Source: a virus
Length of the DNA stretch: 64,000 nt
Virus record (IMG/VR): IMGVR_UViG_3300027973_000048
Span: 10,067 to 74,066 of that record
Direction: 5' to 3' (one strand)
Shown here: one piece after another, positions 1 through 64,000 of the stretch
Layout of the letters: every line of letters starts with the position of its first letter
How positions within the stretch are numbered: position 1 is the first letter of the stretch
Translations under genes and position numbers: made by a program
The notes under the pieces: generated by a model
Seen by the model: only the letters and a program-made list of their open reading frames with translations
Databases searched by the model: none
What the model was told of the DNA's origin: nothing

Positions 1-81
1 GGTAGCAAGGAATGGTTCCAACTATGGTTTAGTATGCCTTACCTCACAGGCGAACCGCCCGTTGGCAAGGGGATGAGATGA
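1..81 (+). CDS. C-terminal end of a hypothetical phage protein (5'-truncated by window)
   Basis: Frame 1 is open from base 1 (GSKEWFQLWFSMPYLTGEPPVGKGMR*); its TGA overlaps the next ATG (ATGA). Confidence 0.55.
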   Translation, partial: GSKEWFQLWFSMPYLTGEPPVGKGMR

Positions 82-452
82 AGATCAGAGAATTATTAGA
101 AGTTAGCCAAGGCAAAATCACCAAGAGGCAGCAAGAACCTACTAGAGGTTTGAGCACCTACAGTGATGTGGAAATGGCCAATAGCGACTATGTGGCATTT
201 AAATTAGGGCAGGCCATGGCAGGCACTGATGGCTCTAAAACTCCAGATATTGACGGCAAAAGTTGGTTCGGTAAAAAGAAAACTATTCATCCATACACTG
301 AAGTAGAAAATGAAATGTTTAAAAAAGCTGCCAAAGTGGTAGGCGCCAAATATACTGACCTTAACAAAGGTGATATGAAAAGTAAAGAATTACCTTCCAC
401 ACATACTGTCAGTCCTGTACACAAACATAAAAAGAACAAATACGGTGTATAA
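78..452 (+). CDS. Hypothetical basic protein, putative internal head protein
   Basis: 124 aa; N-terminus MKIRELLE is identical to that of the next gene and resembles a capsid-targeting leader. Confidence 0.7.
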   Translation: MKIRELLEVSQGKITKRQQEPTRGLSTYSDVEMANSDYVAFKLGQAMAGTDGSKTPDIDGKSWFGKKKTIHPYTEVENEMFKKAAKVVGAKYTDLNKGDMKSKELPSTHTVSPVHKHKKNKYGV

Positions 453-454
453 TT

Positions 455-637
455 ATGAAAATACGCGAATTACTTGAAACAGCCTCAGCAGGTGGAACTA
501 GCGCAGGCAATGTCACAGTAGGCCCAACTTATAAAAATAAAAAGGGCAAGACTTATAAAAACAAAGATGGCACAGTAAAAAATGCGCTGGATGTCAAAGG
601 AGCAAACCTTTTAACTGGCGGCAGCTTAAAACGATAA
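455..637 (+). CDS. Small basic protein, putative internal head protein
   Basis: 60 aa; MKIRELLE-TASAGGTSAG N-terminus; Lys-rich. Confidence 0.7.
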   Translation: MKIRELLETASAGGTSAGNVTVGPTYKNKKGKTYKNKDGTVKNALDVKGANLLTGGSLKR

Positions 638-640
638 ATA
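635..640 (+). promoter_or_regulatory. T4-type late promoter core (TAAATA)
   Basis: TAAATA followed by a GGAG RBS and ATG at 661; the same motif precedes many structural genes in this window. Confidence 0.55.
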
Positions 641-660
641 ACTTGAATACGGAGTAGAGA

Positions 661-1878
661 ATGGATATTAACATGCAATCACCTATGCCAGCACCTGAAC
701 AAGATGATGAAGGTAAAATGGCCAAAGCTGATCTATACAAAACAGCCAAATATAGCCTAAAACTATTTAAAATGATGCAAGACGATGCTCAACTAGAAGG
801 TTGGGTACAGGCTAAAATTACCAAAGCTGCTGACTATCTTGCCAGTGTATATCACTATTTAGAATACGAAATGAAGTTCACTGAATATGGTCGTGCCATT
901 GAAGACAGTGAAATGTACACTGAAAGCGAAAAGAAAATTCTAAAGAACAAACTACTTGAAGCTAAAGAAAAAGTTAAGGATCTGAAGAAAGCACAGGCTG
1001 AAAAACTCAAAGCTAAAGAAAAGAAAAAAGTAGATGAGAGTGAAGATGATCGTGGTGGTGACGATGATACTCCAAGCGACTTTAATAAAATAACAACTAG
1101 CAGTGGTCATACAAGACATAGTAGAAAAGCTAGTAGAACTAAAGCAGATCATGAACTAAAAGGCGATACCCCTATAACCAGTTTACATCCAGATCATGAT
1201 GAACGTGCTGCTAAATTCCTAGCCAAACAAGTTCATGGACGTAAAGTCAGTCCAATGGATCAATTGACCAAGCGTAAAGGCATGAGTGATCTAGACGAAG
1301 CCAAAGCTAAAAAAGCTAAGAAAGATTATGACGGCGACGGTGAAATTGAAAGTGGCAAAGACGAAGTGATTGGTAGTCGTCGTAAGGCTGCTGGATTGCC
1401 ATTTAAAGAAGGCGCTAAACCAGACTTCCTAGACATGGACAAAGATGGCAACAAAAAAGAACCAATGAAAAAAGCCGTTGCTAGCAAGAAAGTTAAAGAA
1501 GCTGCAATAAGCGGACCGAGTCAACCATCAGGGATTCCAGCAACTGCAAAAACTTCAGTGCCAGGAATGAGAGCCAATTCAGATGATTTGAAAAAGGCTA
1601 ATTCCAGTGCTGCATTAGGCGAGGGAAAATGTAATCATTCACCAAAAGGTAAAAGCTGCCCGGTACATGGTATGAAAGAATGTAGCGGCATGATGGAAGC
1701 CAAACCCAGTGCTGGTATGAGCAAAGGTGAAAAATCAGCTGTGGCTAAGAAAGCACAAGCTGGTAAAGACATTGGTAAACCAGGCAAAAGTTTTGACAAA
1801 GTAGCTAAGGCTGCTGGCGGTGGCGAAAAAGGTAAGAAAATTGCTGCCGCAGCTATGTGGAAAAACCAGGCCAAATAA
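661..1878 (+). CDS. Modular Lys-rich virion/head protein (putative polyprotein)
   Basis: 405 aa with a helical N-terminal domain, then short modules separated by VDE/LDE/FKE/VKE/LGE/MME; two DxDxDG motifs and a CNH...CPVH motif. Confidence 0.75.
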   Translation: MDINMQSPMPAPEQDDEGKMAKADLYKTAKYSLKLFKMMQDDAQLEGWVQAKITKAADYLASVYHYLEYEMKFTEYGRAIEDSEMYTESEKKILKNKLLEAKEKVKDLKKAQAEKLKAKEKKKVDESEDDRGGDDDTPSDFNKITTSSGHTRHSRKASRTKADHELKGDTPITSLHPDHDERAAKFLAKQVHGRKVSPMDQLTKRKGMSDLDEAKAKKAKKDYDGDGEIESGKDEVIGSRRKAAGLPFKEGAKPDFLDMDKDGNKKEPMKKAVASKKVKEAAISGPSQPSGIPATAKTSVPGMRANSDDLKKANSSAALGEGKCNHSPKGKSCPVHGMKECSGMMEAKPSAGMSKGEKSAVAKKAQAGKDIGKPGKSFDKVAKAAGGGEKGKKIAAAAMWKNQAK

Positions 1879-1879
1879 T

Positions 1880-2053
1880 ATGTCATTACCCAGCTATGTA
1901 GATGACTATGATGCATATTTGGCACTGAAATTAAATCAACCTAAGTGCCAAACTTGTAATTGTCCTAGACATTGTGAACATAGTTGTAATGATTGTAGTT
2001 ATTGCCCAGATTGTCATTGTAAGGAATGTGTAGAAGGTAAGGGAACAAACTAA
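1880..2053 (+). CDS. Small Cys/His-rich metallothionein-like protein
   Basis: ATG at 1880, one base after the upstream stop; 57 aa with 10 Cys and 3 His in CQTCNCPRHCEHSCNDCSYCPDCHCKEC. Confidence 0.65.
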   Translation: MSLPSYVDDYDAYLALKLNQPKCQTCNCPRHCEHSCNDCSYCPDCHCKECVEGKGTN

Positions 2054-4546
2054 ATGGACATGAAGAAATATATTACTCTTGTGGAAAGTGCTGCTAAACC
2101 CCTTGAGATTAAGGCTAAACCTGTTCAACCTAAAACAGAACCTGCACCACTAGTACATATTTCAGAAAGTTACGAATCTAGTGCGGCCATTAGAAAAATT
2201 GTTCGCAATATAATGGAGAAGAAAAATCCTCCACAACCACCTAAACAACGTAATCCTGTGGCTAAAAACGCCAATGCTGCTGTAGGGGGTGGTGCTGCTG
2301 GCAAACATAAAGACAAGAAAAAAGACGCCAAACAAGGTGTACAAAAGCATAAAGGTCAACAACTAGACGAGTATCTCGAAAGAGAAAAGCCCACTGACGG
2401 CGAATTATTATTGTTGATGAAAAAATATAGATTGGCAAAAATATCCGGCAAACCATTAGCCAGTGTGATGCGCCAGTCAGATATACATAAACTAATTGAT
2501 GCAGAAAAAGATGGTCGTATAGAAGCATTAAAATATAGAGATTCCATTGAGGAAGAACAATATGATAGCAAAGGCGAATTCAAACGTCGTGAACTAGAAC
2601 ATGAGCTAGGTCACGAAACTAGAAGTGGTTCCGTGTATATTGATGGCAAATATTGGAAAACATTTGACGATTATAAACAAGCACAAAATGTATCTAGAAG
2701 CTTGGAAAGAAAAGGCAAACGTGCCACAGTACGTATTCATGAATCAAAAAAACCAAAAAAGACTGCACAGGAAAAACTTAGTGCTGCCGTAGACAAAGAA
2801 CGTAAAAAAAATGAACCTGCTACACGTCGAGCCAAACAAGAATTAGACGCCATAATGCCTAGTTCAAAAAAGGCATCCCCAGTAAGCGAAAAAATGCGTA
2901 CTCCATTTGCTGGTGCTGCTGTTGGTCACAAAGAAGGCCCAGCTGGTCAATTAAAAGCCATGGATCCAAAAGGTTATCCCAAAGGTAAACTAGTCGGTGG
3001 TGCATTGGAAGAGGGTCGGGTATGTCCACAATGTGGCAGCAGCAAATGCAGTTGCCCGCCTGGTAAATGCAAATGTAAACCAGTAGCTGGATTCAAACCT
3101 AAAATGAAAGAGGATAAAGATCCTTGCTGGGACAACTACAAAATGGTAGGCACTAAAAAGAAAGGCAGCAAGACTGTGCCAAATTGTGTGCCAAAAGAAA
3201 GTAGAGTGGGTGAGGCACAGAATGCAGCTCAACAGGCTGCTATTGCTATTGCTAAAAAGAAAAAGAAAGGTGTGGCGGAAGGCGGCCCATTTAGTTATGG
3301 TAAACCCCCACGCAAAGGCTCAGTGGCTGATTTGGCCGCAAAGCGTCGTAAAGAACAGGATAGAAAAACTCCCCCCATTGAACCAAAAGACCAAATGGTT
3401 GGCAACGCTAAGGTCACGAAAAATACAAAGGAAGGCTTGAAGCAGATGCTACGTAAAGTCGATCCTACTATCAAATCAAGATTACGTAGAAAAGCGGATG
3501 ATCTTGATTATGAAGGTGATGAAGTACATCAAGATTTAAAATCTATGGGCATGGAGCCTCACGATGCTATGACTCGTAACATGGATCCTGAAAAATATTA
3601 TAGAAATGCAGATCGCTATCGTAGATTGGCCGACAAAGATGTAGATGAAACTCAACTGGATGAACTAGATCGTCCAAGTGGTAAACTATACATTATTATC
3701 ACCGCAGATAACGCTGGCGCTCCCCATGTGTTTGGCGACTTTGGATCATTCCCACAAGACGTCATGCACAAGATTGCCAAACGTGGCACTAGAGATAAAT
3801 CAGGTGCCAAAACTAAACTAAAGATTGATTTCTTGTTTGATGACTTTAGAACTACAATTCAACATTTAAGAACCATATTTAGAGACTTAGACTTTATTGG
3901 TGCAGAAGCAGCAGAATTTATTATTAAAAGTTCCGCCTTACGCAGTGACCAAGGTGAAGAAGTTAAACATCTAAGAGATTACATTCAAGCTGGCGATGAT
4001 CGTCGTATGAAAATGTATCAAGCACCTGAGGACGATGAAGAAGAAGGCGAGCCAACTGGTGGCAATATATTACGTATTGACCCTGAAACCGGTGCTGCAC
4101 GTAGAGTTGTTGGAGTAAAACCACAAACACAGATGGGCGGCCATGCTGTAGCACAACCAACTACTTTTAAATACACATTATTAAAAACTGAACTCATGCC
4201 CAAACTACGTGATATGGGATTCAAGTTCGATGGAAATCAAATCATATTAAGAGCAGATCAGAGAGACAAGTTAAAGAACATGTTAGGATCACAATTTCAA
4301 AGCGTATTTGGACAAAAAGGAATGTTTAAAGAAGGTGGCGAAAAATATAAAATTAAAACTACGGGCAGTGACATTAATCCAGCAACTGGTAAGAGAGCAG
4401 ATTATTACATCAGTCCAAATACAGGTAAAAAAGTTTATAAAAAAGCCAACGTAGGTGATCACGAAAGTCCTAACAGTGGCGAACACAAACCCAAAGTAGA
4501 AGGTCAGATTGCTCGGTCCATTATGGAAGAATTTGGATTGACATAG
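2054..4546 (+). CDS. Large modular virion/head protein (putative polyprotein)
   Basis: 830 aa; MDMKKYITLVES leader; a mosaic of short basic and Cys modules bounded by hydrophobic-x-Glu sites. Confidence 0.75.
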   Translation: MDMKKYITLVESAAKPLEIKAKPVQPKTEPAPLVHISESYESSAAIRKIVRNIMEKKNPPQPPKQRNPVAKNANAAVGGGAAGKHKDKKKDAKQGVQKHKGQQLDEYLEREKPTDGELLLLMKKYRLAKISGKPLASVMRQSDIHKLIDAEKDGRIEALKYRDSIEEEQYDSKGEFKRRELEHELGHETRSGSVYIDGKYWKTFDDYKQAQNVSRSLERKGKRATVRIHESKKPKKTAQEKLSAAVDKERKKNEPATRRAKQELDAIMPSSKKASPVSEKMRTPFAGAAVGHKEGPAGQLKAMDPKGYPKGKLVGGALEEGRVCPQCGSSKCSCPPGKCKCKPVAGFKPKMKEDKDPCWDNYKMVGTKKKGSKTVPNCVPKESRVGEAQNAAQQAAIAIAKKKKKGVAEGGPFSYGKPPRKGSVADLAAKRRKEQDRKTPPIEPKDQMVGNAKVTKNTKEGLKQMLRKVDPTIKSRLRRKADDLDYEGDEVHQDLKSMGMEPHDAMTRNMDPEKYYRNADRYRRLADKDVDETQLDELDRPSGKLYIIITADNAGAPHVFGDFGSFPQDVMHKIAKRGTRDKSGAKTKLKIDFLFDDFRTTIQHLRTIFRDLDFIGAEAAEFIIKSSALRSDQGEEVKHLRDYIQAGDDRRMKMYQAPEDDEEEGEPTGGNILRIDPETGAARRVVGVKPQTQMGGHAVAQPTTFKYTLLKTELMPKLRDMGFKFDGNQIILRADQRDKLKNMLGSQFQSVFGQKGMFKEGGEKYKIKTTGSDINPATGKRADYYISPNTGKKVYKKANVGDHESPNSGEHKPKVEGQIARSIMEEFGLT

Positions 4547-4555
4547 GAAAACATT

Positions 4556-5746
4556 ATGCAAGTAAAAGATATATTAGACAAATTACGCAGTTTGGAAGAA
4601 GCTGATGAAAAGGACTCCAAACGGAAAGTAGATCCAACGAACGGTGCAGGCGAGGGTGACCCATTTGCAACATCAGCGATCAATAGCACCCGTACCAAGC
4701 CAGTAACAGGATCAAGTGGTGATACACCTAAATTTAAACCAGATCCAACTGGGCTTGATGGAGCAGCTGGTGATATGCCTAAATTTAAACCAGATCCAAC
4801 TGGGCTTGATGGGGCTGCAGGGGATGCTGTTGCCGGGGGGGCCGCTGCTGGTAGTTTAGAAAAAGCTATTGATACAGTTTTAAAAGATCCATCCAATCCA
4901 GATGCTAAAAAAGTTCAAGATAAATTAAGTACATCACATGATCCTGAAATTCAAACATTGGTGATTTCTTTGGATGCAATTGATAGAGTTCTTCAAAAGA
5001 ACGGAATTAAAGTAGATACCATTGCTGAAACTGTATATCGTTATTATCGCGAGAATATCAACAATTTTCTTACACCACAAGAACAAATAAAAAATTGGTC
5101 CATGCTTTCCGAAGTTGATGGCAAACAACAATTAGATGAAACCCTTGCAGGTACGGCTGCTAGAATGGCAAGTAGACGTCTAGCTAGAAGAGCTGAAAGG
5201 CAAGCATTAAGAAGAGCTGAAAGAGCAGCGGCTAGAAATGCCATGTCAAGAGCAGCTAGATCCTCAACAAGAAGTCTACCAAGAACCGCAGCAACAAGAA
5301 GCGCTGTAGATGATACTCCTCTTTGGAAATCACCATGGGTAAGAGGCGGATTAGCCCTTGGCGGTGCAATAAGCTTGGCGCCAGCAGCCTTGGAACTTTG
5401 GGATTCGTTAAAAAAATTGTTTAGTAGTAAAAGTGAAGAAGATCCAGGCATGCCGCCCCCAATGTCACCACAAACAGGGCCAGGTCCTGAGGATCCTAAT
5501 AAACCTAAAGATTCAGACAATCCAAACGACCCTAAATCAAATAACCCTCAGGATCCTAATAGTCCCACTGATGACCCCGCTTCTGGAGATTCCAAAAATG
5601 ACATCAAAATTGTCATGAAACATTTTAAAATAGTATTACCATATTTTCAAGATGCTAAATTTCATTCATTACCTGAGGAAATACAAATACGTTTAACTAA
5701 GACATATGAGGGAATTCAGAAATTCATGGAAAAAGTAGGTAGCTAA
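4556..5746 (+). CDS. Putative internal/ejected virion protein with Arg/Ala-rich and hydrophobic segments
   Basis: 396 aa; MQVKDILDKLRSLEEA leader; 17-aa duplication; hydrophobic GLALGGAISLAPAAL; Pro/Asp/Asn linker. Confidence 0.7.
   Translation: MQVKDILDKLRSLEEADEKDSKRKVDPTNGAGEGDPFATSAINSTRTKPVTGSSGDTPKFKPDPTGLDGAAGDMPKFKPDPTGLDGAAGDAVAGGAAAGSLEKAIDTVLKDPSNPDAKKVQDKLSTSHDPEIQTLVISLDAIDRVLQKNGIKVDTIAETVYRYYRENINNFLTPQEQIKNWSMLSEVDGKQQLDETLAGTAARMASRRLARRAERQALRRAERAAARNAMSRAARSSTRSLPRTAATRSAVDDTPLWKSPWVRGGLALGGAISLAPAALELWDSLKKLFSSKSEEDPGMPPPMSPQTGPGPEDPNKPKDSDNPNDPKSNNPQDPNSPTDDPASGDSKNDIKIVMKHFKIVLPYFQDAKFHSLPEEIQIRLTKTYEGIQKFMEKVGS
4718..4825 (+). repeat. 51-bp in-frame tandem duplication (PKFKPDPTGLDGAAGD x2)
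   Basis: cctaaatttaaaccagatccaactgggcttgatgg occurs at 4727 and 4778. Confidence 0.9.
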
Positions 5747-5760
5747 AAGGCAAAGAAATC

Positions 5761-7362
5761 ATGGAAATAAAACTATTACTAGAAACATTAGATAGAATAG
5801 ATGAAGGATTAACACTCAAATCTGTCAAAGCAGCCGTAGAAATAGAACCTGATGCTGGTCGAAGAGCCATGATTCTAGCCAAATTAGCCGCAGAAAACAA
5901 CTTACCAGGTCTCTTTGATCCAACAGATGGCACATACTATAACGTCAACGGTGAAAAAGAAAGAAGTCCAGATAATGCAATTACTCAAAGATTAGGGTCT
6001 GTAGGCCTAGTACCTATGAATGCACAAACAAGTATGTTTGGCCTTTGGGGAGCAGACGATGTTAAACAAGGTGCCATATCACAAAGTTTTGATCTTAATT
6101 GGAATGCTGAAGTAGATGATAATATCAAACGTCTTAATGATCTAGTTAAACGAATTTCCGTAAATTTAAAAGAATCTAAAAAAAGAAAAAAATCAATATC
6201 AAACGCATTGTATGAAAGTTTCTTTGGTGAGGGTCCTAATGATGATTCAGGTATTATGGCACCCTATAGAGCAAAAGAACTAGCAAACTCGTCACCGCCG
6301 TTTCGGTTATCTGATCTTGGTAATGACACACAAGACCCTACTACAATAACTCCACCTTCTGGTGGGGGTGGTGGGGGTAATAAATTTGCCAAAGAAATTG
6401 AGGAGATGAATAAGATCATCGAAGTGCTAACTGCATTAAACGAAAAACGTCCAAATCAAGGCATAGTTGCTGCCATTGAAAGAGCACAGGATGTTATAAA
6501 AAGAGTAAATGCACAACCAGCTGAACCACCCATGCCACCCAGACCACCTAGACCAGATCCAAAGCCACCAGGAGGTATAGATTGGTCAGGTGTCACTGAA
6601 AAAGAACCATTAACATATAAACCACCAGAGCCAAAACCACCAGAGCCAACGCCTGCTGTTGATCCAAGAATTAAAAAAATCAAAAGAGCTCGAGAACTTC
6701 TTGATCAAATAAAAAAGGAACCACGACCTGGTCCAGTTAGTCCACAAGTTAATCCAGATAATCCACAACCAAGTCCTGGAGAAGATAAAAAATGGCCAAC
6801 AACTCCTGATGAAATTAAGGCTTTCCAAAACGGTAGAGATGATCCTCGTTCACCTGGCAAAAAACTAAATGTTGATGGTATAATTGGCACACATACTTAT
6901 CAAGCACTAATTGATGCTGGATATAAACCGCCTAACGATTTTAGAGTAACTGCATATAAACCAAAACCCAATAAAAGACCAGTTAGTCCGCAGGTAGCAC
7001 CAAATAAACCTGAACTGGCTCAAGTAGATATTAATGCTCAAATTGAAAAAGATAAAAATAATCCTCAAAATAAACCACCAGGAGATGGCGGAGTAGACCC
7101 ATATGTTTCCAACGGACAGACAACTGTTCCATTAAGTACCAATGTAGGTGACAATCCCGATTATCACGGCAATGTTAACCCCCAGGATAGTACAACAATT
7201 AAACCAACTAAAGGGCCTAATGGTGAGCCACTGATAAGAGATCCTAGAACAGGACAAATGGGCTACATGTCTAGACAAGGCAGAGGTCAAACATTTGTAC
7301 CAATTTCAGAAATGACTCAAGATGATAGAATACTTGACCAAATTAGAAGCATGAGAGTATAA
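5761..7362 (+). CDS. Pro-rich virion protein with peptidoglycan-binding-like domain
   Basis: 533 aa; EIKAFQ...LNVDGIIGTHTYQAL matches the PG_binding_1 pattern (DGxxGxxTxxAL). Confidence 0.7.
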   Translation: MEIKLLLETLDRIDEGLTLKSVKAAVEIEPDAGRRAMILAKLAAENNLPGLFDPTDGTYYNVNGEKERSPDNAITQRLGSVGLVPMNAQTSMFGLWGADDVKQGAISQSFDLNWNAEVDDNIKRLNDLVKRISVNLKESKKRKKSISNALYESFFGEGPNDDSGIMAPYRAKELANSSPPFRLSDLGNDTQDPTTITPPSGGGGGGNKFAKEIEEMNKIIEVLTALNEKRPNQGIVAAIERAQDVIKRVNAQPAEPPMPPRPPRPDPKPPGGIDWSGVTEKEPLTYKPPEPKPPEPTPAVDPRIKKIKRARELLDQIKKEPRPGPVSPQVNPDNPQPSPGEDKKWPTTPDEIKAFQNGRDDPRSPGKKLNVDGIIGTHTYQALIDAGYKPPNDFRVTAYKPKPNKRPVSPQVAPNKPELAQVDINAQIEKDKNNPQNKPPGDGGVDPYVSNGQTTVPLSTNVGDNPDYHGNVNPQDSTTIKPTKGPNGEPLIRDPRTGQMGYMSRQGRGQTFVPISEMTQDDRILDQIRSMRV

Positions 7363-7363
7363 C

Positions 7364-9301
7364 ATGAAAGATCCAATCCAAGAATCATTAAATAAAATTC
7401 GTCTAGTAGAATCACAACAGGTTGATGAATATAGTTGGGACGAATTCAAACAAGATGCAGGCGATGCAGGTCGTGGTGCCTGGCAAGGTGCAACTTTTGG
7501 ATTAGGCAATAAAATTGCTGCTGGTGCTAAATCAGCATTTGGCAAACAATCATATCAGGATTATTTGGATCAAGAAGAAAAAGCTGATGCTGCTGCTAAA
7601 GAACGTAGCCCTTGGCTTTATGGTACAGGCGAACTGGCTGGCGGAATTGGTGTTCCAGGAGCAGGACTTGCTGGCGTATTAGCTAGAAAGGGTGCTACAA
7701 AATTGGCTGGAAAAGCATTAGGAACTGGTGCTCGAGGTACTAAATGGGCAGAAAGAACTGGAAAAGCTGGCGAAACCGTAGCTAGCGATGCTGTTAATAA
7801 ATATGGCAGTGATGTTATCCAGCAAACAGGAAACAGTTTGCTTGATAAATTGGCTGTTCCAGCGGCCGTTGCAGGTGCTGCGGCAACTGGAGCAGTAGCT
7901 GCCAACACTGTGGGTTCAAGAAAACTAGATCCTGATCCCAAAGTTCAAGCATTACAAAACAAATTAATTGCCAAAGGTGCAACAATTAAAGCGGACGGTA
8001 TTATGGGACCAAAAACTCAAGCAGCTATGAAACAATATGGCATTACTATGGAATCAAAAAGTAGCTTAATGATGGAATTAATGGATATGGAGGAAGCTAG
8101 AGGTAGAGTTCGTCCAAACAGCCGATTCGACGATCCAAAATCTTTTAAAGGCGGAAGCGCTTCATCATCGGCACCAGCACCAGAACCAAAATCTGCTCCT
8201 GCTCCTGCTCCTGCTCCAGCACCAAAAAAACCTCGCTATACTGCTTCTGAGATTAATGCTCATAGCGCAGCAGGTGGAAAGTTTGATCCAGCGACAGGAG
8301 AGATGATTCCTCTTCCAAAAACTCCAGCTAATAATCGAGTTAGAAATAAAGAATTACAGCCAAGTGGGGGAGAATTATCTAGACAACAAAGAACAAGATC
8401 TAATTTAAACAGAGAACCAAGAACAACTACTCCCCCACCTGCAGAGCCATCAAGACTTGGTCAACTAGCAAAAAATACTGCCATAGGATTAGGCACAGCA
8501 GGAGCTACAGTCGCTGGCACTGCATTACTTGACAAATGGTTGAATAGCAAGTCAAACGACCCCGCAAATGATCCCGCTAATGGCGGTGGTTCAGCAGGCG
8601 GTGGTTCAGCAGGCGGTGGCGCTGGAGGAGGCGAAGGCGGAGTTGCTGGAGGGGGTGAAGGTGGTGGTGCCGGCGGTGGTACATCCAAAGGCGGCGGTGG
8701 CGGAGCTGGTGGCGAAGGCGGTGGCATCAGCACACAAACTGGTCCAGGAGGAAATAGCAGCGGTGACGAAGGAGAACCAATGAGACCTACTGGGAATAGA
8801 GCTTTATGGATGCGTAATGAATTAAAAGATCTAATGAAAGAAATTTCTACATATAACGACATACCTGAAGCAGTAGCTTTAAATAAAGAATATCAGGAAT
8901 TTATAAAATCAGATGTTGGACCTACACCTGGACCTGGACCTACACCTGGACCTACACCTGGACCTACACCTGGACCTACACCTGGACCAAGACCTAGACC
9001 AGAACCAAGACCAGAACCAAGACCAGAACCAAGACCAGAACCAAGACCAGAACCAACACCTGGACCTACACCTGGACCTGTTGCTCCGCAATCAGACGAA
9101 TGGTCATGGCAGGATGCTGGCAAATCAACTAAAGATGCTTTAAAAGCTGCTGGAAATGCTGCTTGGCAAGGGGCAAAAACTTTTGGTCATAATGTTGCAG
9201 ATTTTGGAAGAGGATTCATGAAAGAGGGCGAGGAAAATGGACTAAGAGAAGATCCTGAACTCACAGCTATTATTCATAATGCAGGATTGAATCGTAAATA
9301 G
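7364..9301 (+). CDS. Gly/Ala/Pro-rich virion protein with peptidoglycan-binding domain
   Basis: 645 aa; VQALQNKLIAKGATIKADGIMGPKTQAAM (PG_binding_1 pattern); GATFG and glycine-zipper-like helices; poly-Gly and PT/PR repeats. Confidence 0.75.
   Translation: MKDPIQESLNKIRLVESQQVDEYSWDEFKQDAGDAGRGAWQGATFGLGNKIAAGAKSAFGKQSYQDYLDQEEKADAAAKERSPWLYGTGELAGGIGVPGAGLAGVLARKGATKLAGKALGTGARGTKWAERTGKAGETVASDAVNKYGSDVIQQTGNSLLDKLAVPAAVAGAAATGAVAANTVGSRKLDPDPKVQALQNKLIAKGATIKADGIMGPKTQAAMKQYGITMESKSSLMMELMDMEEARGRVRPNSRFDDPKSFKGGSASSSAPAPEPKSAPAPAPAPAPKKPRYTASEINAHSAAGGKFDPATGEMIPLPKTPANNRVRNKELQPSGGELSRQQRTRSNLNREPRTTTPPPAEPSRLGQLAKNTAIGLGTAGATVAGTALLDKWLNSKSNDPANDPANGGGSAGGGSAGGGAGGGEGGVAGGGEGGGAGGGTSKGGGGGAGGEGGGISTQTGPGGNSSGDEGEPMRPTGNRALWMRNELKDLMKEISTYNDIPEAVALNKEYQEFIKSDVGPTPGPGPTPGPTPGPTPGPTPGPRPRPEPRPEPRPEPRPEPRPEPTPGPTPGPVAPQSDEWSWQDAGKSTKDALKAAGNAAWQGAKTFGHNVADFGRGFMKEGEENGLREDPELTAIIHNAGLNRK
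8918..9079 (+). repeat. 12-bp coding tandem repeats (GPTP)n and (RPEP)n
   Basis: Units ggacctacacct and ccagaaccaaga are visible in tandem. Confidence 0.9.
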
Positions 9302-9637
9302 TTATTGACTGTGCCAATAGCCTTGGAAACAATGGCGCAACTCATGGCCTAAGTTATGCATACTGGCATATTTGGCTGTGACAATTACACACTTGTTTCC
9401 GTCTTGAGTACCACAAGCTTTGATATTGGTATTGGTAATAGGCCCATAACCTCGAGCCACATTCAATTTGCTACAATAGTCACTTACATCATCTACCGCA
9501 CGCCACTCTACTTGAACAACATTGTAATTCCGTTTGGTGGCATCAAACTTAGCAGTGGGGTTATCCCACTCAAAATAATCAGCAGCCTGAGCTGTTACCG
9601 AATGTGCCAAAAATACTGCAAGGACAAGCTTTTTCAT
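9302..9637 (-). CDS. Small exported protein with HExxH motif (putative Zn-metallopeptidase fold)
   Basis: Signal peptide MKKLVLAVFLAHSVTAQA; C-terminal GHELRHC; 4 Cys; own consensus promoter. Confidence 0.65.
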   Translation of the reverse strand: MKKLVLAVFLAHSVTAQAADYFEWDNPTAKFDATKRNYNVVQVEWRAVDDVSDYCSKLNVARGYGPITNTNIKACGTQDGNKCVIVTAKYASMHNLGHELRHCFQGYWHSQ

Positions 9638-9668
9638 GATATGTAATGAAGTAGTTCAACATGTATAC

Positions 9669-9697
9669 ATTATATGCTCATATGGTAGAATTGTCAA
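9669..9697 (-). promoter_or_regulatory. Sigma70-type promoter for 9302..9637
   Basis: TTGACA-17 nt-TATAAT on the minus strand. Confidence 0.8.
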
Positions 9698-9707
9698 CTA
9701 CTTTTTG

Positions 9708-9736
9708 TTGACTTAGGCCAACAAATACAGTATACT
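9708..9736 (+). promoter_or_regulatory. Sigma70-type promoter for replication genes
   Basis: TTGACT-17 nt-TATACT, then an AGGAG RBS before 9757. Confidence 0.75.
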
Positions 9737-9756
9737 AGCAAAGTTAAGGAGATAAT

Positions 9757-10014
9757 ATGTCAAGTAGAATGTACGGTCCAGAAGAAAAGGCCAAATTGGA
9801 AAAACTCATCAACGAAGGATCCACTGTACTACGTGAAATTGAAGACCTTCAAGAGGGTCTCAAGGAAACAGTTAAAGCAGTGGCCGAAGAACTCAATGTC
9901 AAAACCAGCGTGATCAATCGTGCTATCAAGATTGCACACAAAGGTGATTGGAGTGCCCATGACAGTGATTGGAAGGAAGTGGAAGCAATTCTAGACATTA
10001 CCAAAAAAATCTAA
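9757..10014 (+). CDS. dsDNA-binding protein (T4 DsbA/GapR-like)
   Basis: 85 aa coiled-coil with EIEDLQEGLKETVKAVAEELNVKTSVINRAIK pattern; sits before DNA polymerase. Confidence 0.55.
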   Translation: MSSRMYGPEEKAKLEKLINEGSTVLREIEDLQEGLKETVKAVAEELNVKTSVINRAIKIAHKGDWSAHDSDWKEVEAILDITKKI

Positions 10015-10241
10015 TGTCCAAAATCAAAGACTCTATTATTGAATGGACGTTGACTGCACTACTGATTATTGGCGTGGCATTGACCAGTTTTAATGTCTAT
10101 CCATTAAATTTATGGGTGTGTTTAGCCGGCAATATTGGATGGATATATCTAGCATGGTGTTGGCGTAAATGGAGTTTATTTGTAGTGCAATTGATAATCA
10201 CTGTCATTTACATTTTAGGCATAAGTAAAGTATACTTGTAA
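10014..10241 (+). CDS. Small multi-pass membrane protein
   Basis: ATG overlaps the upstream TAA; 75 aa with about 3 hydrophobic segments. Confidence 0.7.
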   Translation: MSKIKDSIIEWTLTALLIIGVALTSFNVYPLNLWVCLAGNIGWIYLAWCWRKWSLFVVQLIITVIYILGISKVYL

Positions 10242-10245
10242 GGCA

Positions 10246-10292
10246 AGCAGGCCATAATCTGCTCAATCGGTATTTGTCTGCCACAAAAGACA
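10246..10292 (+). promoter_or_regulatory. Twin RNA hairpins in DNA polymerase leader (candidate translational operator)
   Basis: AGCAG-GCCATAAT-CTGCT and TGTCT-GCCACAAA-AGACA, the second ending just before the AGGAGAG RBS. Confidence 0.55.
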
Positions 10293-10303
10293 TAGGAGAG
10301 TTT

Positions 10304-12970
10304 ATGTACGTCGATGCTTATTTCGACCGTGACAATGATATTGTCAGGGTTGTGGAACGTAACCGTGATGGTAAAAGAGAATATAAAGATATTCCTGGCC
10401 GTTACACGTTATATTATGATGATCCCAAAGGCAAGTACACTAGCATTTACGGCAATACCGTAAACAAAATCACTTGTAAAACACTAAAGGATTTTCATAA
10501 AGAACTAAAGATTAATTCAAATAAAAAAATCTACGAAGCAGATATCAATCAAGTATTTGTCTGTTTGAGTGATAACTATCTCAACGCCGATGCGCCCAAA
10601 CTTAATGTGGCATTTTTTGACATCGAAGTAGACTTTGATCCAGAACGTGGCTATGCAAGCCCAGATGATGCATTTATGCCTATCACTGCTATCAGTGTAC
10701 ACTTACAATGGCTAGATACACTGATTTGTTTAGCAGTGCCGCCCAAAGGTATGAGCGTTGAAAAGGCTGAGGAACTAGTCAAGGAACTTCCCAACACATA
10801 TATCTTCAGTAATGAAGCTGATATGTTGGACACATTCTTAAACTTAATTGAAGACGCTGACGTATTAACTGGTTGGAACAGTGAGGGCTACGATATACCC
10901 TACACTGTTAACCGTGTGACCAAAGCATTGAGTAAGGACGATACTAGACGTCTTTGTCTATGGAATCATTATCCTAGACGAAGAGAATATGAAAAATACG
11001 GCAAAAAAGCAGTCACTTATGATCTTGTAGGGCGTGTACACTTAGACAGTTTGGAATTATATCGACGTTACACTTATGAGGAACGTCATACTTACAGATT
11101 AGACGCCATTGGTGAAATGGAGATTGGTGAACGTAAAACTGTCTATGAGGGTACACTGGATCAACTTTATAACAATGACTTTAAAACGTTCATTGAATAC
11201 AATCGTCAAGACTGTGCTCTATTAGACAAGCTAGATAAAAAACTTAAATTTATCGACTTAGCTAATACATTGGCACATGAAAATACTGTGCTACTACAGA
11301 CTACTATGGGTGCTGTAGCAGTTACTGAGCAGGCCATTATCAATGAGGCACATCGTAAAGGTGTGGTCGTCCCCAATAGAACTAAAATGAGCGAGCGTGA
11401 GGATACTGCGGCAGCAGGTGCTTATGTTGCTCATCCCAAAGAAGGCATTCATGACTGGATTGGTTCAGTTGATATTAACAGTCTATATCCATCAGCCATT
11501 AGAGCACTTAATATGGGACCAGAAACTATTATTGGTCAATTGCGTCCCAATCTAACTGATCAATATATCTATGATCAAATAAACGATCATAAGAAAAGTT
11601 TTGCTGGTGCTTGGGAAGGTAAATTTGGTTCATTAGAATATGAAGCAGTAATGAACAAAGAGATTGGCACTGAAATTGTCATTGACTGGGAAAATGGAGA
11701 AACTGATGTAGTCAGTGCCGCTGAAACATATAAACTAATTTTTGACAGCAATCAACCTTGGATGTTGAGTGCTAACGGTACAATTTTTACTTATGAAAAA
11801 GAAGGAGTTATTCCTGGCCTACTAAAACGCTGGTATAGTGAACGTAAAGAAATGCAGGCCAAACTAAGGGAGGCCATAAATGCTGGTAACAAAATTGATG
11901 AAGAGTATTGGGATAAACGCCAATTGGTTAAGAAAATTAACCTCAATAGTCTTTACGGTGCTATTCTTAATCCTGGCTGCCGCTTTTTTGATAAGCGTAT
12001 TGGTCAATCAACCACGCTCACAGGCAGACAAGTTGCCAAGCACATGGCTGCTAAGGTAAATGAAATCATCACAGGAAAATATGACCATGTAGGCAAAGCT
12101 ATCATTTACGGTGACACTGACTCAGCATATTTTAGCGCATATAAAACACTAAAAAATGAAATTGAAAAAGGTACCGTACCTTGGAGTAAGGACAATGTCA
12201 TCTTCCTATATGATCAAATTGCCGATGAAGTCAACGGCACTTTTGCACAATTTATGTTGGATGCTTTTCATTGTCCAAAGAGTCGTGGTGAAGTCATTAA
12301 GGCGGGTAGAGAACTAGTGGCTACCAAAGGATTGTTTATTGCTAAAAAGCGTTATGCAGTATTATATTATGATAAAGAAGGCAAACGCACTGATGTCAAT
12401 GACAAGCCTGGCAAGATTAAGGCCATGGGACTAGACTTGAAGCGCAGTGATACTCCAGAATTTATTCAAGACTTTTTAAGCAAAGTCTTAGAAATGGTTC
12501 TAACTGGCAGCGAAGAACGAGAAGTCATTGACTATATTAATGAATTCAGAACTGAATTTAAACTTCGTCCTGGTTGGGAGAAGGGCAGTCCTAAACGTGC
12601 CAACAATATTACTGAATATCAGATAAAAGAAAACAAACCAGGTAAGGCCAATTTACCAGGGCACGTTCGTGCAAGCCTTAATTGGAACAACTTAAAAACT
12701 ATGAACAGTGACAAATATTCCATGAGTATTACTGATGGTGCCAAAGTTGTTGTGTGCAAACTAAAAAACAATCCACTAAATTATACTTCAGTGGCTTATC
12801 CAGTGGATGAATTGAGATTACCTCAATGGTTTAAGGATTTGCCATTTGATCACGATGGTATGGAAAATTCCATCATTGATAACAAATTAGAAAACTTAAT
12901 CAGTGTGCTAGGATGGAATTTCCAAAGCACTGAAGAAACGAACACATTCAATAAGTTTTTTAATTTTTAA
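10304..12970 (+). CDS. Family B DNA polymerase (T4 gp43-like)
   Basis: Exonuclease motifs FDIEV and GWNSEGYD; polymerase motifs DINSLYPS, KINLNSLYG and YGDTDS; start moved to the ATG after AGGAGAG. Confidence 0.97.
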   Translation: MYVDAYFDRDNDIVRVVERNRDGKREYKDIPGRYTLYYDDPKGKYTSIYGNTVNKITCKTLKDFHKELKINSNKKIYEADINQVFVCLSDNYLNADAPKLNVAFFDIEVDFDPERGYASPDDAFMPITAISVHLQWLDTLICLAVPPKGMSVEKAEELVKELPNTYIFSNEADMLDTFLNLIEDADVLTGWNSEGYDIPYTVNRVTKALSKDDTRRLCLWNHYPRRREYEKYGKKAVTYDLVGRVHLDSLELYRRYTYEERHTYRLDAIGEMEIGERKTVYEGTLDQLYNNDFKTFIEYNRQDCALLDKLDKKLKFIDLANTLAHENTVLLQTTMGAVAVTEQAIINEAHRKGVVVPNRTKMSEREDTAAAGAYVAHPKEGIHDWIGSVDINSLYPSAIRALNMGPETIIGQLRPNLTDQYIYDQINDHKKSFAGAWEGKFGSLEYEAVMNKEIGTEIVIDWENGETDVVSAAETYKLIFDSNQPWMLSANGTIFTYEKEGVIPGLLKRWYSERKEMQAKLREAINAGNKIDEEYWDKRQLVKKINLNSLYGAILNPGCRFFDKRIGQSTTLTGRQVAKHMAAKVNEIITGKYDHVGKAIIYGDTDSAYFSAYKTLKNEIEKGTVPWSKDNVIFLYDQIADEVNGTFAQFMLDAFHCPKSRGEVIKAGRELVATKGLFIAKKRYAVLYYDKEGKRTDVNDKPGKIKAMGLDLKRSDTPEFIQDFLSKVLEMVLTGSEEREVIDYINEFRTEFKLRPGWEKGSPKRANNITEYQIKENKPGKANLPGHVRASLNWNNLKTMNSDKYSMSITDGAKVVVCKLKNNPLNYTSVAYPVDELRLPQWFKDLPFDHDGMENSIIDNKLENLISVLGWNFQSTEETNTFNKFFNF

Positions 12971-12973
12971 AAC

Positions 12974-13002
12974 TTGACAGAAGACTTTTTTCTAAATAAA
13001 AT
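12974..13002 (+). promoter_or_regulatory. Sigma70 promoter with overlapping late TAAATA
   Basis: TTGACA-17-TAAAAT; TAAATA at 12993-12998. Confidence 0.7.
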
Positions 13003-13019
13003 TAACAAAGGAGAATATT

Positions 13020-13751
13020 ATGATTAAAGACATTTTAACAGATATCGTAGCACATACTCATGCATTGGGGTTTTTAACAACCATTAAAATTACCAGTGAT
13101 GACAAAGAAACTGTAATTGACGGTATCTCTGAAGACAAAGGCGTGATCTTTAATGCCAAAATGAAAAATCCAGTAGCCGAATTTGAAGGCACGTTTGGCA
13201 TGACTAATCTTGACAAATTAAATTTGCATTTGAAAAGTCCTGAGTACAAAGAAAACGCTACCATTGAAGTGGTAAAAAATTCTAAAGCTAAAGGTTCTGC
13301 ACCAAGCAATTTATATTTTGAAAATGAAACTGGCGACTTTACCAATGAATTTAGATTCATGTCAACTCAGACAATTAATTCTGTTATTAAGCCACTTTCA
13401 TTCAAAGGTGCAAAATGGGATATTTCATTTACCCCTAGCGTAATTGCTATTCAAAGATTGAAATTACAAGCCCAAGTACATTCTAGTGAAACAAAATTTA
13501 CTACCACTGTGGATAATAAAAACCTTGTATGCAGCTTTGGCGATGCCAGCACTCATGCTGGTAACTTTATTTTTCAAACTAATGTTACCAAACTTAAAAA
13601 TGAACTAAAATGGCCAATTCAACAAATTATATCAATCCTAAGTTTGAGTGGTGACTGCACTATGCACATTTCAGATGAAGGACTTATGATGATCACTATT
13701 GACAGCGGCATTGGTGAATACAACTATATTTTACCAGCACAAACAAAATAA
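13020..13751 (+). CDS. Sliding clamp (gp45/PCNA-like)
   Basis: 243 aa alpha/beta protein directly after the polymerase; C-terminal MHISDEGLMMITIDSG..YNYILPA resembles clamp beta-strands. Confidence 0.7.
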   Translation: MIKDILTDIVAHTHALGFLTTIKITSDDKETVIDGISEDKGVIFNAKMKNPVAEFEGTFGMTNLDKLNLHLKSPEYKENATIEVVKNSKAKGSAPSNLYFENETGDFTNEFRFMSTQTINSVIKPLSFKGAKWDISFTPSVIAIQRLKLQAQVHSSETKFTTTVDNKNLVCSFGDASTHAGNFIFQTNVTKLKNELKWPIQQIISILSLSGDCTMHISDEGLMMITIDSGIGEYNYILPAQTK

Positions 13752-13760
13752 TAACCCTTC

Positions 13761-15320
13761 ATGAACACTAACCTAACATCAACACAACTAGATTACGCTA
13801 AGTTTCTACCAGCAACTAGTACTTTTTATGCTACCTTTATAGGTAAACAACGCTATTTCAATTACGTTGACCCAGCACGTATACCTAAAAGTTTTAAAAA
13901 TGGCATAGAAAGTATGAACTATTTGGATCCAATAAAAGGTCAATTTTACTATGAATGGTGCCTTTATAGTGCTGGTCATGCTAATTTAGACTTGTCTAAA
14001 CCCTGTGAAAGGGAGGACATGTTCCGTAATCGTGATCGTAATACTAGTTGGGTGTTAGGTGACAGTGGTGGATTCCAAATTGGTAAGGGCAAATGGGAAG
14101 GCGATTGGAAAAACCCTAATTGCCCTAAGGCTCAAAAGAAACGCAGTCAAGTATTAAACTGGATGGACAGTTTAATGGACTATGGTATGAGTTTAGATAT
14201 TCCCAGTTGGGTTGGGCGTATTCCAGAGAATGCTCAAAAAACTGGCATCAATGACTTTAACGAAGCTGTACAAGGTACTCATATCAATAATGAATACTTT
14301 ATACGCAATAGAAATGGTCGTTGCAAGTTTTTAAATGTATTACAAGGTGAAGATCACGGTCAAGCAGATAACTGGTATAAAGAAATGAAAAAATATTCTG
14401 ATCCAAAACAATATCCAGACGCACACTTTAATGGGTGGGCAATGGGTGGTCAGAATATGTGTGACATTGATCTGGTACTAAGTCGCTTAGTTGAACTGCG
14501 ATTTGACGGGTTGTTGGAAAAAGGTGTGCAAGATTGGATGCACTTTTTGGGAACTAGTAAATTAGACTGGGCTGTCATGCTCACCGACATCCAACGAGCA
14601 GTGAGAAAATATCATAATCCTAACTTTACTATTAGTTTTGACTGTGCCAGTCCATTTTTGGCCACAGCAAATGGTCAAATTTATTATCAGACAGAAACTA
14701 AGGATAAATCCAAATGGACTTATAGAATGGGCGCTGGTGCTGATGATAAAAAATACAAAGCTGATCGTAGATTTTATAAAAACGCAGTGCTACAAGATAA
14801 AATTTTGGACATATTTGAAAGCAGTCCTATTATAGACAAGATTAGACTAAATGAAATCTGTGTTTATGGCCCGGGTGATTTGAATAAAGTTGGCCAAAGT
14901 AATAAAACCAGCTGGGATAGTTTTAGTTATGGCATTATGATGGGTCATAATGTATGGCATCATATCAATGCTGTACAAGAAGCTAATAGACAATATGACT
15001 CAGGAATTAGTCCCAATATGCTATACCCTAAAGGATTTACTTCAGAATCATTTAGAGACATTGTTGACGAAATTTTTGCTACTAGTGACAAAGGCAAAGC
15101 ACTTGATCTAATCAAAAAAAAATATTCATATTTTTGGAAATACGTTATTGGTACTAGAGGAGTTAGCGGAGATCGTGCTGTTAGCCCAATTCCTAATTAT
15201 AATAAATTTTTTACTGAATTGAATGTCGAAATTAAAGAAGAATTTGATGAGGAAGATGCACTCAAACTAGAAGCATTAGTAAATGAATTTGAACATGAGG
15301 AGAACAATGAAACCACTTAG
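13761..15320 (+). CDS. dpdA: TGT-fold 7-deazaguanine DNA transglycosylase (DpdA-like)
   Basis: TGT motifs GDSGGFQ, MSLDIP, NVLQG, GWAMGG, HFLG and SFDCASP; clustered with folE, queE and a QueD-fold gene. Confidence 0.8.
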   Translation: MNTNLTSTQLDYAKFLPATSTFYATFIGKQRYFNYVDPARIPKSFKNGIESMNYLDPIKGQFYYEWCLYSAGHANLDLSKPCEREDMFRNRDRNTSWVLGDSGGFQIGKGKWEGDWKNPNCPKAQKKRSQVLNWMDSLMDYGMSLDIPSWVGRIPENAQKTGINDFNEAVQGTHINNEYFIRNRNGRCKFLNVLQGEDHGQADNWYKEMKKYSDPKQYPDAHFNGWAMGGQNMCDIDLVLSRLVELRFDGLLEKGVQDWMHFLGTSKLDWAVMLTDIQRAVRKYHNPNFTISFDCASPFLATANGQIYYQTETKDKSKWTYRMGAGADDKKYKADRRFYKNAVLQDKILDIFESSPIIDKIRLNEICVYGPGDLNKVGQSNKTSWDSFSYGIMMGHNVWHHINAVQEANRQYDSGISPNMLYPKGFTSESFRDIVDEIFATSDKGKALDLIKKKYSYFWKYVIGTRGVSGDRAVSPIPNYNKFFTELNVEIKEEFDEEDALKLEALVNEFEHEENNETT

Positions 15321-16200
15321 TCTTATCATAGGCATGGGCATTGGAGAACTGTACCGATCTGTGCTAGAACAACTGGATCATAGTATCGTAACTGTGGATA
15401 GTGATGCCAATAAACATGCCGACTACACCACAGTAGAACAAGCTCTAGATGACTATGAACAGTTTGATACTGTGCATATTTGTACGCCCAATTATACTCA
15501 CGAAGCTATTGCATACCTAGTAGCACCAAAAGCTAAGATAGTTTTTATAGAAAAACCAGGACTAATCACAGCAGATGCTTGGGACAAACTACTAGACACC
15601 AATCCCAACACAAGAATCATGATGGTGAAAAACAATCAATATCGTGATGAGATTGAAGAATTGCAAACTCTTGCTGCTGCCAGTGTAATTGTCAATGTTA
15701 ATTGGATTAATCATGATCGTGTACCTAATCCAGGAACTTGGTTTACTAACAAAGAATTGGCTTTTGGCGGAGTTAGTCGTGATCTTATGCCACATTTACT
15801 CAGCTTATGGATCGCTTTAGATTATAACTATGACGAGGCAGATCGTGTACGCAAGGATGTTAGACAACGCTGGCAACTAACTGATATTACTAACACAAAC
15901 TATGGAGCTGTCAACAAAGAAGGAGTGTATAATGTAGACGACTATTGTAGATTAGGCTTCTTTGGTGAAGAAACTATGTGGACATTCACAGCAGATTGGC
16001 GCAGTCTAAACGGAGATGACATACAAATTGAATTTGTACTGGATGGAGATAAGAAAATATCCAAACCATTAGGTCTTTGCCCCGAAAGTGCCTACAAAAA
16101 GATGATTGAAACTGCAATTGCTAACATTGACGACAATGTATTTTGGAATGACCAACATTACCAAGATCAATGGATCCATAAAAAAATCGAGAAACTATGA
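15307..16200 (+). CDS. Gfo/Idh/MocA-family NAD(P) oxidoreductase
   Basis: IIGMGIG Rossmann motif, ICTPNYTH, FIEKP and GGVSRDLMPH; GAGGAG RBS before 15307. Confidence 0.88.
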   Translation: MKPLSLIIGMGIGELYRSVLEQLDHSIVTVDSDANKHADYTTVEQALDDYEQFDTVHICTPNYTHEAIAYLVAPKAKIVFIEKPGLITADAWDKLLDTNPNTRIMMVKNNQYRDEIEELQTLAAASVIVNVNWINHDRVPNPGTWFTNKELAFGGVSRDLMPHLLSLWIALDYNYDEADRVRKDVRQRWQLTDITNTNYGAVNKEGVYNVDDYCRLGFFGEETMWTFTADWRSLNGDDIQIEFVLDGDKKISKPLGLCPESAYKKMIETAIANIDDNVFWNDQHYQDQWIHKKIEKL

Positions 16201-17099
16201 ATAGAATACTTGTAACTACAGGACAGGGCGAATTTGTGGAAAGCGAATATGCTTGCCCAAAACTTGACGCCAACGAAATCGAAGTCAAAAGCATTATGAC
16301 CGGCGTTTGCCGCAGTGACATTGACATGATGCAAGGAAACTTTGGGCCACTACCTTTGAATATGCAAGGACACGAAGGTTTAGGCAAGGTCACAAAGGTT
16401 GGTACAGCAATTTTTGATGTAAGAGTTGGGGATTTGGTGGCTACTAGAGGTGAGCCTGCTTACGCTGATCAATATACAGTACGCCAATATGAATATGTAA
16501 ATGTTCCAGAGGCACATCCACGATATATTATTGAACCTGTGGCCTGTGGTGTTAACATTGTTAGCCAAGCACTATCAGAATTGCGATGGCGTCAAGGTGC
16601 AAATAGTAAATTATTAATACTGGGCAGCGGATTCCTAGCTTGGGTTGCTTATCATACTATTACAAATCACTATCACTTAAGATTTGACATTGATGTCATA
16701 GGCAATTCCAATCAAGACTTGTGGGGTGATCGACTAATACCAAACACCGATAAACAATACGACGTCATAATTGATTTGAGCAGCAAAGGTGATGTATTTG
16801 ATAAGGATTTATACAAAGATTGTGCCTTGATCATTATGGCAGCTGCCAAAACACAACCAGTTAGTACTACTTTTGATAAAATGCTTTGGAAAGCTGTCAC
16901 TATGGTATTTCCTAGTCCACGCAATTCCAAATTTCATCAATGTATGAGAGATGCTGTTTGGATGATTGAAAATGGCAAACTTGATGTTGACAAGTTCTGG
17001 ACAAGAAGCTATAATCGTAACACGGAATGGCAACAAGCATTTAAAGACGGTGCAGATCGTCCAGCAAATTACAGCAGAGGTTATATAGAATGGCAATAG
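16197..17099 (+). CDS. Zn-dependent (MDR) alcohol/sugar dehydrogenase
   Basis: GVCRSD, GHEGLG, IEPVAC and ILGSGFL; lacks the structural-Zn Cys loop. Confidence 0.88.
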   Translation: MNRILVTTGQGEFVESEYACPKLDANEIEVKSIMTGVCRSDIDMMQGNFGPLPLNMQGHEGLGKVTKVGTAIFDVRVGDLVATRGEPAYADQYTVRQYEYVNVPEAHPRYIIEPVACGVNIVSQALSELRWRQGANSKLLILGSGFLAWVAYHTITNHYHLRFDIDVIGNSNQDLWGDRLIPNTDKQYDVIIDLSSKGDVFDKDLYKDCALIIMAAAKTQPVSTTFDKMLWKAVTMVFPSPRNSKFHQCMRDAVWMIENGKLDVDKFWTRSYNRNTEWQQAFKDGADRPANYSRGYIEWQ

Positions 17100-17593
17100 A
17101 TACAGAAGGTAGACAAAACGTAGACTACTTTATTGGCGTGGAAGTAGAACATACTCCAATGAAAGGTGAACGCACATTGTTCGTAGTTGGTGTTAAACCC
17201 GTAGAAGAAATTGTACTAAAGATCAATAATCTTCGTCATATCTATCTTGGCACTAGTCAAAGTTTTAATCCACAAACTTACGAAGATTGGAAGTCGTGGG
17301 ATCATATGATCAAGAGCTTGTTAGAACTGGGCTATTGGGTGACCTTAGACTTTGATGCCAGCTATGCTCGTGACTTTCACGAAGAAGGCTGGAGTGAGAA
17401 CGATCATTTCATTCCCATGATCAGTGTGAAACTGCCATACATTGGCTTGTTTAATTACAACACTACTGTTAAAATTGATGACACAACTTGGGGTGATACT
17501 AATCCCGGTGTGTGGACTCACAGTCTACATTCACTGATGGATCGTAGTAACTTTACCAGCTGGGACAAATACACAGAGGATACACCAATATGA
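17090..17593 (+). CDS. Hypothetical protein within dpdA operon
   Basis: 167 aa globular ORF overlapping both neighbours. Confidence 0.7.
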   Translation: MAIDTEGRQNVDYFIGVEVEHTPMKGERTLFVVGVKPVEEIVLKINNLRHIYLGTSQSFNPQTYEDWKSWDHMIKSLLELGYWVTLDFDASYARDFHEEGWSENDHFIPMISVKLPYIGLFNYNTTVKIDDTTWGDTNPGVWTHSLHSLMDRSNFTSWDKYTEDTPI

Positions 17594-18147
17594 GTAAACC
17601 AAAAATTTGTAAAATAAAAAAAAGCTTAATTGGTACTAAGGTACCACACCGAGAATCTGGACGCACTGGTCAATTCATTGAAGATGCCCATGCAAAATTA
17701 GGGATGCCAGTCCAACCAAATGAAGGTCCTGATTATCCAGAGTTTGATTTAGAAATGAAGTCCAAATCAAAAGAATCTAAGTCAGCTTATAGTATTGGCA
17801 CTATGAGTAGATACAATATTGTAAATACGCCATATAGCCAATCGACTATAAAACGAAAGCTTCAACAACACTATCATGTTTATCATAAAGATGAAACTAT
17901 CACAGATCAAATCACATATGATTTTAGGGCAGATGATATCCAAGAAGAATTAGAACGAGCCTACGAAACTGCAAGACAAAAAATTATTAATGGGGATTCT
18001 GGCTACGTTTCTGGAACAATGTTTGGATACTTTGAAGAAAGATCTGATAGTCCTGACAATTATCAATTTAGGATTAGTGTAAAAGGAATGGAAGCACTTA
18101 AAAATTTAGAAAATCCAAAATTTAGAGAGTTTTTTGAATTCATATGA
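17590..18147 (+). CDS. PD-(D/E)XK nuclease, MutH/Sau3AI/MvaI-like
   Basis: GQFIED..LGM....GPDYPEFDLEMKSK catalytic signature. Confidence 0.6.
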   Translation: MSKPKICKIKKSLIGTKVPHRESGRTGQFIEDAHAKLGMPVQPNEGPDYPEFDLEMKSKSKESKSAYSIGTMSRYNIVNTPYSQSTIKRKLQQHYHVYHKDETITDQITYDFRADDIQEELERAYETARQKIINGDSGYVSGTMFGYFEERSDSPDNYQFRISVKGMEALKNLENPKFREFFEFI

Positions 18148-18533
18148 TTATTAAACAAGACGTTCGACCCAATAAAATGATTTGGGTGACCTTCCGTAAA
18201 GAAGGCATCCATTGTTATCCGGCAGCCGCCACAGATCCCACACTGGCCACAGGTGATGAATATGATGTATCGTTTCTTGCTAACCCTCACCGTCATATAT
18301 TTCATTTTTGTGTTTGGCTTTCAGTTACCCACAATGATCGTGACGTTGAATTTATCCAATTCAAACGCTGGCTCGAAAACCTATTTGCCCAAGGGACTAT
18401 GACCCTTGACTACAAGAGTTGTGAAATGATGTCAGATGAACTTTATGACATCATTCACACAAAGTATCCTGACCGTGAAGTCTGGATTGAAGTCTCCGAA
18501 GACGGAGAGAATGGTTCGTTTATTAAATATTAA
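18144..18533 (+). CDS. QueD/T-fold protein with LxxxHRHxF motif (DpdL-like)
   Basis: EGIHCY, LANPHRHIF, SCEMM and VSEDGENG T-fold features; lacks the canonical QueD CxxxHGH. Confidence 0.7.
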   Translation: MIIKQDVRPNKMIWVTFRKEGIHCYPAAATDPTLATGDEYDVSFLANPHRHIFHFCVWLSVTHNDRDVEFIQFKRWLENLFAQGTMTLDYKSCEMMSDELYDIIHTKYPDREVWIEVSEDGENGSFIKY

Positions 18534-18555
18534 CCCTTAATTTTTAGGAAAGAAA

Positions 18556-18801
18556 ATGGCACAACCCGCATGGCTTAACAAGTATCTTACTTTTAAACCC
18601 GAAGTACACAAAATCTTCGATGATCTTGAAGCCTATCACGACTGGTGCAGGTTTGAATTGGCACCTTTTAACGAAGCTGATCTTTACAAAAAGAACAGTC
18701 CAGTATATAGTGCTTACATGAACAGTAAACGACCACGCAAGCCTTATCAAGGTAAAAATGCTGGACAAGGACGTAAGCGTGAGCAAAATATTCCTAGTTG
18801 A
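18556..18801 (+). CDS. Hypothetical protein
   Basis: 81 aa; AGGAAAG RBS. Confidence 0.7.
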   Translation: MAQPAWLNKYLTFKPEVHKIFDDLEAYHDWCRFELAPFNEADLYKKNSPVYSAYMNSKRPRKPYQGKNAGQGRKREQNIPS

Positions 18802-19879
18802 TCTCGAAGCCGTAGAGACCAGGTACACCGGGCAGTGGAAAATCCACTTGCCCGAAACTCTTAGGAAACTCGGACATGAAGTTGAAATTATTAGCGGGCC
18901 TAGCGATATCCCTAGTGCTACTACTCCCGGTGCTTTTCTTAACTTTGGTGGTACAAACATTTATAAGTCTGCCCAAGTTGAAAAAATGGGTCGTCTATTT
19001 TGCGCCGGAGCAGTTAAGCCTGGTGATCATTTTCTGTTTACAGATGCTTGGCACCCTGGAATCATCAATCTCAAATACATGTCTGAACTGCTTGGTGTGC
19101 CGGTAAAGACTCATGGTCTTTGGCACGCCGGCAGTTATGATCCCCAAGACTTCCTAGGCAGACTGATTGGTCCCCAATCTTGGGTAGTCTGTGCTGAGAT
19201 GAGCTACTTCTATGCTTTTGACCATAATTACTTTGCCACTGAATTCCACGTCGAGCTATTCATGCAAGAATTACTCAATGGTGGGTTCAAAGGTGAAAAT
19301 CCCTATTGGGAAGAGGATTGGGCTAATAGATACGACAGTGGCAAAATTGTAAAGACTGGTTGGCCTATGGAATATATGCAAAAAATCCTAAAAGGTTATC
19401 GTAGTCTTCCCAAAAGAGATCTTATTCTATTCCCACATCGCATTGCTCCAGAAAAACAAGTAGATATTTTTAGAGACTTGGCCAAGCAATTACCACAGTA
19501 TGACTTTGTTGTTTGCCAAGATCATCAATTGAGTAAACATGAATATCATACCTTGTTAGCTGAGGCTAAGATGGTATTCAGTGCTAACTTACAAGAAACA
19601 TTAGGTATTAGTTGCTATGAAGGTTCGGTATTAAATGCAATTCCCATGGTACCTAATCGTCTAAGCTACAAGGAAATGTACTACGACGAATTTAAATATC
19701 CTACAGAATTTACTGAAAGTTTTGAATCCTACAAGCAATTTAAACATTTTTTGATTGAAGACATCGTAAATCATATGGAAAATTATGAAAGTAAAATAGC
19801 ATTAGTAAGAAAACAAGAAAAGGATTTACATGAGCGATTTTTCTCCGCAACAGAATTATACAGTAACTTGGGACGGTGA
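18779..19879 (+). CDS. GT-B glycosyltransferase (GT4-like)
   Basis: FPHRIAPEKQ, QETLGISCYEG and PNRLSYKEM; start is GTG 18779 or ATG 18758. Confidence 0.82.
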   Translation: MSKIFLVDLEAVETRYTGQWKIHLPETLRKLGHEVEIISGPSDIPSATTPGAFLNFGGTNIYKSAQVEKMGRLFCAGAVKPGDHFLFTDAWHPGIINLKYMSELLGVPVKTHGLWHAGSYDPQDFLGRLIGPQSWVVCAEMSYFYAFDHNYFATEFHVELFMQELLNGGFKGENPYWEEDWANRYDSGKIVKTGWPMEYMQKILKGYRSLPKRDLILFPHRIAPEKQVDIFRDLAKQLPQYDFVVCQDHQLSKHEYHTLLAEAKMVFSANLQETLGISCYEGSVLNAIPMVPNRLSYKEMYYDEFKYPTEFTESFESYKQFKHFLIEDIVNHMENYESKIALVRKQEKDLHERFFSATELYSNLGR

Positions 19880-20327
19880 TGTCCCCAGTCTAACCTCCAA
19901 AGATATACAGACATTAACTACTTTTGACATTAGTACTTTAAGCAGTCTTGTCACTGACGATACAATAACCTTTCGAGATTACCAAAGTAATCACACTGCT
20001 GGATATAATTATGGCAGCTTTGGCAGTACCATGGCTGGTAATGCTTATACAACTGCCAGTGGGTTAACCTATATTAATACTATTAGCCCAAGCTCTATCA
20101 CTCTCAATACTAGTTCAATTAGCGCTATTGGTACTATGGATATTTCAACACTGCTCAATACTAGCTGGAGTTTGAATCAGGTCGAATGGGTTGATACTTG
20201 GCCCGATTTCAATAAAGTAAAAAATATGCGTGTCAAATATCCAGCTCTAGACAAAGCTATGGAAAAAGTTGTTTCCATTTACAATATGGTTAAAGATGAT
20301 TATGATAGCCCAGTACCTAAAAAATAA
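19830..20327 (+). CDS. Hypothetical Ser/Thr-rich protein
   Basis: Low-complexity N-terminal part; C-terminal KYPALDKAMEK helix. Confidence 0.65.
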   Translation: MSDFSPQQNYTVTWDGDVPSLTSKDIQTLTTFDISTLSSLVTDDTITFRDYQSNHTAGYNYGSFGSTMAGNAYTTASGLTYINTISPSSITLNTSSISAIGTMDISTLLNTSWSLNQVEWVDTWPDFNKVKNMRVKYPALDKAMEKVVSIYNMVKDDYDSPVPKK

Positions 20328-20778
20328 ATTCTTCGAAAAATTAGAAAAGTTAGGTCGTAAGAGAATTATTCTAGACCGAGCCAGTAAAGAACCATACTTG
20401 GAAAGATACTACGTCTTTCTAAAAGATCGTACTTGGTTCCCATTTAATGTGTTCATTCATAAATTTCTTAAGAGTGATCCAGATGATGTACACGATCATC
20501 CTTGGCCCTACGCTACACTAATCCTTAAAGGAGGCTACAATGAATGGGTTCCAACTTTTGACAAAGATGGTAAAAAGATTGGGGAAGTTTGTCACTGGCG
20601 TGGTCCTGGCCATTTTAGGTTTAGTAGTGCTAATAGCTATCACCGTATTGAAATGGTTGAAGGGGTAGCTGCTTGGACAATGTTTATGCCTGGCCCACAA
20701 AAGAGAGAATGGGGATTTTTGGTTAAAGATAAATGGATTCAAAATGAGCAATACTTCGAACTACGCAAATCAAGCTAG
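20296..20778 (+). CDS. Cupin-fold metalloprotein
   Basis: HDHPW ... YHRI metal-binding pattern; start uncertain (20269-20302). Confidence 0.7.
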   Translation: MIMIAQYLKNKFFEKLEKLGRKRIILDRASKEPYLERYYVFLKDRTWFPFNVFIHKFLKSDPDDVHDHPWPYATLILKGGYNEWVPTFDKDGKKIGEVCHWRGPGHFRFSSANSYHRIEMVEGVAAWTMFMPGPQKREWGFLVKDKWIQNEQYFELRKSS

Positions 20779-21130
20779 CATTATGGGAGTTCCTACTATG
20801 GGAACTATTACCACCACTAATAATACTGGTGGAAATTTTTTAATTAGCAATCCACACGGACATGGAAACCGTTGGGGGAGCGCAATCGGCCAGAGTGAAG
20901 CACTTCGAATCTATGATACCAATCCCCCTCAATTAGAAGTTAAAGGTAAGATGACGTTAAACGGACGTGACATGGAAGAACGGTTAGATGCAATTGAAAA
21001 AGTCTTGCTTATTCCTGAACGTGATGTTAAACTAGAACAGAAGCACCCCAAGCTGAAAAAACTCTACGACGAGTATATGGCAGCATTGGGCAAATATAGA
21101 ACATTCGAATCACTGAAAGGAGACGAATGA
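20744..21130 (+). CDS. Hypothetical protein
   Basis: Thr/Asn/Gly-rich N-terminal part; C-terminal KHPKLKKLYDEY helix. Confidence 0.65.
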   Translation: MSNTSNYANQASIMGVPTMGTITTTNNTGGNFLISNPHGHGNRWGSAIGQSEALRIYDTNPPQLEVKGKMTLNGRDMEERLDAIEKVLLIPERDVKLEQKHPKLKKLYDEYMAALGKYRTFESLKGDE

Positions 21131-21504
21131 TGTCAGATTTAACAAGGGCCTTAGATGATGGACGAGCTCCGTGGAAAGAAATTGAATACAGAACCAAAAA
21201 CTACTGGGTCTTCAAAGACGCTTACCCGGTATCGGAAGGACATTTGCTATTTGTGCCAACCGAAAAAAAACTTGAAAACTTGGTTGCGTGTTTCCAAGCA
21301 GCCTACAAGTTCGGCTACGACGGCATGGTCCAAGAAAAATGGCATGGCTTTAACGTCGGGCAAAACTGTGGCGAGGCTGCTGGCCAAACCGTAAGCTATC
21401 CCCACGTACATTTGATCCCACGTCGTACAGGTGATGTCAAAGATCCCAGCGGCGGTGTTAGACATGTCATACCAAAAAAAGCCAAATACAAACGTGAAAA
21501 ATGA
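21127..21504 (+). CDS. HIT-family nucleotide hydrolase
   Basis: DAYPVSEGHLLFVP and GQTVSYPHVHLIPR histidine-triad signature. Confidence 0.9.
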   Translation: MMSDLTRALDDGRAPWKEIEYRTKNYWVFKDAYPVSEGHLLFVPTEKKLENLVACFQAAYKFGYDGMVQEKWHGFNVGQNCGEAAGQTVSYPHVHLIPRRTGDVKDPSGGVRHVIPKKAKYKREK

Positions 21505-21691
21505 AGTAAAGATTGTTTGGGCTAATCAAGACAAATTTTGGTGGAATGAAGCCTGTGCCCAAGTACTTGAAAGATTTGGATTACCCGGTAAAAGATATAC
21601 AACTTCTGTGAACGAAAATAATCTAATCTTCAAGTTTCATTCTGATCATGATGCCACCATGTGTCGTCTGGTATTAAGCGAATACATATGA
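21494..21691 (+). CDS. Hypothetical protein
   Basis: In the operon; GTG start assumed. Confidence 0.55.
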   Translation: MKNEVKIVWANQDKFWWNEACAQVLERFGLPGKRYTTSVNENNLIFKFHSDHDATMCRLVLSEYI

Positions 21692-22179
21692 ATTTGATAG
21701 AATATAAAAATAAAAAGTACCCAGCATTCCAAGCTGAAGGAAATGCTAGCCAATTTGCCATACCTTTTGCTCTACACTTTTGCAAAGGAGATGGGTTTGA
21801 TGTTGGATGCAATAGAATTGAGTGGGCATTCCCTACTGCTCAACCAATTGACTTAAAAATTGACGACGAATGGAACGCCTTACATTTGCCAGATAGGCAA
21901 GTTGATTATATATTTTCTAGCCACTGTCTTGAACATTTACCCAATTGGGTTGATGCACTAGACTATTGGGGTTCCAAACTTAAAGTTAATGGTACGTTAT
22001 TTTTATACCTTCCAGACTATAGCCAAGAATATTGGCGACCTTGGAACAATAGACAACACATTCATGTATTAGACCCCGTCATAGTCAAAGACTACCTAAT
22101 AGATAGGAAATATACAAATATTTTTTATAGTGGTAGAGACTTAAATGACAGTTTCATGATTGTGGCTGAAAAATCTTGA
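21688..22179 (+). CDS. Class I SAM-dependent methyltransferase
   Basis: FDVGC, DYIFSSHCLEH and LKVNGTLFLYLP. Confidence 0.85.
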   Translation: MNLIEYKNKKYPAFQAEGNASQFAIPFALHFCKGDGFDVGCNRIEWAFPTAQPIDLKIDDEWNALHLPDRQVDYIFSSHCLEHLPNWVDALDYWGSKLKVNGTLFLYLPDYSQEYWRPWNNRQHIHVLDPVIVKDYLIDRKYTNIFYSGRDLNDSFMIVAEKS

Positions 22180-22204
22180 CACTTGCCTAAATAACCTATA
22201 TAAT
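22176..22204 (+). promoter_or_regulatory. Consensus sigma70 promoter with nested late TAAATA
   Basis: TTGACA-17-TATAAT; TAAATA at 22188-22193. Confidence 0.8.
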
Positions 22205-22224
22205 ATATCAAACAAGGAATTGGT

Positions 22225-22920
22225 ATGGCTGAAAAAAATCTAGCACAAGTATTGCGTGATCGTATGCGCCGAGAAGGTAAAAGGTTCTGGGCAGGCGATA
22301 ATATATCCGATTATGTGGAAGAACCTTTCAAAGATGAACTAATTAATGATGCAACCAAAGCATTTGAAAACGTGCTGGACGCATTACTGATTGATAGAGA
22401 AAATGATCCTAATAGTAAAGGAACTGCTCGTCGATTGGCCAAAATGTACTTTAACGAAATCATGGCAGGACGCTATGATCCCGCTCCCGACGCCACTAGC
22501 TTTCCTAACGAAGGCGAAGATGCCTATACTGGCATGTTGGTAGTACGCAGTGAACTTCGTAGTATGTGTAGCCATCATCATCAACCAGTTAATGGTGTTG
22601 CTTACATAGGAATTATACCAAATGGCAAAGTCATCGGATTATCAAAATACACAAGAATTGCTCAGTGGTGTGCCCGTAGAGGAACACTCCAAGAAGAACT
22701 GTGCAACGACATCGCTAAAGAAATTAGCCGCGCAACCAACAGCAAGAACGTTGGGGTCTATATCCAAGCCACACATGGTTGTTGTGAAAACCGCGGAATT
22801 ATGGCGCATTCCAGTCTCACACAAACCACAGTCTTAAAAGGTGCATTCAAAGACGATGTGGGTACTAAGAAGGAGTTTTTTGATAACATTAAACTCCAAC
22901 AAGATTTTGCACCAAGATAA
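22225..22920 (+). CDS. folE: GTP cyclohydrolase I
   Basis: SMCSHHHQP, IGLSKYTR, LQEEL and HGCCENRG motifs. Confidence 0.96.
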   Translation: MAEKNLAQVLRDRMRREGKRFWAGDNISDYVEEPFKDELINDATKAFENVLDALLIDRENDPNSKGTARRLAKMYFNEIMAGRYDPAPDATSFPNEGEDAYTGMLVVRSELRSMCSHHHQPVNGVAYIGIIPNGKVIGLSKYTRIAQWCARRGTLQEELCNDIAKEISRATNSKNVGVYIQATHGCCENRGIMAHSSLTQTTVLKGAFKDDVGTKKEFFDNIKLQQDFAPR

Positions 22921-22933
22921 CTAAGGAAATATT

Positions 22934-23089
22934 ATGGAAACTCAAAAGAAAGTTGGAACTTGTGGCTGCGGACGTAGCCCTACTGGTGATTGTATTGGCT
23001 GGCATGGTCTTACAGAAACTATGTATCAAACCAAATTAGCTGAATGGCAACATAAAGAACAAGTTAAACAAGAACAGACAAAATCATGA
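22934..23089 (+). CDS. Small CDGSH-like Fe-S/Zn protein (below ORF-track cutoff)
   Basis: 51 aa METQKKVGTCGCGRSPTGDCIGWHGLTE...; AAGGA RBS; ATGA overlap downstream. Confidence 0.7.
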   Translation: METQKKVGTCGCGRSPTGDCIGWHGLTETMYQTKLAEWQHKEQVKQEQTKS

Positions 23090-23376
23090 TAAACTGGCTT
23101 CGACTAAAAATTCTTCATTGGCTGGAGACCGATCCTGTAGTAGAGACAAAACTGGCTAGACAAACAATCGGTCGTGACATTGAGGATCGTAGCGTTAGTG
23201 ATGAACCTGTGATGAGGTTTAAAGTCTATACTGCTATTGGTGGAAGGATTGTAGAGTTTAGTCGCCATGATCGAAGAAATGATCGCCATGAGCATACTCT
23301 TTATATCATTAACAACGATGAAGATTTTGGACAACGCATTGCTAAAATTGCCACATTGGAGAACTTGAAAAATTGA
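23086..23376 (+). CDS. Hypothetical protein
   Basis: 96 aa, coupled to both neighbours. Confidence 0.65.
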   Translation: MINWLRLKILHWLETDPVVETKLARQTIGRDIEDRSVSDEPVMRFKVYTAIGGRIVEFSRHDRRNDRHEHTLYIINNDEDFGQRIAKIATLENLKN

Positions 23377-23714
23377 ATGCAGAAACGCCAGCTAAAGGTG
23401 TACTTCTAGTTAATGACTGGGGTTCTAATAAAATGTATAAAACTGTTTGTGAATGCGGCAGTGATGATTGTACTCATACAATTGACATTGAAGCAGAGGA
23501 AACAGAAGTAACCGTGACCATTTATACTAGAACTAAAACTAACTTTTGGTCTAAATCGCGCTGGTATCATATTTGGCAACTTTTAACTAAAGGTTATACC
23601 GATTATGAAACTTCCATCATTATGAGCAAACAGGTTGCTCTTAACTATGCATTTGTGTTACAATCAGCTGTTAAGGACATAGAGGAGTTTCAAAGTGAAA
23701 GACTCAATAAATGA
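23373..23714 (+). CDS. Hypothetical protein (CxC...CxH)
   Basis: 113 aa; TTG start after GGAG. Confidence 0.65.
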   Translation: MNAETPAKGVLLVNDWGSNKMYKTVCECGSDDCTHTIDIEAEETEVTVTIYTRTKTNFWSKSRWYHIWQLLTKGYTDYETSIIMSKQVALNYAFVLQSAVKDIEEFQSERLNK

Positions 23715-23973
23715 AGTAATGAGTATCCTCCAAGAGGAATGTGCAGAAGTTATTCAAGCTGTTAGCAAGATTAACCGATTTGGCATGGATAATAGCAAAC
23801 CTGGCGAAGTCAAAACTAATCGACAACACTTAGAAGAAGAACTAGGTGATTTAGCTGCTATGATTACTCTACTAGAAATGAACGGTGTAATTAGTCAATT
23901 TAATATTGAAAAAGCCAAACTGGCTAAATTTGACAAACTTAAAAAATGGTCTACCATATATGAGCAAGATTAA
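23695..23973 (+). CDS. MazG-like NTP pyrophosphohydrolase
   Basis: QEECAEVIQA ... LEEELGDL motifs. Confidence 0.85.
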   Translation: MKDSINEVMSILQEECAEVIQAVSKINRFGMDNSKPGEVKTNRQHLEEELGDLAAMITLLEMNGVISQFNIEKAKLAKFDKLKKWSTIYEQD

Positions 23974-24817
23974 AGTCAGCGAACTGTTTTATTCAATCCA
24001 AGGGGAAGGACGCTATATGGGTGTCCCTTCTGTATTTTTACGCACATTTGGCTGCAACTTTACCTGTGATGGGTTTGGCATGCCACGTGGTGAAAAAAGC
24101 CTTGAAAGAGTTAATGTGGCACTAATAGATGAAGAACAACCTTTTAAAAACTATAAAGACTTGCCTCTTGTATCCACGGGCTGTGATAGTTATGCTAGTT
24201 GGGATCCTAACTTCAAGCATCTTAGCCCTTTATATGATGTGGGTAATCTTGCAAATGATATTGTGGACCTACTACCACACAAAACGTGGAACGAAGAACA
24301 CCTTGTCATCACAGGAGGAGAACCTCTCTTAGGTTGGCAACGTAGCTATCCTGAACTGCTAGACGTAGATTCAATGATAAGATTGCGTCACTTAACTTTT
24401 GAAACTAATGGCACTCAAAAATTAACTTCAGATTTTAAAAATTATTTGATTAATTGGAGTGATAGGCTTCATAAACAAAGAGAAGTCACATTTAGTGTCA
24501 GTGCCAAACTGCCAGTGAGTGGAGAAAAGTGGGAAGATGCTATACTTCCCGAAGTAGTGTGTGACTATGAAAAAGTCGGTTATACTTACTTGAAATTTGT
24601 CATAGCAAGCGAAGAGGATTTACTAGATGCACGTCAAGCAGTCAAACAGTATAGAAATTATGGCTTTAAAGGCCCTGTGTATATTATGCCTGTCGGCGGC
24701 ATTGAGCGGGTGTACAGTCTTAATAATAGGCGTGTGGCAGAAATGGCAATGCGAGAAGGATGGCGGTATAGTGACCGACTTCAAGTGCCATTATTTAAAA
24801 ACGAATGGGGAACCTAA
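23960..24817 (+). CDS. queE: 7-carboxy-7-deazaguanine synthase (radical SAM)
   Basis: ELFYSIQGEG, FLRTFGCNFTC...CDS, ITGGEP, FETNG and RLQ. Confidence 0.93.
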   Translation: MSKIKVSELFYSIQGEGRYMGVPSVFLRTFGCNFTCDGFGMPRGEKSLERVNVALIDEEQPFKNYKDLPLVSTGCDSYASWDPNFKHLSPLYDVGNLANDIVDLLPHKTWNEEHLVITGGEPLLGWQRSYPELLDVDSMIRLRHLTFETNGTQKLTSDFKNYLINWSDRLHKQREVTFSVSAKLPVSGEKWEDAILPEVVCDYEKVGYTYLKFVIASEEDLLDARQAVKQYRNYGFKGPVYIMPVGGIERVYSLNNRRVAEMAMREGWRYSDRLQVPLFKNEWGT

Positions 24818-25485
24818 TGAAAACACTAACTGAGATTTTTGAAAATGACCTAACTTTCCACTGTGACAAGTATGGATCATATTTGCCTGTATATGAACAA
24901 TACTTTGAAAAATATCGAGATCGTCATATCAACTTTGTGGAAGTTGGCATCCAAGGTGGCGGCAGTTTGGAAATGTGGAAAAAATATTTCGGTGACAAAG
25001 CCAAAATTATTGGCATTGACATTGATCCCACTGTATATGAAAGACAAACTCCTGGCACAGAGATTGCCATTGGTAATCAAGAAGACGTAAACTTTTGGAA
25101 TATGATACTGCCTAAAATTGGTCCAATTCATGCATTCATTGATGACGGTGGTCACCAAATGAAACAACAGATTAATACCTTATTAGCAGTATGGCCCAAA
25201 ATTGTCAATGGCGGCGTATACATTTGTGAAGACACTCATACTAGTTATTGGTCTGACTGGGGTAACGGTGTAGGCAGAGAATGGACCATGATGGAATTTG
25301 CCAAAAAGATTCTTGACATGGTAAATTTTGTACACTGGCATGAATACCCAGAAGACTTGGGTGTATTAAGTAAATTTCAAGATATTGGTTCAGTTTGTTT
25401 TTATAATAGCATGATAGTGTTTACTAAAGGCCAACCAGAATGGATCAGACCAAAACCCTATCCAAATCCATTAGCAGGTCGATGA
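24817..25485 (+). CDS. SAM-dependent (sugar O-) methyltransferase-like
   Basis: EVGIQGGGSL, GIDID, IDDGGH and GGVYICED. Confidence 0.85.
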   Translation: MKTLTEIFENDLTFHCDKYGSYLPVYEQYFEKYRDRHINFVEVGIQGGGSLEMWKKYFGDKAKIIGIDIDPTVYERQTPGTEIAIGNQEDVNFWNMILPKIGPIHAFIDDGGHQMKQQINTLLAVWPKIVNGGVYICEDTHTSYWSDWGNGVGREWTMMEFAKKILDMVNFVHWHEYPEDLGVLSKFQDIGSVCFYNSMIVFTKGQPEWIRPKPYPNPLAGR

Positions 25486-26033
25486 TGAGAAAAATATTAG
25501 TATTAGGTTGTGGCAAAAAAACTCTTTTAGATTTTGAGCATGACGAGGTAGTCACTGTAGATTTAAATGAAAGTGTAGGAGCCACAGTAGTTCATAACTT
25601 AGATGCATATCCATGGCCTTTTGATGACAACACTTTTGATGTAATTTTAATGGATAATGTTTTAGAACATTTGACCGACATAGTTAAAACTATGGAAGAA
25701 TTACATAGAGTCAGTAAAAATAATGCCACTATTACTGTTATAGTTCCCTATTTTCGTAGCAAATGGGCCTGTGTAGACCCAACACATAAACATTTTTTTA
25801 CTGCTGACACATTGAGCTATTTTATCGATGGTCACATATATCATGAAAGATATGCCTATAGCACTTGTAAATTTCGAATGCTCAGTAAAAAATTTAATGA
25901 AGGCATTGATCAAACTTGGTTTCAACAACTGTTAATTCCTATAGCTGAACAATATACTGAATTTTATGAAAATAAAATTAGTCCTATTTTTCCATTGGAA
26001 ACATTAACATATCATTTGGAAACTATAAAATGA
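25482..26033 (+). CDS. Class I SAM-dependent methyltransferase
   Basis: LGCG, PWPFDDNTFD, VLEHL and DPTH. Confidence 0.85.
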   Translation: MMRKILVLGCGKKTLLDFEHDEVVTVDLNESVGATVVHNLDAYPWPFDDNTFDVILMDNVLEHLTDIVKTMEELHRVSKNNATITVIVPYFRSKWACVDPTHKHFFTADTLSYFIDGHIYHERYAYSTCKFRMLSKKFNEGIDQTWFQQLLIPIAEQYTEFYENKISPIFPLETLTYHLETIK

Positions 26034-26479
26034 AAAATTTCTTAAAAAGAATCTTTGGTATTACTCGAATGGAGGAATCCATTGCGGAAATACAAAAATT
26101 AAAGGAAGCTAAAGAAGCCGAAGTTCAAAGAGCAGAAGAAGCTGCTAAACGAGCATTGGAAGAGGAAGCTATTGCTAAAATGACTCCAAAGGAACGTGCC
26201 TCACAACGTGGCGAACCTTGGGTAGGTGTGCTGGAAACACATATCAATAAGGAAAACGTTCGTAATGGCTTCTTTGAGCTTGACTGGAACGATGAATTCA
26301 TTGTACAATTGAGGAAAGCAGGATATGGATACGACGCTGATCCACAAGAAGAAATTGTGGATCGCTGGTTCCGTGATCTTGCTCGCAACGTGCTAGCCGA
26401 AGAAGGTCAGGACGTTGGTCGTGGTGCTGGATATATTAACATAAACAAACTTGGTGGCGGACGTTCCGAAGTCAAATGA
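26030..26479 (+). CDS. Hypothetical protein
   Basis: 149 aa; coiled coil plus a GFFELDWN domain. Confidence 0.75.
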   Translation: MKNFLKRIFGITRMEESIAEIQKLKEAKEAEVQRAEEAAKRALEEEAIAKMTPKERASQRGEPWVGVLETHINKENVRNGFFELDWNDEFIVQLRKAGYGYDADPQEEIVDRWFRDLARNVLAEEGQDVGRGAGYININKLGGGRSEVK

Positions 26480-27444
26480 CATACATTTTAGTTGATACTG
26501 CGAATACTTTTTTTCGTTCTAGACACGCAATTAATGGCAGCGCAGATATAAAACTGGGCATGGCCTTTCATATTACCCTAAACAGCATTAAAAAAGCTTG
26601 GACTGACTTTGATGGCAGCCATTTAGTGTTCTGTTTAGAAGGTCGAAGCTGGCGTAAGGACTATTACGCACCTTATAAACGTAATAGAGCTGAATCTAGA
26701 GCTGCTGCCAGCGAACGTGAACAAGAAGAAGATCGTATTTTCTGGGAAGCCTTTGATACTTTTAAAGATTTCATAGCAGAAAAAACCAATGCCACCGTAT
26801 TGCAAAATCCACAACTAGAAGCAGATGATCTTATTGCTGGCTTTATTCAAAGTCATCCCGACGATGATCATGTTATTATTAGCACAGACAGCGATTTTAT
26901 CCAACTAATTGCTCCTAATGTACGTCAATATAACGGCATTAGCGAAACTACCTATACACACGAAGGTATTTTTGATAAAAAAGGCAAACGTGTAATTGAC
27001 AAAAAGACCAATGTGGAAAAAGATCTAATTGATCCAGAATGGGTGTTATTTGAAAAATGTATGCGTGGTGATCCCACTGACAATGTGTTCAGTGCCTATC
27101 CTAAAGTGCGTAAAAATAAACTATTAGAAGCATATAATGATCGTAATCGTCGTGGATTTGCTTGGAATAACCTAATGCTACAACGTTGGGTAGATCATAA
27201 CGGCGAAGAACATCGTGTATTAGATGATTACGAACGTAATCGTAGACTTATTGACCTAAAACATCAACCCGATGATATTAAACAAATCATTAACGAAACT
27301 ATTACAGCCAAAAGCCAACCTAAAAACATCAGTCAAGTTGGTATTAGACTTATGAAGTTTTGTAATCTATATGATTTAAAAAGAATTACTGAAAATATTC
27401 AGCAATATGCTGATGCATTTCAAGCTAACTATCCTGCGGAGTAA
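26476..27444 (+). CDS. rnh: RNase H / 5'-3' flap exonuclease (T4 rnh-like)
   Basis: ILVD, SWRKDYYAPYKRNR, EADDLIA, ISTDSDF and GDPTDNV. Confidence 0.92.
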   Translation: MTYILVDTANTFFRSRHAINGSADIKLGMAFHITLNSIKKAWTDFDGSHLVFCLEGRSWRKDYYAPYKRNRAESRAAASEREQEEDRIFWEAFDTFKDFIAEKTNATVLQNPQLEADDLIAGFIQSHPDDDHVIISTDSDFIQLIAPNVRQYNGISETTYTHEGIFDKKGKRVIDKKTNVEKDLIDPEWVLFEKCMRGDPTDNVFSAYPKVRKNKLLEAYNDRNRRGFAWNNLMLQRWVDHNGEEHRVLDDYERNRRLIDLKHQPDDIKQIINETITAKSQPKNISQVGIRLMKFCNLYDLKRITENIQQYADAFQANYPAE

Positions 27445-27446
27445 AA

Positions 27447-27920
27447 ATGAATAGTATTCAAGCCAAACCCATCGTTGATGGTGTATTATGGATTGTAGAA
27501 CAAGACGGTGTCAAAGTAGGCACATTACATAAAAAAGAAAACAATCAGTATACTTTAAGCTCAAAAAATGGCGAATATGTTTTTCCTAAAAAGTCAGACA
27601 TAACTAAAGAATTTGGAAGAGAATTTTTTATAAAAGGAATTGATACTACCGTATCAAGAGCTGTTCCATATGAGTGTTATGGATATCCCACCAAATGGGA
27701 ACCATTTAACAGCATTTACAATGTTCGAAATAAACTTCCATTGTTTACCAAAAGTAATCAAAGTAAAAGTTTATTCTGTGCAGGTCATTATATTATTAAA
27801 TTTCCTAAAAATTGGGTTAAAAGTTTCTGCCCTAAATTAATTACCATTGAAAGATATCCTTACGAAGGGCCTTTTAAAACAGAAGAGGAATCTAGGGGAG
27901 CATTAGCCAATGCAAAATAA
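27447..27920 (+). CDS. Hypothetical protein
   Basis: 157 aa; GGAG RBS. Confidence 0.75.
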   Translation: MNSIQAKPIVDGVLWIVEQDGVKVGTLHKKENNQYTLSSKNGEYVFPKKSDITKEFGREFFIKGIDTTVSRAVPYECYGYPTKWEPFNSIYNVRNKLPLFTKSNQSKSLFCAGHYIIKFPKNWVKSFCPKLITIERYPYEGPFKTEEESRGALANAK

Positions 27921-28155
27921 ACCTATTAATACATTTCCTTTGCAACAATTCATTGAACAAGTAAAAATTGCCACAATGAGTCAACAAAGAGAAATCAAGT
28001 TGGACATACATACCGCAAAGACATTGGCATTTACCATTGGAGAAGTTAATTCTAAGCTACTACAGGACTATGACAAACTGCTAACGGAGTTAAAATCCAA
28101 TAATAACAATGACTTAATTGAATTGAAAATGGACGGAGGGGGCTTTTCACAATGA
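27910..28155 (+). CDS. Hypothetical protein
   Basis: 81 aa ending MDGGGF. Confidence 0.7.
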   Translation: MQNKPINTFPLQQFIEQVKIATMSQQREIKLDIHTAKTLAFTIGEVNSKLLQDYDKLLTELKSNNNNDLIELKMDGGGFSQ

Positions 28156-28162
28156 TTTTGGA

Positions 28163-28168
28163 TAAATA
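28163..28168 (+). promoter_or_regulatory. Late promoter core TAAATA within a small inverted repeat
   Basis: TGGATAA-atatac-TTATCCA upstream of 28189. Confidence 0.45.
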
Positions 28169-28188
28169 TACTTATCCAGGATCATACC

Positions 28189-28479
28189 ATGAGTCGCCCA
28201 AAACCAAAAATTTTACTAGAACATACTAATAAAAAGAATTTCAAAACAGATCAAATTTTGGAAGCAGAGGCTATTTGGGCTGTATTCTACAAAAATAGCC
28301 CTTTTAACTTGAAAAGTTTTAGCAGTGTAGTCAGTTATCCTGGACCTAAATATAAAAAAACAGCATTTAGCAATCCAGGACATGCTATTAACTTAGCAAA
28401 AAAACTTAACTTAGAATTTCATTGCCAAGACTTTACCGTAGTTGTACTAACTTCTGGTCAAACTCTTAAAGATGAATAG
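28189..28479 (+). CDS. Hypothetical basic protein
   Basis: 96 aa MSRPKPKILLE...GPKYKKTAFSNPGHA. Confidence 0.75.
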   Translation: MSRPKPKILLEHTNKKNFKTDQILEAEAIWAVFYKNSPFNLKSFSSVVSYPGPKYKKTAFSNPGHAINLAKKLNLEFHCQDFTVVVLTSGQTLKDE

Positions 28480-28870
28480 TCTAACATACACTAAAATATT
28501 CCTAACAACCAAAGAACGATCCTGCGATGAAGTCAATGTGAAACTTCATCATAAAATTTGGTGGCAAAATACCCGTACTAAAGCCAAAGGTGGACTACGT
28601 CTAACTGACAAAGGCTACGAATTTTTGGTAAAAGAATTGGATTTGAAAGAATATGAAATTCCATTTACCGAAGATATTGAATTAAGTCCCCAAATTATTA
28701 TCTTTTTTGATCAGTTTTTGGATTGTCCGTACTATCTTACCCACCGTAGTCTCACTGTTTTCTCCGAGAAAAAGGCGTTTGAACTACACTTGTTCTCCGA
28801 TGATATACGCAAATTTGGCTTGATGAAGGCTATGAAAGCTAGGCGATCAGACGAAAAACCACTTGACTAG
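28472..28870 (+). CDS. Hypothetical protein
   Basis: 132 aa; LRLTDKG resembles the wing of a winged helix. Confidence 0.7.
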   Translation: MNSLTYTKIFLTTKERSCDEVNVKLHHKIWWQNTRTKAKGGLRLTDKGYEFLVKELDLKEYEIPFTEDIELSPQIIIFFDQFLDCPYYLTHRSLTVFSEKKAFELHLFSDDIRKFGLMKAMKARRSDEKPLD

Positions 28871-28891
28871 AAAGGCAAGTTCGCTTATAAT
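28863..28891 (+). promoter_or_regulatory. Sigma70-type promoter
   Basis: TTGACT-17-TATAAT. Confidence 0.8.
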
Positions 28892-28934
28892 AAGAACATA
28901 GCAAATTTATTTCAACTTAACAAGGAAACAAGCT

Positions 28935-30026
28935 ATGTCCGAGATTATTAGTCGCACCGTTGGTCCCCGAGATGCCAAACGTGCAATTCAAAAATGCTTC
29001 AATAAACAACGCCCTCTGTTCCTTTGGGGACCTGCTGGCATTGGTAAATCAGATATTGTTAAACAAATTGGTGAAGACGTCGGTGCTCATGTCATCGACA
29101 TCCGCTTGAGCCTTTGGGAACCCACTGATATTAAAGGCGTTCCTTACTTCGATTCTAACAGTGGCAAAATGCTTTGGGCACCTCCCAGCGAACTGCCCGA
29201 CGAAGAAATGGCCAAAGAACACAAAAAGATCATCCTCTTTTTGGATGAAATGAACAGTGCTCCTGGTAGCACTCAAGCTGCCGCTTATCAGCTTATTCTT
29301 AATCGTCGCATTGGCACTTATCGCTTGCCGGACAATGTAGTAATTGTAGCTGCTGGTAACCGTGAAGCAGATCGTGGCGTTACTTATCGTATGCCAGCCC
29401 CATTGAGCAACCGCTTTATTCACTTGGAATTGCGTGTTGATTGGGATGACTACGCTTTTTGGGCTACCGAAAATCGTATCCATAAGGATGTAGTTGGCTT
29501 TTTGACTTTCTCAAAGAAAGATCTTCATGACTTTGATCCTAAGTCTGCTTCAAAGGCATTTGCCACTCCACGTAGCTGGACTTTTGTGTCCGAACTACTG
29601 GAGGACGATGACACTGACGAAACCACTCTAACTAACCTTATTTCAGGTGCAGTTGGTGAAGGTCTTGCAATCAAATTTATGGCACATCGTAAAATTTCCA
29701 GCAAGATGCCAGACCCTACTGACATTTTGAATGGCAAGGTTAAAAAAATGGAATCGCGTGAGATTAGTGCAATGTACTCTTTGGCAGTTAGCCTCTGTTA
29801 CGAACTTAAAGATTCCAGCGACAAACGAGCAAAGACTTGGGATAAACAAGTCAATAACTTCTTCCGTTTTATCATGGATAATTTTGAAACTGAATTAGTT
29901 ATTATGAGCACTAAACTTGCTCTTACCCAATATCAATTGCCTCTGGATCCAGACGAGATTGATTGCTTTGATGAGTTCCATACTAAGTTTGGTAAGTACA
30001 TTTCGGCAGCTACCGAAAAGAAGTGA
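28935..30026 (+). CDS. MoxR-like AAA+ ATPase
   Basis: Walker A GPAGIGKS, Walker B LFLDEMN, AAGN, LSNRF and TPRSW. Confidence 0.92.
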   Translation: MSEIISRTVGPRDAKRAIQKCFNKQRPLFLWGPAGIGKSDIVKQIGEDVGAHVIDIRLSLWEPTDIKGVPYFDSNSGKMLWAPPSELPDEEMAKEHKKIILFLDEMNSAPGSTQAAAYQLILNRRIGTYRLPDNVVIVAAGNREADRGVTYRMPAPLSNRFIHLELRVDWDDYAFWATENRIHKDVVGFLTFSKKDLHDFDPKSASKAFATPRSWTFVSELLEDDDTDETTLTNLISGAVGEGLAIKFMAHRKISSKMPDPTDILNGKVKKMESREISAMYSLAVSLCYELKDSSDKRAKTWDKQVNNFFRFIMDNFETELVIMSTKLALTQYQLPLDPDEIDCFDEFHTKFGKYISAATEKK

Positions 30027-30037
30027 AAATTTACCAC

Positions 30038-30066
30038 TTGACACCGCCTTCGGGCGGTGTTATACT
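30038..30066 (+). promoter_or_regulatory. Sigma70 promoter overlapping a cUUCGg hairpin
   Basis: TTGACA-17-TATACT; ACACCGCC-TTCG-GGCGGTGT at 30041-30060. Confidence 0.75.
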
Positions 30067-30090
30067 ATATACATTATATAGGAGAACACT

Positions 30091-31263
30091 ATGCAACATT
30101 CATTAGATCCCGTCGTTGACAAAATTATCGTAGCCCGAGTAGGTCTCCTACTTCGTCATCCATTTTTTGGTAACATGGCTACTCGTCTTAAAGTTATTGA
30201 TGCTACTGAATGGTGCGCCACTGCTGCCACGGATGGTCGGGCACTTTACTACAATCGAAACTTTTTTGAAGACTTGACCAATAAACAAGTTGAATTTGTT
30301 ATTGGTCACGAAATCCTCCATAACGTTTTTGACCATTTGGGTCGTAACGAAGGTCGTAATCGTAAAGTATTCAACATTGCCGCTGACTATTGCGTAAACG
30401 GTCAATTGATTCGTGACCATATTGGCGAGCAGCCTCCAAAGATTCCTATCTTCCATGATCCCCAACATTATGGCAAGAGCGCAGAGCAAGTATACGACGA
30501 GCTCATGGAAAAATATGATGATCAAGAACTAGATGCATTGGGTAAGCTACTTGACGAACATATTGACTGGGACAAAGAAGGCGAAAATGGACGCCCGCAA
30601 TATACTAAAGAAGAGCTCAAGGCCATCCGTGACGAGATCCGTGAAGCCACTATCCAAGCAGCCAACGCCGCAGGTGCAGGCAACACTCCCGCAGGCGTAG
30701 CTCGTCTTATTAAGGATCTTACCGAGCCTAAAATTAATTGGCGACAATACCTACGTCAACAAATTCAAAGTTTGATCAAGTCTGATTTCAGTTTTACTCG
30801 TCCCAATCGCAAAGGTTGGGGGCTAGGTGCTGTACTGCCCAGTATGAAAAATGAAGAAACCATTGATGTTTGTGTTGGCTTGGACATGAGCGGAAGTATT
30901 ACTGACGCAATGGGCAAGGACATGTTGAGCGAAATCAAAGGCATCATGGACGAGTACAAAGACTTCAAAGTGAAGATTTGGTGTTTTGACACCAGTGTTT
31001 ACAATGAACAAGACTTTGACAGCTATGAAAACGAAATTGAAAACTACGAACTTAAAGGCGGTGGCGGCACTGACTTTGATGCCAATTGGACATATATGAA
31101 AGAGCATAATATTACTCCAAAGAAGTTTATTATGTTTACTGATGGCTATCCATATGGATCTTGGGGTGACGAGCACTATTGCGATACACTGTTTATTATT
31201 CATGGTAATCAAAACATTGTTCCTCCCTTTGGACAATATGCCTATTACGAAGAAGCTAAGTAA
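30091..31263 (+). CDS. Metallopeptidase-VWA protein (DUF2201-like), partner of the AAA ATPase
   Basis: TAATDG, HEILH, MIDAS DMSGS, GGGGTDF and FTDG. Confidence 0.9.
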   Translation: MQHSLDPVVDKIIVARVGLLLRHPFFGNMATRLKVIDATEWCATAATDGRALYYNRNFFEDLTNKQVEFVIGHEILHNVFDHLGRNEGRNRKVFNIAADYCVNGQLIRDHIGEQPPKIPIFHDPQHYGKSAEQVYDELMEKYDDQELDALGKLLDEHIDWDKEGENGRPQYTKEELKAIRDEIREATIQAANAAGAGNTPAGVARLIKDLTEPKINWRQYLRQQIQSLIKSDFSFTRPNRKGWGLGAVLPSMKNEETIDVCVGLDMSGSITDAMGKDMLSEIKGIMDEYKDFKVKIWCFDTSVYNEQDFDSYENEIENYELKGGGGTDFDANWTYMKEHNITPKKFIMFTDGYPYGSWGDEHYCDTLFIIHGNQNIVPPFGQYAYYEEAK

Positions 31264-31541
31264 TGGCCCTAAAGAACGGCAAGCCTAATCCATTAAATTT
31301 ATTAGGTTTACGGCGAGTAGACTTTCCTGCTCGCCATTTTCATTATACTACGTTAGGACATAAACCGCCCGATAAAATCCAATCTATTAATGAATGGATC
31401 TACCATAATTTAAATGGTAGATATTACTTGGCTATGAAACTAGCGTTAGACAATACCAATAGCATACGCTATGAAACAAATCTTGGATTTGAAGAAGAAA
31501 AAGAATTAAGTTTCTTTTTGCTGTCTTATTCAGATTTATAA
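31263..31541 (+). CDS. Hypothetical protein
   Basis: 92 aa; TAATG overlap with the upstream stop. Confidence 0.7.
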   Translation: MALKNGKPNPLNLLGLRRVDFPARHFHYTTLGHKPPDKIQSINEWIYHNLNGRYYLAMKLALDNTNSIRYETNLGFEEEKELSFFLLSYSDL

Positions 31542-31592
31542 TCTTTAATTTTTTAGAAAAGATATATAATAGTACACTTTTAAGGAGACATT

Positions 31593-31814
31593 ATGAACAA
31601 ACCACCAATGAAACAACAACAAGAGCCAGTAGAAGAACAAGAAGTAGATGTTGCTGAAGATCTTAACATTAACGATCTCAATGCATTAAAACAAATTATT
31701 GAAGTAACTAATAGCCGTGGTAGCTATAAAGCTGCTGAAATGGAAGCTGTTGGCAAAGTTTATAACAAACTAAGCAAATTTTTAGGTCAAGCAACAGCAT
31801 CCAAGGAAGAATAA
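31593..31814 (+). CDS. Hypothetical protein
   Basis: 73 aa; AAGGAG RBS. Confidence 0.75.
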   Translation: MNKPPMKQQQEPVEEQEVDVAEDLNINDLNALKQIIEVTNSRGSYKAAEMEAVGKVYNKLSKFLGQATASKEE

Positions 31815-31815
31815 A

Positions 31816-32415
31816 ATGGTTAGTTTAAAACATGTTGGAAGATTTGTTGGCAATGGCAGAAAATGTCTTGTAGCATACAGAACTCTTCCTGGTGATGCAT
31901 ATAACTGTCTAGTAATTCCTACTGAAGCATTAGACGATCGGTATCATGATGCATTAATTCAATTAGTAGAATCTAATTCTGCACAAACAGCCAATGAGTT
32001 TGCCGAAGTATTGGCCAGAACTACTTTCCCTGATGGTAGTATTATGTTGGCTGCATTGCATACTCAAGGTAAATTGATGAGAGTTGCCACTGATCAAATT
32101 GAAATGATCCCTAATTTTCAAACTAAAATTAAATTAGATCAACTCAATGTGGTCATTGCTGAACAAATGGGCGTGGCCGTAGACGACTTGTCCATTAAAG
32201 AAGATCTCAAAAATAAAAAAAGAGACGATGTTGAAATTGTTGAAGTAGCCACTGTTACTGAAACTCCCATGCCTGTCGTAGAAGAGAATTTTGAAGACAT
32301 GCCAGTAGAACAACGTGCTACTAAACTGAGGGGCCAGGCTGATAAATTAGCCAAACAGGCTGCCGAACTACGTCGTCAAGCTGAAGCATTGGTGCCAACT
32401 AAAAAAAGAAAATGA
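31816..32415 (+). CDS. Hypothetical protein
   Basis: 199 aa with a C-terminal coiled coil. Confidence 0.75.
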   Translation: MVSLKHVGRFVGNGRKCLVAYRTLPGDAYNCLVIPTEALDDRYHDALIQLVESNSAQTANEFAEVLARTTFPDGSIMLAALHTQGKLMRVATDQIEMIPNFQTKIKLDQLNVVIAEQMGVAVDDLSIKEDLKNKKRDDVEIVEVATVTETPMPVVEENFEDMPVEQRATKLRGQADKLAKQAAELRRQAEALVPTKKRK

Positions 32416-32726
32416 CCATCAAAAAACTTTCAAAGGATGTCATTGAAAGTTGGCCCGAAATTTTCGAAGATGTTGAACTTAATGTAGTACCGTTGAAGTA
32501 TCTATGCTCTATACAGGTCAAATTTAAAGACAAAAGAATTTGGAATATAGACATAGGTAAAAACCTACGGGATGATAATTGGCAAATTGTCCAAGAAAAT
32601 ATTCAAGAAATGATTTTGAATTACAAAGAACATATATCAAGCATAGATTTTAAATTAGACACAGACAAGATTAAAAAAGATATTAGTCGAGAAACAACTA
32701 AATTCCTTAGAAAAAGAAAACTATGA
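32412..32726 (+). CDS. Hypothetical protein
   Basis: 104 aa; ATGA overlaps at both ends. Confidence 0.7.
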   Translation: MTIKKLSKDVIESWPEIFEDVELNVVPLKYLCSIQVKFKDKRIWNIDIGKNLRDDNWQIVQENIQEMILNYKEHISSIDFKLDTDKIKKDISRETTKFLRKRKL

Positions 32727-33391
32727 ATGTTAAATTAATTTCCTATAGTCAACCCACAGAAGAAATGAAAAATTTGGGTATTGATACTGCACAGGAATTG
32801 GTAGCGTATTGCGCTAGAGTTAGTAATCCTAGTAATCAACTTAACACAGAAACCAGTGAAAAACTAATCAAATATTTGATTAAACATCAACACTGGAGCC
32901 CTCTTGAAATGGCTTCAGCCTGTATGGAGATTACCACTACTAGAGATATTGCTCGGCAAATATTGCGTCATCGTAGCTTCAGTTTTCAAGAGTTTAGTCA
33001 ACGCTACGCTGACCCTACTAAAGATCTTAATTTTGTCACTAGAGAGGCTAGGCTACAAGATGATAAAAATAGGCAAAATAGTGTAGAAGTTGAAGATCAC
33101 TTACTGCAAAATGATTGGTATCGTGCTCAACAACGAGTTATCTATGCGGCACGTCGTGAATACGAATGGGCAATTGAGAACGGTATTGCCAAAGAGCAAG
33201 CTCGTGCAGTATTGCCCGAAGGACTAATCGAAAGTCGTCTTTATATGAATGGAACCCTACGTAGCTGGATTCATTTTATTGAACTGCGTAGTGCTAATGG
33301 TACTCAAAAAGAACATCAAGAAGTAGCCTTAGCCTGTGCAGAAGCTATTGCCAATATTTTCCCATTAACTTCCAGTCTTGTAGCCAATTAA
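32723..33391 (+). CDS. thyX: Flavin-dependent thymidylate synthase
   Basis: RHRSFSFQEFSQRY ThyX signature, HWSPLE and EQARAVLP. Confidence 0.96.
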   Translation: MNVKLISYSQPTEEMKNLGIDTAQELVAYCARVSNPSNQLNTETSEKLIKYLIKHQHWSPLEMASACMEITTTRDIARQILRHRSFSFQEFSQRYADPTKDLNFVTREARLQDDKNRQNSVEVEDHLLQNDWYRAQQRVIYAARREYEWAIENGIAKEQARAVLPEGLIESRLYMNGTLRSWIHFIELRSANGTQKEHQEVALACAEAIANIFPLTSSLVAN

Positions 33392-33922
33392 CATAAATCT
33401 AGAAAACTCTTTATCTGGATATTTAAACTTCTTTTCTGATCTATAAAGATTAGTCAAAGGGTAACGCTCTACTAACTGATCTAAGCTGAAACAATAATCA
33501 TGATCATCGTCATCATCATGAATTTGATCAGTACTTTGAATTACCACTAATTGATTGGTAATTTTATCAAACCATTGTCTATCAACAATATGTTCAGCTG
33601 ATGTATTAATAATTACATCAAACTCTGAAAAGTCTACTTGATTAGCGTCTTGGGTATGTGCTTTAAATTGCCAACCATTACATACCCAAGCATTATTGAT
33701 TCGATCTGCTATAGATTCAACTTTTGAATCTATGTCAAAGGATCTAATGTGTTTGATATCTACAGCACGTCTACTTAATAGTAGAAAAGCCAATACACCA
33801 TACCATCCACCCAATATTGCGATACGACTATTACTAGGCATAATAGATTCCAATCTTTCGCATAACCAAATTTTACTTTCAACTTGACCATGGCTAAATG
33901 CTGTAAAATCAATCATTGTCAA
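33365..33922 (-). CDS. SAM-dependent methyltransferase-like protein
   Basis: ILGGWYG, SFDID and VIINTSAEH. Confidence 0.7.
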   Translation of the reverse strand: MTMIDFTAFSHGQVESKIWLCERLESIMPSNSRIAILGGWYGVLAFLLLSRRAVDIKHIRSFDIDSKVESIADRINNAWVCNGWQFKAHTQDANQVDFSEFDVIINTSAEHIVDRQWFDKITNQLVVIQSTDQIHDDDDDHDYCFSLDQLVERYPLTNLYRSEKKFKYPDKEFSRFMLIGYKTGS

Positions 33923-34586
33923 ACCTTTGTTTTAACCATTCAAAATCATTAATCAATTTTAGTTTATCAGTATTTTCAAAATTTACCAAAGCATAGGCTT
34001 TACCAGCGAGTGCTCCTTTTATAGCATAACTACCATAAGGTCTATCATAACCTATTGTACACCATGTGCTTAATCTTTTAAGACTTTCATCATTGTCTTT
34101 TTTATTAATTACGTTGATAGTCAATTTAACTGCTTCTCTAAAAGCACTACGCCATGTGCTAAATGAATCTATATTAAAATTTGTGATATTAGATACTTGT
34201 TCTATTACTTTAATTTTATTGTTAATACTTAGTGTCATATCCAAACTAGATGTATCAATTTCTAAAGTTAATCTTCTAGGTAATAATTTAACAGCACCAT
34301 ATCCATAGACCAGATCATTAATGGGATTGATACTATGGAAAATATGCACACAATCTAAATCATAGTCAGGAGCAACATAATTAAATTCAAATTCTTCTAA
34401 TACTCGAGCATCACCATCCACTACCCAAAACATTTTAGTAAAAGAACTTTTTGCTGCTGCTATGTGAGCGTTATGAATACCTTTGACGTTGTTGATTCTT
34501 TTGGCCAATACAAATCTAGAACTCAATATTTCCCAATTTTTATCAGCATTTGATTCATTATTTGAAATAAAAATTATGTCATACAT
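33909..34586 (-). CDS. GT-A glycosyltransferase-like protein
   Basis: FWVVDGD DxD motif, YGYGAVKL and WRSAFRE. Confidence 0.65.
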   Translation of the reverse strand: MYDIIFISNNESNADKNWEILSSRFVLAKRINNVKGIHNAHIAAAKSSFTKMFWVVDGDARVLEEFEFNYVAPDYDLDCVHIFHSINPINDLVYGYGAVKLLPRRLTLEIDTSSLDMTLSINNKIKVIEQVSNITNFNIDSFSTWRSAFREAVKLTINVINKKDNDESLKRLSTWCTIGYDRPYGSYAIKGALAGKAYALVNFENTDKLKLINDFEWLKQRFDND

Positions 34587-35494
34587 TGATAAAAACTCTT
34601 AAATCTACTCCAATACTTACCTGAACTAATTTCGTCATTACTCCAATGTATATGAGCAATTTTATCTAACCATTGTATTCTATCCGTCATTACCGGTGTT
34701 TCTATTAAATTAATATCATCAAAACCTACATCACAAGCCCAACTATTTAAGGGGTCATCTAAATACACAGGAATTCCTTGAATCACACTAACGCAATTTG
34801 GGGTGGAATTAAATCCTACTGAACACCAAGCATTTGCCAAATCAGTTCGAATATTGTCATTATTGGATATGGCCACTCCTTTTCTTCCATAAAGACTGTG
34901 TAACTTTTTTTTATTCTCAGTATTAAAACTTTTATCACCTGGATGCAATCTAACAACGATTTTTCGATCAGTAACTTTTTTCAACCTTTTTATAACACTT
35001 GTAATCCAATCTAATCCATTTTGATTGGGCATGTTCCAAGACAAAGTACGTTGACCTAAAACTAAAATATGATCTCCGTTTTGTCTCCAAGGTTCTATAG
35101 CTAGTTTATGATGTGTTAAAATATTGTCCAATTTTGAATCATATCTTTCATCACCTAAAAAATATTCACCATCTGTTGGATAAACACTATTGACACTGTA
35201 TCTATGATAAAAATGACTGGCTCTGCCATATGAAAAAATATTACTATCTACAAAAATAATTTTAGCCCGTTGCAATTTCAAAATATCAATAATACGTTTT
35301 CTATAATTATTTTCCAAAGTATATCCTAAAATAAACCCTGCATCTAATTTTGGAATATTATCACTGATACTTCTAAATTCTATAACTTCATCCCCACAGA
35401 CATTTACCCCATCACGAAAACAATCCATCAAATTTTCTTTATGTGGAGCTTTATGAATATTAGTTATAGAGGAGTAAAAAATTCCAACTTTCAT
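34574..35494 (-). CDS. GT-B protein (capsule-synthesis KpsC/KpsS-like)
   Basis: LVLGQ, IVVRLHPGD, FNST...GIPV and HWSNDEISSG. Confidence 0.6.
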   Translation of the reverse strand: MKVGIFYSSITNIHKAPHKENLMDCFRDGVNVCGDEVIEFRSISDNIPKLDAGFILGYTLENNYRKRIIDILKLQRAKIIFVDSNIFSYGRASHFYHRYSVNSVYPTDGEYFLGDERYDSKLDNILTHHKLAIEPWRQNGDHILVLGQRTLSWNMPNQNGLDWITSVIKRLKKVTDRKIVVRLHPGDKSFNTENKKKLHSLYGRKGVAISNNDNIRTDLANAWCSVGFNSTPNCVSVIQGIPVYLDDPLNSWACDVGFDDINLIETPVMTDRIQWLDKIAHIHWSNDEISSGKYWSRFKSFYQCMT

Positions 35495-36225
35495 TGATTT
35501 TCTAATCTTTCCAATAGAGCTTCTTTGTTTTTAATCATTTCAGATATCATATCTTCAGTTGATCCTGCCCAAAGACTTCTAATTTTTTTAGGAATTTTAC
35601 TGCCATAATGTACTGTGCCTAAAGTATAGGTATGTAATCCACCACCATGATCTTTATTTTTAATTTTATAACTGGGATATTTCTCAAAAAGACTTTCCAC
35701 AGCGTCCCCGTCATAGGCCCTATCAAGAGTGAGAATTTTTTTTGATTCCCAAATATTTTCATAATCGTATAGCAATTGATCTAGTCTACGATCACTCATA
35801 TTAACTACGATATGGCCTGCATCTAATTTTTTTAATTGTGATTCGCCAGTGGCCCAAATACAGTTGCTTTCAACTAATCCTTTTAAAATAGAATCAAATT
35901 CTTCTTGATTAAATTTCACAATTTCCACATCTGTATCTAGCAATACTACAAAATTATAATCTCTTAAATTACGCAATGCCCATACTTGACTTTGCATTTT
36001 ACGCCAAAAATTTACAGGTTTAGTTCTATTACAAAATTCTGTAAACAAATTTCCTTGATTATAAATATCATTCCATTGAACTATTTTGATTTTTGGTATT
36101 TTTATTACGTCCTCATCACAAATAACGTATTTGTCACCAGGCAATTTACGCCAACTTGGTAAACAATATTTTGCTATGCTGTCGTAATATTTTGCATCAG
36201 CTAATCCACTCCATGCTATATTCAT
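35491..36225 (-). CDS. Glycosyltransferase-like protein (DxD)
   Basis: FWRK and VLLDTD; ATGA-coupled start. Confidence 0.6.
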   Translation of the reverse strand: MNIAWSGLADAKYYDSIAKYCLPSWRKLPGDKYVICDEDVIKIPKIKIVQWNDIYNQGNLFTEFCNRTKPVNFWRKMQSQVWALRNLRDYNFVVLLDTDVEIVKFNQEEFDSILKGLVESNCIWATGESQLKKLDAGHIVVNMSDRRLDQLLYDYENIWESKKILTLDRAYDGDAVESLFEKYPSYKIKNKDHGGGLHTYTLGTVHYGSKIPKKIRSLWAGSTEDMISEMIKNKEALLERLENQ

Positions 36226-36911
36226 TTTATATCCCTCTGCTGACAATATTCAGTTAGAATACGTTCCTTATGCCATTCATCTGCCATTGGTGTATTGGCA
36301 AACTCATGAAAAGAAGGTGCACCTAACGTATAATGCAACAACTTAGCATCAGGATTAGCACCATATTCATCTGGAAGCCAATTCCATTCTTTAGGCAATT
36401 CACCTATTCGACTGTCATCTAGCCATGTAAATCTATGTAATTCTTTGCCTGTTGCTTGCATTATATACTCTGGAGTTAGTATTCTATTTGGAAAACTATT
36501 GCAATTCCAAAGTATAACACTGGACCAATTTTTACGGGGATAATCCTCATTTTTAGCACCTAAGTATTTAACTGGCATTTTGGTTTTATAGTCATGCTTG
36601 ACCACTTGTACATCAAACATACTATTACGCAGATTCCATAATTCAGTAATGTCACTACGCACTACCATATCGCCATCAATAAAAATAGCATGGCCACACC
36701 AATGCATAAGATATGGAACTAGGAATCTAGTGTATATAAAATGATTACTGCCGTCAGTATGAGTCTCACTGTAATCTTTAAAAAGATTCAGTGCTACTGG
36801 TACAATACTAACGGGGCTAGTGCTAGTTCTTATTATGCTGTTAGCACATACATGGAATACTGTGGCCTCTCTAGGATCATACCCAATAAAAATTGGGATC
36901 AAATCTTTCAT
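36222..36911 (-). CDS. GT-A glycosyltransferase (GT8-like)
   Basis: IFIGYDPRE, RFLVPYL, FIDGD, KNWSSVILWN and LHYTLGAP. Confidence 0.85.
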   Translation of the reverse strand: MKDLIPIFIGYDPREATVFHVCANSIIRTSTSPVSIVPVALNLFKDYSETHTDGSNHFIYTRFLVPYLMHWCGHAIFIDGDMVVRSDITELWNLRNSMFDVQVVKHDYKTKMPVKYLGAKNEDYPRKNWSSVILWNCNSFPNRILTPEYIMQATGKELHRFTWLDDSRIGELPKEWNWLPDEYGANPDAKLLHYTLGAPSFHEFANTPMADEWHKERILTEYCQQRDIK

Positions 36912-37370
36912 CTATAATGTAGCATCCTCTAACCCTGCGGTTCGAAGTTTTATTACATTACTTAGCTGCCATTGTTTGATGTCCAATGCTTTTGTGATGC
37001 CCAACCATTTATTACGTATTAAGGCGAATTCATTAATGGCTTTTTCAAATTCAACAACGTCTGGTTCGCCTTCTACGTAACGATCACAATCACGACTGCT
37101 TAATGCTCTTTGATAGTTTTCCAAATACTTTTTAAAGTGATGGCTTTTAAGTTGACGCATTTCAATATTGAGAAACTCTAAGATAGCTTCGATTTCCTGT
37201 AATTGATTGAATCTCTGCTCTACAATACCAGGCATGCTGGCTGCTGCTTTTTCTATATTTCCCGCTATACGGGCATCTTTTCTTGCTTCAATCAATTCAT
37301 CTTCATAATATGCCATGGCATCAGGCAAAAGACTGAAATCTTGGCTGATCTTAGAGTACCACATGATCAA
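36912..37370 (-). CDS. uvsY: Recombination mediator UvsY-like
   Basis: Helical ~150 aa protein with KALDIKQWQLSNVIKLR; lies near uvsX and gp32. Confidence 0.7.
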   Translation of the reverse strand: MIMWYSKISQDFSLLPDAMAYYEDELIEARKDARIAGNIEKAAASMPGIVEQRFNQLQEIEAILEFLNIEMRQLKSHHFKKYLENYQRALSSRDCDRYVEGEPDVVEFEKAINEFALIRNKWLGITKALDIKQWQLSNVIKLRTAGLEDATL

Positions 37371-37606
37371 TATTCGTCTTCTTCAGGATCTTCGTAATCT
37401 TCCTCAATGTCAATGTCATCTTCCAAATAATACTCAATGGCGCTGTCTAAATCTGCATCCACTCCCATAGCACCTTGAAGGACTTTGTCCTTAATATTAA
37501 AGTCTGCTAGCAAGTCAATAAATTGCTCGGCAGCAGCTTGAATATCCTCCTTGCCAATGAACTCTTTAAAAAAACACCAAATATCACCAATTTGCGTATC
37601 AGTCAT
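37367..37606 (-). CDS. Small acidic hypothetical protein
   Basis: 79 aa with an Asp/Glu tail. Confidence 0.7.
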   Translation of the reverse strand: MTDTQIGDIWCFFKEFIGKEDIQAAAEQFIDLLADFNIKDKVLQGAMGVDADLDSAIEYYLEDDIDIEEDYEDPEEDEY

Positions 37607-38648
37607 TTTCTACAGCCTCCTCCGTTATGACTTCTTTAGGTTTAATGTTATGGAAATCCTCCATTAACATATCTAATTTATCATTTTTCCATTCTTTTCT
37701 GTAATATAAGTGTTCTACACCTTTACTGTCAGTGAACTTGAGTCTATTACCCTGCTGTACTAACACCCCCTTAGCTTCAAACAAATCTACTAAGCCACTA
37801 TATGGATCCATGCCAGTTTCATAAGGAATCTTAATTTGCAGTGTTTCAAAAGGCTTGGCATAACGTGTCTTCATAATCTTACAACTAGCTCGAATACCTT
37901 TTACTTCACTGATCTTATTGCCATTCTCATCCTCTTTGAGTTTGAGCTTTTTCATAGCAACTACGATACTACTTGCATACACAAAGCCTTGACCACCACT
38001 GATCTTATCATCTGGATCAAACATGTCTTGGCTAGCATAGGTATGATTGGTACAAACCATGCCCACATTATAATTACCAAACATATTGACACAATTACGA
38101 ACCAATGCAGTTAAGGCCTTAGGTTTACGACCCATGTCACCTTTCAAATCGCCTGCTTCAAATTGATTAACATCAGTAGGAGTTAATAACATTCCCAAAC
38201 TATCAAGTACAAATAGAACTTTAGGACGTTCTGGCATTTCTTTGTACTCTTTCATAAACTCGCTAATAGTTTTGGCCACATCATCAATCATGGCCATATT
38301 CAATTTGAGCAGTTTATCTTCACTAGTATCCACACCAAGTGCTTTAAGCCATGCTTCATCCAATGCATTTTCAGTATCAACAAGTACCACATAGATACCT
38401 TGTTCTTGTGCATGTTTAATTAAATTGCCACTGCAAATATAACTTTTACCTGCACCGCTTTCACCAGCAAACACAGTAACTTTGCCCAAGGGAATACCTT
38501 TATGGAAATCACTGCTAATTAAATAGTTTAGTGCATAATTGCCAGTACTTACCCAATCTGTAGGATCATTAAATCCCACACCCAATCCATCAATACTCTT
38601 AGTTAGAGTTTTACGAAATTTACTTAAATCAAATGCTTTTGTTGCCAT
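37599..38648 (-). CDS. uvsX: RecA-like recombinase UvsX
   Basis: AGESGAGKS, DTENA, LDSLG, TNHTY and GGQG; start MATKAFDL after an AGGA RBS. Confidence 0.95.
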   Translation of the reverse strand: MATKAFDLSKFRKTLTKSIDGLGVGFNDPTDWVSTGNYALNYLISSDFHKGIPLGKVTVFAGESGAGKSYICSGNLIKHAQEQGIYVVLVDTENALDEAWLKALGVDTSEDKLLKLNMAMIDDVAKTISEFMKEYKEMPERPKVLFVLDSLGMLLTPTDVNQFEAGDLKGDMGRKPKALTALVRNCVNMFGNYNVGMVCTNHTYASQDMFDPDDKISGGQGFVYASSIVVAMKKLKLKEDENGNKISEVKGIRASCKIMKTRYAKPFETLQIKIPYETGMDPYSGLVDLFEAKGVLVQQGNRLKFTDSKGVEHLYYRKEWKNDKLDMLMEDFHNIKPKEVITEEAVEND

Positions 38649-38649
38649 A

Positions 38650-38850
38650 TTACATTCCTGGTTTAGGTGAAACAACGATGTCTTCACGCCCAATTGCTTT
38701 GAGCCAAGTGTTCAATCTATTAATTAAAACACTGTCATCTTTAGGGTTATCAAACCTAATATCAATATCAGCTACGGTATCGCCTGATTGATCTTCACGA
38801 CTATTAAAACTCAAAGTAAAGCTTTCATTAATTTTCTGTGCTTTTGCCAT
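38650..38850 (-). CDS. Hypothetical protein
   Basis: 66 aa from MAKAQKINES; GGAGA RBS. Confidence 0.7.
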   Translation of the reverse strand: MAKAQKINESFTLSFNSREDQSGDTVADIDIRFDNPKDDSVLINRLNTWLKAIGREDIVVSPKPGM

Positions 38851-38868
38851 TATTTTTCTCCATAGAAA

Positions 38869-38904
38869 ACTCGGGCGTATGACTAGTGTCACAGAGGCCC
38901 AAGT
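38869..38904 (-). other. Structured intergenic RNA element downstream of gp32
   Basis: Minus strand ACUUGGGC-cucu-GUGAC-acua-GUCAU-ac-GCCCGAGU followed by UUUCU. Confidence 0.45.
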
Positions 38905-38910
38905 GGTAAA

Positions 38911-39909
38911 TTACGCTTTTTGACGATTACGAATCATTGCAATAATGTCGGTTGCGCGACTGTCACTGCCTTTAGATTCTTCTTTTTCTTCAACAGATTT
39001 AACTGTTTTAAGAGCAGGTTTAACTGCCTTAGCCACAGGCTTTGGCGGTTCATCGTCCATGTCATCGTCCAAGTCTGGTGCAACTGCAACTGCTTTTTTA
39101 ACAGCCACAGGATCACCAGTGCTTTGAGCAGCACCGCTAGGTTTGAAATATTGACCCCAACGTTCCATATCATATTCCTCACCATCTACGCTGGCTTGGA
39201 ACATTTCCTTGATAACTTTGACTTCTACTTCAGTAGGTTTCTTAGGTAGGAAATCTTTAAGTTTGAACAGGCCAAATTCATCAATTGCCGCTTGCTCATC
39301 TGCACTGAGAGGACGTTCACGACGGCTCCATTTGCTGGTGCCGTAATCTGCATAACCACCTTTACTGGATTTGATCAGACGAAAATCAACGCCATGAACA
39401 TAATCAGTAGGAAGGTCTTCCATTTCTGGATCCATCAATGCACCTTTGATCAAAGTAAAGATTTGGGGTCCAATAATAAATCTACGAATGGGATTTTCTG
39501 ATTTTTGATCTTCTTTGAGACCATCTTCAGTGACAAAGCCTTGGAACAAATAGCTACGCTTTTTCCAATATTTACGACCCATTGCTTCGAGACTGGGGTC
39601 TTTAAACCACGCTCGAACTTCACTGAGTACAGGACAGACTTCGCCATACATTTCCATACAAGGAACTTGTACATTGACTTTTTTATTATCTGTCTCGCCT
39701 TTCATGCCTGCAAATTCCAGCTTGATCATAGCACGTTCTACCCAAAAGAATGTGTTAGAGTCATCGCCGTCTGGGAGGAATCTTACAGCCGATTCACCTC
39801 CTTCTTTAAGATTCCAGAAAGGATAAATTGAAAGATCGCCGGTGCCTGTTCCGCCGCCTTTTACTTCTTGTTCTTTTAATTTTGCTCGAATTTCTGCTAA
39901 AGTTGCCAT
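38911..39909 (-). CDS. Single-stranded DNA-binding protein (gp32-like)
   Basis: VRFLPDGD, CPV, YWKKRSY and GGYADYGTSKW; acidic C-terminal region. Confidence 0.9.
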   Translation of the reverse strand: MATLAEIRAKLKEQEVKGGGTGTGDLSIYPFWNLKEGGESAVRFLPDGDDSNTFFWVERAMIKLEFAGMKGETDNKKVNVQVPCMEMYGEVCPVLSEVRAWFKDPSLEAMGRKYWKKRSYLFQGFVTEDGLKEDQKSENPIRRFIIGPQIFTLIKGALMDPEMEDLPTDYVHGVDFRLIKSSKGGYADYGTSKWSRRERPLSADEQAAIDEFGLFKLKDFLPKKPTEVEVKVIKEMFQASVDGEEYDMERWGQYFKPSGAAQSTGDPVAVKKAVAVAPDLDDDMDDEPPKPVAKAVKPALKTVKSVEEKEESKGSDSRATDIIAMIRNRQKA

Positions 39910-39967
39910 AGTTTTTCTCCTGTAATTGCCTATGTTTTGCCTATATTATCAGACACGTGTCCAATAA

Positions 39968-39998
39968 AAAAACGCATATAGCTAGTATATGCGTTTTT
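39968..39998 (-). terminator. Rho-independent terminator after 40037..42349
   Basis: 13-bp stem AAAAACGCATATA/TATATGCGTTTTT with a 5-nt loop and T tracts. Confidence 0.65.
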
Positions 39999-40012
39999 AT
40001 TTAGCTTTGCAA
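39984..40012 (-). promoter_or_regulatory. Sigma70 promoter for gp32 with nested TAAATA
   Basis: TTGCAA-17-TATACT on the minus strand; TAAATA at 40003-39998. Confidence 0.65.
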
Positions 40013-40036
40013 GCAAAAAGGTAGAAAAAATAAAAC

Positions 40037-42349
40037 TTATGCAGTCAATCCTGCCAATTTCTTAAGATCTGCTATCATTGTCATAGCTTGATCAGGGGTT
40101 GTTGGCTTCATTTTAGACAATGCTGTTTTAAGATCCGGCGTAGTGCCTGCTCTTGTAGGCGATACTGAAGGCATAGAAGTTCCAGATGATCCTGCTCCTG
40201 GCATACTAGGCATATTCATACCTTTCATCATGTCACCAAACTTGCCCTGTATACCTTTATACATACCACCTACGGGATCACTACCACTGGCATCAAGGCC
40301 CATACTACCGGCCATACCTTTGAATTTGCCTATAGCATCATCATAACTGGCAGGTTGGCCGTTTATGGTGCCACTGCTAGTATTAGTAGTTTTCATATTA
40401 GCAGCTGGGATCTTACTTTGTATATTCTGCATCATACCTTGTGGATCCATTCCGCCCATCATGCCTTTCATCATACCGCCCACATCAGATATACCAGCTT
40501 CCATAATACCAGCCATTCTTCTCATGTCTGATAACTCTCTTGAATGACTATGGCGCTGCTTGTATTTTTCCATGATGTTATTACAAGCTCTTTCCACCAT
40601 GTGGTCAAATCTATCCGCTTTATGAGTGCCCGGGGGAACATGATATTTTTCTTTGAGTTCCTTACACATCTTTGTGACAAACCCTTCTTCACCTATAGTA
40701 AAGGTTCCCTCAGTTTGATTAAAGAATCCACTAATACGACTACGAATTTCATCAACTAACTTATGTCCAGTACCACTTTCAGCAAGTGGGGCAGGATTTG
40801 GAATCATTGGTCCTGGGGCTGCTCCTGGAGGCGCTGCTTCAGGCGGTGGTGCTGGAGGGGCTGCTGCTTCAGGAGGTGGTGCTGGAGGGGCTGCTGCTTC
40901 AGGAGGTGGTGCTGGGGGGGCTGCTGCTTCAGGGGGAGTAACAGGGGGAGTAACAGGGGGAGTAACAGGGGGAGTTACTGATGTGCCATCAAACCCCAAT
41001 TTACTACTTAAATCTGTGCCATTTTCTCTATCATGCGACTTTAAATATGACGCGATAATTGGTCTAGCATCCATTTCATCTAAACCCAAATCTGCTAGTA
41101 TCTGAAACGCACGATTTAATTTATTATTATCTATAATACCTTTTATACTATCTCTAACATTATCCCCATCTGTGCCTAATGGTAATTCATTACCAAATAA
41201 ATTCTTTAATTCAGCCATGGCCTGCTGTTGTAATTCCTCATTGTCATCAAATAAATCATCATCTTCTTTGACTATTTGATCTAGATAACTTTCAAAAGCA
41301 CTTAATTCTTTAATTTTTTTGTTTTTTAACTTTAAATCTTTTTTATCATCATTGGTTTTTAACATGTCCTCTTCTGTGTCAATCTCTTTAACAGGCAACT
41401 GTGATTCATCAACTAATTTATAGATATAAGGAAATGCTGTTTTTAATTCTTCATTGAAACTACGCACAGTTAATCTATCAATCCAATCATTGAGTACTTC
41501 CTCGGGCACATCCTGTGATTGATTTACTCTAAAATTCTCTTTAAAAACACTATAGTTTTTAGACATCTGTAATGAATGCACTTGTTTTTTGATGTCATTA
41601 ATACGTTCAATTACTTTTTGTTGAATATTGCCCATGCTTTCACTAACTACAGGGCTACGATCTACATAATTCTTAAAAAATCTTAGTTTACTTAATTCTT
41701 CACTAAGTCCAATAACATGACGACCAATATCATCATATGGTGTACCACCATGACTTACGTGCTGGGCCAAAGCTCTTGCACCATTTAAATGCTTGACTGG
41801 GTATAAAAATCTTTCACCCATTGCATTTTCTACATAAATGTTCTCAATACGTTGAGATCTTCCGTTCATGGAGTTTAAATTAACAGGTTGACTGTGTCTT
41901 ACTATAATTTTAGCCTCACCTATTTCTTGATAACTGGTCTTACTAGTACCAAATAGTTTTGATTCATTCATATCATTTTCCCCTAAGGAATCTCTTTTAT
42001 CCAAATTAGTTTGTGAAGGATTTTGTGCATTAAAATTTAATCCATGTGTTTGAGCAAATTTAGGCAATATATTTCTAATAAACCTATCCCATGACCTGTT
42101 ATTCACTGTATCACTCCACTGCACATCTAAACCAGGATCTTCACCTTCTTCTGATAGGCTAATAGTAACATTTACTACTTTTTCACCTTCTTCATTGGTA
42201 AAATCAAAGTTAAACTTTCTTGCATCAGCATCTTTTAAATTAACGCCGTCAATAGGTTTGTCGTCCGCAGTGGATTTTTTAAGGCTGGGAAACCTTGTTT
42301 GCAATTGTCTACCCAAATCTTTGGCTATTTGTTGGAAATTCGCACTCAT
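40037..42349 (-). CDS. Large head-associated hypothetical protein
   Basis: 770 aa downstream of TerL with a late promoter, many x-x-E sites, Pro repeats and a Met/Gly-rich tail. Confidence 0.75.
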   Translation of the reverse strand: MSANFQQIAKDLGRQLQTRFPSLKKSTADDKPIDGVNLKDADARKFNFDFTNEEGEKVVNVTISLSEEGEDPGLDVQWSDTVNNRSWDRFIRNILPKFAQTHGLNFNAQNPSQTNLDKRDSLGENDMNESKLFGTSKTSYQEIGEAKIIVRHSQPVNLNSMNGRSQRIENIYVENAMGERFLYPVKHLNGARALAQHVSHGGTPYDDIGRHVIGLSEELSKLRFFKNYVDRSPVVSESMGNIQQKVIERINDIKKQVHSLQMSKNYSVFKENFRVNQSQDVPEEVLNDWIDRLTVRSFNEELKTAFPYIYKLVDESQLPVKEIDTEEDMLKTNDDKKDLKLKNKKIKELSAFESYLDQIVKEDDDLFDDNEELQQQAMAELKNLFGNELPLGTDGDNVRDSIKGIIDNNKLNRAFQILADLGLDEMDARPIIASYLKSHDRENGTDLSSKLGFDGTSVTPPVTPPVTPPVTPPEAAAPPAPPPEAAAPPAPPPEAAAPPAPPPEAAPPGAAPGPMIPNPAPLAESGTGHKLVDEIRSRISGFFNQTEGTFTIGEEGFVTKMCKELKEKYHVPPGTHKADRFDHMVERACNNIMEKYKQRHSHSRELSDMRRMAGIMEAGISDVGGMMKGMMGGMDPQGMMQNIQSKIPAANMKTTNTSSGTINGQPASYDDAIGKFKGMAGSMGLDASGSDPVGGMYKGIQGKFGDMMKGMNMPSMPGAGSSGTSMPSVSPTRAGTTPDLKTALSKMKPTTPDQAMTMIADLKKLAGLTA
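40833..40978 (-). repeat. Coding repeats (VTPP)x4 and (PPEAAAPPAP)x3
   Basis: 12-bp and 30-bp tandem units are visible. Confidence 0.9.
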
Positions 42350-42354
42350 ATCAA

Positions 42355-42360
42355 TATTTA
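42355..42360 (-). promoter_or_regulatory. Late promoter TAAATA, 5 nt before ATG
   Basis: TAAATA-ttgat-ATG with no SD. Confidence 0.55.
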
Positions 42361-43944
42361 TTAGAAACTGCTGGAAATGAATATAGGTAAAGGTGCTTCA
42401 AAATCCTCTTCTACGTGTACACCACTAAGACTTTCAAACACCCTTGGATCCCAATCAGCCACTAAAGTACTCATTCTAACCATCAATAACAAGGCACTTA
42501 CCAAGTCATCATGATCACCGGTCTTTGCTTTGAAGGTAAAACCAGCTGCAATAAAACTCTTTAGCTCACTGATCAAGCTTTTACTATTAATTTCCATCTG
42601 ACCTGTTTCAATTAAATGCTTTAATCTAGCACAAGCCGATATTTTACTACTATGTGTAGTGTTAAATCCTTTACGAAACTTACGCACATGCCCTTTGCGT
42701 ATGGGTTCTGAAACCATTAACCCGCTAAATTGCTCTTCACCTAGGTCTTTGATCACTACTAAACCTGCTTCGCCCACAGTATTGTTTTCTATACTCCAGT
42801 AAATGTTATTAGATGCACCGCCCATTTCATCACTGAGATATTTAAGTATGTCTTTTAGAATTTTAATCTGCCCTTGAATAGGGGTAGTATTATGATGCCA
42901 CTCTGCTACCTGTTTAAATGTGGGCAATTCAAACACTTCTATAGCACTATAGTTTCCACCTGTACCTAAACTAGGATCTAAACTGACTAGATATATGTTA
43001 TCTGAATTTAATCTACTATACCACCTAGTTTGACCCATTTTAAACAAAGGATCCCTGCCAGTTAATTCACTCAATCTAATACTATTAACTAATGTTTCAT
43101 CATAGATCAAAAATTCGCAGCCGTATTCACGACGGAATCGTTCTTCACCAATTCTACTTTGCTCTTGTGCGGCCCAAGCATCGTCTCTATCTGGGTGTTC
43201 ATCCCAAGTACAAGTAAAAGGAAAAAATCCATTAGCACCTAATTCTTGCTCATTACCATACTCGTCATAGTTATTATTAGCTTCTTTCCATATTGTAGCA
43301 AATGTGTCTTCGTCACTGTTAGGTGTACTGGTAATAATAGCGCGACCACCAGTGGCCAATGTAGGTGATATTGACGTCCAAAATTCATCAGCAATATTTG
43401 GCATCACAAAAGCAAACTCATCGCAATATAATAAGGATATACTCATACCACGACCAGTATTGCCTGTAGTTGTAGCAGATACAATACGTGATCCATTGTC
43501 AAATTCTATACTACCTTTATTATAATTGATCACACCAGATCGAATATAGTCAGGACAAAGCTCATATGCATAACGAATACGCTGCATAATCTCCTGCGAA
43601 CCAGTATATTTGTGGGCAGCAATTAGAATAGTTTGGTCTGGATGAAACATTGCATACCAGAGTAAGTACCCACTCGCACAGGTGGTCTTGCCCATCTGTC
43701 TAGGCAACATGTTTACAGTAAATCTATGATTATGATATGCGTGTAGAAGTCTTACTTGGTAATCAAAAGGTTCAAATAATAACTTGCCTTTGACCGGATG
43801 TTGAATATAAAAGAAATTAGTGCAAAAATGCAAGTATCCAACTTCAGGATCACTGCATTTTAAGAGATTTTCTACCTGCTGTTCGGTATACTTTTCTTTC
43901 TTATAGGCTTTCTTAGTAAGTACACCATCCAGAGACTTGGACAT
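42361..43944 (-). CDS. terL: Terminase large subunit (gp17-like)
   Basis: PRQMGKTT Walker A, LLYCDEFAF Walker B, ITSTPN; nuclease LDPSLG...HDDLV. Confidence 0.96.
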   Translation of the reverse strand: MSKSLDGVLTKKAYKKEKYTEQQVENLLKCSDPEVGYLHFCTNFFYIQHPVKGKLLFEPFDYQVRLLHAYHNHRFTVNMLPRQMGKTTCASGYLLWYAMFHPDQTILIAAHKYTGSQEIMQRIRYAYELCPDYIRSGVINYNKGSIEFDNGSRIVSATTTGNTGRGMSISLLYCDEFAFVMPNIADEFWTSISPTLATGGRAIITSTPNSDEDTFATIWKEANNNYDEYGNEQELGANGFFPFTCTWDEHPDRDDAWAAQEQSRIGEERFRREYGCEFLIYDETLVNSIRLSELTGRDPLFKMGQTRWYSRLNSDNIYLVSLDPSLGTGGNYSAIEVFELPTFKQVAEWHHNTTPIQGQIKILKDILKYLSDEMGGASNNIYWSIENNTVGEAGLVVIKDLGEEQFSGLMVSEPIRKGHVRKFRKGFNTTHSSKISACARLKHLIETGQMEINSKSLISELKSFIAAGFTFKAKTGDHDDLVSALLLMVRMSTLVADWDPRVFESLSGVHVEEDFEAPLPIFISSSF

Positions 43945-44534
43945 TATCTTCCTTTAACTTCGGTATACAGATTTTTTAACTTATATTTTAAAGTTTCGTG
44001 CATGGGCATACTCATTGGGTTGTCGCCTCCACGATAGTTATGTTTAAATGACTGTTTAGGTTTGTTTAAATCATCACCACTTGGCACTGCTGCTGCCATA
44101 CCAGCATATTCTTCATCGGGACTGTTAGAATATTCATCTAATTCTAGTTCTAATTCACCCGCATCATTCTCGTCATGATCTATTTCATGTCCCATGCCAT
44201 GCATGTCATGACCCATATCATCCATGTCATGACCCATATCATGCTCAGGCTCTGAAACTGCAACTACTGCACCTGCTGGACTACTAATTGCATCATCTGG
44301 AGCATCGTCGCCATGACCTTTTAACACATTCAACAAGTCACGAATGCCTTCTGGTCCTGTAGCATTCATACTAACATTCATTGTAATAGGAGGATGGCCA
44401 GCACCACTCATCATGCCCATTCCACCGATTGACGGCATAATACCACACTCTTGAACAGTTTGATTGGATTCTTTTAAAATCTGTTTGTTTTGATCTAAAT
44501 CTGTTATAGTTTGTAATAGTTTTTTGAAATCCAT
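43944..44534 (-). CDS. Acidic His/Met-rich putative head/scaffold protein
   Basis: MDFKKLLQTITDLD..ILKES leader; HDMGHDMDDMGHDMHGMGH. Confidence 0.7.
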   Translation of the reverse strand: MDFKKLLQTITDLDQNKQILKESNQTVQECGIMPSIGGMGMMSGAGHPPITMNVSMNATGPEGIRDLLNVLKGHGDDAPDDAISSPAGAVVAVSEPEHDMGHDMDDMGHDMHGMGHEIDHDENDAGELELELDEYSNSPDEEYAGMAAAVPSGDDLNKPKQSFKHNYRGGDNPMSMPMHETLKYKLKNLYTEVKGR

Positions 44535-45136
44535 TATTCTGTCCTGTTGATTGAACTTAACACACTCTTTAAGAATTGTGATTGTTCCATGTTATGTGCT
44601 TTTTCTGTAGGAGCACTCTTGGCTAATAATTGATCATTAACACCTTTATATTGCTCACCTCTATGGCGGTCTTTACCTAAACTTTTTATAAAACTTAACT
44701 TAGCCTTTTCACCTGCCACTGCTTGATTGTTTACCTTTTCATAAGGTTTATTTAAAATAGCTTCACTTTTAGTGCCTACTCTACTATAACTATCAATATT
44801 ATATTCTATTTCTTCTTGCTCTTTTAATGTTCTAACTTTTAAATGAACGGGATTAATTTTTAATTTTTCTGACAAATAAATTGCTAACTCGTGACTGGTC
44901 ACTGGATACCCACAAGTAACATCATACAAATTAACTTGTATGTTTCTAAGCTCGGGAAAATCCATTGGGGTCTCAGCAATAGGTGTTCTCATTGTTTTAG
45001 TTACAGTGGTGCATTCAAACTTTGAAAGAGCAGTTTTCATATTCTCTTCAATTTTATCGTCAACGTCACCGGCAATTTTAACCTTAAATTCGTAGGTTTT
45101 AATGCTTTCTATTAGGTATTCCTTAAATATGCTCAT
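44534..45136 (-). CDS. Putative head protein
   Basis: N-terminus MSIFKEYLIES resembles the T4 capsid-targeting sequence; TAAATA upstream at 45160-45155. Confidence 0.7.
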   Translation of the reverse strand: MSIFKEYLIESIKTYEFKVKIAGDVDDKIEENMKTALSKFECTTVTKTMRTPIAETPMDFPELRNIQVNLYDVTCGYPVTSHELAIYLSEKLKINPVHLKVRTLKEQEEIEYNIDSYSRVGTKSEAILNKPYEKVNNQAVAGEKAKLSFIKSLGKDRHRGEQYKGVNDQLLAKSAPTEKAHNMEQSQFLKSVLSSINRTE

Positions 45137-45157
45137 AATCTTTCCAATATGCTATAT

Positions 45158-45634
45158 TTATTTAATATTTTTAAGTTTTTCCAATAGACTATTCCTATCA
45201 GCTACAATGTAACCATTACCTGGAATATCTAAACCTTTAGTATTATCAGAATTGGCTTCTTGATCGATTTTTTGTTTTTTCAACTGTAGCTCAATCATTT
45301 TAAGCTTTTTATCAATCTTAGCGGCTTTAGCATCAATAGCATTCTTAAGCATAGTACCAGCAACTTCAAAAATACGTCCACTGTAACGTGCTTCCACATT
45401 CATACCTAAATCCATAAGATCATCATAAGCATTAGTGGCACGATCTGCTAGAGCATCAAATTCTTTATCACTTATGTCACCTAAGCCTTTGACCTGAGGC
45501 AATGCTGCGGAGATTTTATCAAATTCTTCCATGTCTCTTAAAAAAGCTTCTGGCTTTTCTGCCTTTTTAGCTTCTTCCTTGACAATTTTTTTATTTTCAG
45601 GTAAATTTAATACTTCTTCTAATTTTTTAGTCAT
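45158..45634 (-). CDS. Terminase small subunit (gp16-like)
   Basis: 158 aa helical protein with ARYSGRIFEVAGTML; near terL; late promoter. Confidence 0.6.
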   Translation of the reverse strand: MTKKLEEVLNLPENKKIVKEEAKKAEKPEAFLRDMEEFDKISAALPQVKGLGDISDKEFDALADRATNAYDDLMDLGMNVEARYSGRIFEVAGTMLKNAIDAKAAKIDKKLKMIELQLKKQKIDQEANSDNTKGLDIPGNGYIVADRNSLLEKLKNIK

Positions 45635-45641
45635 ACCTTAT

Positions 45642-46079
45642 TTATCTTGCTCCGCCTTGGTGGAAAATATCTGTCTCATTTAACACACGAAATTTTAACC
45701 CATGACCTTTACACCATGCTGTGGCTGCAGCCCATTTGTATTGATTAACAATAAATTGTGCTTGTCTAGCTGTATTACGTCCAACTCTTTCTAAAAGCTG
45801 TTGATTTTGTGGTTTAATTTCAATAACTTCTGAAAGTAAATTATTATTTTTGTCTAGGTACTGTATGAAAAAATCTGGCACATATACAGTAACACGCTTA
45901 GTTAAAGGATTTTGATAGGGTATTTTTATACTTTCACTGGCCCATTTTTGTATACTAGCATGGCTATCACAAAAATTCATAAAGGCAAACTCCCAACTAC
46001 TGCGATATGTTGGGCTTTTTATGCCTATATATTTTTCTGGAAACTTGGGAGTAAATTTACCTTTAGCAAACTTGCTCAT
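45642..46079 (-). CDS. Head completion nuclease (T4 gp4 / TnsA-like)
   Basis: YRSSWE, WASE, YVPDF, IEIKP and KWAAA. Confidence 0.9.
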   Translation of the reverse strand: MSKFAKGKFTPKFPEKYIGIKSPTYRSSWEFAFMNFCDSHASIQKWASESIKIPYQNPLTKRVTVYVPDFFIQYLDKNNNLLSEVIEIKPQNQQLLERVGRNTARQAQFIVNQYKWAAATAWCKGHGLKFRVLNETDIFHQGGAR

Positions 46080-46438
46080 ACCAATATATTACGATTTTCA
46101 AAAGTATTACTATTATTACTGACTTTATACCCTAATACACTAGTTTGAACCCTATAATAATTTAATACCTCTGTAACTACTTGACTTAGTTGTGTATCAT
46201 TTAGATTTTTAAGATTGTCCAACACTTCAAAAATATTAACGCCATCTAATTTTGCTTGATTTAATAAGACAATACCTGTACTACGAGCAGCTTGTTCACC
46301 AAACCCTCTTTTAATAAAAAACCCTAGCACAGCATCAATTTGATTACTGGGGAAAGTAACCTGACCTAAAAAAAACTTATCAAAAAATGTTCTAACTTCC
46401 TGACTATTTAATGAAGTGTCTAAGGGTAAATTACTCAT
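46076..46438 (-). CDS. Hypothetical virion-region protein
   Basis: 120 aa in the structural operon. Confidence 0.7.
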   Translation of the reverse strand: MSNLPLDTSLNSQEVRTFFDKFFLGQVTFPSNQIDAVLGFFIKRGFGEQAARSTGIVLLNQAKLDGVNIFEVLDNLKNLNDTQLSQVVTEVLNYYRVQTSVLGYKVSNNSNTFENRNILV

Positions 46439-46441
46439 ATT

Positions 46442-47524
46442 TTATCCCATACCGCCTATTTGACTAGGTGTAGCTGTAGTTGAATTATTAGGCTTTTTAG
46501 ATGGAAAAAATGTATCTTTTAATCCATTAACAGCCAGTGCTGTTCCTGCAACGGCTGCACCTGCCAATAATGCACTGCCCTCAGAAGCAATCCCTGCTTT
46601 GGTCAATCCTTTAGCATTTTGATATGTATTAATTGCCGCAAAACCAGCAGTGAAATAATCACCCTTACTAATACTATCAGCTACACTAGAGATTCCTGCT
46701 AATACACCGCCAGTGCCAAATATTGTTTTAGAGCCGCCACCTGCTGGACTTAATGGGCTTGGTAACTTATCATAATGATCTTTAGCAAATCCTATGACAT
46801 TATCACCTTCAATAGCCCCTACATCATAAGAAACTGCTTCATATGCTATTGTCATAGTACATTCAGCACTTCCGCCAGCTTGCTCTGCACTATTTGGACT
46901 ATCATGATTAAACGCAGTAACTAAAGGGTTGATCAATGTATAACTGTTATATTCTCTTTTATTAAGTTGATATAATACTATTCGATTAAAAAAAGGTATT
47001 GACGAGTTATTATCAAATCCATAATTAACATTAATATTTTCTGGACCTTTTGTAGCATTTCTTTTATAAAATTGGCTTTTAGCTACTAAAGGATCTGAAT
47101 AATAATAAGAATAATAATTTTGCCAAAGTCTATTAACTATATGAGCTCTATCATCATGAAATTTAAAAATCATAGGCTGATGCTCATGTGTTAATTGAAC
47201 TACTTTTTTACGATTATATTGATTTAAAGTTGCTGTCCTAACAGTAAATTTAGGAAGATCAACACCTTTAACTAAAAGGCCAATCTCAAATTGATGACGA
47301 TCTTTTAGACTTGTATCACGCAACGCCCCTTTGTTTATATCAAAATATACATGATATAAAAACTTTGCTTTGGGTGCTAATCTAAAATTATCATCAACAA
47401 AAGTCCTAGAAGCATGTTGCCAATCACCAAGCTGGCCTTTAGGTTTAAGAAGACCTTTTGCTGTATCTTTTAGATTGAATCCAGCACCAAGAGTATTTAA
47501 TAATGAATTAAATTTACTAGCCAT
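46442..47524 (-). CDS. Tail-tube-fold baseplate protein (gp48/gp54-like)
   Basis: VKGVDLPKF, NQYNRK, FHDD and MTIAYE resemble the tube fold; next to the tube gene. Confidence 0.65.
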   Translation of the reverse strand: MASKFNSLLNTLGAGFNLKDTAKGLLKPKGQLGDWQHASRTFVDDNFRLAPKAKFLYHVYFDINKGALRDTSLKDRHQFEIGLLVKGVDLPKFTVRTATLNQYNRKKVVQLTHEHQPMIFKFHDDRAHIVNRLWQNYYSYYYSDPLVAKSQFYKRNATKGPENINVNYGFDNNSSIPFFNRIVLYQLNKREYNSYTLINPLVTAFNHDSPNSAEQAGGSAECTMTIAYEAVSYDVGAIEGDNVIGFAKDHYDKLPSPLSPAGGGSKTIFGTGGVLAGISSVADSISKGDYFTAGFAAINTYQNAKGLTKAGIASEGSALLAGAAVAGTALAVNGLKDTFFPSKKPNNSTTATPSQIGGMG

Positions 47525-47530
47525 ATAGTT

Positions 47531-47538
47531 TATTTATA
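47531..47538 (-). promoter_or_regulatory. T4 late promoter TATAAATA
   Basis: Exact TATAAATA 6 nt before the ATG of 47524. Confidence 0.7.
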
Positions 47539-47571
47539 GTATTTGATAAAGTGCTATTATAACTAGCCAAT

Positions 47572-47596
47572 AAAAAAGGGTCCGAAGACCCTTTTT
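47572..47596 (-). terminator. Rho-independent terminator after tail tube gene
   Basis: AAAAAGGGTC-TTCG-GACCCTTTTTT (cUUCGg loop). Confidence 0.85.
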
Positions 47597-47610
47597 AAAA
47601 TAAAGATCTA

Positions 47611-48234
47611 TTAACCGCCACCTGTGGCCATTGTTCTTAAAGTTCTTCCAACGTTTGCACCAACTCCAGAACCTTGTGGAGTTTGAATACAGTTGTCTGG
47701 CTGAATTGACAAGTCAATTGTTGACGGCGTTGCTTCAGAATAACTTAAATTTTGATAGTTTGCACTTACAATATAGCAACCATAACATTCCCAAGTTTCT
47801 AAAATGTTAGCATTCCATATGCCGTTACCACCATCTAGTACTTCAACTTTCATTGTGAATTTATAATCTGTACCGCTGGCTGCTGATGCTTGCTCGAAGA
47901 AGTCAAATTGCTTCTGCATCTGCTCACCAATCATCTTACTTACAACACCAGTGGCATCATCACGTAAAGTAATAGTCATAGCCTGCCATGTTGGTTTTCC
48001 AGCATAGTTAATTTTACTGTTATAAGTTTCAATAACTGTATTTGCAAACTGTACGTTTGGCTTGGCTGCTGTTTGTACTTGTTTGGTTAATTCACTAGTT
48101 GGTGTACTGACTCCAAAATTCTCAAATAAAATCCTAAAACGGTATTTGAGTTTTGGCATCAATGTGCCTTGACTGCTAGCACTACTATCTGTAGCTAGTG
48201 GTACTGTAAATCTATTTAATGTTGCAATTGACAT
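47611..48234 (-). CDS. Tail tube protein (gp19-like)
   Basis: PKLKYRFR, YAGKPTW...TLRDD and WECYGC; follows the sheath gene. Confidence 0.85.
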   Translation of the reverse strand: MSIATLNRFTVPLATDSSASSQGTLMPKLKYRFRILFENFGVSTPTSELTKQVQTAAKPNVQFANTVIETYNSKINYAGKPTWQAMTITLRDDATGVVSKMIGEQMQKQFDFFEQASAASGTDYKFTMKVEVLDGGNGIWNANILETWECYGCYIVSANYQNLSYSEATPSTIDLSIQPDNCIQTPQGSGVGANVGRTLRTMATGGG

Positions 48235-48262
48235 AATTTATAAGCTCCGTTATAGTTATTTA

Positions 48263-51200
48263 TTATTTTAGACCACCAGTACTCTTTATGCGTAATGGTA
48301 TGTAGATAAATTCAACAGCCTTAACTGGTACTATGGCCACATCAACATACAACTCATTCTTATCAATTCTGCTTGGTGTATTATTAGTATCATCACAAAC
48401 TACAAGATAATCATATAACGCTCTTTGACCAACTAATTCAAGCAAGAAACTTTCAATACTGTTACTAATTTCATCTCTTGTAAGTTTATCATTTGGCTCA
48501 AATACATATGGCTTAGCAATAATGTCTAACTGTCTACGCATATAAACAATCAATCTTGCTACGTTGATACGATCCAATGCACTAGCGTTCTTAGCACGAG
48601 TCTTCTGACCATAGTTAACTAACCCAACACCTGTGAAGAATGTAATTGGATTGATCTTTGCATCATATAATGTATCTCTTTGACCATTATTCAATGCAAT
48701 AACTTTAAATTCGCCTTCATCGTCAACATAGCCCACACTTGTAGCATTTGTAATGCCGCCACGTCTTGTCCCAGCTGGAGCAAACCATGGATAGCTAACA
48801 TTGTCACTTAATGCAATAGTTCTTAAAATCATGTGACTTGGCGGCACAACAATGTTGTTACCAATATTATCGCTGGTGAATCCCCATGGATAGAATAGAG
48901 CCAAGTATTCATCATAACTTGGTGCGCCAATATCATTGTCTTCTACTGCTAGACGTAGGTTAGTACCCCATGTCATTAAGCTAGTAGCATCTGGTAATAA
49001 TCTTGGTGGTGTATCACCTACAACAAATGCAGTTAGCGCACGATCATAATTCAATGTGATCATCTCGCCAATTAACTCTGGATATCCAGGGCAAGCAATT
49101 AAGTTGAACACTCTTGCTTCCTCACGAATATCTGTTGAACTGTTAATTGTTGCTTGTAATGCTTGAACTATAACTTTACGTTGTGCTTTACGACCAAATG
49201 ATCCACTGCCATCATCTTGATTAGCACTTACTGTAATCCAGCGATGTGGATAATAATCAGCCATTGATTCATCGCCATATCTTATATTGTCATCATCAAT
49301 ATTAATATAGTTACGCACAAATTTCTTAACGTTGAAACCGCTTCTACGTAGATTCCATAACAACATGCCTTTTGGATATAATGCAGGATCTGGAGCATCA
49401 ACGTCAACATAATCACTGACTAATAAATCAGCAATGTCGCCTGGTGCATCGCTGTTCATTCCAGTAGTATTATAACGTACATCGTCAAATAGTACACCAT
49501 CTTGTGTGCTCTGATCTGTGACATCCTGCTCGACCCATTTCTTAGCAATAGGTCCTGACTTTGCTTCGTCAAATTTATAAATTCTAGGGAAGTTTTCTAA
49601 ATCACTAGTATCAATCCATACGTCGCCATTACGTAAAGATGTTCCATCACTTTGTAATAAAGGAGCAGTTGCACTAACTAATGGACCCATTGGATCTGTT
49701 TGTTTATCAACTGTTGAATTGTAATAAGGACTGGTTGAATGTAAATACCCAACCCATTTACTTCCATTGTGAACTAAGATATCCACTTCATCAATAACGC
49801 TGCTATACCATAATGTACCATCTGCTGTCAATGTTGAAGGACTATCTTTACCAGCGCTAAGTCTTAATGGCTCCCATAAGCTTACTATATAACTAGTATC
49901 ATCAACAGATGTATATGCTTCACGAACATTACTGTTGTCTAGGAACCCTAATGCACTTAATAAGCCATTGTATTCCTCACCAATTCTAAAATCACCGCCA
50001 TATTTATGGCTAATAGTAATTCTTCTTTGTGCATCAACAGTAGCTTGAATATTTACAAGACCAGCAGCATTGATAGTACCAGCAATGATGTCTGCATCAC
50101 CTGCATCACCATTCAATTCAAATTCCACATATACTGTATCAGATAAATCACCTGAACCAACTAAACCTTCTTTAAACGCAATGCCTTGACCGCCTTCAAA
50201 CTCTGCCCAACCAGCAACAATTTTCTTACTGATAATACTGTTTGGTCCTTGCATTGACTTTCTAAACAATCTAAAATCAGCAGCATTTGGACCAAAATCA
50301 CTACTAGTTTCAGTGGTATTTGTTTGACAATAAACTGTACCAGCAGCAATATTTACTCCGCCGCCACTTCTATCTAAACCAAAAATTGCAGCATGGCCAG
50401 TAGCGTATAAAGGTGCTATAATTTTATCAAAAGCTTCTGTTACTACATTGTATTTCTTTAGTGCTAATTTTGCACCGCCTTTAGGCTCAGTAGTTCTAAT
50501 CCAAAGACTGCCTGTTCTTGCTCCTTCATTAGTGCCTGGTGTTTGACCACTTACAAACACTGGAGCAAATTCTGGAGCATTGGTTAATGGCTGAATGGCC
50601 AAAGTTGGTGGAGAGTAAATTCCCGGTGTTAATCCTAAAACACTACATGCACTACCACTAATTGAAAATGGTTGACGCCCTACTGCATATAAAACTATTA
50701 CATTATTCTGTACTACTGCAAGAACTCCATTATCATAAAAATTTAGATTGATCTTTGTGGCCACTTCTTGTAAAGAAATAGTACCTGGATTATCAGCTTC
50801 TCTGAAAGTAATAGCTGGTTGCCCATTTACTGCAAATGTTGTTCCAGCACCTGCACCAAGTGGAACTGCACTGGTTAATGTTGAAACTGCTGCTGGCCAA
50901 CTCATTGACCAATCCTCACTGCCCACTGCAACCCATGTGCCTGCGTCAAGACCTGCATCATATCCTACTGCTTCATTTCTCCCTGGACTCTTATAATATA
51001 GTACATCAGGCTGATCATAATCAGTATTCAAATCCATTAAACTTACAATGGCATAATCACCAATTACACCAACTGAAGTTTTTGGAGTATAATCACCATC
51101 TGCATAATCAACAACTTTGGCAGTGTCTGTAATAACTATAGGAGTTTTTGCTGCAAACTTTTGGCCAAGTTTATTGGATCTAGGAGCATTATTCCACTCA

Positions 51201-51643
51201 AAAATACCCCAACTTGAATTGGCAGTATCTAACCAATATGTACCACTTTCTGGTTCAGCAGTTGGAGCTTCTGATCTAGCATTTAAGGCCTTAAGGTCAA
51301 TGTCTGCTCTTACTACATATGCTCTGTTACTGACACCTAATAAGCTATATGCTGCTTGTAAACCATATTCATTTTGTTCACCTGCATGAATTGGATTGCT
51401 ATTAGCATCAGTCTTGAAAATTGGTGTTCCAAATGTTTCTGCTAGATCACGCTGACTTGTAATTAAGTATGCTTTACCTGCATTAGACTTTAATGTGCCT
51501 GTGGCAATACCAGTATTAGCGGCATTTTTCTTGTTTTCTTCGGAAGCTACAAGGATAAATGGTACTGTGCTTGGTGCTGCTGGAGCATAAAAACTTTCGT
51601 CAATAACTGTTACGGCGACGCCTGGTGAATTTAATTGGGCCAT
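48263..51643 (-). CDS. Tail sheath protein (gp18-like) with large insertion
   Basis: SPGVAVTVIDES N-terminus; PWFAPAGTRRG, INPI, GQKT, LDRINVARL and FEPND; 1126 aa. Confidence 0.93.
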   Translation of the reverse strand: MAQLNSPGVAVTVIDESFYAPAAPSTVPFILVASEENKKNAANTGIATGTLKSNAGKAYLITSQRDLAETFGTPIFKTDANSNPIHAGEQNEYGLQAAYSLLGVSNRAYVVRADIDLKALNARSEAPTAEPESGTYWLDTANSSWGIFEWNNAPRSNKLGQKFAAKTPIVITDTAKVVDYADGDYTPKTSVGVIGDYAIVSLMDLNTDYDQPDVLYYKSPGRNEAVGYDAGLDAGTWVAVGSEDWSMSWPAAVSTLTSAVPLGAGAGTTFAVNGQPAITFREADNPGTISLQEVATKINLNFYDNGVLAVVQNNVIVLYAVGRQPFSISGSACSVLGLTPGIYSPPTLAIQPLTNAPEFAPVFVSGQTPGTNEGARTGSLWIRTTEPKGGAKLALKKYNVVTEAFDKIIAPLYATGHAAIFGLDRSGGGVNIAAGTVYCQTNTTETSSDFGPNAADFRLFRKSMQGPNSIISKKIVAGWAEFEGGQGIAFKEGLVGSGDLSDTVYVEFELNGDAGDADIIAGTINAAGLVNIQATVDAQRRITISHKYGGDFRIGEEYNGLLSALGFLDNSNVREAYTSVDDTSYIVSLWEPLRLSAGKDSPSTLTADGTLWYSSVIDEVDILVHNGSKWVGYLHSTSPYYNSTVDKQTDPMGPLVSATAPLLQSDGTSLRNGDVWIDTSDLENFPRIYKFDEAKSGPIAKKWVEQDVTDQSTQDGVLFDDVRYNTTGMNSDAPGDIADLLVSDYVDVDAPDPALYPKGMLLWNLRRSGFNVKKFVRNYINIDDDNIRYGDESMADYYPHRWITVSANQDDGSGSFGRKAQRKVIVQALQATINSSTDIREEARVFNLIACPGYPELIGEMITLNYDRALTAFVVGDTPPRLLPDATSLMTWGTNLRLAVEDNDIGAPSYDEYLALFYPWGFTSDNIGNNIVVPPSHMILRTIALSDNVSYPWFAPAGTRRGGITNATSVGYVDDEGEFKVIALNNGQRDTLYDAKINPITFFTGVGLVNYGQKTRAKNASALDRINVARLIVYMRRQLDIIAKPYVFEPNDKLTRDEISNSIESFLLELVGQRALYDYLVVCDDTNNTPSRIDKNELYVDVAIVPVKAVEFIYIPLRIKSTGGLK

Positions 51644-51673
51644 TGTTCGATTTCTCCTAAATCTTACTCATTG

Positions 51674-51681
51674 TATTTATA
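51674..51681 (-). promoter_or_regulatory. T4 late promoter TATAAATA for sheath
   Basis: Exact motif upstream of the AGGAGA RBS. Confidence 0.7.
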
Positions 51682-51737
51682 GTAAATGGAGAAAATCTTT
51701 GAGTTTGACTCTAAACTAGAGGATAAAAATCACCATT

Positions 51738-52349
51738 TTAAATCAAAATTTCAACTCGACGATACAAGTTTTCCACACTGTCATTATTGTCTATGACAAG
51801 ATCAAACTCAGTACCAACCCAACTCCACTCACTGGCATGAATTGCCAAGTCTTCTAACTGCTTTTTCTGCTCTAAATCACCTTTGTTAGCTGCCAATGCC
51901 AAAGAATACCAACTAGGCAACATGCCTCTTTGTACCCAAACTATAGTGCCGCCTGCATTTTTAATGGCTGCTATTTCATTTGGAAATCTACAGTCACTGA
52001 CTACCACATTATCTTTGGTATTTTTTAATTTATTTTCTAAACTGGCAATCCAAATATCATCATTAAACCCATTGCGACAAACCTCAGTGCCCCAATATTG
52101 TAATACCCATCTTGGAGTAAGATTAGGCATGCTCAATCGACTAGACCACCATGGATCTACCTGATCACGCCACTCTCTGCTTTGTTTTGTTCTGCCTTCT
52201 AGCATATCCCTATCCCAACCAAATACGGCTGAAACAGCGTCTTTTAATGAACTGGCAAAACTTTCACGCCTAAATTCATGAAAATTTACCAAGTAGTCTG
52301 CTATAGTATCCTTGCCGCTGCCAATAAATCCACAAATACCAATTATCAC
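51738..52349 (-). CDS. Deoxynucleoside monophosphate kinase (gp1-like)
   Basis: GFIGSGKDT, FASSLKD, PRWVLQYWGTE, DCRFPNE and HASE; GTG start after AGGAG. Confidence 0.92.
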   Translation of the reverse strand: MIIGICGFIGSGKDTIADYLVNFHEFRRESFASSLKDAVSAVFGWDRDMLEGRTKQSREWRDQVDPWWSSRLSMPNLTPRWVLQYWGTEVCRNGFNDDIWIASLENKLKNTKDNVVVSDCRFPNEIAAIKNAGGTIVWVQRGMLPSWYSLALAANKGDLEQKKQLEDLAIHASEWSWVGTEFDLVIDNNDSVENLYRRVEILI

Positions 52350-52367
52350 AAGCAACTCCTTTTTGTA

Positions 52368-52396
52368 ATAATAAAGTAATTTATAATCTAAGTCAA
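52368..52396 (-). promoter_or_regulatory. Sigma70-type promoter for dNMP kinase
   Basis: TTGACT-17-TATTAT. Confidence 0.55.
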
Positions 52397-52403
52397 ATAT
52401 TAA

Positions 52404-53177
52404 TTAGCCAATGACGAAATAATAGCCTTCTCTTGCACCGCCAACAAACATGTCAAGATCCTTTTCCAACTTCTCAACTTCCTCTTTGCCAGCTGATTTT
52501 AAGTCAGTTCCATTCAATCCACCTGCTCCACCTGGGCCTGCAATTTGACCAAATTTACTACGTGCTTCACCTAAAATTACCTTGCATGTGGCTAATGTAT
52601 AGTCTTTGAACCATTGAGCAGCATAGGTGTCTTTGAGCAAATGATCATCAGGTCTATAGTTATATCCTCTGATTAAAATTTGCTCACCCTCGCCATATGG
52701 ACGTTGTAATATTCTCAATGTATGAGTGGTTGGCATCCACTGAAATTCAATAAAAGCACCAAACATACGCCCCACTAATTTTTGATATCCTGCAAACATT
52801 TCATATGTGGCTATACCGCCCAACATGGTGCTGTTTAACAAATATGTGTTTGTATAAGCCAAATTAAATGGTTCAAAATTGGTGCCACCACTACCGCCTG
52901 CTGTTCTAGATCCAATGGTTCTACGGTAAACACTACGCACTTCAACTATTTCTTTTGGAAGAATATAATCATTAGTATCCATTTTAAATTCTAAAAAGTA
53001 ATATCCTTCTTCTACGCTGTTGCTACTGCGTTGTCTAAACTTGGCAAGAGCTTTATTCAAAGCTGTTTCATAATGAATTGGGTCCAATTCCACATCTACC
53101 ATGCCATCGCCCAACATGGCTTTACAGTATCTGTAAACGTTTTCCCTTTCTTGAACGATAGTAGTATCTGGTGCCAT
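52404..53177 (-). CDS. Neck protein (gp13-like)
   Basis: LGDGMVDVEL, ILGEARSKF...GPGG..LNG; divergent from the gp14-like gene. Confidence 0.8.
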   Translation of the reverse strand: MAPDTTIVQERENVYRYCKAMLGDGMVDVELDPIHYETALNKALAKFRQRSSNSVEEGYYFLEFKMDTNDYILPKEIVEVRSVYRRTIGSRTAGGSGGTNFEPFNLAYTNTYLLNSTMLGGIATYEMFAGYQKLVGRMFGAFIEFQWMPTTHTLRILQRPYGEGEQILIRGYNYRPDDHLLKDTYAAQWFKDYTLATCKVILGEARSKFGQIAGPGGAGGLNGTDLKSAGKEEVEKLEKDLDMFVGGAREGYYFVIG

Positions 53178-53192
53178 ATTAGTTCTCCCCGT

Positions 53193-53214
53193 ATATTTAT
53201 CAGCTGATAAATAT
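53193..53214. promoter_or_regulatory. Back-to-back late promoters forming a 22-bp palindrome
   Basis: ATATTTATCAGCTGATAAATAT; TAAATA on both strands. Confidence 0.7.
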
Positions 53215-53217
53215 CAT

Positions 53218-54411
53218 ATGCCTAGACTCAGCCTTTACCGTCCAGAACGAGGAAACGATTATAAATTCATAGATCGTCAGATCAGTGAAATGTTCGCCAT
53301 TGGCGGTACAGATTTCTACCTACACAAATATATGGGAGTAAAAAGTTCAGCAGCAAACGCTAGTGCTGCTACGCCTTTTTATACCAAAGACGGTGTTACA
53401 CCAGATTATAATCCTACTCAAATACAAGATTTACTGTTATTAGAAAATAGAGATAGAAAGTATGATCCTAGTATCTATAAGATTAGAGGACATTATAATG
53501 TACAAAACTTAGACTTTAATCTCAGCCAATTTGGCTTGTTTATTGACAACGACACCGTGTTTGCCACTGTGCATATTAACGATTGGATACAGACCATAGG
53601 TCGCAAGCCAATTAGTGGCGATGTAGTTGAAATGCCGCACTTAAAAGATGAGTTTGCCCTAAACGATTATAACATTGCCCTACCAAGATATTTTGTTATT
53701 GAAGACGTTAGTAGAGCCAGTGAAGGGTATAGTATAACTTGGTGGCCACACTTATATAGATTAAAACTTAAGAAAATTACAGACTCACAACAGTTTGCTG
53801 ACATACTGGATCAACCTATTGCCGATGCCAACGGTGATCCTACAAATCAAACTCTACGTGAAGTGTTAAGCACCAAAGGCAAAGAATTAGAAATTAATGA
53901 TGCCATCATAACACAGGCTGAAGCAGATACTCCATTAAGTGGATATGAAACTAGACAATTTTATACATTGGCTATCGATCCTACCAATGGCAATCCCATA
54001 TTGGAAACAGTAGATGACAATATGACCCCACCTGATGCCAGCAGTATGGGGCTTGATACTAGTAGAATACATGGTCGTGCTGTTAGAAGTGGTTATGTGG
54101 GGTATTTGTTAGGAGATGGGTTCCCACCTAACGGCTATGATTTTGGTCATGGTGTAACTTTTCCAGCTAGTCCATACCTCAATGATTACTATTTAAGAAC
54201 TGATTTTGCACCAAATAGATTATTTAGATATGACGGTATTCGTTGGATCAAGGTAGAAGATGCAGTACGTCATAAACTTACCAATACCGATGATCGAACA
54301 ACTCAGAAAACCGGCTTTATCAATAACAATAATGTTAATATTATTGGTGGGAAGGAAGTTCTAGAAAGACAGGCATTGAGCAAAGCACTTAAACCTAAGG
54401 CAGATCTTTAA
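53218..54411 (+). CDS. Neck/head-closure protein (gp14-like)
   Basis: IQDLLLLENRDRKY, LSQFGLF and GDVVEMPHL. Confidence 0.75.
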   Translation: MPRLSLYRPERGNDYKFIDRQISEMFAIGGTDFYLHKYMGVKSSAANASAATPFYTKDGVTPDYNPTQIQDLLLLENRDRKYDPSIYKIRGHYNVQNLDFNLSQFGLFIDNDTVFATVHINDWIQTIGRKPISGDVVEMPHLKDEFALNDYNIALPRYFVIEDVSRASEGYSITWWPHLYRLKLKKITDSQQFADILDQPIADANGDPTNQTLREVLSTKGKELEINDAIITQAEADTPLSGYETRQFYTLAIDPTNGNPILETVDDNMTPPDASSMGLDTSRIHGRAVRSGYVGYLLGDGFPPNGYDFGHGVTFPASPYLNDYYLRTDFAPNRLFRYDGIRWIKVEDAVRHKLTNTDDRTTQKTGFINNNNVNIIGGKEVLERQALSKALKPKADL

Positions 54412-56057
54412 TGCAATTTTTTTATGATGGTCAGATAAGACGTTATCTTATACAAACTATAAGATTACTCAGCAACTTTGTTGTAAAATATGGTGATGGC
54501 ACCCTAGCAAGAGTGCCTGTTATGTATGGCGATCAAGATCGTCAAGTTGGTAATATTATTAGACAAAACAGTGAAAATAAAATTAACAGCATGCCAAGAA
54601 TTGCTGTATATATTAGTAGTCTTGAAATGGAAAAAGATAGATTAGCCGATGCTACTTTTGTAGGCAAAATGAACATAAGAGAACGTAATATAGAATTCAA
54701 TCCAGAAACAGGAAGAGATGAATATACCAGTACTGAAGGCACTAACTATACCATAGAAAGAATCATGCCCACCCCTTACAAACTCACAGTAAAGGCAGAT
54801 ATTTGGACATCAAGTACTGAGCAAAAATTACAAATTTTAGAACAAATGATGATGTTGTTCAACCCCAGTCTTGAAATTCAAACCAATGATAATTACGTGG
54901 ATTGGACTAGTTTAAGTGTAATATACATGGATGGGTTAAACTTTAGTAGTCGATCAATTCCAGTAGGGACCGATAGCCCTATAGATATTGCTACTATGAC
55001 TTTGAGTATGCCTATATGGATCAGTCCTCCAAGTAAAGTAAAACGACTAGGTGTCATCGAAAGTGTATCCATGGGCATGTTCAGTCAAATAGGAAGAAAT
55101 AGTGGCGGGTACATTGATGGATTAGGCGTAGATGATGGTGGTGCAACGCCCACACAATTAAACAATGTAGGTGCTGCTGCCACAGTCATAGACAATTACA
55201 ACCTTATTGTATATGGTGGACAAGCTAGAATATTCTATCCAGATGCCAGTGGATCACATGTGAATGATTTGATAAATGTTGATATAAAGTCAGAACAAAG
55301 TGTCAATTGGAATATGATATTTGATAAGCATATTGGCCAATGGGATTCTAGAACTAGCAAAATATTTTTACTTCAACCCAATGGCACAGAAGTTGTTGGC
55401 ACTATTGCTGTTAATCCATTAGATACAACCATATTAAATATAGAATGGATCACAGATACTTACCCAAGTAACACCGATTTAATCAGTGAATATCGAACCA
55501 ATAGTCCAGGAACATTTGATGCTATTATTGATCCAAAAACCAAAGGACCTAACAGTGGCTTACCAGCATCCACTGTTGGGACTAGATATTTGATCATTGA
55601 TAATATTGGTGGCGGTATTAGGGAAACGCTTGTGGCAGAAAATTCCAGCAATAGAATAGACACTACTGTAGATTATCACAAAATTTTAAGAACTGAAATA
55701 TACGTTAATAACGAGCCTGTAGATTTTGAATCATTAAATATTCAAGGAAAATTAGTAATTAGATTAACCAATTCAGCACAAATAGATGATATCATAACTT
55801 ATGAACTATTTGTTAATGAGAATGGTCCCGGTGCTTGGCGAAACAGTGATGGCACTGATTTTATAGCTAATACCAACGACATAATTGAATGGACTGGAAC
55901 AAAATGGCGTGTATTATTTGATAGTACAGCATCAAGAAATGTCATGAGATATTTAACTAACATATATACTAACGTTCAATATAGATGGAATGGAATTAGT
56001 TGGGTTAAAAGTTTTGAGGGCGAATACCTCAAAGGATATTGGCGTATATTGTTATGA
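54411..56057 (+). CDS. Tail terminator / sheath stabiliser (gp15-like) with C-terminal extension
   Basis: FFYDGQIRRYL, VPVMYGD, PTPYKL and QILEQ...FNP. Confidence 0.8.
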   Translation: MQFFYDGQIRRYLIQTIRLLSNFVVKYGDGTLARVPVMYGDQDRQVGNIIRQNSENKINSMPRIAVYISSLEMEKDRLADATFVGKMNIRERNIEFNPETGRDEYTSTEGTNYTIERIMPTPYKLTVKADIWTSSTEQKLQILEQMMMLFNPSLEIQTNDNYVDWTSLSVIYMDGLNFSSRSIPVGTDSPIDIATMTLSMPIWISPPSKVKRLGVIESVSMGMFSQIGRNSGGYIDGLGVDDGGATPTQLNNVGAAATVIDNYNLIVYGGQARIFYPDASGSHVNDLINVDIKSEQSVNWNMIFDKHIGQWDSRTSKIFLLQPNGTEVVGTIAVNPLDTTILNIEWITDTYPSNTDLISEYRTNSPGTFDAIIDPKTKGPNSGLPASTVGTRYLIIDNIGGGIRETLVAENSSNRIDTTVDYHKILRTEIYVNNEPVDFESLNIQGKLVIRLTNSAQIDDIITYELFVNENGPGAWRNSDGTDFIANTNDIIEWTGTKWRVLFDSTASRNVMRYLTNIYTNVQYRWNGISWVKSFEGEYLKGYWRILL

Positions 56058-56488
56058 AAGATAAAATTGTTTGCAGTGGTGCTTTATTTTATGCTAAAAA
56101 TACAGGTCGTGTCTTATTATTACAAAAAGCCAATGGAAAACACAGAGGAACTTGGAGCTTGGTAGGCGGCACTAATGACGCTGGCGAAAATGCTTGGCAA
56201 GGTTTAATGCGAGAAATAAACGAAGAATTGGGGTTCATTCCAGAAATTCTAAAATCAATCCCATTAGAAACGTTTGTTAGCAACGATAGTGTGTTTAATT
56301 TTCACACATATCTCTGTTTGGTTGAAGACGAATTTATACCAACCATCAGTGATGAACATGCAGGTTGGTCTTGGAGCACAATTGACCTTGCCCCAAAGCC
56401 ATTACATCAAGGATTGCGTAGTAGCTTTAACAATCGTGTTATTAGGACCAAGCTACAAACAGTATTTGATGTAATGGACTTGATTTAA
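56054..56488 (+). CDS. NUDIX hydrolase
   Basis: GGTNDAGENAWQGLMREINEELG Nudix box. Confidence 0.9.
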   Translation: MKDKIVCSGALFYAKNTGRVLLLQKANGKHRGTWSLVGGTNDAGENAWQGLMREINEELGFIPEILKSIPLETFVSNDSVFNFHTYLCLVEDEFIPTISDEHAGWSWSTIDLAPKPLHQGLRSSFNNRVIRTKLQTVFDVMDLI

Positions 56489-57264
56489 AATCCTAAATAT
56501 TTACTTCTAATAAATTCCAAATCATAGCGCTGCTCACTTAGATGATGAGGCTTTCCTTCCCATGGTTCAAATGAAGGCCAGCAAGTACGCCAGTAAATGC
56601 CCCACTTATCAGTCAAATAATCAATATTTAAATCACGTGCAGCATCAACTTTTTCCTGAAATTCAGGATCTCTACGACGTGTATTACCACCATAAAAATG
56701 GTATTGAGTCTTGTCTCCGGCACCGTGATAATAATTACTCTGTAAACCTAAGATTTTCTTAATCGGCTTATGTACAAGTCGCATGATATAATCATCATCT
56801 TCACTGTAGGCTGGATACATGTTTTCATCAAACAATCCATATTGCTTTACCACAGTATCTCTGATCAAGAATAAATCCCAACTGCCTACACTGAAATCTC
56901 CACCATTGGCATGAATCATTCCCACTTCTGGATCACTTTTTACTTTAAGATCCATTTCAGCCAATAATCCTGGACCAAAGCTTACATCATCATTTACAAT
57001 GACCCAATATGGAGCCATCATATAACTTTTAATAATTAAATTCCAAGAGAATGACACGCCCATATTAGCTGGCATATGGCATACATGAATTTTTTTAATA
57101 TATCTGTGTTTGATCTTGGCTAAATTATCAAGATCTTCTGTAATTTCACCTTTACCATTGTTATTAACAATGAAAAAATTCTCTACGGGGAAATCCACAC
57201 TGGCTATCAGCCTAGAAACCCAATACGTATCAAAAACTACCGCTGTACCTATTACTGGAATCAT
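56485..57264 (-). CDS. GT2-like glycosyltransferase
   Basis: IVNN, NMGVSFSWN, IVNDD and GLFDENMYPAYSEDDD. Confidence 0.85.
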   Translation of the reverse strand: MIPVIGTAVVFDTYWVSRLIASVDFPVENFFIVNNNGKGEITEDLDNLAKIKHRYIKKIHVCHMPANMGVSFSWNLIIKSYMMAPYWVIVNDDVSFGPGLLAEMDLKVKSDPEVGMIHANGGDFSVGSWDLFLIRDTVVKQYGLFDENMYPAYSEDDDYIMRLVHKPIKKILGLQSNYYHGAGDKTQYHFYGGNTRRRDPEFQEKVDAARDLNIDYLTDKWGIYWRTCWPSFEPWEGKPHHLSEQRYDLEFIRSKYLGF

Positions 57265-57266
57265 TA

Positions 57267-58526
57267 TTAACCTCTACCTGATAAAACGTAATCTTCGCCT
57301 TTCTTAACCTTGTCATTGATAACAATCATCTTGTTTAATATATCTTTGTCAATATACTCGGCACATACCCACCAATCCTCATAATTACGCCATTCATCTG
57401 GGGCAATATCATTAACTACCAAAGTATATCCCTTAGATTTTAAAAATTCTCTTGATAATTCTCTTAAATCTTTTCTTTCTGTATTATAGTAATCGTGCTC
57501 AAAGGTAATAACTTTGAATTTGTATTCGTCAAAAGGAATCTTTTTCAATATTTCAAAAGTTACTTCAGCTGGATCACAATCTAATTGAAGATAATCTACA
57601 GCTGGCCCTAAATTCATTTCTCTAATAATCTTAGCATAATCAATTTCTAGTGCATTTTTAATTAGGAAAGGTGTACGACGTTCTGTACTAACTTGGCGTT
57701 CATCTAAATCAATACTAATACCGCGCCAATTAAATTGACGTTCTAGCAACGCTGTGTTATTTCCATAAAAAGGCCTACCAGCACCAATTTCAATAAATGT
57801 GCCATCTCTTTTACCATTTAACATGCTCAATACAAACATATCTTGATAAGCTTCACTATAGTTTGTTTCAATAGTTTCTGAACCTGGGAAAGAGTGTCTT
57901 AGCTTATGATGCTTAGAAGGCTCAAAATTATCAAAAGGAATTTCTACATAGTTACTCATGTATTTTAAGTTATTATAAATGATTTTTTTGTAGTCCTCTG
58001 AAAGTTCTTTTGAACGCATTAACTCTTTAAACAAACTACGAGACTCATCACACAATCCACAATGCCAACTACTTAGAGCTTTTTGAAATCTAATAGCATC
58101 TCGACCTGGATATCCTATGTCTGTTCGCAATCCATTTACAATATCACTGGCAACACTTTCACCAATGCTGGCTGCTGTATAACATTCATTCCAATGACCA
58201 TCTTCAGGCTTTCTTTCATAAAATCTACTAAGATGATAGTATGCTTCAGGACGCTTTGGCTGCAACGCCACTGCATGAAGTAGTAGACCTTTTACAGTAA
58301 AGTTCCTAGAACCTTGACGTTCAAAACACAATGCTGCTCTAAGCAAACATTCATAACGTAAAAGATCATCGTCAGTGCGTTCAGCTGTTCTTAAAAAGAA
58401 ACTGACTGCACTAGCCGATTGACCTAACAAGTCATACTGTAATCCTATGGCAAAATTGCGTTCAGGATCTGTTGGATCTTTAATGTATTCTAATAAATGA
58501 GGTTGAATTTTATCTGCTTCAAGCAT
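57267..58526 (-). CDS. TPR-repeat plus FkbM-like methyltransferase fusion
   Basis: N-terminal TPR (PKRPEAYYHL); C-terminal SEAYQD, FIEIGA, NNTALLE, DYLQLD and ITFEH. Confidence 0.8.
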   Translation of the reverse strand: MLEADKIQPHLLEYIKDPTDPERNFAIGLQYDLLGQSASAVSFFLRTAERTDDDLLRYECLLRAALCFERQGSRNFTVKGLLLHAVALQPKRPEAYYHLSRFYERKPEDGHWNECYTAASIGESVASDIVNGLRTDIGYPGRDAIRFQKALSSWHCGLCDESRSLFKELMRSKELSEDYKKIIYNNLKYMSNYVEIPFDNFEPSKHHKLRHSFPGSETIETNYSEAYQDMFVLSMLNGKRDGTFIEIGAGRPFYGNNTALLERQFNWRGISIDLDERQVSTERRTPFLIKNALEIDYAKIIREMNLGPAVDYLQLDCDPAEVTFEILKKIPFDEYKFKVITFEHDYYNTERKDLRELSREFLKSKGYTLVVNDIAPDEWRNYEDWWVCAEYIDKDILNKMIVINDKVKKGEDYVLSGRG

Positions 58527-59262
58527 GATGATCTATATCCAGTATATTTAAATGTGCAACATCTACGTTGCCTAAAAAATGATAGTTGTTAGTTAGTATA
58601 AGGTGTAAAATACGTTCACCAAAAAAGTCATAAAATCTAATTTGCTGATTTCTATTGTATATTTCAGGAAGAAAACTAGCATAATTAGCGTGAAATTCAA
58701 ACAATACAGTGAAAAGGACTTCACATATACGGTCAAAAGTAGCAGAATCTGCTGTAAACATATGAAATGGTATGAGATATTTGTAATTTCTTAACCCATT
58801 AATCATATCAACTGTAATGGGAATTCTTCGATCCCCTGCTAAACCATAAAGTAACTGCCATCCTAAATTATTATGGCAATGACTAAAATGATCATAGACA
58901 TTATCCACATGAGGCGCAAACCCTTTTATAGCTGTAACTATATCTTTGGCTTCAGGAACATATACTCTATTAGGTTTTAGATCGAATTCCTCATCCCAAT
59001 AAATTCTATATGTGTTAGTGCCTTTATATTCATGTTGGGCGTTCTTCCAAACCCAATATAATCCAGTTAAACTACCAAAATCGTTGTTCATATGGCTAAT
59101 ACTTTCACCAATATTATCCATAATGAACCCTCTATGCTGAAGATTAACATAGTCTGCAGGTGCATAATTGGCAGCGCCACACATGATGTTTCGCTGATCA
59201 AACTGAATTTTTTTGTGTTCTTTGCCTACATAACAAAGACAATACATTCCTAAATCTATCAT
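58519..59262 (-). CDS. DUF4422-like glycosyltransferase-associated protein
   Basis: DNIGESISHMN, LTGLYWVWKN, YR and FFGER. Confidence 0.65.
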   Translation of the reverse strand: MIDLGMYCLCYVGKEHKKIQFDQRNIMCGAANYAPADYVNLQHRGFIMDNIGESISHMNNDFGSLTGLYWVWKNAQHEYKGTNTYRIYWDEEFDLKPNRVYVPEAKDIVTAIKGFAPHVDNVYDHFSHCHNNLGWQLLYGLAGDRRIPITVDMINGLRNYKYLIPFHMFTADSATFDRICEVLFTVLFEFHANYASFLPEIYNRNQQIRFYDFFGERILHLILTNNYHFLGNVDVAHLNILDIDHHA

Positions 59263-59285
59263 ATAACATAGTTATCTATGCTAGT

Positions 59286-59313
59286 ATTATACTGGAATTT
59301 TTTACTTTGTCAA
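59286..59313 (-). promoter_or_regulatory. Sigma70-type promoter
   Basis: TTGACA-16-TATAAT. Confidence 0.6.
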
Positions 59314-59315
59314 GA

Positions 59316-61706
59316 TTAACCTATTCGAACTATACTGATTTTACTTGCTGTAGCACCAGTTCCTAATATGGTAATTGCGTTATTGGCAAACCAACTAACA
59401 GTATCCCCAACATTATCTATAGGAAATATGTCTATTATTGTGCCTCTTCTAACTGCTGTTGAATATAACTGCAAATATTTTGTGGGTGTATCCGCTCCAT
59501 TGAGTCTACCCCAAAAATCACTAATTGGCATAGCATCACCGCCACCTGCTGCACCCAAATTATAGTGTACAATAACTTGATAGTACCCTGCCACACTAAA
59601 TGTAAAAATACCACTATTAGCCATTGTGCCAAAACTTGCACCTACTTGTAACGATGGAGTTGAACTAAATCTAACCACTGCTCCACTGCCTGTTGTAGTC
59701 TGATCACCATCTTTAGTAAAAACCACCGTGGGCGAGGCAGACGGATTAACCCATTGTATGCCAGTACCTGTAGTTTGTAGGTATTGACCAATAATTCCAG
59801 CAGTGCCGCCAACAGTTAATGCACCAGTTAATGTTAAATCTGACACTGTAGGTGCTGTTAATGTCTTGTTTAATATGGTTTGACTGGCTGCTAATGTGAC
59901 TACTTGACTGTTGTTGCTGTACATATCATTAGCATATATGCTGCCTTGTACTCCCACACCACCAACTACTGTTAACGCACCTGTAGAATTTGAATTACTA
60001 GCCTTTAAAGACGATATATTTACAGTTCCATTAGGTGCATCTAAAGTGATTAAAGCACTATCCCTTAGATTTTTAATCAAAAAGTTATCATTTTCTGTTA
60101 CAATAGTGCTAAGAGTGTTCTGACTTAGTATATCAACATAATTTCTATCACCGCCTGCTGTATAATTAGGTCCAATACGCATTTTAGCGTTAGGGCCTTG
60201 TACTACTAAGTTGTATCCAGTTAATGTTGACTCATTATAGGCCTTGGCCCCAGCATAAATTGTACCATCAATATGTAAATTTTTAGCAATTCCAACACCA
60301 CCTGACAAGACCAAAGCACCACTAGCAGCATCATCACTTTGAGTACTACTGGTTAAAGTTACATCACCATTGGCTCTTATTGTGGTAAATGATCCTGAAT
60401 TACGTATTACTGCTCCAATTGGGGTGTTTTCCAATCCGTTTGCATAAACATCACCGCCAAATCCTGCTCCGCCAGCAACAATTAATGCTCCTGAATTGAT
60501 ATCTGAGCTGGATTCTAAAGATCCAATGCTAACAGAGCCAGTATTAATATCAATAACTAGTGTGTCATTAATCCAATTGTCATCAAGATCTTTTCTAGTA
60601 AAATAAAAATTATTGCTTGAATTGCGCCCAATAGCAAATTTTTCTATCCCATTTGATTGAAAATGTATGGTATTATTGCCCGTCACCGTCTGATTAAGTA
60701 TGATATTTGGGTCAGAACCTTCTAATTCCAACAAGTTCATATTGTCAGAAGCTACATAAATGTCATTTTGAACGGTCATTGAGTTCCTTACCACAGGATC
60801 ATCAATATAAGGACTGGTTAATGTCTTATTGGATAGTGTCTGATCTACGTCAGTTCCCACCAAAGTTGTACTAGCATCTGGGATGAAGACCGTTCTATCT
60901 GCCGTTGGATCAACTACTGACAATGTTGTTTCATAACTATTAGGCGTAGTGCCTTCAAATATTATGTTTCCATCGAGCAAACTCAATCCACTGATGTAAG
61001 GACTGGTCAATGTCTTGTTGGTTAATGTCTGTTGAGTGGTTATGGTGGCAAATATTGTGAGATCTTGTGGAAGGCCTTCTGGTCCACTTGAACTAAATGT
61101 CACATAAACTGGGTCATCATTAGTAAAATTACCTTGACTTCTAGCTATGCTTACTGTTATTTCAGTATAATAATCATTAACTGTGACTACTTTATATTGA
61201 AAAATCAAAAACCAATTTGGATTATTTTGTTTTTCAACTTTGATATAGCCTCTTCTAACATCATTTCCAAATAAATTCAAGCTATCTAAAAATTCTGATA
61301 TGTCATTGTCGGCCAAATCATAATTACTGATGTAGATAGTGTCAGCATCTTTCATTGATGCATTGTTAAATCTTATAACAGACTTAGTAGATCCATTATC
61401 TATACCTGTTGTTGTAGTGAGAGTACTGGCAGTATAACGATATCTAGTAACATCTAGACTACTAGGTGGTACCCAACTGACATTACCAAGCCCATCAGTG
61501 CGTAAAACATAATTAGTTCCGCCACCTAATGGAAAGGCAGCATAACCTGCTTGAGTAGTATCTAACCAAAGTAATTTTAAATTCTGAGGAGGAGTGGCAG
61601 CAACGTGAATACTCTTACTGATAACCTGACTGCCATCCAGTATGAGTCCATCCTCATCAGTACTGAGTAAATGCGATGGGCCCGTCTGGTCTAAATTAAT
61701 TGGCAT
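59316..61706 (-). CDS. Tail fibre / virion fibre protein
   Basis: QTLTNKTLTSP repeats, GALxVxGGxG repeats, VLRTDGLGNVSW and a C1q-like C-terminus (GIFT..VAGYYQV). Confidence 0.8.
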   Translation of the reverse strand: MPINLDQTGPSHLLSTDEDGLILDGSQVISKSIHVAATPPQNLKLLWLDTTQAGYAAFPLGGGTNYVLRTDGLGNVSWVPPSSLDVTRYRYTASTLTTTTGIDNGSTKSVIRFNNASMKDADTIYISNYDLADNDISEFLDSLNLFGNDVRRGYIKVEKQNNPNWFLIFQYKVVTVNDYYTEITVSIARSQGNFTNDDPVYVTFSSSGPEGLPQDLTIFATITTQQTLTNKTLTSPYISGLSLLDGNIIFEGTTPNSYETTLSVVDPTADRTVFIPDASTTLVGTDVDQTLSNKTLTSPYIDDPVVRNSMTVQNDIYVASDNMNLLELEGSDPNIILNQTVTGNNTIHFQSNGIEKFAIGRNSSNNFYFTRKDLDDNWINDTLVIDINTGSVSIGSLESSSDINSGALIVAGGAGFGGDVYANGLENTPIGAVIRNSGSFTTIRANGDVTLTSSTQSDDAASGALVLSGGVGIAKNLHIDGTIYAGAKAYNESTLTGYNLVVQGPNAKMRIGPNYTAGGDRNYVDILSQNTLSTIVTENDNFLIKNLRDSALITLDAPNGTVNISSLKASNSNSTGALTVVGGVGVQGSIYANDMYSNNSQVVTLAASQTILNKTLTAPTVSDLTLTGALTVGGTAGIIGQYLQTTGTGIQWVNPSASPTVVFTKDGDQTTTGSGAVVRFSSTPSLQVGASFGTMANSGIFTFSVAGYYQVIVHYNLGAAGGGDAMPISDFWGRLNGADTPTKYLQLYSTAVRRGTIIDIFPIDNVGDTVSWFANNAITILGTGATASKISIVRIG

Positions 61707-61726
61707 TTATCTATCCTCTATATTAC

Positions 61727-64000
61727 TTATGATAAGCCAGCTATCAATATTTGGAAATCAGTCCAAGTCTCCGAACTAGCTACCCAAGTTTGTAAATCAC
61801 TTAACAACACAGTACCTGCTGGCGCTGTTCCAGTAGCACCTTGGGCGCCGTCAGTTCCTTGAGTACCAACTCCAACTGGTCCTTGAGTACCAACTGTACC
61901 TTGCGGACCTTCATTACCTTGAGCACCGTAAAATCCTTGTAGTCCTTGGAATCCTGTTGTACCTTGAATGCCTTGGCGACCTTGAATACCCTGTGTACCA
62001 TCATTACCTTGGATACCAGTTATACCTTGTGTGCCTTGGCGACCTTGGACACCTTGCTGACCTTGTACACCTTGCGTACCCTGTGTACCTTGTGTACCTT
62101 GAATACCTTGCTGTCCCTGTGTACCCTGTGTACCCTGTGTACCTTGTACACCTTGCGTACCCTGTGTACCTTGTGTACCTTGAATACCTTGCTGTCCCTG
62201 TGTACCCTGTGTACCCTGTGTACCCTGTGTACCCTGTGTACCTTGTGTACCTTGTGTACCTTGAATACCTTGCTGTCCCTGTGTACCCTGTGTACCCTGT
62301 GTACCCTGTGTACCCTGTGTACCTTGTATACCTTGCTGACCTTGAATACCCTGACCACCTTGGATACCTTGTGTACCTTGGATACCTTGACCACCTTGAA
62401 TGCCTTGGATACCTTGAATACCCTGACCACCTTGGATACCTTGTGTACCTTGGATACCTTGACCACCTTGGATGCCTTGGATACCTTGAGTTCCTTGCGC
62501 GGACATCTGGCTCCAATATGTTGGAGAAGTGCTTGGCGCTTGACTTGTGCTATGCGCTAATATACATACATAAGATCCACTTAGATAGAATACAGCATCA
62601 TCAACAGCATAAGTTGTGCCGCCAACCCAAGCTCCTTTGTAGCTTAATCCTCTACCTTGAATACCCTGTTGACCTTGGATACCTTGACCGCCTTGGATGC
62701 CTTGAATGCCTTGAATGCCTTGGCCACCTTGAATACCTTGGATACCCTGTGTACCTTGGATACCTTGACCACCTTGAATGCCTTGGATACCTTGTTGACC
62801 TTGAATACCTTGACCACCTTGTATACCCTGTGTGCCTTGGATACCTTGACCACCTTGGATACCTTGGATACCTTGGATACCTTGACCACCTTGGATACCT
62901 TGGATACCTTGACCACCTTGGATACCTTGGATACCTTGGATACCTTGGCTAGACATTTTGTTCCAATAGGTAGTAGTTGCGTCACTTGGACGTATCCCGT
63001 TAAATCCACCTGATTGATAAACAGCAATCCAGCTCTGACCGTTTTCAAGTACTACATCATTTTGATAATAGGTAGTAATGTTGCTATAAGTACCTCTCCA
63101 AGTTATTCCAAAACCTTGGATACCTTGTATACCTTGACCACCTTGTATACCCTGTACACCTTGTAAACCTTGTAATCCCTGTAGGCCTTGTAGTCCTTGT
63201 ACACCTTGTACACCCTGTACACCTTGTACACCCTGTACGCCTTGTAATCCCTGTAGACCTTGGCGTCCTTGTACACCTTGTACGCCTTGTACACCTTGTA
63301 CACCTTGAATACCTTGTACACCTTGAGCTCCAAGTAGATCCCAATAAACATTAATTGTTGTAACTGGATTGTTGTTTAAGTTAGCATTTGCCAAACTCAA
63401 CCAAGTACTACCATTATATAATACAATATCGTTTGCTAGATATGATGTACTTGCACTCCAACTACCTGCCCACTTGAATCCAGATCCTTGAATACCTTGT
63501 ACACCTTGTACACCTTGTACACCTTGTACACCTTGTACACCTTGTACACCCTGTACACCTTGTACACCTTGTAAGCCTTGTACTCCCTGTACGCCCTGTA
63601 CACCCTGTACGCCCTGTAAGCCTTGTAATCCCTGTAGACCTTGGCGTCCTTGTACACCTTGTACACCTTGTACACCTTGTACGCCTTGTAGGCCTTGTAG
63701 GCCTTGAATACCTTGTTGAGTTAAACGTCCCCAATATGTAGTATTTGCATCACTTGGACGTTGACCTGTGAATGTCCCACTAGTAAATGGATATACTGCA
63801 ATCCAGCTACTACCATTTTCATATACAATGTCATTTTGCGTATATGCAAATGTGCTAGACCAAGTACCTTGCCATGTAACACTAAGACCTTGAATGCCCT
63901 GAACGCCTTGGACACCTTGTACACCTTGTAATCCCTGTAACCCTTGTAATCCCTGACGACCTTGTACGCCTTGGACACCTTGTACTCCCTGTACGCCCTG
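61727..64000 (-). CDS. Collagen-like (Gly-X-Gln)n fibre protein with CBM5/12-like modules; 5' end beyond window
   Basis: The frame stays open from 63400 to 64000 (...[33 protein letters not shown]...); four W.G.W....Y..ND.V..NG..W modules. Confidence 0.88.

Follow-up and report, generated by a model that had tools for sequence, protein, structure and literature searches.

Genes and modules of the row

The window is a stretch of 64,000 nt taken from a 74-kb contig of an uncultured freshwater jumbo T4-type phage. A row of plus-strand genes fills positions 78-9301, with chaperone-type genes (DnaJ, deformylase, ClpB-like) as neighbors on one side and replication genes on the other. In the notation used here a bar follows the Glu of a hydrophobic-x-Glu site. 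The first gene (78..452) encodes a 124-aa basic protein whose leader, MKIRELLE (nt 78-101), ends in the site LLE|V; its orthologue in relative L009 starts MRAREFLAE|K, close to the T4 sequence MKTYQEFIAE|A. The second (455..637) encodes a 60-aa basic peptide (+8 past the leader) in which the same leader, differing by synonymous codons, precedes TASAGGTSAGNV. This peptide resembles, after the site, the segment ...HLAE|SATAGATSAGNI in the capsid protein of a relative, G001.

Two long modular genes follow on the plus strand. The gene at 661..1878 encodes a basic protein of 405 aa (pI 9.4) with nine [ILVMF]xE sites, whose cassettes include nt 1411-1500, reading PDFLDMDKDGNKKEPMKKA, nt 1501-1623, missing in some relatives, and a tail cassette of charge +11 at nt 1699-1875. 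The gene at 2054..4546 encodes a basic protein of 830 aa (pI 9.6) with 16 sites. Its leader, MDMKKYITLVE|S (2054-2086), is followed in turn by a cassette at 2891-3013, a Cys-rich module at 3014-3112, a CW...VPNCVP module (hereafter the CW module) at 3113-3214, a helix plus oligo-Lys at 3215-3280, a module at 3281-3649 whose first ~50 residues (GGPFSYG...) are invariant in close relatives, a folded domain at 3650-4333, and a C-terminal module at 4334-4543 with the tail ...SIMEEFGLT. Most of the pieces predicted from these two genes are basic, and two are Cys-rich. Between the genes, on the same strand, lies a 57-aa Cys-rich microprotein (1880..2053) that has metallothionein-like Cys/His clusters and no leader, and is conserved in relatives L001 and L003.

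Three further plus-strand genes complete the row. The 396-aa protein of 4556..5746 has the leader MQVKDILDKLRSLEE|A, two copies of the repeat PKFKPDPTGLDGAAGD, an Arg-rich helix, a hydrophobic Gly/Ala segment, and a Pro/Asn/Asp-rich linker. The 533-aa protein of 5761..7362 combines the leader MEIKLLLE|TLDRIDE|G with an N-terminal domain, Pro-rich linkers, and the tail ...RILDQIRSMRV; residues ~345-395 have a peptidoglycan-binding look by eye only, with no Pfam hit. The 645-aa protein of 7364..9301 has the leader ...KIRLVE|S, Gly/Ala-rich hydrophobic stretches, poly-Gly, PGPT/PEPR repeats, then FMKE|G and the tail ...AIIHNAGLNRK. Its residues 191-225 score 20.4 bits (E 5.8e-4) against PG_binding_1 (PF01471), a hint only, under the Pfam cut-off of 23. 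For the target proteins, Pfam and PHROGs searches named no informative family; megablast with the first 12 kb as query gave no match in the phage collection, and neither did tblastn of 7364-9301.

Enrichment of the site motif

An earlier note on this DNA described these genes as polyproteins punctuated by hydrophobic-x-Glu sites, and every junction it quoted for the two long modular genes is in place: VDE|S, LDE|A, FKE|G, VKE|A, LGE|G and MME|A in 661-1878, and LVE|S, ISE|S, LDE|Y, IHE|S, VSE|K, LEE|G-RVCPQC, MKE|D-KDPCW, VGE|A-QNAAQQ, VAE|G, VDE|T and FKE|G in 2054-4546. With expected counts obtained from shuffles within each protein and the five large proteins pooled, the proposed enrichment is borne out: [ILVMF]xE[AGSD] occurs 26 times versus 11.0 expected (z 4.6, ratio 2.35). 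The stricter form [IL]xE[AGS] occurs 14 times versus 4.7 expected (ratio 3.0). For the 55 other ORFs of the window the corresponding ratios are 1.14 and 1.04. Control motifs in the same five proteins, with Asp, Lys or Gln at P1, the motif reversed, other spacings, or [AGS]xE, are unenriched. In more distant relatives the enrichment is only 1.63-fold, versus 1.24 in controls. The residue class ILVMF was picked post hoc, the T4 rule being Leu or Ile at P3, and some joints read T-K-E or R-A-E; the controls, together with independent tests on homologues, meet this concern only in part.

Gene by gene, the motif is clearly enriched in 661-1878 (7 versus 1.9 expected) and 2054-4546 (8 versus 3.6). 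The suggestion that similar sites punctuate other genes of the window holds in part. It stands clearly for 40037-42349, for the plain motif [ILVMF]xE (24 versus 12.4 expected, p<0.001), modestly for 7364-9301 (6 versus 2.5), and modestly to weakly for 5761-7362 ([IL]xE, 8 versus 3.8). It fails for 43944-44534 and for 4556-5746 (1 versus 1.4), neither of which is enriched. A site-based argument for 4556-5746 is thus weak, and the gene is counted in the set because of its leader and its position in the row.

Modules are gained, lost and reordered at the sites

The proposal that these genes are cassette arrays, with modules gained and lost between relatives, is confirmed by indels, homologue flanks and metagenome alleles, all of which place breakpoints at the Glu sites. 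Among 16 indels between close relatives, 8 left and 9 right boundaries lie no more than 2 residues from a site, versus 1.6 and 1.4 expected. Examples are KKKKKDVAE|[106 aa]VKE|GGPFSYG, FKE|[30 aa]VKE|A and VKE|[77 aa]MGE|T. The counterpart of 661..1878 in relative L002 is missing exactly the segment FKE|...VKE|, and residues 283-321 of the same protein are missing in frame in L003 and in one contig of run X3. Across the family, HSP ends fall exactly at sites 45 times, versus 9.6 expected. In freshwater metagenomes, contigs of two studies show an allele that has lost cassette 2891-3013 in frame; the new junction is SLTE|G, in which a different tripeptide (LTE) restores the joint. Four other metagenome joints (824>1762, 1325>1406, 1452>3262, 4137>4400) were set aside, since they have short sides or unknown inserts and likely come from other organisms or repeats. 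DNA microhomology was considered as the cause of the site-to-site indels. Residues P3 and P2 vary, however, and only the Glu codon is common to the joints, so microhomology offers no explanation.

The folded domain of the 830-aa protein, 228 aa long (3650..4333, plus strand) and flanked by VDE|TQLDE|L and FKE|G, shows the same pattern from the side of a fixed unit. It has 59 homologues, in proteins of 460-1282 aa. Their upstream neighbors fall into 17 classes, 12 ending exactly in [ILVMF]xE and 2 more in xxE; downstream there are about 13 classes, all after F-x-E. Inside the domain the motif occurs 0 times versus 2.9 expected, and it is likewise missing in 38 of 57 homologues. The AF2 model has a mean pLDDT of 71, and a Foldseek search of it against PDB found nothing at E <= 0.001. 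VIA-align (wide) gave a best Z of 5.2, with an RNase-H-like or ASKHA-like topology for residues 8-129, a match too weak for assigning function.

Order changes as well as content. The PTDGELLLLMKKYR module, N-terminal here, follows the 228-aa domain in P0028, P0034 and P0039, and a nucleotidyltransferase is fused ahead of that domain in P0040, P0041 and P0043. Single modules are widespread: the CW module occurs in 24 phage records, including cyanophages and Melnitz, and also in Halorubrum tailed viruses, and the PDFLDMDKDGN module has a high summed contig depth in freshwater metagenomes. The joints, then, are statistically real and bound the modules; modules are added, deleted and reordered there, and every new junction keeps a joint. 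Such a pattern is expected if every module must be freed as a separate piece.

Leaders and tails

Otherwise unrelated proteins begin with common short leaders: MKIRELLE (twice), MKIFELF, MFLRELF, MRLRQLFE, MEIKLLLE, MQVKDILDKL and MDMKKYITLVE. In row genes the leader ends at the motif, as LLE|, LFE|, LVE| or LEE|, and 10 of 12 row genes have a site no later than residue 16, versus 23 of 78 other genes (29%; p 6e-4). The leaders are similar to the T4 capsid-targeting sequence MKTYQEFIAE, a likeness too short for statistics; the window leader is two residues shorter, and the relatives L009 and L012 have MRAREFLAE and MKTFSELMNE. Cyanophage cytidyltransferases, which belong to a class known from virions, have a homologue in an upstream gene whose leader is MRLRQLFE|N. 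At the other end, the tails ...AIMKEFGLK, ...AMLRIAGLR and ...AIIHNAGLNRK resemble the C-termini of a relative's scaffold-position protein (...DIRKLAGLK) and protease (...LLQIIKGLK). The tail regular expression also matches a sheath and a fiber protein, and the likeness therefore stays a lead.

Protease, virion proteins and gene expression in relatives

The contig lacks the head gene block, and no protease, scaffold or capsid gene is found on its 74 kb. The 830-aa protein has a 75%-identical homologue in relative G001, and this relative encodes a gp21-type protease of family Peptidase_S77 (PF03420, E 1.2e-27; phrog_207). Its scaffold-position protein starts MDAFKQLVE|SG, and its capsid protein contains ...HLAE|SATAGATSAG. 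The T4-type late promoter TATAAATA is absent before the gene row and was found only ahead of a sheath gene and a tube-like gene. As it is absent also before the head genes of G001, the timing of expression cannot be read from it. Among the public runs listed as holding this sequence, none was of RNA.

Virion mass spectrometry of the T4-like cyanophage S-CREM2 detected gp6, gp13, gp14, gp154, gp155, gp156 and gp160 (PMC10665884, Table 3), with the caution from its authors that abundant proteins may co-purify with virions (PMC10665884). Four of these seven proteins start MK-x-[FL]-x-x-F-L-(x)-E, and gp160 is a mosaic carrying the same CW module between LEE| and ISE|. In S-CREM1, for which the virion proteins number 14, ORF219 is likewise a mosaic, with several shared modules.

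A proposed route into the phage head

As read from their sequences, the long proteins are strings of small, mostly basic modules, joined and swapped exactly at the motif of a T4-type head protease; probably they are packed into the capsid and separated by cutting inside it. On balance we favor, with some reserve, the reading that the row 78-9301 and at least three leader-bearing genes directly upstream on the contig encode cargo of the phage head, which would enter by its leaders and be cut by the protease. The short amphipathic leader, of the T4 capsid-targeting type, would bring the protein into the scaffolding core during prohead assembly. A gp21-type prohead protease would then strip the leader and also cleave the hydrophobic-x-Glu joints between modules. 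Each gene would thus yield several small products, mostly basic peptides with two Cys-rich pieces and a few folded domains, which might remain with the packed DNA or exit with it at infection. The basic pieces may, as the simplest guess, bind DNA. Entry into the prohead and cutting by its protease are supported only indirectly, through the T4-like leaders, the protease of the relative, site mimicry of that relative's scaffold-position and capsid proteins, and the S-CREM2 mass spectrometry.

The closest precedents are the T4 internal proteins (IPI, IPII, IPIII) and Alt. Leaders direct the internal proteins to the core (PMC9026906; PMC3012670), and in both systems a short N-terminal leader common to unrelated proteins ends in hydrophobic-x-Glu (MKTYQEFIAE|A in T4; MKIRELLE| and MRLRQLFE| here), the products are basic, and the gene set is variable and lies outside the head cluster; the gp21-type protease is present in the relative. 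The T4 proteins, however, are single, small and trimmed once, Alt being trimmed at both ends, whereas genes here have up to 16 joints and many swappable modules, with enzymes fused in some relatives. The leader here is shorter and not identical. A further precedent is the set of T4 prohead core proteins: gp21 cuts after L/I-x-E and converts gp22, gp67 and gp68 each into several fragments inside the prohead (PMC9026906), and the gp22 start MLKEQLIAE|A parallels the T4 internal-protein leader just as MDAFKQLVE|S of the G001 scaffold-position protein parallels MDMKKYITLVE|S here. The T4 fragments, however, are mostly expelled and form no conserved set of exchangeable modules, whereas the present proteins are basic and mosaic, with a much wider spread of lengths (460-1282 aa in one family). 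Virion-associated non-structural proteins of T4-like cyanophages (S-CREM2 gp6, gp12-15, gp154-156 and gp160; the NMNAT-like proteins of S-CBWM1, S-SZBM1 and S-SCSM1) share a homologous nucleotidyltransferase, the CW module in gp160 and the same kind of leader, and were detected in purified virions (PMC10665884); the S-CREM2 authors drew no link to a targeting leader or protease sites, and that phage family is only distantly related. The giant phages phiKZ, 201phi2-1 and SPN3US process many inner-body or ejection proteins with gp21-related proteases, which cleave behind the Glu of a short motif, in some proteins at more than one place; these proteins are ejected along with the genome (PMC9026906; see also PMC5694885 and PMC10052503). 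We found no homology between these and the proteins described here, and found no cassette shuffling at sites described for them. The phiKZ-type motif S/A/G-x-E was rejected for the present proteins, with [AGS]xE at 43 versus 47.3 expected (ratio 0.91) and [AGS]xE[AGSD] at 11 versus 16.2. In logic only, the arrangement recalls viral polyproteins with a virus-encoded protease, in which one frame holds several functional units with a short protease motif between them; here the virus is a dsDNA phage, the proposed cutting takes place inside the prohead, and modules are freely exchanged.

Alternative readings

The strongest alternative, which we consider unlikely, is that the proteins are packaged and lose the leader alone, the internal joints being linker signatures of whole or near-whole multi-domain proteins comparable to T4 Alt. 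Leaders and virion mass spectrometry bear on packaging and are silent on internal cuts, most mature T4 virion proteins lose just a propeptide (PMC9026906), and sites in 4556-9301 are sparse and mostly close to the ends. Whole proteins would not, however, readily account for the free permutation of modules with a site of different tripeptide kept at every new junction, nor for avoidance of the motif within the folded domain. Many modules of 20-60 residues are also unlikely to be parts of one fold, and under the T4 rule an exposed L/I-x-E in a disordered linker beside an active prohead protease would be expected to be cut.

Less likely still is that the proteins are not head cargo and do their work inside the infected cell, for instance as disordered proteins that bind DNA or take over the host, with the motif serving as a flexible linker or as a site for another protease or partner. 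The row does lie between chaperone-type and replication genes, outside the structural block, with no late promoter and no match in Pfam or among solved structures, and the CW module is present in Halorubrum tailed viruses. The T4 ipII and ipIII genes, however, at 65-66 kb in the T4 record, are also outside the head cluster. Moreover, the leaders resemble both the T4 targeting sequence and the way the relative's scaffold-position protein begins. In purified S-CREM2 virions, proteins with leaders of this kind were detected, one of them carrying a common module, and the motif fits the sole protease specificity known for this phage superfamily.

Least probable, and in our view very doubtful, is that these are sacrificial core or filler proteins like T4 gp22, gp67 and gp68, which would form the prohead core or set its size before being cut up, the pieces leaving and the modules having no function afterwards. 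The T4 core proteins undergo cleavage at many sites, and most of the product is expelled (PMC9026906); the N-terminus of the relative's scaffold-position protein resembles the leaders here, and the C-terminal tails of that protein and of the protease resemble the tails here. Short modules, however, are conserved near residue for residue across distant phages (the CW module in its 24 records), PDFLDMDKDGN is present at high summed depth in freshwater metagenomes, and 50 residues of the GGPFSYG module are invariant in close relatives, which is hard to square with mere filler. The products are basic, like the T4 internal proteins that are retained; peptides expelled from the T4 core are acidic.

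Head cargo remains the reading we prefer, and a broader form of it may be put forward tentatively, as a possibility that we would not yet call probable. The T4 superfamily, in fresh and salt water, may have a general plug-in cargo system in which a targeting leader in front and hydrophobic-x-Glu joints on either side are enough for any peptide or enzyme to be packed into the head, freed there by the head protease and delivered alongside the genome. On that reading CW...VPNCVP, PDFLDMDKDGNKKEPMKKA, GGPFSYG... and the Cys-rich pieces would be an undescribed class of capsid-borne peptides traded between unrelated phages, and a second docking signal, common with the scaffold-position protein and the protease, would reside in the conserved C-terminal tails. 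If the reading is right, the set of proteins and peptides that T4-type phages bring into the cell is much larger than the handful known from T4, and new cargo would be added simply, by a leader plus protease joints. Injected proteins could then be predicted by rule, with nothing but sequence, for thousands of uncultured phages, and the rule could also serve for packing chosen cargo into phage heads. It would explain the recurrent "non-structural" enzymes in cyanophage virion proteomes, and would name a set of very widespread small peptide modules.

Genes beside the terminase

Sites and leader-like starts also occur on the minus strand near the large terminase. Two small genes (43944..45136) lie between a weakly TerS-like gene and TerL, and start MDFKKLLQTITDLDQNKQILKE|S (acidic, His-rich) and MSIFKE|YLIE|S; with their sites not enriched, their tie to the head-cargo finding is weak. 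The 770-aa protein adjoining the large terminase (40037..42349, minus strand) is rich in [ILVMF]xE and ends ...IADLKKLAGLTA. Its residues 130-324 are homologous (E 2e-22) to a PA5oct "virion structural protein" that is likewise encoded beside TerL.

Site enrichment in the gene row

The two modular proteins, of 405 residues (661-1878) and 830 residues (2054-4546), belong to a tight same-strand row of genes at 78-452, 455-637, 661-1878, 1880-2053, 2054-4546, 4556-5746, 5761-7362, and 7364-9301, with intergenic gaps of 0-23 bases. Upstream on the contig the row extends by three or four further genes. One of these encodes a Pol-beta-type nucleotidyltransferase fused with a ligase-like part, and another an HxGH nucleotidyltransferase fused with a kinase-like part. 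The candidate cleavage site is [ILVMF]xE, with a presumed cut after Glu that is written here as a slash. All of the junctions quoted in the earlier note, which proposed cassette polyproteins cut at this site, are present in the sequence.

Motif counts were judged against shuffling of each protein's own residues. In five large proteins, [ILVMF]xE[AGSD] occurs 26 times against 11.0 expected (z 4.6), a ratio of 2.35 compared with 1.14 in 55 other ORFs; [IL]xE[AGS] occurs 14 times against 4.7 expected, a ratio of 3.0 compared with 1.04. No enrichment appears in these five proteins for control motifs in which Asp, Lys, or Gln replaces Glu, for the reversed motif, or for other spacings. The signal is carried mainly by 661-1878 and 2054-4546; 5761-7362 and 7364-9301 show it modestly, and 4556-5746 not at all. 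Of two distant genes named in the note for similar sites, 40037-42349 is clearly enriched (24 against 12.4), and 43944-44534 is not. Among more distant relatives, the enrichment is just 1.63-fold, against 1.24 in controls. The hydrophobic class used here is broader than the rule for gp21, the T4 prohead protease, which has Leu or Ile at P3, and some joints deviate even from a hydrophobic P3, reading T-K-E or R-A-E. The phiKZ-type motif [AGS]xE, tried as an alternative, is not enriched in the five large proteins.

Sites as module borders

The claim that these genes are cassette arrays, with modules gained and lost between relatives at Glu sites, is confirmed by indels, neighbor classes, and metagenome alleles; the coincidence of module borders with sites, a check that the note had proposed, was found in four independent ways. 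For close relatives, homologs of the 830-residue and 405-residue proteins were aligned from nine syntenic IMG/VR loci (L001-L009). These alignments contain indels that start and end at sites: after LDE/, and at KKKKKDVAE/[106 aa]VKE/GGPFSYG, NTKE/[72 aa]VDE/T, VKE/[77 aa]MGE/T, and FKE/[30 aa]VKE/A. Of the 16 indels of at least six residues, 8 have a left border and 9 a right border no more than two residues from a site. Chance would give 1.6 and 1.4, and the observed total was not reached in any of 2000 randomizations. The aligner shifts borders by one to two residues because an identical x-E stands at either end of an insert.

The wider family comprises 59 homologs of residues 533-760 of the 830-residue protein, found in a large protein database and ranging from 460 to 1282 residues in length. 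Among the contigs that encode such homologs are large ones of 352 kb (P0027) and 166 kb (P0020), and one homolog comes from a bin labeled Polynucleobacter. Module order varies among them. Upstream of this 228-residue domain are 17 kinds of neighbor, of which 12 end in an exact [ILVMF]xE and two more in x-x-E; the neighbors downstream are of about 13 kinds, all preceded by F-x-E. Across the whole family, 45 ends of local similarity fall exactly on a site, where 9.6 are expected. Inside the folded domain itself the motif is missing (0 against 2.9 expected), and 38 of 57 homologs have none. In P0040, P0041, and P0043, an HxGH nucleotidyltransferase with an MRLRQLFE-type leader stands in front of the 228-residue domain in one polypeptide; genes of the row are thus joined in some phages and separate in others.

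In each of two separate metagenome studies, contigs encode a version of the 830-residue protein from which precisely the predicted piece 280-320 is missing, in frame; the junction there is SLTE/G, where the window has LEE/G. Another metagenome contig has a 405-residue gene without residues 283-321. The joints share only the Glu codon, and selection on the protein, rather than recombination at a DNA repeat, is therefore indicated.

Leaders and the T4 precedent

In T4, gp21 cuts after Glu in L/I-x-E. It trims the targeting leaders (10-19 residues) from internal proteins and breaks gp22, gp67, and gp68 each into several fragments (PMC9026906; PMC3012670). Read directly from the T4 record, ipII and ipIII start MKTYQEFIAE/A, gp22 starts MLKEQLIAE/A, and gp23 is cut at ...FLTE/A. 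Row genes begin, among other starts, with MKIRELLE/ (twice, in differing codons), MRLRQLFE/, MFLRELF...LLE/G, MEIKLLLE/, and MDMKKYITLVE/; orthologous leaders in relatives include MRAREFLAE/ and MKTFSELMNE/. A 60-residue protein of the row reads MKIRELLE/TASAGGTSAGNV. A site occurs within the first 16 residues in 10 of 12 row genes, compared with 23 of 78 others (p 6e-4).

The window makes up the final 64 kb of a virus contig of 74 kb, and its DNA is also present in freshwater metagenomes from several studies. Its gene matches point to a T4-superfamily myovirus. They include a large terminase with 55% identity to its counterpart in the 287-kb Pseudomonas phage PA5oct; sheath, tube, neck, and head-closure proteins; gp32-, UvsX-, and UvsY-like proteins; and a family-B DNA polymerase (10274-12970). 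No portal, prohead protease, scaffold, or capsid gene lies on the 74-kb contig, and the prohead protease of this clade is known from one relative alone, G001, which has a 75%-identical homolog of the 830-residue protein. Its head genes follow the T4 order of portal, Peptidase_S77 (gp21-type) protease (L021:10730-11359), scaffold-position protein, and capsid gene. The scaffold-position protein begins MDAFKQLVE/SG, and the capsid protein reads ...HLAE/SATAGATSAGNI at the position where T4 gp23 is cut.

Three proteins share a motif [DE]-L-K-K-L-A-G-[IL]: a 76-residue protein has it at its N-terminus (MNLDELKKLAGINE; window 1-81, contig 9917-10147), a 770-residue virion-type protein at its C-terminus (...DLKKLAGLTA; 40037-40075, minus strand), and the G001 scaffold-position protein likewise at its C-terminus (...DIRKLAGLK; L021:12410-12460). 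The motif may be a docking peptide. The C-terminal tails of the row proteins resemble those of the G001 scaffold-position protein and protease, a likeness that is suggestive, though not specific.

Immediately upstream of the leader-bearing row are chaperone-type genes (L024:2166-5776, on the contig before the window) for a DnaJ-like protein, a peptide deformylase look-alike, and a 758-residue ClpA/ClpB-type double AAA+ protein. At the other end, the minus strand at 9302-9637 encodes a protein of 111 residues that begins like a signal peptide (MKKLVLAVFLAHSVTAQA) and has HELRH, an HExxH-type motif, close to the C-terminus. The gene is conserved at the corresponding opposite-strand position in L001, L003, L004, and L008, and its product is possibly a small metallopeptidase-like protein that is secreted. 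The T4-type late-promoter box (TATAAATA) occurs in exact form on the minus strand at 47531-47538, 7 bases ahead of the tube-like gene, and at 51674-51681, 31 bases ahead of the sheath gene. Overall, the window has fewer copies of the octamer than its shuffles do (3 against 7.8).

Virion proteins of cyanophage S-CREM2

The CW...VPNCVP module (residues 354-387 of the 830-residue protein) occurs in 24 phage records, and we found no paper on it. Cyanophage "cytidyltransferases" are homologs of the upstream HxGH gene product. Mass spectrometry of CsCl-purified virions of the T4-like cyanophage S-CREM2 detected the cytidylyltransferase gp154 and its neighbors gp155, gp156, and gp160, as well as a cluster of gp6 and gp12-15 (PMC10665884, Table 3). 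In this Synechococcus phage (OR473000; loci L029 and L025), gp160 is a mosaic in which LEE/ and ISE/ flank the CW module. The proteins gp154 (MKNFSSFLTE/A), gp6 (a SAM hydrolase; MKDFDSFLE/E), gp13 (MKDLHSFLTE/Q), and gp14 (a kinase; (M)KRFDAFLTE/E) have a common start, MK-x-[FL]-x-x-F-L-(x)-E, very near the T4 leader MKTYQEFIAE. Most of the undetected neighbors lack a site close to the start, and the MK-x-F-x-x-F-L-x-E leader occurs in none of them (gp159 begins MNFSE/, gp5 MNE/). The S-CREM2 authors drew no link to a targeting leader and warned that abundant proteins might co-purify (PMC10665884). These data, from a distant relative, are the best available support for a packaging step and are silent on internal cuts.

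The row is best explained by capsid loading together with prohead-protease cutting, a reading we consider fairly probable. The nearest known system is that of the T4 internal proteins and gp21, on which the proteins here are a variation; a literature search found no description of protease-jointed, shuffled cargo polyproteins.

Predicted pieces and individual proteins

If every site were cut, 61 pieces would be expected, with a median of 25 residues. The 405-residue and 830-residue proteins have pI values of 9.4 and 9.6, and their predicted pieces are mostly basic (+3 to +11), with two rich in Cys and one a folded domain of 223 residues. The structure of this domain in the 830-residue protein was predicted with moderate confidence; because matches to common alpha/beta topologies were only weak, no function is given to it. 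The 770-residue protein (40037-42349) has a homolog, annotated "virion structural protein," beside the PA5oct terminase.

At 1411-1500 is a 20-residue module, PDFLDMDKDGNKKEPMKKA, common to very many unrelated freshwater metagenome contigs. In metagenome run X5, the summed depth of contigs climbs to about 600 (nt 1446-1461), against less than 20 for most bins along the stretch. Loose ends cluster at nt 1414-1417 and nt 1475-1482, immediately within the FKE/ joint.

Three downstream proteins differ in style, with hydrophobic stretches rich in Gly and Ala, linkers rich in Pro, and stretches that weakly resemble peptidoglycan-binding modules; as a guess, they may be envelope-active ejection proteins. 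Within the 645-residue protein, 8893-9123 encodes long Pro-rich repeats, (PGPT)n and then (PEPR)n, and this low-complexity DNA has open reading frames on both strands in several frames.

Follow-up and report, generated by a model that had tools for sequence, protein, structure and literature searches.

The family B DNA polymerase, a DpdA-like enzyme and a MutH-like nuclease encoded by the virus described here carry a similar short peptide at or near their C termini, and a fourth enzyme carries it in related phages; the peptide is shared by these enzymes across a large set of giant phages. We consider this peptide likely to be a clamp-binding motif through which hypermodification enzymes are brought to the replisome, although there are no binding data. 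Because the shared tail changes in step with the phage sliding clamp, DNA modification is probably tied physically to replication. That the clamp pocket is the receptor, and that modification is coupled to replication through tethering, are inferences. The window, meaning the whole stretch of DNA that was analysed, comprises 64,000 nt of IMG/VR virus record IMGVR_UViG_3300027973_000048 (positions 10,067 to 74,066). A published description of a shared clamp-docking tail on modification enzymes was not found in the literature that could be searched.

The polymerase, clamp, DpdA-like enzyme, and nuclease

The polymerase (898 amino acids; 10274..12970, + strand) is of the T4 type, matching Pfam DNA_pol_B (3e-36) and DNA_pol_B_exo1 (7e-19) and, over its full length, PHROG 262 (4e-202). 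Its translation ends in TFNKFFNF (12944..12967, + strand), the candidate clamp-binding tail. The 243-amino-acid ORF at 13020..13751 (+ strand) had been assigned as the clamp in the original prediction, and the PCNA fold is borne out by its AF2 model (pLDDT 91.3, pTM 0.87), which matches PCNA in Foldseek (E of 1e-11, TM of about 0.7) and in VIA-align (Z of 18.5, rmsd 3.6 Å, 224 of 243 residues; model 1-243 against PCNA 5-255). The repeated beta-alpha-beta domains and inter-domain loop of a two-domain sliding clamp are present, a Y-x-[IL]-P-A sequence is conserved at the C terminus, neighbors in the ESM Atlas are named PCNA-like, and gp45-slide_C is found on 16% of the members of one cluster. 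The ORF itself has no match to the PCNA or gp45 families of Pfam and no PDB profile match, and its PHROG (12062) is annotated “unknown.” As modeled, it is a PCNA-fold sliding clamp; the trimeric ring and its loading are inferred. A clamp loader was not found in the window: none of its genes was recognizably RFC- or gp44/62-like, and an AAA protein encoded at 28935-30026 is MoxR-like in appearance.

The gene for the DpdA-like enzyme (519 amino acids; 13761..15320, + strand) starts 9 nt past the clamp ORF, directly after it as predicted. The order polymerase-clamp-DpdA-like enzyme is kept in nearly all related loci and also in phages PA5oct and Vibrio 2.275.O; in Phosso, the DpdA-like gene adjoins those for primase and DnaB and not the clamp gene. 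The protein consists of a catalytic core (residues 8 to 423) and a C-terminal extension. It has no sequence match in Pfam, NCBIfam, PHROG or the PDB, and 27 family members gave no match to Pfam PF01702 or DUF6610 (DpdA4) even at E values up to 1. Searching PA5oct, Vibrio 2.275.O, Phosso and Campylobacter phage CP220 with PF01702 also gave no match, and 14 of 14 control genomes did match. Its assignment rests on an AF2 model of moderate quality (pLDDT 71, pTM 0.76), for which every top Foldseek match is a tRNA-guanine transglycosylase (TGT) and VIA aligned about 300 residues over approximately residues 8 to 423 (Z of 16.1). The sequence GDSGGFQ (residues 100-106, G100-D101-S102-G103-G104-F105-Q106), which includes the catalytic-Asp motif of TGT enzymes, DSGG[FY]Q, is invariant across the 27 sequences. 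The CxCxxC zinc site is absent; among Cys residues around the expected region, C367 alone is invariant. The enzyme is accompanied by 7-deazaguanine genes: FolE (GTP cyclohydrolase I, the first step of 7-deazaguanine synthesis; 22225..22920, + strand; Pfam GTP_cyclohydroI, 5e-41) in the window, QueE in PA5oct, and QueF, QueC, an amidotransferase and FolE in Vibrio 2.275.O. The label “DpdA” is supported in the sense of a TGT-fold enzyme amid a 7-deazaguanine gene set; base exchange in DNA is inferred. The family is very abundant in the environment, with more than 7900 relatives.

The peptide of the DpdA-like enzyme, NYNKFFTE (15195..15218, + strand), is internal (residues 479 to 486) and lies in the low-confidence tail of the model (pLDDT 50 to 59). 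It is followed by 33 acidic-tail residues (15219..15317, + strand) with a predicted helix at residues 497 to 517; the role of this tail is unknown, and its pattern, EF[ST]x[DE]E..KL[DE]xLE, recurs in most DpdA-like homologues and in PA5oct.

The nuclease (185 amino acids; 17590..18147, + strand) ends in KFREFFEFI (18118..18144, + strand). The window protein itself has no Pfam match, and the label “nuclease” stands on family-level evidence: 21 of 76 members match MutH (best E of 3.6e-5) and 3 match MvaI_BcnI, and in a D-x6-E-x-K arrangement D48 and K57 never vary across the 76 sequences, with E55 conserved in at least 90% of them. These sequence features support a MutH-like nuclease, whose nicking activity is inferred. 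The family comprises 258 representative clusters; of 80 related loci, only 6 encode the nuclease.

The original prediction had placed the three peptides at 12947-12970, 15198-15218 and 18121-18147, and these intervals do encode FNKFFNF and a stop codon, YNKFFTE followed by the acidic tail, and FREFFEFI and a stop codon, respectively. Each interval, though otherwise exact, starts one codon late, omitting the first residue of the peptide: T (12944-12946), N (15195-15197) and K (18118-18120).

Conservation of the peptide across protein families and phages

Within the window alone, the similarity of the peptides is no greater than chance. The pattern [FY]xx[LF]F occurs 10 times against 7.7 expected (21,014 amino acids), it falls in the final 12 residues of 2 of the 80 ORFs against 0.23 expected, and when the polymerase tail was the query in an unbiased BLOSUM scan, the nuclease and DpdA-like peptides ranked only third to fifth, amid chance matches. 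Because the motif count is near expectation and the peptides rank among chance matches, the window by itself is merely suggestive, and the significance of the peptide derives from its conservation in homologues and not from window statistics.

That conservation is extensive. All but one of 77 polymerase matches end in NTFNx[LF]F[ED]F (logo KNTFN[SK]LF[ED]F at the stop codon), the exception, L007, being a truncated 507-amino-acid ORF. The DpdA-like motif, [ST]xFxx[LF]F[DE] (logo ST[NQ]FA[KN][LF]FDE), is found in 113 of 120 homologues, and F484 is the sole position conserved at 90% or more within the final 50 residues. Nucleases have the consensus tail MAKSTFxxLFE (logo KSTFNNLFE, terminal), present in strict form in 68 of 150 representatives and in loose form in 97 of 150, so that about one-third lack even the loose motif. 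Use of the motif as a tag revealed a fourth candidate client in related phages, an FkbM-family methyltransferase with the terminus NxFExLFDFG in 112 of 120 sequences (logo DN[QE]F[ED]NLFDFG, terminal); in the relative G001, its tail matches the polymerase tail better than anything else in the proteome. Logo comparison thus reveals a common peptide in four unrelated families, with motif rates of 45 to 100% against a C-terminal background of 0.9% (1414 ORFs; 5.9% for the loose form).

Co-conservation in polymerase and DpdA pairs, proposed as a check in the original prediction, was found across about 110 environmental contigs and three distant cultured phages, PA5oct, Vibrio 2.275.O and Phosso, in which the DpdA-like proteins are only 28 to 36% identical. 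The predicted motif, [FY]xxFF, holds as a shared peptide, but its exact FF form is in the minority, the family consensus being FxxLF[DE]. Moreover, the polymerase and DpdA-like motifs switch in parallel, from LF to FF and from FxxLF to NxDLFxW. In Vibrio 2.275.O, the polymerase ends in NNTDLFDW and the DpdA-like enzyme in NNNDLFGW, which resembles the polymerase tail more closely than does any other sequence in the 503 ORFs. The corresponding peptides are AHFDSLFGW (polymerase terminus) and NSFNSLFDV in PA5oct, and TTFNDLFTF and IVEGLF, both terminal, in Phosso. No shared tail was found in CP220, a DpdA3 phage, and the motif is therefore not applicable to all DpdA families.

These data bear on whether docking is confined to the polymerase, with the peptides of the DpdA-like enzyme and nuclease being structural or mere resemblances arising from AT-rich codons (AAA and TTT, giving K and F). 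The near-expected count and the 35 to 40% GC content of the window are compatible with such an origin, and the nuclease tail follows a conserved helix and so could be partly structural. We nevertheless give this explanation almost no credence, and it is already strongly disfavored: the background rate is far below the rates in the four families, parallel changes at the same residues are seen in separate proteins, and the DpdA-like motif lies in a low-pLDDT region and relocates. In most DpdA-like proteins it lies about 35 residues before the end, but in at least nine loci it has moved to the extreme C terminus, past a variable linker, and it is also terminal in Vibrio 2.275.O and Phosso; one protein (locus L026) has two copies. 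In its low-pLDDT location, relocation to the terminus and duplication, the peptide behaves like a short linear motif.

Covariation of the peptide with the clamp

The FF form of the polymerase tail is found in six loci (the window and L002; L011-13; L072), which fall into three groups on the clamp tree and require a minimum of two state changes. In these loci, the DpdA-like enzyme has FF in 6 of 6 cases and the nuclease in 2 of 2. The client motif covaries with clamp positions 99, 121, 125, 162, 171, 196 and 222, and the changes F171 to C/V/I, W196 to L/F/R, A222 to L and H99 to Y/F are seen only in lineages with a polymerase FF tail. The sister locus L015 and about 100 LF contigs, including PA5oct, keep F171, with A or V at position 222, and W196 is retained in nearly all of them. 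There are only two or three FF lineages, and L072 lies on a long branch. The covariation is also one-sided, since FF also appears in the DpdA-like enzyme or nuclease of several lineages whose clamp is of the LF type. End-to-end register alone suggests that clamp residue 222 lies near PCNA residue 234, and the placement of residues 171, 196 and 222 in the pocket has no three-dimensional support.

Conservation and parallel switches show that the clients have a common partner without naming it, and the receptor of the docking motif might be another protein of the replisome or of a compartment, such as SSB, helicase or primase, the clamp loader, or a replication-focus localizer. The Phosso DpdA-like gene, beside primase and DnaB and away from the clamp, would suit such a partner, and the acidic helix past the motif suggests a second contact. 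We consider another receptor unlikely, however, since the polymerase tail occupies the same position as the clamp-binding tail of T4/RB69 gp43 and since it is clamp residues, and not the tested residues of other proteins, that change exactly in the FF lineages. In addition, PA5oct has been reported to be unrelated to the nucleus-forming phiKZ-like phages (PMC12191111).

The same covariation makes it quite improbable that the host beta clamp (DnaN) is the receptor, with phage enzymes hijacking host clamps: the variants track the phage clamp, even though the beta-clamp pockets of such different hosts as Pseudomonas, Vibrio and Sinorhizobium are highly conserved. The S-L-F core and acidic residue of FNSLF do resemble the bacterial pentapeptide motif, QL[SD]LF, but the Q is absent from the peptide and the phage has its own PCNA-type clamp beside the polymerase.

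A proposed model for replication-coupled modification

If the phage clamp is the receptor, [ST]-x-F-x-x-[LF]-F-[DE]-[F/E] would be the docking motif for the PCNA-like clamp encoded at 13020-13751. On the polymerase, the peptide would serve as a processivity tether, as in T4/RB69 gp43, and the same peptide would have been acquired by enzymes that act on new DNA, namely, the DpdA-like enzyme, through its flexible tail, the MutH-like nickase and, in related phages, the FkbM methyltransferase. Clamps loaded during replication would carry these enzymes along fresh duplex DNA. In this way the exchange of guanine for 7-deazaguanine, along with its tailoring and any nicking that depends on the modification, would be coupled to the fork in space and time. 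We lean, by a small degree only, toward the fuller proposal that the clamp is a tool belt for a DNA-hypermodification line, holding a divergent, previously unrecognized DpdA subfamily, the methyltransferase and the MutH-like nickase through one peptide that coevolves with the clamp pocket, such that 7-deazaguanine replacement is replication coupled and not simply postreplicative.

In the literature that could be searched, phage 7-deazaguanine insertion is treated as free and postreplicative, without a link to the replisome, and the spread in replacement efficiency, from below 0.1% to 100% of guanines, has been left unexplained (PMC10516641). If the model is correct, replication-coupled tethering could account for the very high replacement levels of some phages. 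A clamp tether on a transglycosylase would provide a concrete mechanism for processive, fork-linked modification, a phage counterpart of DNMT1-PCNA, and the list of phage clamp clients would extend past polymerase, ligase and late-transcription factors. PA5oct DNA is resistant at G-containing restriction sites (PMC12191111) and appears to be G modified, but no DpdA has been named; EST35_0316 is a candidate for the missing transglycosylase of PA5oct-like jumbo phages. The host of PA5oct is Pseudomonas aeruginosa PAO1, which makes the idea open to genetics. Finally, the peptide is a simple tag by which other enzymes that act on DNA can be found in these genomes, as the FkbM methyltransferase was.

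Comparison with known clamp clients and modification enzymes

Like DpdA1 to DpdA4, the DpdA-like enzyme has a TGT-superfamily fold and the catalytic-Asp motif, but it lacks HMM-level similarity to the Pfam TGT family and the CxCxxC site, and it carries a C-terminal extension of roughly 95 residues that contains the motif. Nothing was detected by the A1 profile in CP220. The DpdA3 of phiST similarly lies between pathway genes and polymerase genes (PMC10516641). The nuclease resembles the monomeric MutH/Sau3AI/MvaI-BcnI nicking endonucleases in its D-x6-E-x-K triad and weak Pfam MutH and MvaI_BcnI matches and differs in being shorter, phage encoded, equipped with a clamp-type tail and located in a modification operon.

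Eukaryotic and archaeal clients that bind PCNA through a PIP box include DNMT1, UNG2, FEN1, RNase HII and NucS/EndoMS; the DNMT1-PCNA interaction underlies replication-coupled maintenance methylation, and NucS/EndoMS is a PD-(D/E)xK nuclease with a C-terminal clamp motif, two cases whose logic the arrangement proposed here would share. The psi-x-x-aromatic-aromatic spacing of the PIP box is matched by F-x-x-[LF]-F in each of the four families, usually with L as the first member of the pair, and the clamp here is likewise of the PCNA fold, with its conserved C-terminal Y-x-[IL]-P-A. Unlike PIP-box clients, the proteins described here are phage encoded, have an acidic residue after FF/LF, and would carry out base exchange rather than methyl transfer. 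The Gln of the canonical PIP box, Qxx[ILM]xx[FY][FY], is absent, the −3 position relative to the first aromatic being K in the polymerase, S in the DpdA-like enzyme, K/T in the nuclease and D in the methyltransferase. The logos do not fit the bacterial beta-clamp motif either, as only (S)LF recurs, without Q-L.

A close parallel is with T4/RB69. The polymerase here is itself T4 type, and its tail, TFNSLFEF, has the same pattern as the RB69 polymerase tail, which ends in SLFDMFDF. Two features of a T4-type tail are found here, a hydrophobic and acidic peptide at or near the C terminus and its occurrence in more than one client protein of the same phage. The window showed no client resembling gp33 or gp55. 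In T4/RB69, the hydrophobic-acidic C termini of gp43, gp33 and gp55 bind gp45, and the RB69 clamp has been crystallized with the last 11 residues of the polymerase (PMC2988020). As in that system, a short interchangeable tail, hydrophobic and acidic and placed at the extreme C terminus after a variable linker, is common to the polymerase and unrelated proteins (PMC2988020). The two systems differ in the clamp, which here lacks a Pfam gp45 match and among solved folds is closest to PCNA, and in the additional clients, which are modification and nicking enzymes rather than transcription factors.

Gene content of the locus

The window covers 64 kb of a 74-kb IMG/VR virus fragment whose completeness is estimated at 21%; the phage genome is therefore about 350 kb, that of a jumbo phage. 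A megablast search of phage records with the locus gave no match and revealed no close cultured relative. On the plus strand, a T4-type family B polymerase gene (10274-12970; Pfam DNA_pol_B, PHROG 262 end to end) is followed by a 243-aa ORF (13020-13751), a 519-aa ORF (13761-15320), genes for a GFO/IDH/MocA oxidoreductase and then a Zn-dehydrogenase, a 167-aa ORF, and a 185-aa ORF (17590-18147) with further small ORFs after it. GTP cyclohydrolase I and a T4-type RNase H/FEN are encoded at 22225-22920 and 26476-27444, respectively.

The oxidoreductase, the Zn-dehydrogenase (ADH_N), and a 373-aa ORF without a family lie within the operon of the 519-aa ORF (15283-17099 and 18758-19879). Both dehydrogenases occur in only 22 to 24 of 80 related loci and thus form an inserted accessory module, which may tailor the modified base. 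The modification genes are flanked by three small SAM-methyltransferase-like ORFs, ThyX, and a MoxR-type AAA ATPase with a DUF2201 metallopeptidase/VWA partner (21661-22179, 24805-26033, 32723-33391, and 28935-31263); none of these flanking proteins carries the tail motif described below. A 645-aa ORF (7364-9301) contains long Gly-rich (GGGAGGGEGG) and PGPTPGP/EPRPEPRP repeat tracts, and GC content rises locally to 0.445 there.

The sliding clamp, the DpdA-like enzyme, and the nuclease

The folds of the 243-aa and 519-aa ORFs were recognized through structure prediction only, neither having a family match in Pfam, NCBIfam, PHROG, or PDB searches. The 243-aa model (pLDDT 91) comprises two repeated beta-alpha-beta domains and matches PCNA end to end (Foldseek E 1e-11; VIA Z 18.5, rmsd 3.6 A over 224 residues, model residues 1-243 against PCNA 5-255). 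Judged by this modeled fold, the ORF is a sliding clamp, in agreement with the original prediction. In phage Phosso, a 240-aa "virion structural protein" adjoining the DpdA-like gene was first taken as the clamp and proved unrelated by BLASTP; the Phosso clamp gene is located 3' of the polymerase gene. In PA5oct, EST35_0314 (L083:4912-5658 in a PA5oct record), annotated "structural protein (ESI-MS/MS)," is considered a sliding-clamp homologue on three grounds: it follows the polymerase, is 248 aa in size, and ends in YILPAKSA. The PA5oct clamp has apparently been detected in virion preparations.

The 519-aa model (pLDDT 71) matched exclusively tRNA-guanine transglycosylases (TGTs) in Foldseek, with a VIA Z of 16 over aa 8-423. 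GDSGGFQ, the TGT catalytic-Asp motif, is invariant in 27 aligned sequences; the CxCxxC zinc motif is absent from the 519-aa protein. The family is of very large size, more than 7900 relatives having been scored. Distant homologues lie near QueE in PA5oct, where the gene is EST35_0316 (36% identity), and, in Vibrio phage 2.275.O (28% identity), close to QueF, QueC, an amidotransferase, and FolE; no HMM-detectable TGT was found in either genome. "DpdA-like" is a fair name because of the TGT fold, GDSGGFQ, and these 7-deazaguanine gene neighbors, and the DpdA label first given to the ORF is thereby supported. The family is probably a new DpdA subfamily, its guanine exchange activity being inferred. 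PA5oct DNA is reported to withstand restriction at several sites that contain G, and the published account notes QueE and PTPS genes in this phage without naming a transglycosylase (PMC12191111).

The 185-aa family comprises 258 representative clusters. Across 76 aligned members, D48 and K57 never vary and E55 hardly does, and the three residues have the D-x6-E-x-K spacing of MutH. Pfam matches were to MutH in 21 of 76 members and to MvaI/BcnI in 3, so that, without a fold model, the residues and the Pfam matches uphold the nuclease label as MutH-like. The gene is accessory (present in 6/80 related loci), and a tblastn search with the nuclease had no match among phage records.

A peptide shared by the polymerase, the DpdA-like enzyme, and the nuclease

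The likeness from which this work began is a short aromatic peptide in three window proteins. All three peptides exist in translation, although their starts had been placed one codon too far downstream: the polymerase ends in TFNKFFNF, the DpdA-like protein has NYNKFFTE at aa 479-486 with an acidic tail after it, and the nuclease ends in KFREFFEFI. Within the window, 7.7 occurrences of [FY]xx[LF]F are expected and 10 are found; 2 of 80 ORFs have it in their last 12 residues (0.23 expected). When the polymerase tail was used for an unbiased BLOSUM scan, the DpdA-like and nuclease peptides did not rise above chance matches. As sequence evidence from the window alone, the likeness is weak, and chance is dismissed on comparative grounds only.

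For the comparison, 80 IMG/VR loci were fetched via the DpdA-like protein and 31 more via the nuclease; the order polymerase, clamp, DpdA-like gene is near-universal among them. Co-conservation of the motif in homologous polymerase/DpdA pairs was found as anticipated: 76 of 77 polymerase matches end in NTFNx[LF]F[ED]F (the exception, in locus L007, is a truncated 507-aa ORF), and [FY]xx[LF]F lies within the last 60 residues of 113 of 120 DpdA-like homologues, against 3.7% of background ORFs. The exact [FY]xxFF form first proposed is in the minority, the polymerase tail being mostly LF, with FF in six loci. STFxxLFE endings were present in all six nuclease homologues of the first locus set and in 68 (strict) to 97 (loose) of 150 nuclease representatives sharing less than 50% mutual identity (background, 0.9% strict and 5.9% loose). 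Among the 3538 ORFs of the loci, the motif recurs at the C-terminus in these three families only. One relative has a lone 171-aa ORF (L073:12430-12945) ending in ADLYFNLLFEPT.

F484 is the sole position in the last 50 residues of the DpdA-like protein with at least 90% conservation, and the motif region is modeled at pLDDT 50-59. In one subgroup a linker of about 30 aa replaces the acidic tail and the motif is terminal (NNFANLFDE, LNPSLFE), and one DpdA-like protein (L026) carries the motif twice; relocation to the terminus, linker swap, and duplication are the behavior of a short linear motif. Downstream of it, a second element, the acidic EF[ST]x[DE]E..KL[DE]xLE (window 15219-15317; L083:7400-7617), is conserved in most DpdA-like proteins; this element is predicted to be helical and may be a second interaction site; a basic linker takes its place where the motif is at the extreme C-terminus.

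Among the distant phages, the polymerase and DpdA-like tails are AHFDSLFGW (terminal) and NSFNSLFDV (acidic tail after) in PA5oct and, both terminal, TTFNDLFTF and KIVEGLF in Phosso. In Vibrio 2.275.O they are NNTDLFDW and NNNDLFGW; the first aromatic residue has been lost from both, and both have acquired a Trp at the end. Of 503 ORFs in this phage, it is the DpdA-like one whose tail best matches that of the polymerase. The PA5oct polymerase gene (L083:1-4831) is interrupted by a Hef-like homing endonuclease gene, the clamp-type tail being on the downstream part. In Campylobacter phage CP220, a DpdA3 phage, neither the DpdA-like alignment profile nor Pfam TGT gave a match, and the polymerase ending ETLEEW is shared by no other CP220 ORF; no generalization to DpdA3 phages is claimed. 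The CP220 radical-SAM protein CPT_0157 (L183:5334-6350) ends in NTFRKSFFNF, similar to the window's polymerase tail, a resemblance that may be due to chance.

Covariation with the clamp

On a quick clamp tree, not a careful maximum likelihood one, the six FF loci fall into three groups (the window with relative L002; L011-13; L072), requiring at least two LF/FF state changes. The DpdA-like motif is FF in all six. Of the nuclease tails, those of the window and L002 are FF, and that of their sister L015 is LF. Clamp changes confined to the FF lineages are F171 to C, V, or I; W196 to L, F, or R; A222 to L; H99 to Y or F; and changes in the inter-domain loop (121/125). About 100 LF-type contigs, including PA5oct, keep F171, have A or V at 222, and in nearly all cases keep W196. 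Smaller residues at 171 and 196 with a bulkier ligand residue look compensatory. From the end-to-end register, without residue-level alignment, we infer that residue 222 lies near PCNA 234 and Y236/P239/A240 near PCNA 250-253, these PCNA residues belonging to the pocket. The covariation is one-sided, LF-type clamps occurring beside FF in the DpdA-like protein or nuclease in several lineages.

The peptide might instead be received by another replisome protein or by the host beta clamp. Both are possible, and both are made less likely by covariation with the phage's own clamp. Docking on the phage clamp is the simplest reading of this analysis, for which there are no binding data or complex model.

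Other candidate clients

Whole-record tail scans of PA5oct, Vibrio 2.275.O, G001 (a 167-kb relative), and the window's own record yielded a fourth candidate in G001, an FkbM-family methyltransferase (Pfam Methyltransf_21, 1e-17; L127:2314-3357, G001 21314-22360) ending in NKFESLFDFG. No other protein encoded in the G001 record matches the polymerase tail as well as this one does, and [FY]xxLFDF is retained C-terminally in 112 of 120 homologues. The gene lies 70 kb from the replication module, and the window's 74-kb record has no homologue of it. Other ORFs with LF-type endings in PA5oct and Vibrio 2.275.O are all annotated as hypothetical proteins. PA5oct EST35_0220, 0217, and 0204 (L136:15939-16541, 14246-14749, and 847-2442) have an acidic linker and end in PFKLFS, IAELFK, and MPMPFLF, respectively; they are possibly further clamp clients, e.g., late-transcription factors.

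Proposed clamp docking and its link to DNA modification

Docking of the shared peptide would make clamp clients of the DpdA-like enzyme, the MutH-like nuclease, and the methyltransferase, and would couple guanine replacement and its follow-up chemistry to replication. Phage 7-deazaguanine insertion has been described simply as "post-replicative" (PMC10516641), and no paper found in our literature search connects a sliding clamp with DpdA or with the hypermodification of phage DNA. The motif is of a known kind; what is new is its additional client set and, probably, a DpdA subfamily. The motif meets neither the canonical PIP box (it has no Gln) nor the bacterial QL[SD]LF. In T4/RB69, gp43, gp33, and gp55 each bind the clamp through a hydrophobic-acidic C-terminus, these epitopes being interchangeable, and the last 11 residues of the RB69 polymerase have been crystallized with its clamp (PMC2988020); the polymerase described here is of the same type as gp43, with a tail of the same pattern. 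The proposed coupling to replication would be analogous to that of PCNA-bound DNMT1 and of PIP-tailed nucleases, NucS/EndoMS for example.

Follow-up and report, generated by a model that had tools for sequence, protein, structure and literature searches.

Cellulophaga phage phiST encodes FolE, QueD, QueE, DpdL and DpdA3 and carries 2'-deoxy-7-deazaguanosine (dDG) in its DNA (Cui, Hutinet et al. 2023, PMC10516641). The function of DpdL is only proposed, and DpdL and DpdA from Acidovorax phage ACP17 yielded no dDG in E. coli (PMC10516641). DNA of the Pseudomonas jumbo phage PA5oct resists several restriction enzymes and its authors suggested a modified G (PMC12191111), a base for which the literature searched gave no identification.

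The window analyzed here, meaning the whole stretch of 64,000 nucleotides, is part of a genome fragment from an uncultured jumbo phage whose deazaguanine genes lie directly behind its DNA polymerase. Like phiST, it has a QueC-less route, a DpdL with the LxxxHRHxF signature, these genes beside a polymerase, and a transglycosylase of TGT fold whose divergence puts it out of reach of simple searches. However, the window's transglycosylase belongs to a separate, longer family, and phiST gives no tblastn match to the window's glycosyltransferase (GT), u167, 81-aa protein, Gfo or MDR. The features of the block are as follows.

10274-12970, plus strand: family-B DNA polymerase, head of the conserved block (PF00136, 3e-36; PF03104, 7e-19)
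13020-13751, plus strand: 243-aa protein, probably a sliding clamp (phrog_12062, 3e-37)
13761-15320, plus strand: DpdA-like DNA-guanine transglycosylase of divergent TGT fold (predicted structure, catalytic motifs)
15307-16200, plus strand: NAD-dependent Gfo/Idh/MocA oxidoreductase, a probable sugar C3 dehydrogenase (PF01408)
16197-17099, plus strand: short Zn-dependent medium-chain dehydrogenase/reductase, MDR (PF08240)
16987-17015, plus strand: perfect sigma-70 consensus (12/12 matches) inside the MDR gene, 75 nt before u167
17090-17593, plus strand: u167, conserved 167-aa protein, core partner of DpdA-like and DpdL (linkage)
17590-18147, plus strand: candidate MutH/Sau3AI-like nuclease, a sporadic insert (homologue's sub-threshold MutH match, motif)
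18144-18533, plus strand: DpdL, QueD paralogue proposed as CDG decarboxylase (LANPHRHIF; phrog_17812, 3e-30)
18556-18801, plus strand: conserved 81-aa basic protein (tblastn in related loci; AGGA-type ribosome-binding site upstream)
18758-19879, plus strand: GT4-like (GT-B) glycosyltransferase (PF00534 in family, GT4 structure profiles)
20269-20778, plus strand: cupin-like protein, frequent in the module (phrog_4786 'cysteine dioxygenase', 2e-35)
21127-21504, plus strand: HIT-family nucleotide hydrolase/transferase (PF01230, 1e-8)
22225-22920, plus strand: FolE, GTP cyclohydrolase I (PF01227, 5e-41)
23963-24817, plus strand: QueE-like radical SAM enzyme, CDG synthase (homology to annotated QueE-like genes)

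The analysis shows what the genes of this block encode, with their folds and motifs, and that their linkage is conserved. An ORF check agrees with the gene order and stop-to-start overlaps given by the original prediction: the DpdA-like ORF (13761-15320) is overlapped by the Gfo ORF (15283/15307-16200), Gfo and MDR share an ATGA (16197/16200), MDR and u167 overlap by 10 nt (17090/17099), and ATGA overlaps recur at u167/nuclease (17590/17593) and nuclease/DpdL (18144/18147). Order, overlaps, Gfo, MDR, folE and queE thus stood, but the QueD call and the basis for dpdA did not, and the gene list overlooked the conserved 81-aa gene at 18556-18801. The latter has tblastn matches in 88 related loci, invariably between DpdL and GT (47-73% identity among the best 40). 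The sigma-70 site is a lead only, because promoter-like sites in the region total no more than chance.

We hypothesize, with a little more confidence than doubt, that these genes form the core of a module for a 7-deazaguanine DNA modification of QueC-less, DpdL type, which also receives a sugar; in the window's lineage Gfo and MDR would tailor that sugar. Part of this reading is that a large jumbo-phage family keeps the block in a fixed place, following its replicative polymerase and the clamp-like gene. FolE and QueE, with a QueD encoded in another part of the genome, would make 7-carboxy-7-deazaguanine (CDG), from which DpdL would strip the carboxyl group, and the divergent DpdA-like enzyme would exchange guanine in DNA for the deaza base. 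The GT and u167, both fixed members of the module, most likely put a sugar on that base, probably once it is in DNA. Gfo and MDR would tailor the sugar in the window's lineage and in PA5oct-like phages, most likely by oxidation at C3 followed by re-reduction, and in sister clades their place would be taken by a DegT-like protein together with a 4,6-dehydratase. All chemistry past CDG is what we infer, as are the atom that accepts the sugar, the sugar itself and the sequence of the steps. In other words, the gene set predicts a sugar-bearing purine in DNA, for which we found no description in the literature searched.

The T-fold gene that the original prediction read as QueD is a DpdL: LANPHRHIF in the 129-aa protein fits the DpdL signature LxxxHRHxF (PMC10516641) and not the CxxxHGH of QueD, and tblastn matches it to phiST CGPG_00067 (4e-8) and ACP17 (4e-34). 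A pathway with QueD in the operon and CDG as its end point was therefore wrong in detail, as DpdL points to a decarboxylated 7-deazaguanine. QueD is found neither in the window nor in its 74-kb record; it is encoded elsewhere in relatives, being present in those 91-100% complete and in four of five partial ones. The relatives 91-100% complete hold no convincing QueC candidate. FolE was rightly named (PF01227, 5e-41), as was QueE, whose direct Pfam matches are weak (Fer4_12, Radical_SAM) but which shows 34% identity to a gene of PA5oct-like phages with a QueE-like annotation and also matches QueE of ACP17.

No match to the DpdA-like protein appears in Pfam, PHROG, NCBIfam or PDB sequences, so a 'dpdA' call has no Pfam model behind it; the predicted fold and catalytic motifs nevertheless support the assignment. 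Its AlphaFold model (pLDDT 85) has 183 Foldseek matches in the PDB at E<=1e-3, the best 50 of which are all bacterial TGT (top match E 2e-7, probability 1.0). The motifs D101-SGGFQ, LD146-IP, GWxMG229-G230 and ISFD294-CASP are invariant, and ACP17 DpdA aligns with the same motifs. The family, of about 520 aa, has tblastn matches in PA5oct-like phages, Phosso and one Vibrio phage, plus one weak TGT-domain match, and none in phiST or Campylobacter phages.

Linkage was surveyed in 128 unique related viral loci, genes between DpdA-like and DpdL being counted in 103 loci and the GT in the 85 with enough downstream sequence; a second survey of 80 loci covered cupin, HIT and sugar-tailoring neighbors. 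Polymerase and clamp-like gene lie upstream of the DpdA-like gene in 111 of the 128, the clamp-like gene invariably between the other two, and the GT follows DpdL within 4 kb in 85/85, although most such counts come from a single phage family of conserved synteny, and independent evidence is limited to five or six cases across families. In Phosso a gene carrying a sliding-clamp annotation occupies the position of the 243-aa protein, next after the polymerase. Outside the family, a GT sits beside or near DpdL in ACP17 (Acidovorax), PA5oct-like phages (Pseudomonas), Phosso (Sinorhizobium), X1/BUDD (Xanthomonas) and BCSR5 (Burkholderia), and it directly adjoins DpdL in the first three. The neighborhood survey that the original prediction proposed thus finds GT kept with deazaguanine genes throughout the 85 loci and, beyond them, in cultured phages of at least five unrelated lineages. 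The GT-B call itself is carried by the family (12 of 17 members match PF00534) and not by the window's own match (E 0.062); profiles match the GT4 structures WlaC, 5i45 and WbaZ, QETLGISCYE (E-x7-E) is invariant, and mean column identity is 72%.

In phiST, where plain dDG was measured, tblastn matches neither GT nor u167, so these two proteins are extras beyond dDG. Alternatively, the DNA here could hold plain dDG, as phiST makes it with DpdL and DpdA3 alone (PMC10516641). The GT and sugar/redox enzymes would then work on something else, such as glycans of virion or host or another metabolite, and lie here only as part of an early replication-gene block. Jumbo-phage early regions are rich in auxiliary genes, and synteny within a family could be inheritance rather than selection. 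Furthermore, 7-deazaguanine has no hydroxyl and no obvious acceptor group. A sugar would have to be joined at N2, at O6 or C-glycosidically at C7, and we know of no such linkage in DNA. We nonetheless consider plain dDG unlikely. The GT directly adjoins DpdL or DpdA across differing layouts (GT-DpdA-DpdL-QueE in X1, DpdA-like-GT-DpdL in PA5oct-like phages, DpdL-GT-FolE in Phosso, and ACP17), it sits amid pathway genes in ACP17 and X1, and it is better conserved (66-71% identity to the window's GT) than the DpdA-like protein, which falls to 40-44%.

The Gfo/Idh/MocA and Zn-MDR calls were sound. Gfo reaches 29.9 bits against PF01408 (cut-off 24) and conserves the EKP motif and the D159/H163 pair; its nearest solved relatives are DgpA proteins (E 5e-6), with weak NCBIfam matches to levoglucosan, glycoside and UDP-GlcNAc 3-dehydrogenases. 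MDR reaches 40 bits against PF08240 (cut-off 23.5) and conserves C38, H59, E60, E113 and GxGxxA, and the PA5oct-like homologue too keeps the catalytic Zn ligands and GxGxxA. The expected linkage of both to dpdA, however, is not family-wide: the two occur in 27 of 103 loci, invariably paired and in the same order, and in the PA5oct-like cassette. On the DpdA-like tree they approximate one deep clade with one loss and are vertically inherited in a 39-row clade (99% support). Being kept only in that clade and in PA5oct-like phages, they are accessory rather than core. In the second survey there are many loci where the same GT (63-72% identity) is present and sugar-tailoring genes are missing from its surroundings, so Gfo and MDR are dispensable for the GT. 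Sister clades lack both genes; in about 30 of 36 loci their GT has as neighbors a DegT-like protein and a 4,6-dehydratase for NDP-sugars, joined in some by an SDR, a B12 radical SAM enzyme and an FdtA-like cupin. Such classical NDP-sugar enzymes agree with Gfo and MDR tailoring a sugar. The original interpretation is thus partly supported: the wide linkage of the GT and the enzymes of the sister clades fit it, Gfo and MDR are an accessory, and its pathway was wrong in detail.

Of 103 loci, 102 have u167 between the DpdA-like gene and DpdL. The protein forms 756 clusters in a representative library and has no Pfam match. Homologues occur next to dpdA in ACP17 (34% identity) and after Gfo-MDR in PA5oct-like phages (46-47%; hhalign 100%). 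Its model (pLDDT 87.6) has top fold matches of only Z 5-6, including three QueE chains (Z 5.4-5.9, 115-124 residues) and other radical-SAM barrels. This faint likeness, and the travel of u167 with Gfo-MDR away from DpdA-like-GT-DpdL in PA5oct-like phages, could mean that the trio acts on a pterin or deazapurine intermediate and not on a sugar, giving 7-deazaguanine a new, possibly hydroxylated side chain that the GT may glycosylate. DpdL activity being only proposed leaves room for such chemistry, as does an S-x-K-L-P motif seen by eye in the QueE-like protein of the window; SPKxS is what the QueE alignment conserves. We judge it improbable, since hhalign of u167 against QueE was negative, u167 has no cysteine, making radical chemistry impossible for it, and Gfo/MDR are absent from most loci with u167. 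Moreover, the closest Gfo relatives are sugar C3 oxidoreductases, and unmistakable NDP-sugar enzymes occupy the equivalent place in sister clades.

Other module genes are less constant. The nuclease insert is present in only 9 of 103 loci, and the nuclease call has as its basis the L005 homologue with a MutH match below the Pfam cut-off (3e-4) and the motif GPDYPEFDLEMK, read by eye. In the second survey the cupin-like gene, which has no Pfam match, occurs in 51 of 80 loci and the HIT-family gene in 36 of 80.

Tetrahydrobiopterin synthesis requires GTP cyclohydrolase I, a T-fold PTPS and carbonyl reductases. Pteridine glycosyltransferases attach glucose, xylose or GlcNAc to tetrahydrobiopterin (PMC4133829, PMC5683033). 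The FolE, T-fold, oxidoreductase and GT genes could therefore make a soluble pterin glycoside (compare tetrahydrobiopterin glucoside) and no DNA modification. We give this very little credence: a TGT-fold transglycosylase and QueE, neither with a role in biopterin synthesis, are always in the module, DpdL has no PTPS/QueD catalytic Cys motif, the genes are flanked by polymerase, clamp-like gene and an exonuclease, and a modified G was suggested for PA5oct DNA (PMC12191111).

Known glycosylated phage DNA bases are all pyrimidines made via ThyA homologues (PMC13326640), and a ThyA-family protein is present in Cassandra and one complete relative. The GT might thus act on a hydroxylated pyrimidine (5hmC, 5hmU, 5hoC), as in T-even phages, RB69 and DLP3, the deazaguanine genes being unrelated. 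This is highly improbable, as the GT tracks DpdL rather than ThyA. ACP17 and two relatives 91% and 99% complete, all with the GT, have no ThyA-family gene, and the window has ThyX in a 74-kb record without ThyA; with the enzyme absent from three of five GT-bearing genomes, a hydroxylated pyrimidine is no general acceptor.

Among known systems, the PA5oct-like jumbo phages (Wroclawvirus, e.g. Cassandra) share a syntenic run of polymerase, clamp-like gene, DpdA-like (36%), GT (41%), DpdL (52%), QueE and exonuclease. They also hold Gfo (29%), MDR (37%) and u167 (46-47%), contiguous as Gfo-MDR-u167 in a separate cassette 26 kb from DpdA-like-GT-DpdL, whereas in the window these genes are inserted between DpdA-like and DpdL. 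ACP17, T4-like and of 156 kb, has the operon QueD-FolE-u167-DpdA-GT-DpdL-QueE (u167 34%, GT 36%, DpdL 52% to the window); its DpdA is a 424-aa form, MDR was not found genome-wide, and Gfo was not found by tblastn. Glycosylation of a 7-deazapurine base has a precedent in HuiG, which uses UDP-GlcNAc in huimycin biosynthesis (bioRxiv 10.64898/2026.04.15.718813). Compared by description, HuiG and the pteridine glycosyltransferases (PMC4133829, PMC5683033) likewise put sugar onto a 7-deazapurine base or pterin, but they act on free small molecules in bacteria, whereas the GT here is genetically linked with a transglycosylase that acts on DNA. The T4 alpha/beta-glucosyltransferases and the RB69/DLP3 5hoC arabinosyltransferases are phage GTs that decorate a modified DNA base after replication, sometimes with phage NDP-sugar synthesis (PMC13326640). 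These enzymes need a hydroxyl on a pyrimidine from a ThyA homologue, whereas here ThyA homologues are often absent and the GT's partner pathway is that of a deazapurine.

The source record of the window is 74 kb long and estimated to be 21% complete; because its relatives measure 250-345 kb, we regard the phage as a jumbo phage. Every gene from 10274 through 27444 lies on the + strand. The original prediction read the centre of this stretch as a translationally coupled dpdA operon with sugar oxidoreductases and a glycosyltransferase (GT), and its gene observations were largely right. The features are as follows.

Features of the gene block and its surroundings (coordinates, strand, product)
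10274-12970, +, family-B DNA polymerase
13020-13751, +, 243-aa protein; its positional counterpart in Sinorhizobium phage Phosso carries a sliding-clamp annotation
13761-15320, +, DpdA-like protein, 519 aa (TGT fold of the predicted structure, motifs)
15307-16200, +, Gfo/Idh/MocA oxidoreductase, Gfo (Pfam PF01408)
16197-17099, +, Zn-MDR dehydrogenase, MDR (Pfam PF08240)
17090-17593, +, u167, a protein of 167 aa
17590-18147, +, 185-aa protein, putatively MutH-like
18144-18533, +, DpdL, 129 aa (LxxxHRHxF signature, tblastn)
18556-18801, +, conserved 81-aa ORF (tblastn)
18758-19879, +, GT (PF00534 at family level, E-x7-E)
20269-20778, +, cupin-like protein (PHROG 'cysteine dioxygenase', 2e-35)
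21127-21504, +, HIT protein
22225-22920, +, FolE
23963-24817, +, QueE-like protein
26476-27444, +, 5'-3' exonuclease
32723-33391, +, ThyX, flavin-dependent thymidylate synthase (PF02511, 5e-45)

The stop-to-start overlaps that join the DpdA-like gene to DpdL (15307/15320, 16197/16200, 17090/17099, 17590/17593 and 18144/18147) are exact on the ORF coordinates. The 81-aa ORF had been missed; its product has a basic C-terminus, lies between DpdL and the GT, and has tblastn matches in 88 related loci. Perfect sigma-70 consensus sites (TTGACA-17-TATAAT) occur on the + strand at 16987-17015, directly 5' of u167 and within the MDR coding sequence, and at 22176-22204, directly 5' of folE, with an 11/12 site at 12974-13002 (+) directly 5' of the clamp-like gene; the number of such promoter-like sites over the whole region is at chance level. 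Given the sites before u167 and folE, the block may not be a single transcription unit. Around folE and queE there are three SAM-methyltransferase-like genes (21661-22179, 24805-25485 and 25440-26033, all +) that hardly occur outside this phage: 3/69 loci have the first and 1/80 the last, and no surveyed locus has the middle one. Farther downstream, at 28935-31263 (+), an AAA ATPase is followed by a DUF2201 metallopeptidase/VWA-like protein.

The AlphaFold model of the DpdA-like protein (pLDDT 85) is a TGT (beta/alpha)8-barrel. Foldseek returns 183 PDB matches to it at E<=1e-3 (best 2e-7), and the best 50 of these 183 are all bacterial TGT, with probability 1.0 and a TM of about 0.55 normalised to the target. 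The motifs LGD101SGGFQ, LD146IP, GWxMG229G230 and ISFD294CASP are invariant in 22 DpdA-like sequences and align with the corresponding motifs of the DpdA of Acidovorax phage ACP17. By motif, D101 (DSGGFQ-type) and D294 (FDC-type) are equivalent to the catalytic aspartates of TGT, which we take to be D102 and D280 in the Z. mobilis enzyme. Searches of Pfam (including TGT PF01702), PHROG and NCBIfam gave no match, PDB sequences gave nothing, also with a profile, and hhalign against ACP17 DpdA reaches an E of 0.004 only. For this reason we use the name DpdA-like and assign no DpdA1-4 subfamily: the predicted fold and the catalytic motifs agree with the dpdA originally called, and a Pfam TGT or DpdA1-4 match does not accompany them. 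The protein is a member of a separate family, whose putative activity is to replace guanine in DNA by a 7-deazaguanine. This family has more than 7,900 metagenomic relatives, and its good matches among cultured phages are the PA5oct-like Pseudomonas jumbo phages, Phosso and one Vibrio phage only. The C-terminal tail (15200-15320), modelled at low confidence, contains an invariant F484 in an FxxLF-type motif. A complex prediction of the DpdA-like protein with the GT scored 0.00, which weighs neither way.

The gene first described as QueD-fold is not a QueD. Its motif, LANPHRHIF, is without the catalytic Cys of CxxxHGH; across 18 sequences L45, H49, H51 and F53 do not vary and R50 hardly does. 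This is the LxxxHRHxF signature that replaces CxxxHGH of QueD in DpdL, the proposed decarboxylase of 7-carboxy-7-deazaguanine (CDG) in Cellulophaga phage phiST, whose DNA contains 2'-deoxy-7-deazaguanosine (dDG) (PMC10516641). By tblastn the protein matches the phiST DpdL CGPG_00067 at 4e-8 and the ACP17 DpdL at 4e-34. It has no PF01242 match at E<=1 and a profile search of the PDB finds no chain for it; the published link of DpdL to PF01242 was made via HHpred (PMC10516641). We rejected this gene as the missing QueD because of its motif and because relatives have a separate QueD. QueD was not found in the partial 74-kb record; all four relatives of 91-100% completeness have it, as do 4/5 partial ones, one of which bears Gfo and MDR. 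QueC is likewise not found in the record, and the relatives give only weak PP-loop matches to the QueC model, none of them convincing. FolE and the QueE-like protein do lie downstream, as predicted. The gene set for a DpdL route is thus FolE, QueE and the DpdA-like gene in the window and QueD in relatives, without a convincing QueC. DpdL occurs in more than 580 stretches of IMG/VR.

We fetched 67 loci via the DpdA-like protein and 80 via DpdL, 128 unique loci in all, and mapped all proteins of the window on them. The polymerase and clamp-like genes occur together with the DpdA-like gene (upstream of it in the mapped gene orders) in 111/128 loci, u167 lies between DpdA-like and DpdL in 102/103, and the GT lies no more than 4 kb downstream of DpdL in 85/85 loci with 3 kb of sequence available. 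Gfo and MDR are found in 27 of 103 loci, never singly and always in the order DpdA-like, Gfo, MDR, u167. On the tree built from 96 DpdA-like proteins, three changes account for the distribution of Gfo/MDR; 26 of the 27 carriers fall in a single 39-row clade (99% support), within which a 13-row group is without the pair. Together these counts and the tree indicate that Gfo/MDR does not belong to the core but is an accessory that one deep clade has inherited stably. In many loci Gfo/MDR is absent although the GT shares 63-72% identity with that of the window. Searches of four near-complete sister-clade relatives and of ACP17 found no MDR at any place in the genome, and these phages truly lack it. 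The proposed linkage to dpdA is therefore strong for the GT and real but clade-specific for the Gfo/MDR pair; the idea that two oxidoreductases remodel a sugar for the GT to attach is partly supported, and its product is a putative one. The 185-aa gene is a sporadic insert (9/103 loci). A 34% identical homologue of its product, in one related locus (L005), matches MutH PF02976 at 3e-4 with 21.1 bits, below the cut-off of 23; the window's protein itself matches no MutH family, the PDB likewise gives nothing for it by sequence or by profile, and PDYPEFDLEMK, read by eye, is a candidate D...E-x-K active site.

The GT-B call holds at family level, at which the GT is GT4-like by sequence: 12 of 17 family members match PF00534 (Glycos_transf_1; best E 1e-6), the window's own GT reaching only E 0.062, the family profile matches the GT4 chains 6eji, 5i45 and 2f9f, and E280 and E288 of an E-x7-E motif in the C-terminal domain are invariant. 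QTMAN_N (PF12038), the domain of QTMAN/GTDC1-like queuosine glycosyltransferases, has no match in the 74-kb record (E<=1) or among the 17 family members (E<=0.1), a sequence search that distant kinship could escape.

The calls of a Gfo/Idh/MocA protein and a Zn-MDR protein are upheld by Pfam scores above cut-off and by retained catalytic residues. Gfo matches PF01408 (N-terminal Rossmann) with 29.9 bits (cut-off 24); its EKP motif, E82-K83-P84, is nearly invariant, and D159 and H163 are invariant. Its closest solved relatives are DgpA proteins, presumably glycoside C3 oxidoreductases, and NCBIfam gives weak matches to other sugar 3-dehydrogenases. MDR matches PF08240 (GroES-like ADH_N) with 40 bits (cut-off 23.5) and conserves its Zn ligands and GxGxxG/A (C38, H59, E60, E113, G143, G145); judged by eye from the sequence, it appears to be without the structural-zinc lobe.

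Alternatively, Gfo, MDR and u167 may act together on a pterin or deazapurine, not on a sugar. The case for this comes from u167, a protein represented in 756 clusters, for which VIA-align finds no clear fold (best Z 6.1); the matches that tie for best include radical-SAM barrels, three of them QueE chains (Z 5.4-5.9). Against it, u167 has no cysteine, and hhalign of u167 is negative versus QueE, as it is versus phiST CGPG_00066 (the 159-aa ORF beside the phiST DpdL), two ORFs of Xanthomonas phage X1 and the Phosso 'glycosylase'. Pfam has no match among 21 u167 members and Foldseek nothing at E<=1e-3. An Atlas feature search suggested a cysteine peptidase (0.89), which we rejected since u167 is devoid of cysteine and such scores fall under the useful range. 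Some u167 relatives are longer, at 234-352 aa (P0199, P0202, P0182, P0164 and others), with an extra C-terminal part; for ten of these Pfam gives nothing useful, and the C-terminal part is not DpdL.

We read Gfo and MDR as sugar enzymes that would feed or follow the GT, mainly because this spot is occupied by different sets of sugar-tailoring genes from clade to clade. In those sister-clade loci that have no Gfo/MDR and a more divergent GT (about 21% identity), the GT is followed in about 30/36 cases by an NDP-sugar 4,6-dehydratase (PF01370, 1e-50) and a short DegT-like protein. Some of these loci add an SDR, an FdtA/WxcM-like cupin, a second epimerase and a B12 radical SAM enzyme. The 4,6-dehydratase, the DegT-like protein and their companions are textbook enzymes of deoxy- and amino-sugar tailoring. 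The B12-binding radical SAM enzyme, 626 aa long at L026:18554-20434 and present also in L027, L029, L033, L045, L046 and L067, lies amid the sugar genes 3' of the distant-type GT and may be a C-methyltransferase acting on sugar or base.

We propose, giving the idea an even chance, that in the DNA of these phages guanine gives way to a 7-deazaguanine that bears a sugar. If so, this would be the first case of a glycosylated purine in any DNA. Decarboxylation by DpdL would provide the site to which the GT attaches the sugar, either a freed, electron-rich C7 or the remaining N2, and in the lineage of the window and in the PA5oct-like phages the Gfo/MDR pair would convert the sugar further at C3. 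Because 7-deazaguanine has no hydroxyl, the acceptor would need to be N2, O6 or C7. The site glycosylated by HuiG, an enzyme of huimycin biosynthesis, is reportedly N2. HuiG glycosylates a 7-deazapurine (10.64898/2026.04.15.718813). Speculatively, the adjacency of DpdL and GT would gain a rationale from C7, which is electron-rich once decarboxylated. The cupin-like protein, if an oxygenase, could make an acceptor hydroxyl; its gene is present in 51/80 related loci, between GT and QueE, and has no match in the surveyed module regions of a PA5oct-like phage (L001) or ACP17 (L082). All glycosylated DNA bases known from phages are pyrimidines (PMC13326640), and a hydroxylated pyrimidine is unlikely to serve generally as the acceptor here, as ThyA-family genes are missing in ACP17 and in two near-complete relatives. 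The 74-kb record has ThyX and no ThyA-family gene. We found no nucleoside data for any GT-bearing phage in the searchable literature. PA5oct DNA withstands several restriction enzymes, for which its authors suggest a modified G (PMC12191111).

If the proposal of a glycosylated deazapurine is true, it would be a new class of DNA hypermodification, with a bearing on restriction, CRISPR, glycosylase-based defence, the sequencing of environmental phage DNA and enzymatic DNA labelling. The additional genes of the module may also explain why DpdL and DpdA alone gave no dDG in E. coli. The DpdA-like, DpdL and u167 genes are abundant and the gene set occurs in cultured phages (PA5oct-like, ACP17, X1 and Phosso), which opens the prediction to immediate test.

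Counts within one syntenic family are not independent, so cases from other phage families weigh more. Among cultured phages, blastn finds nothing beyond short matches to the GT. The T4-like ACP17 has the operon QueD-FolE-u167-DpdA-GT-DpdL-QueE, and X1 has GT-DpdA-DpdL-QueE. In Phosso the order is DpdL-GT-FolE, with the DpdA-like gene about 170 kb off, and in the Burkholderia phage BCSR5 and the Xanthomonas phage BUDD the GT lies a few kb from DpdL. In phiST, with plain dDG in its DNA, tblastn matches neither the GT nor u167; these two are thus additions to the dDG gene set. The PA5oct-like phages have the order DpdA-like-GT-DpdL and, at a distance of 26 kb, an uninterrupted Gfo-MDR-u167 cassette whose u167 matches that of the window at 46-47% identity (hhalign probability 100%). 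With the same trio as the window, they are a natural model for the Gfo/MDR variant.
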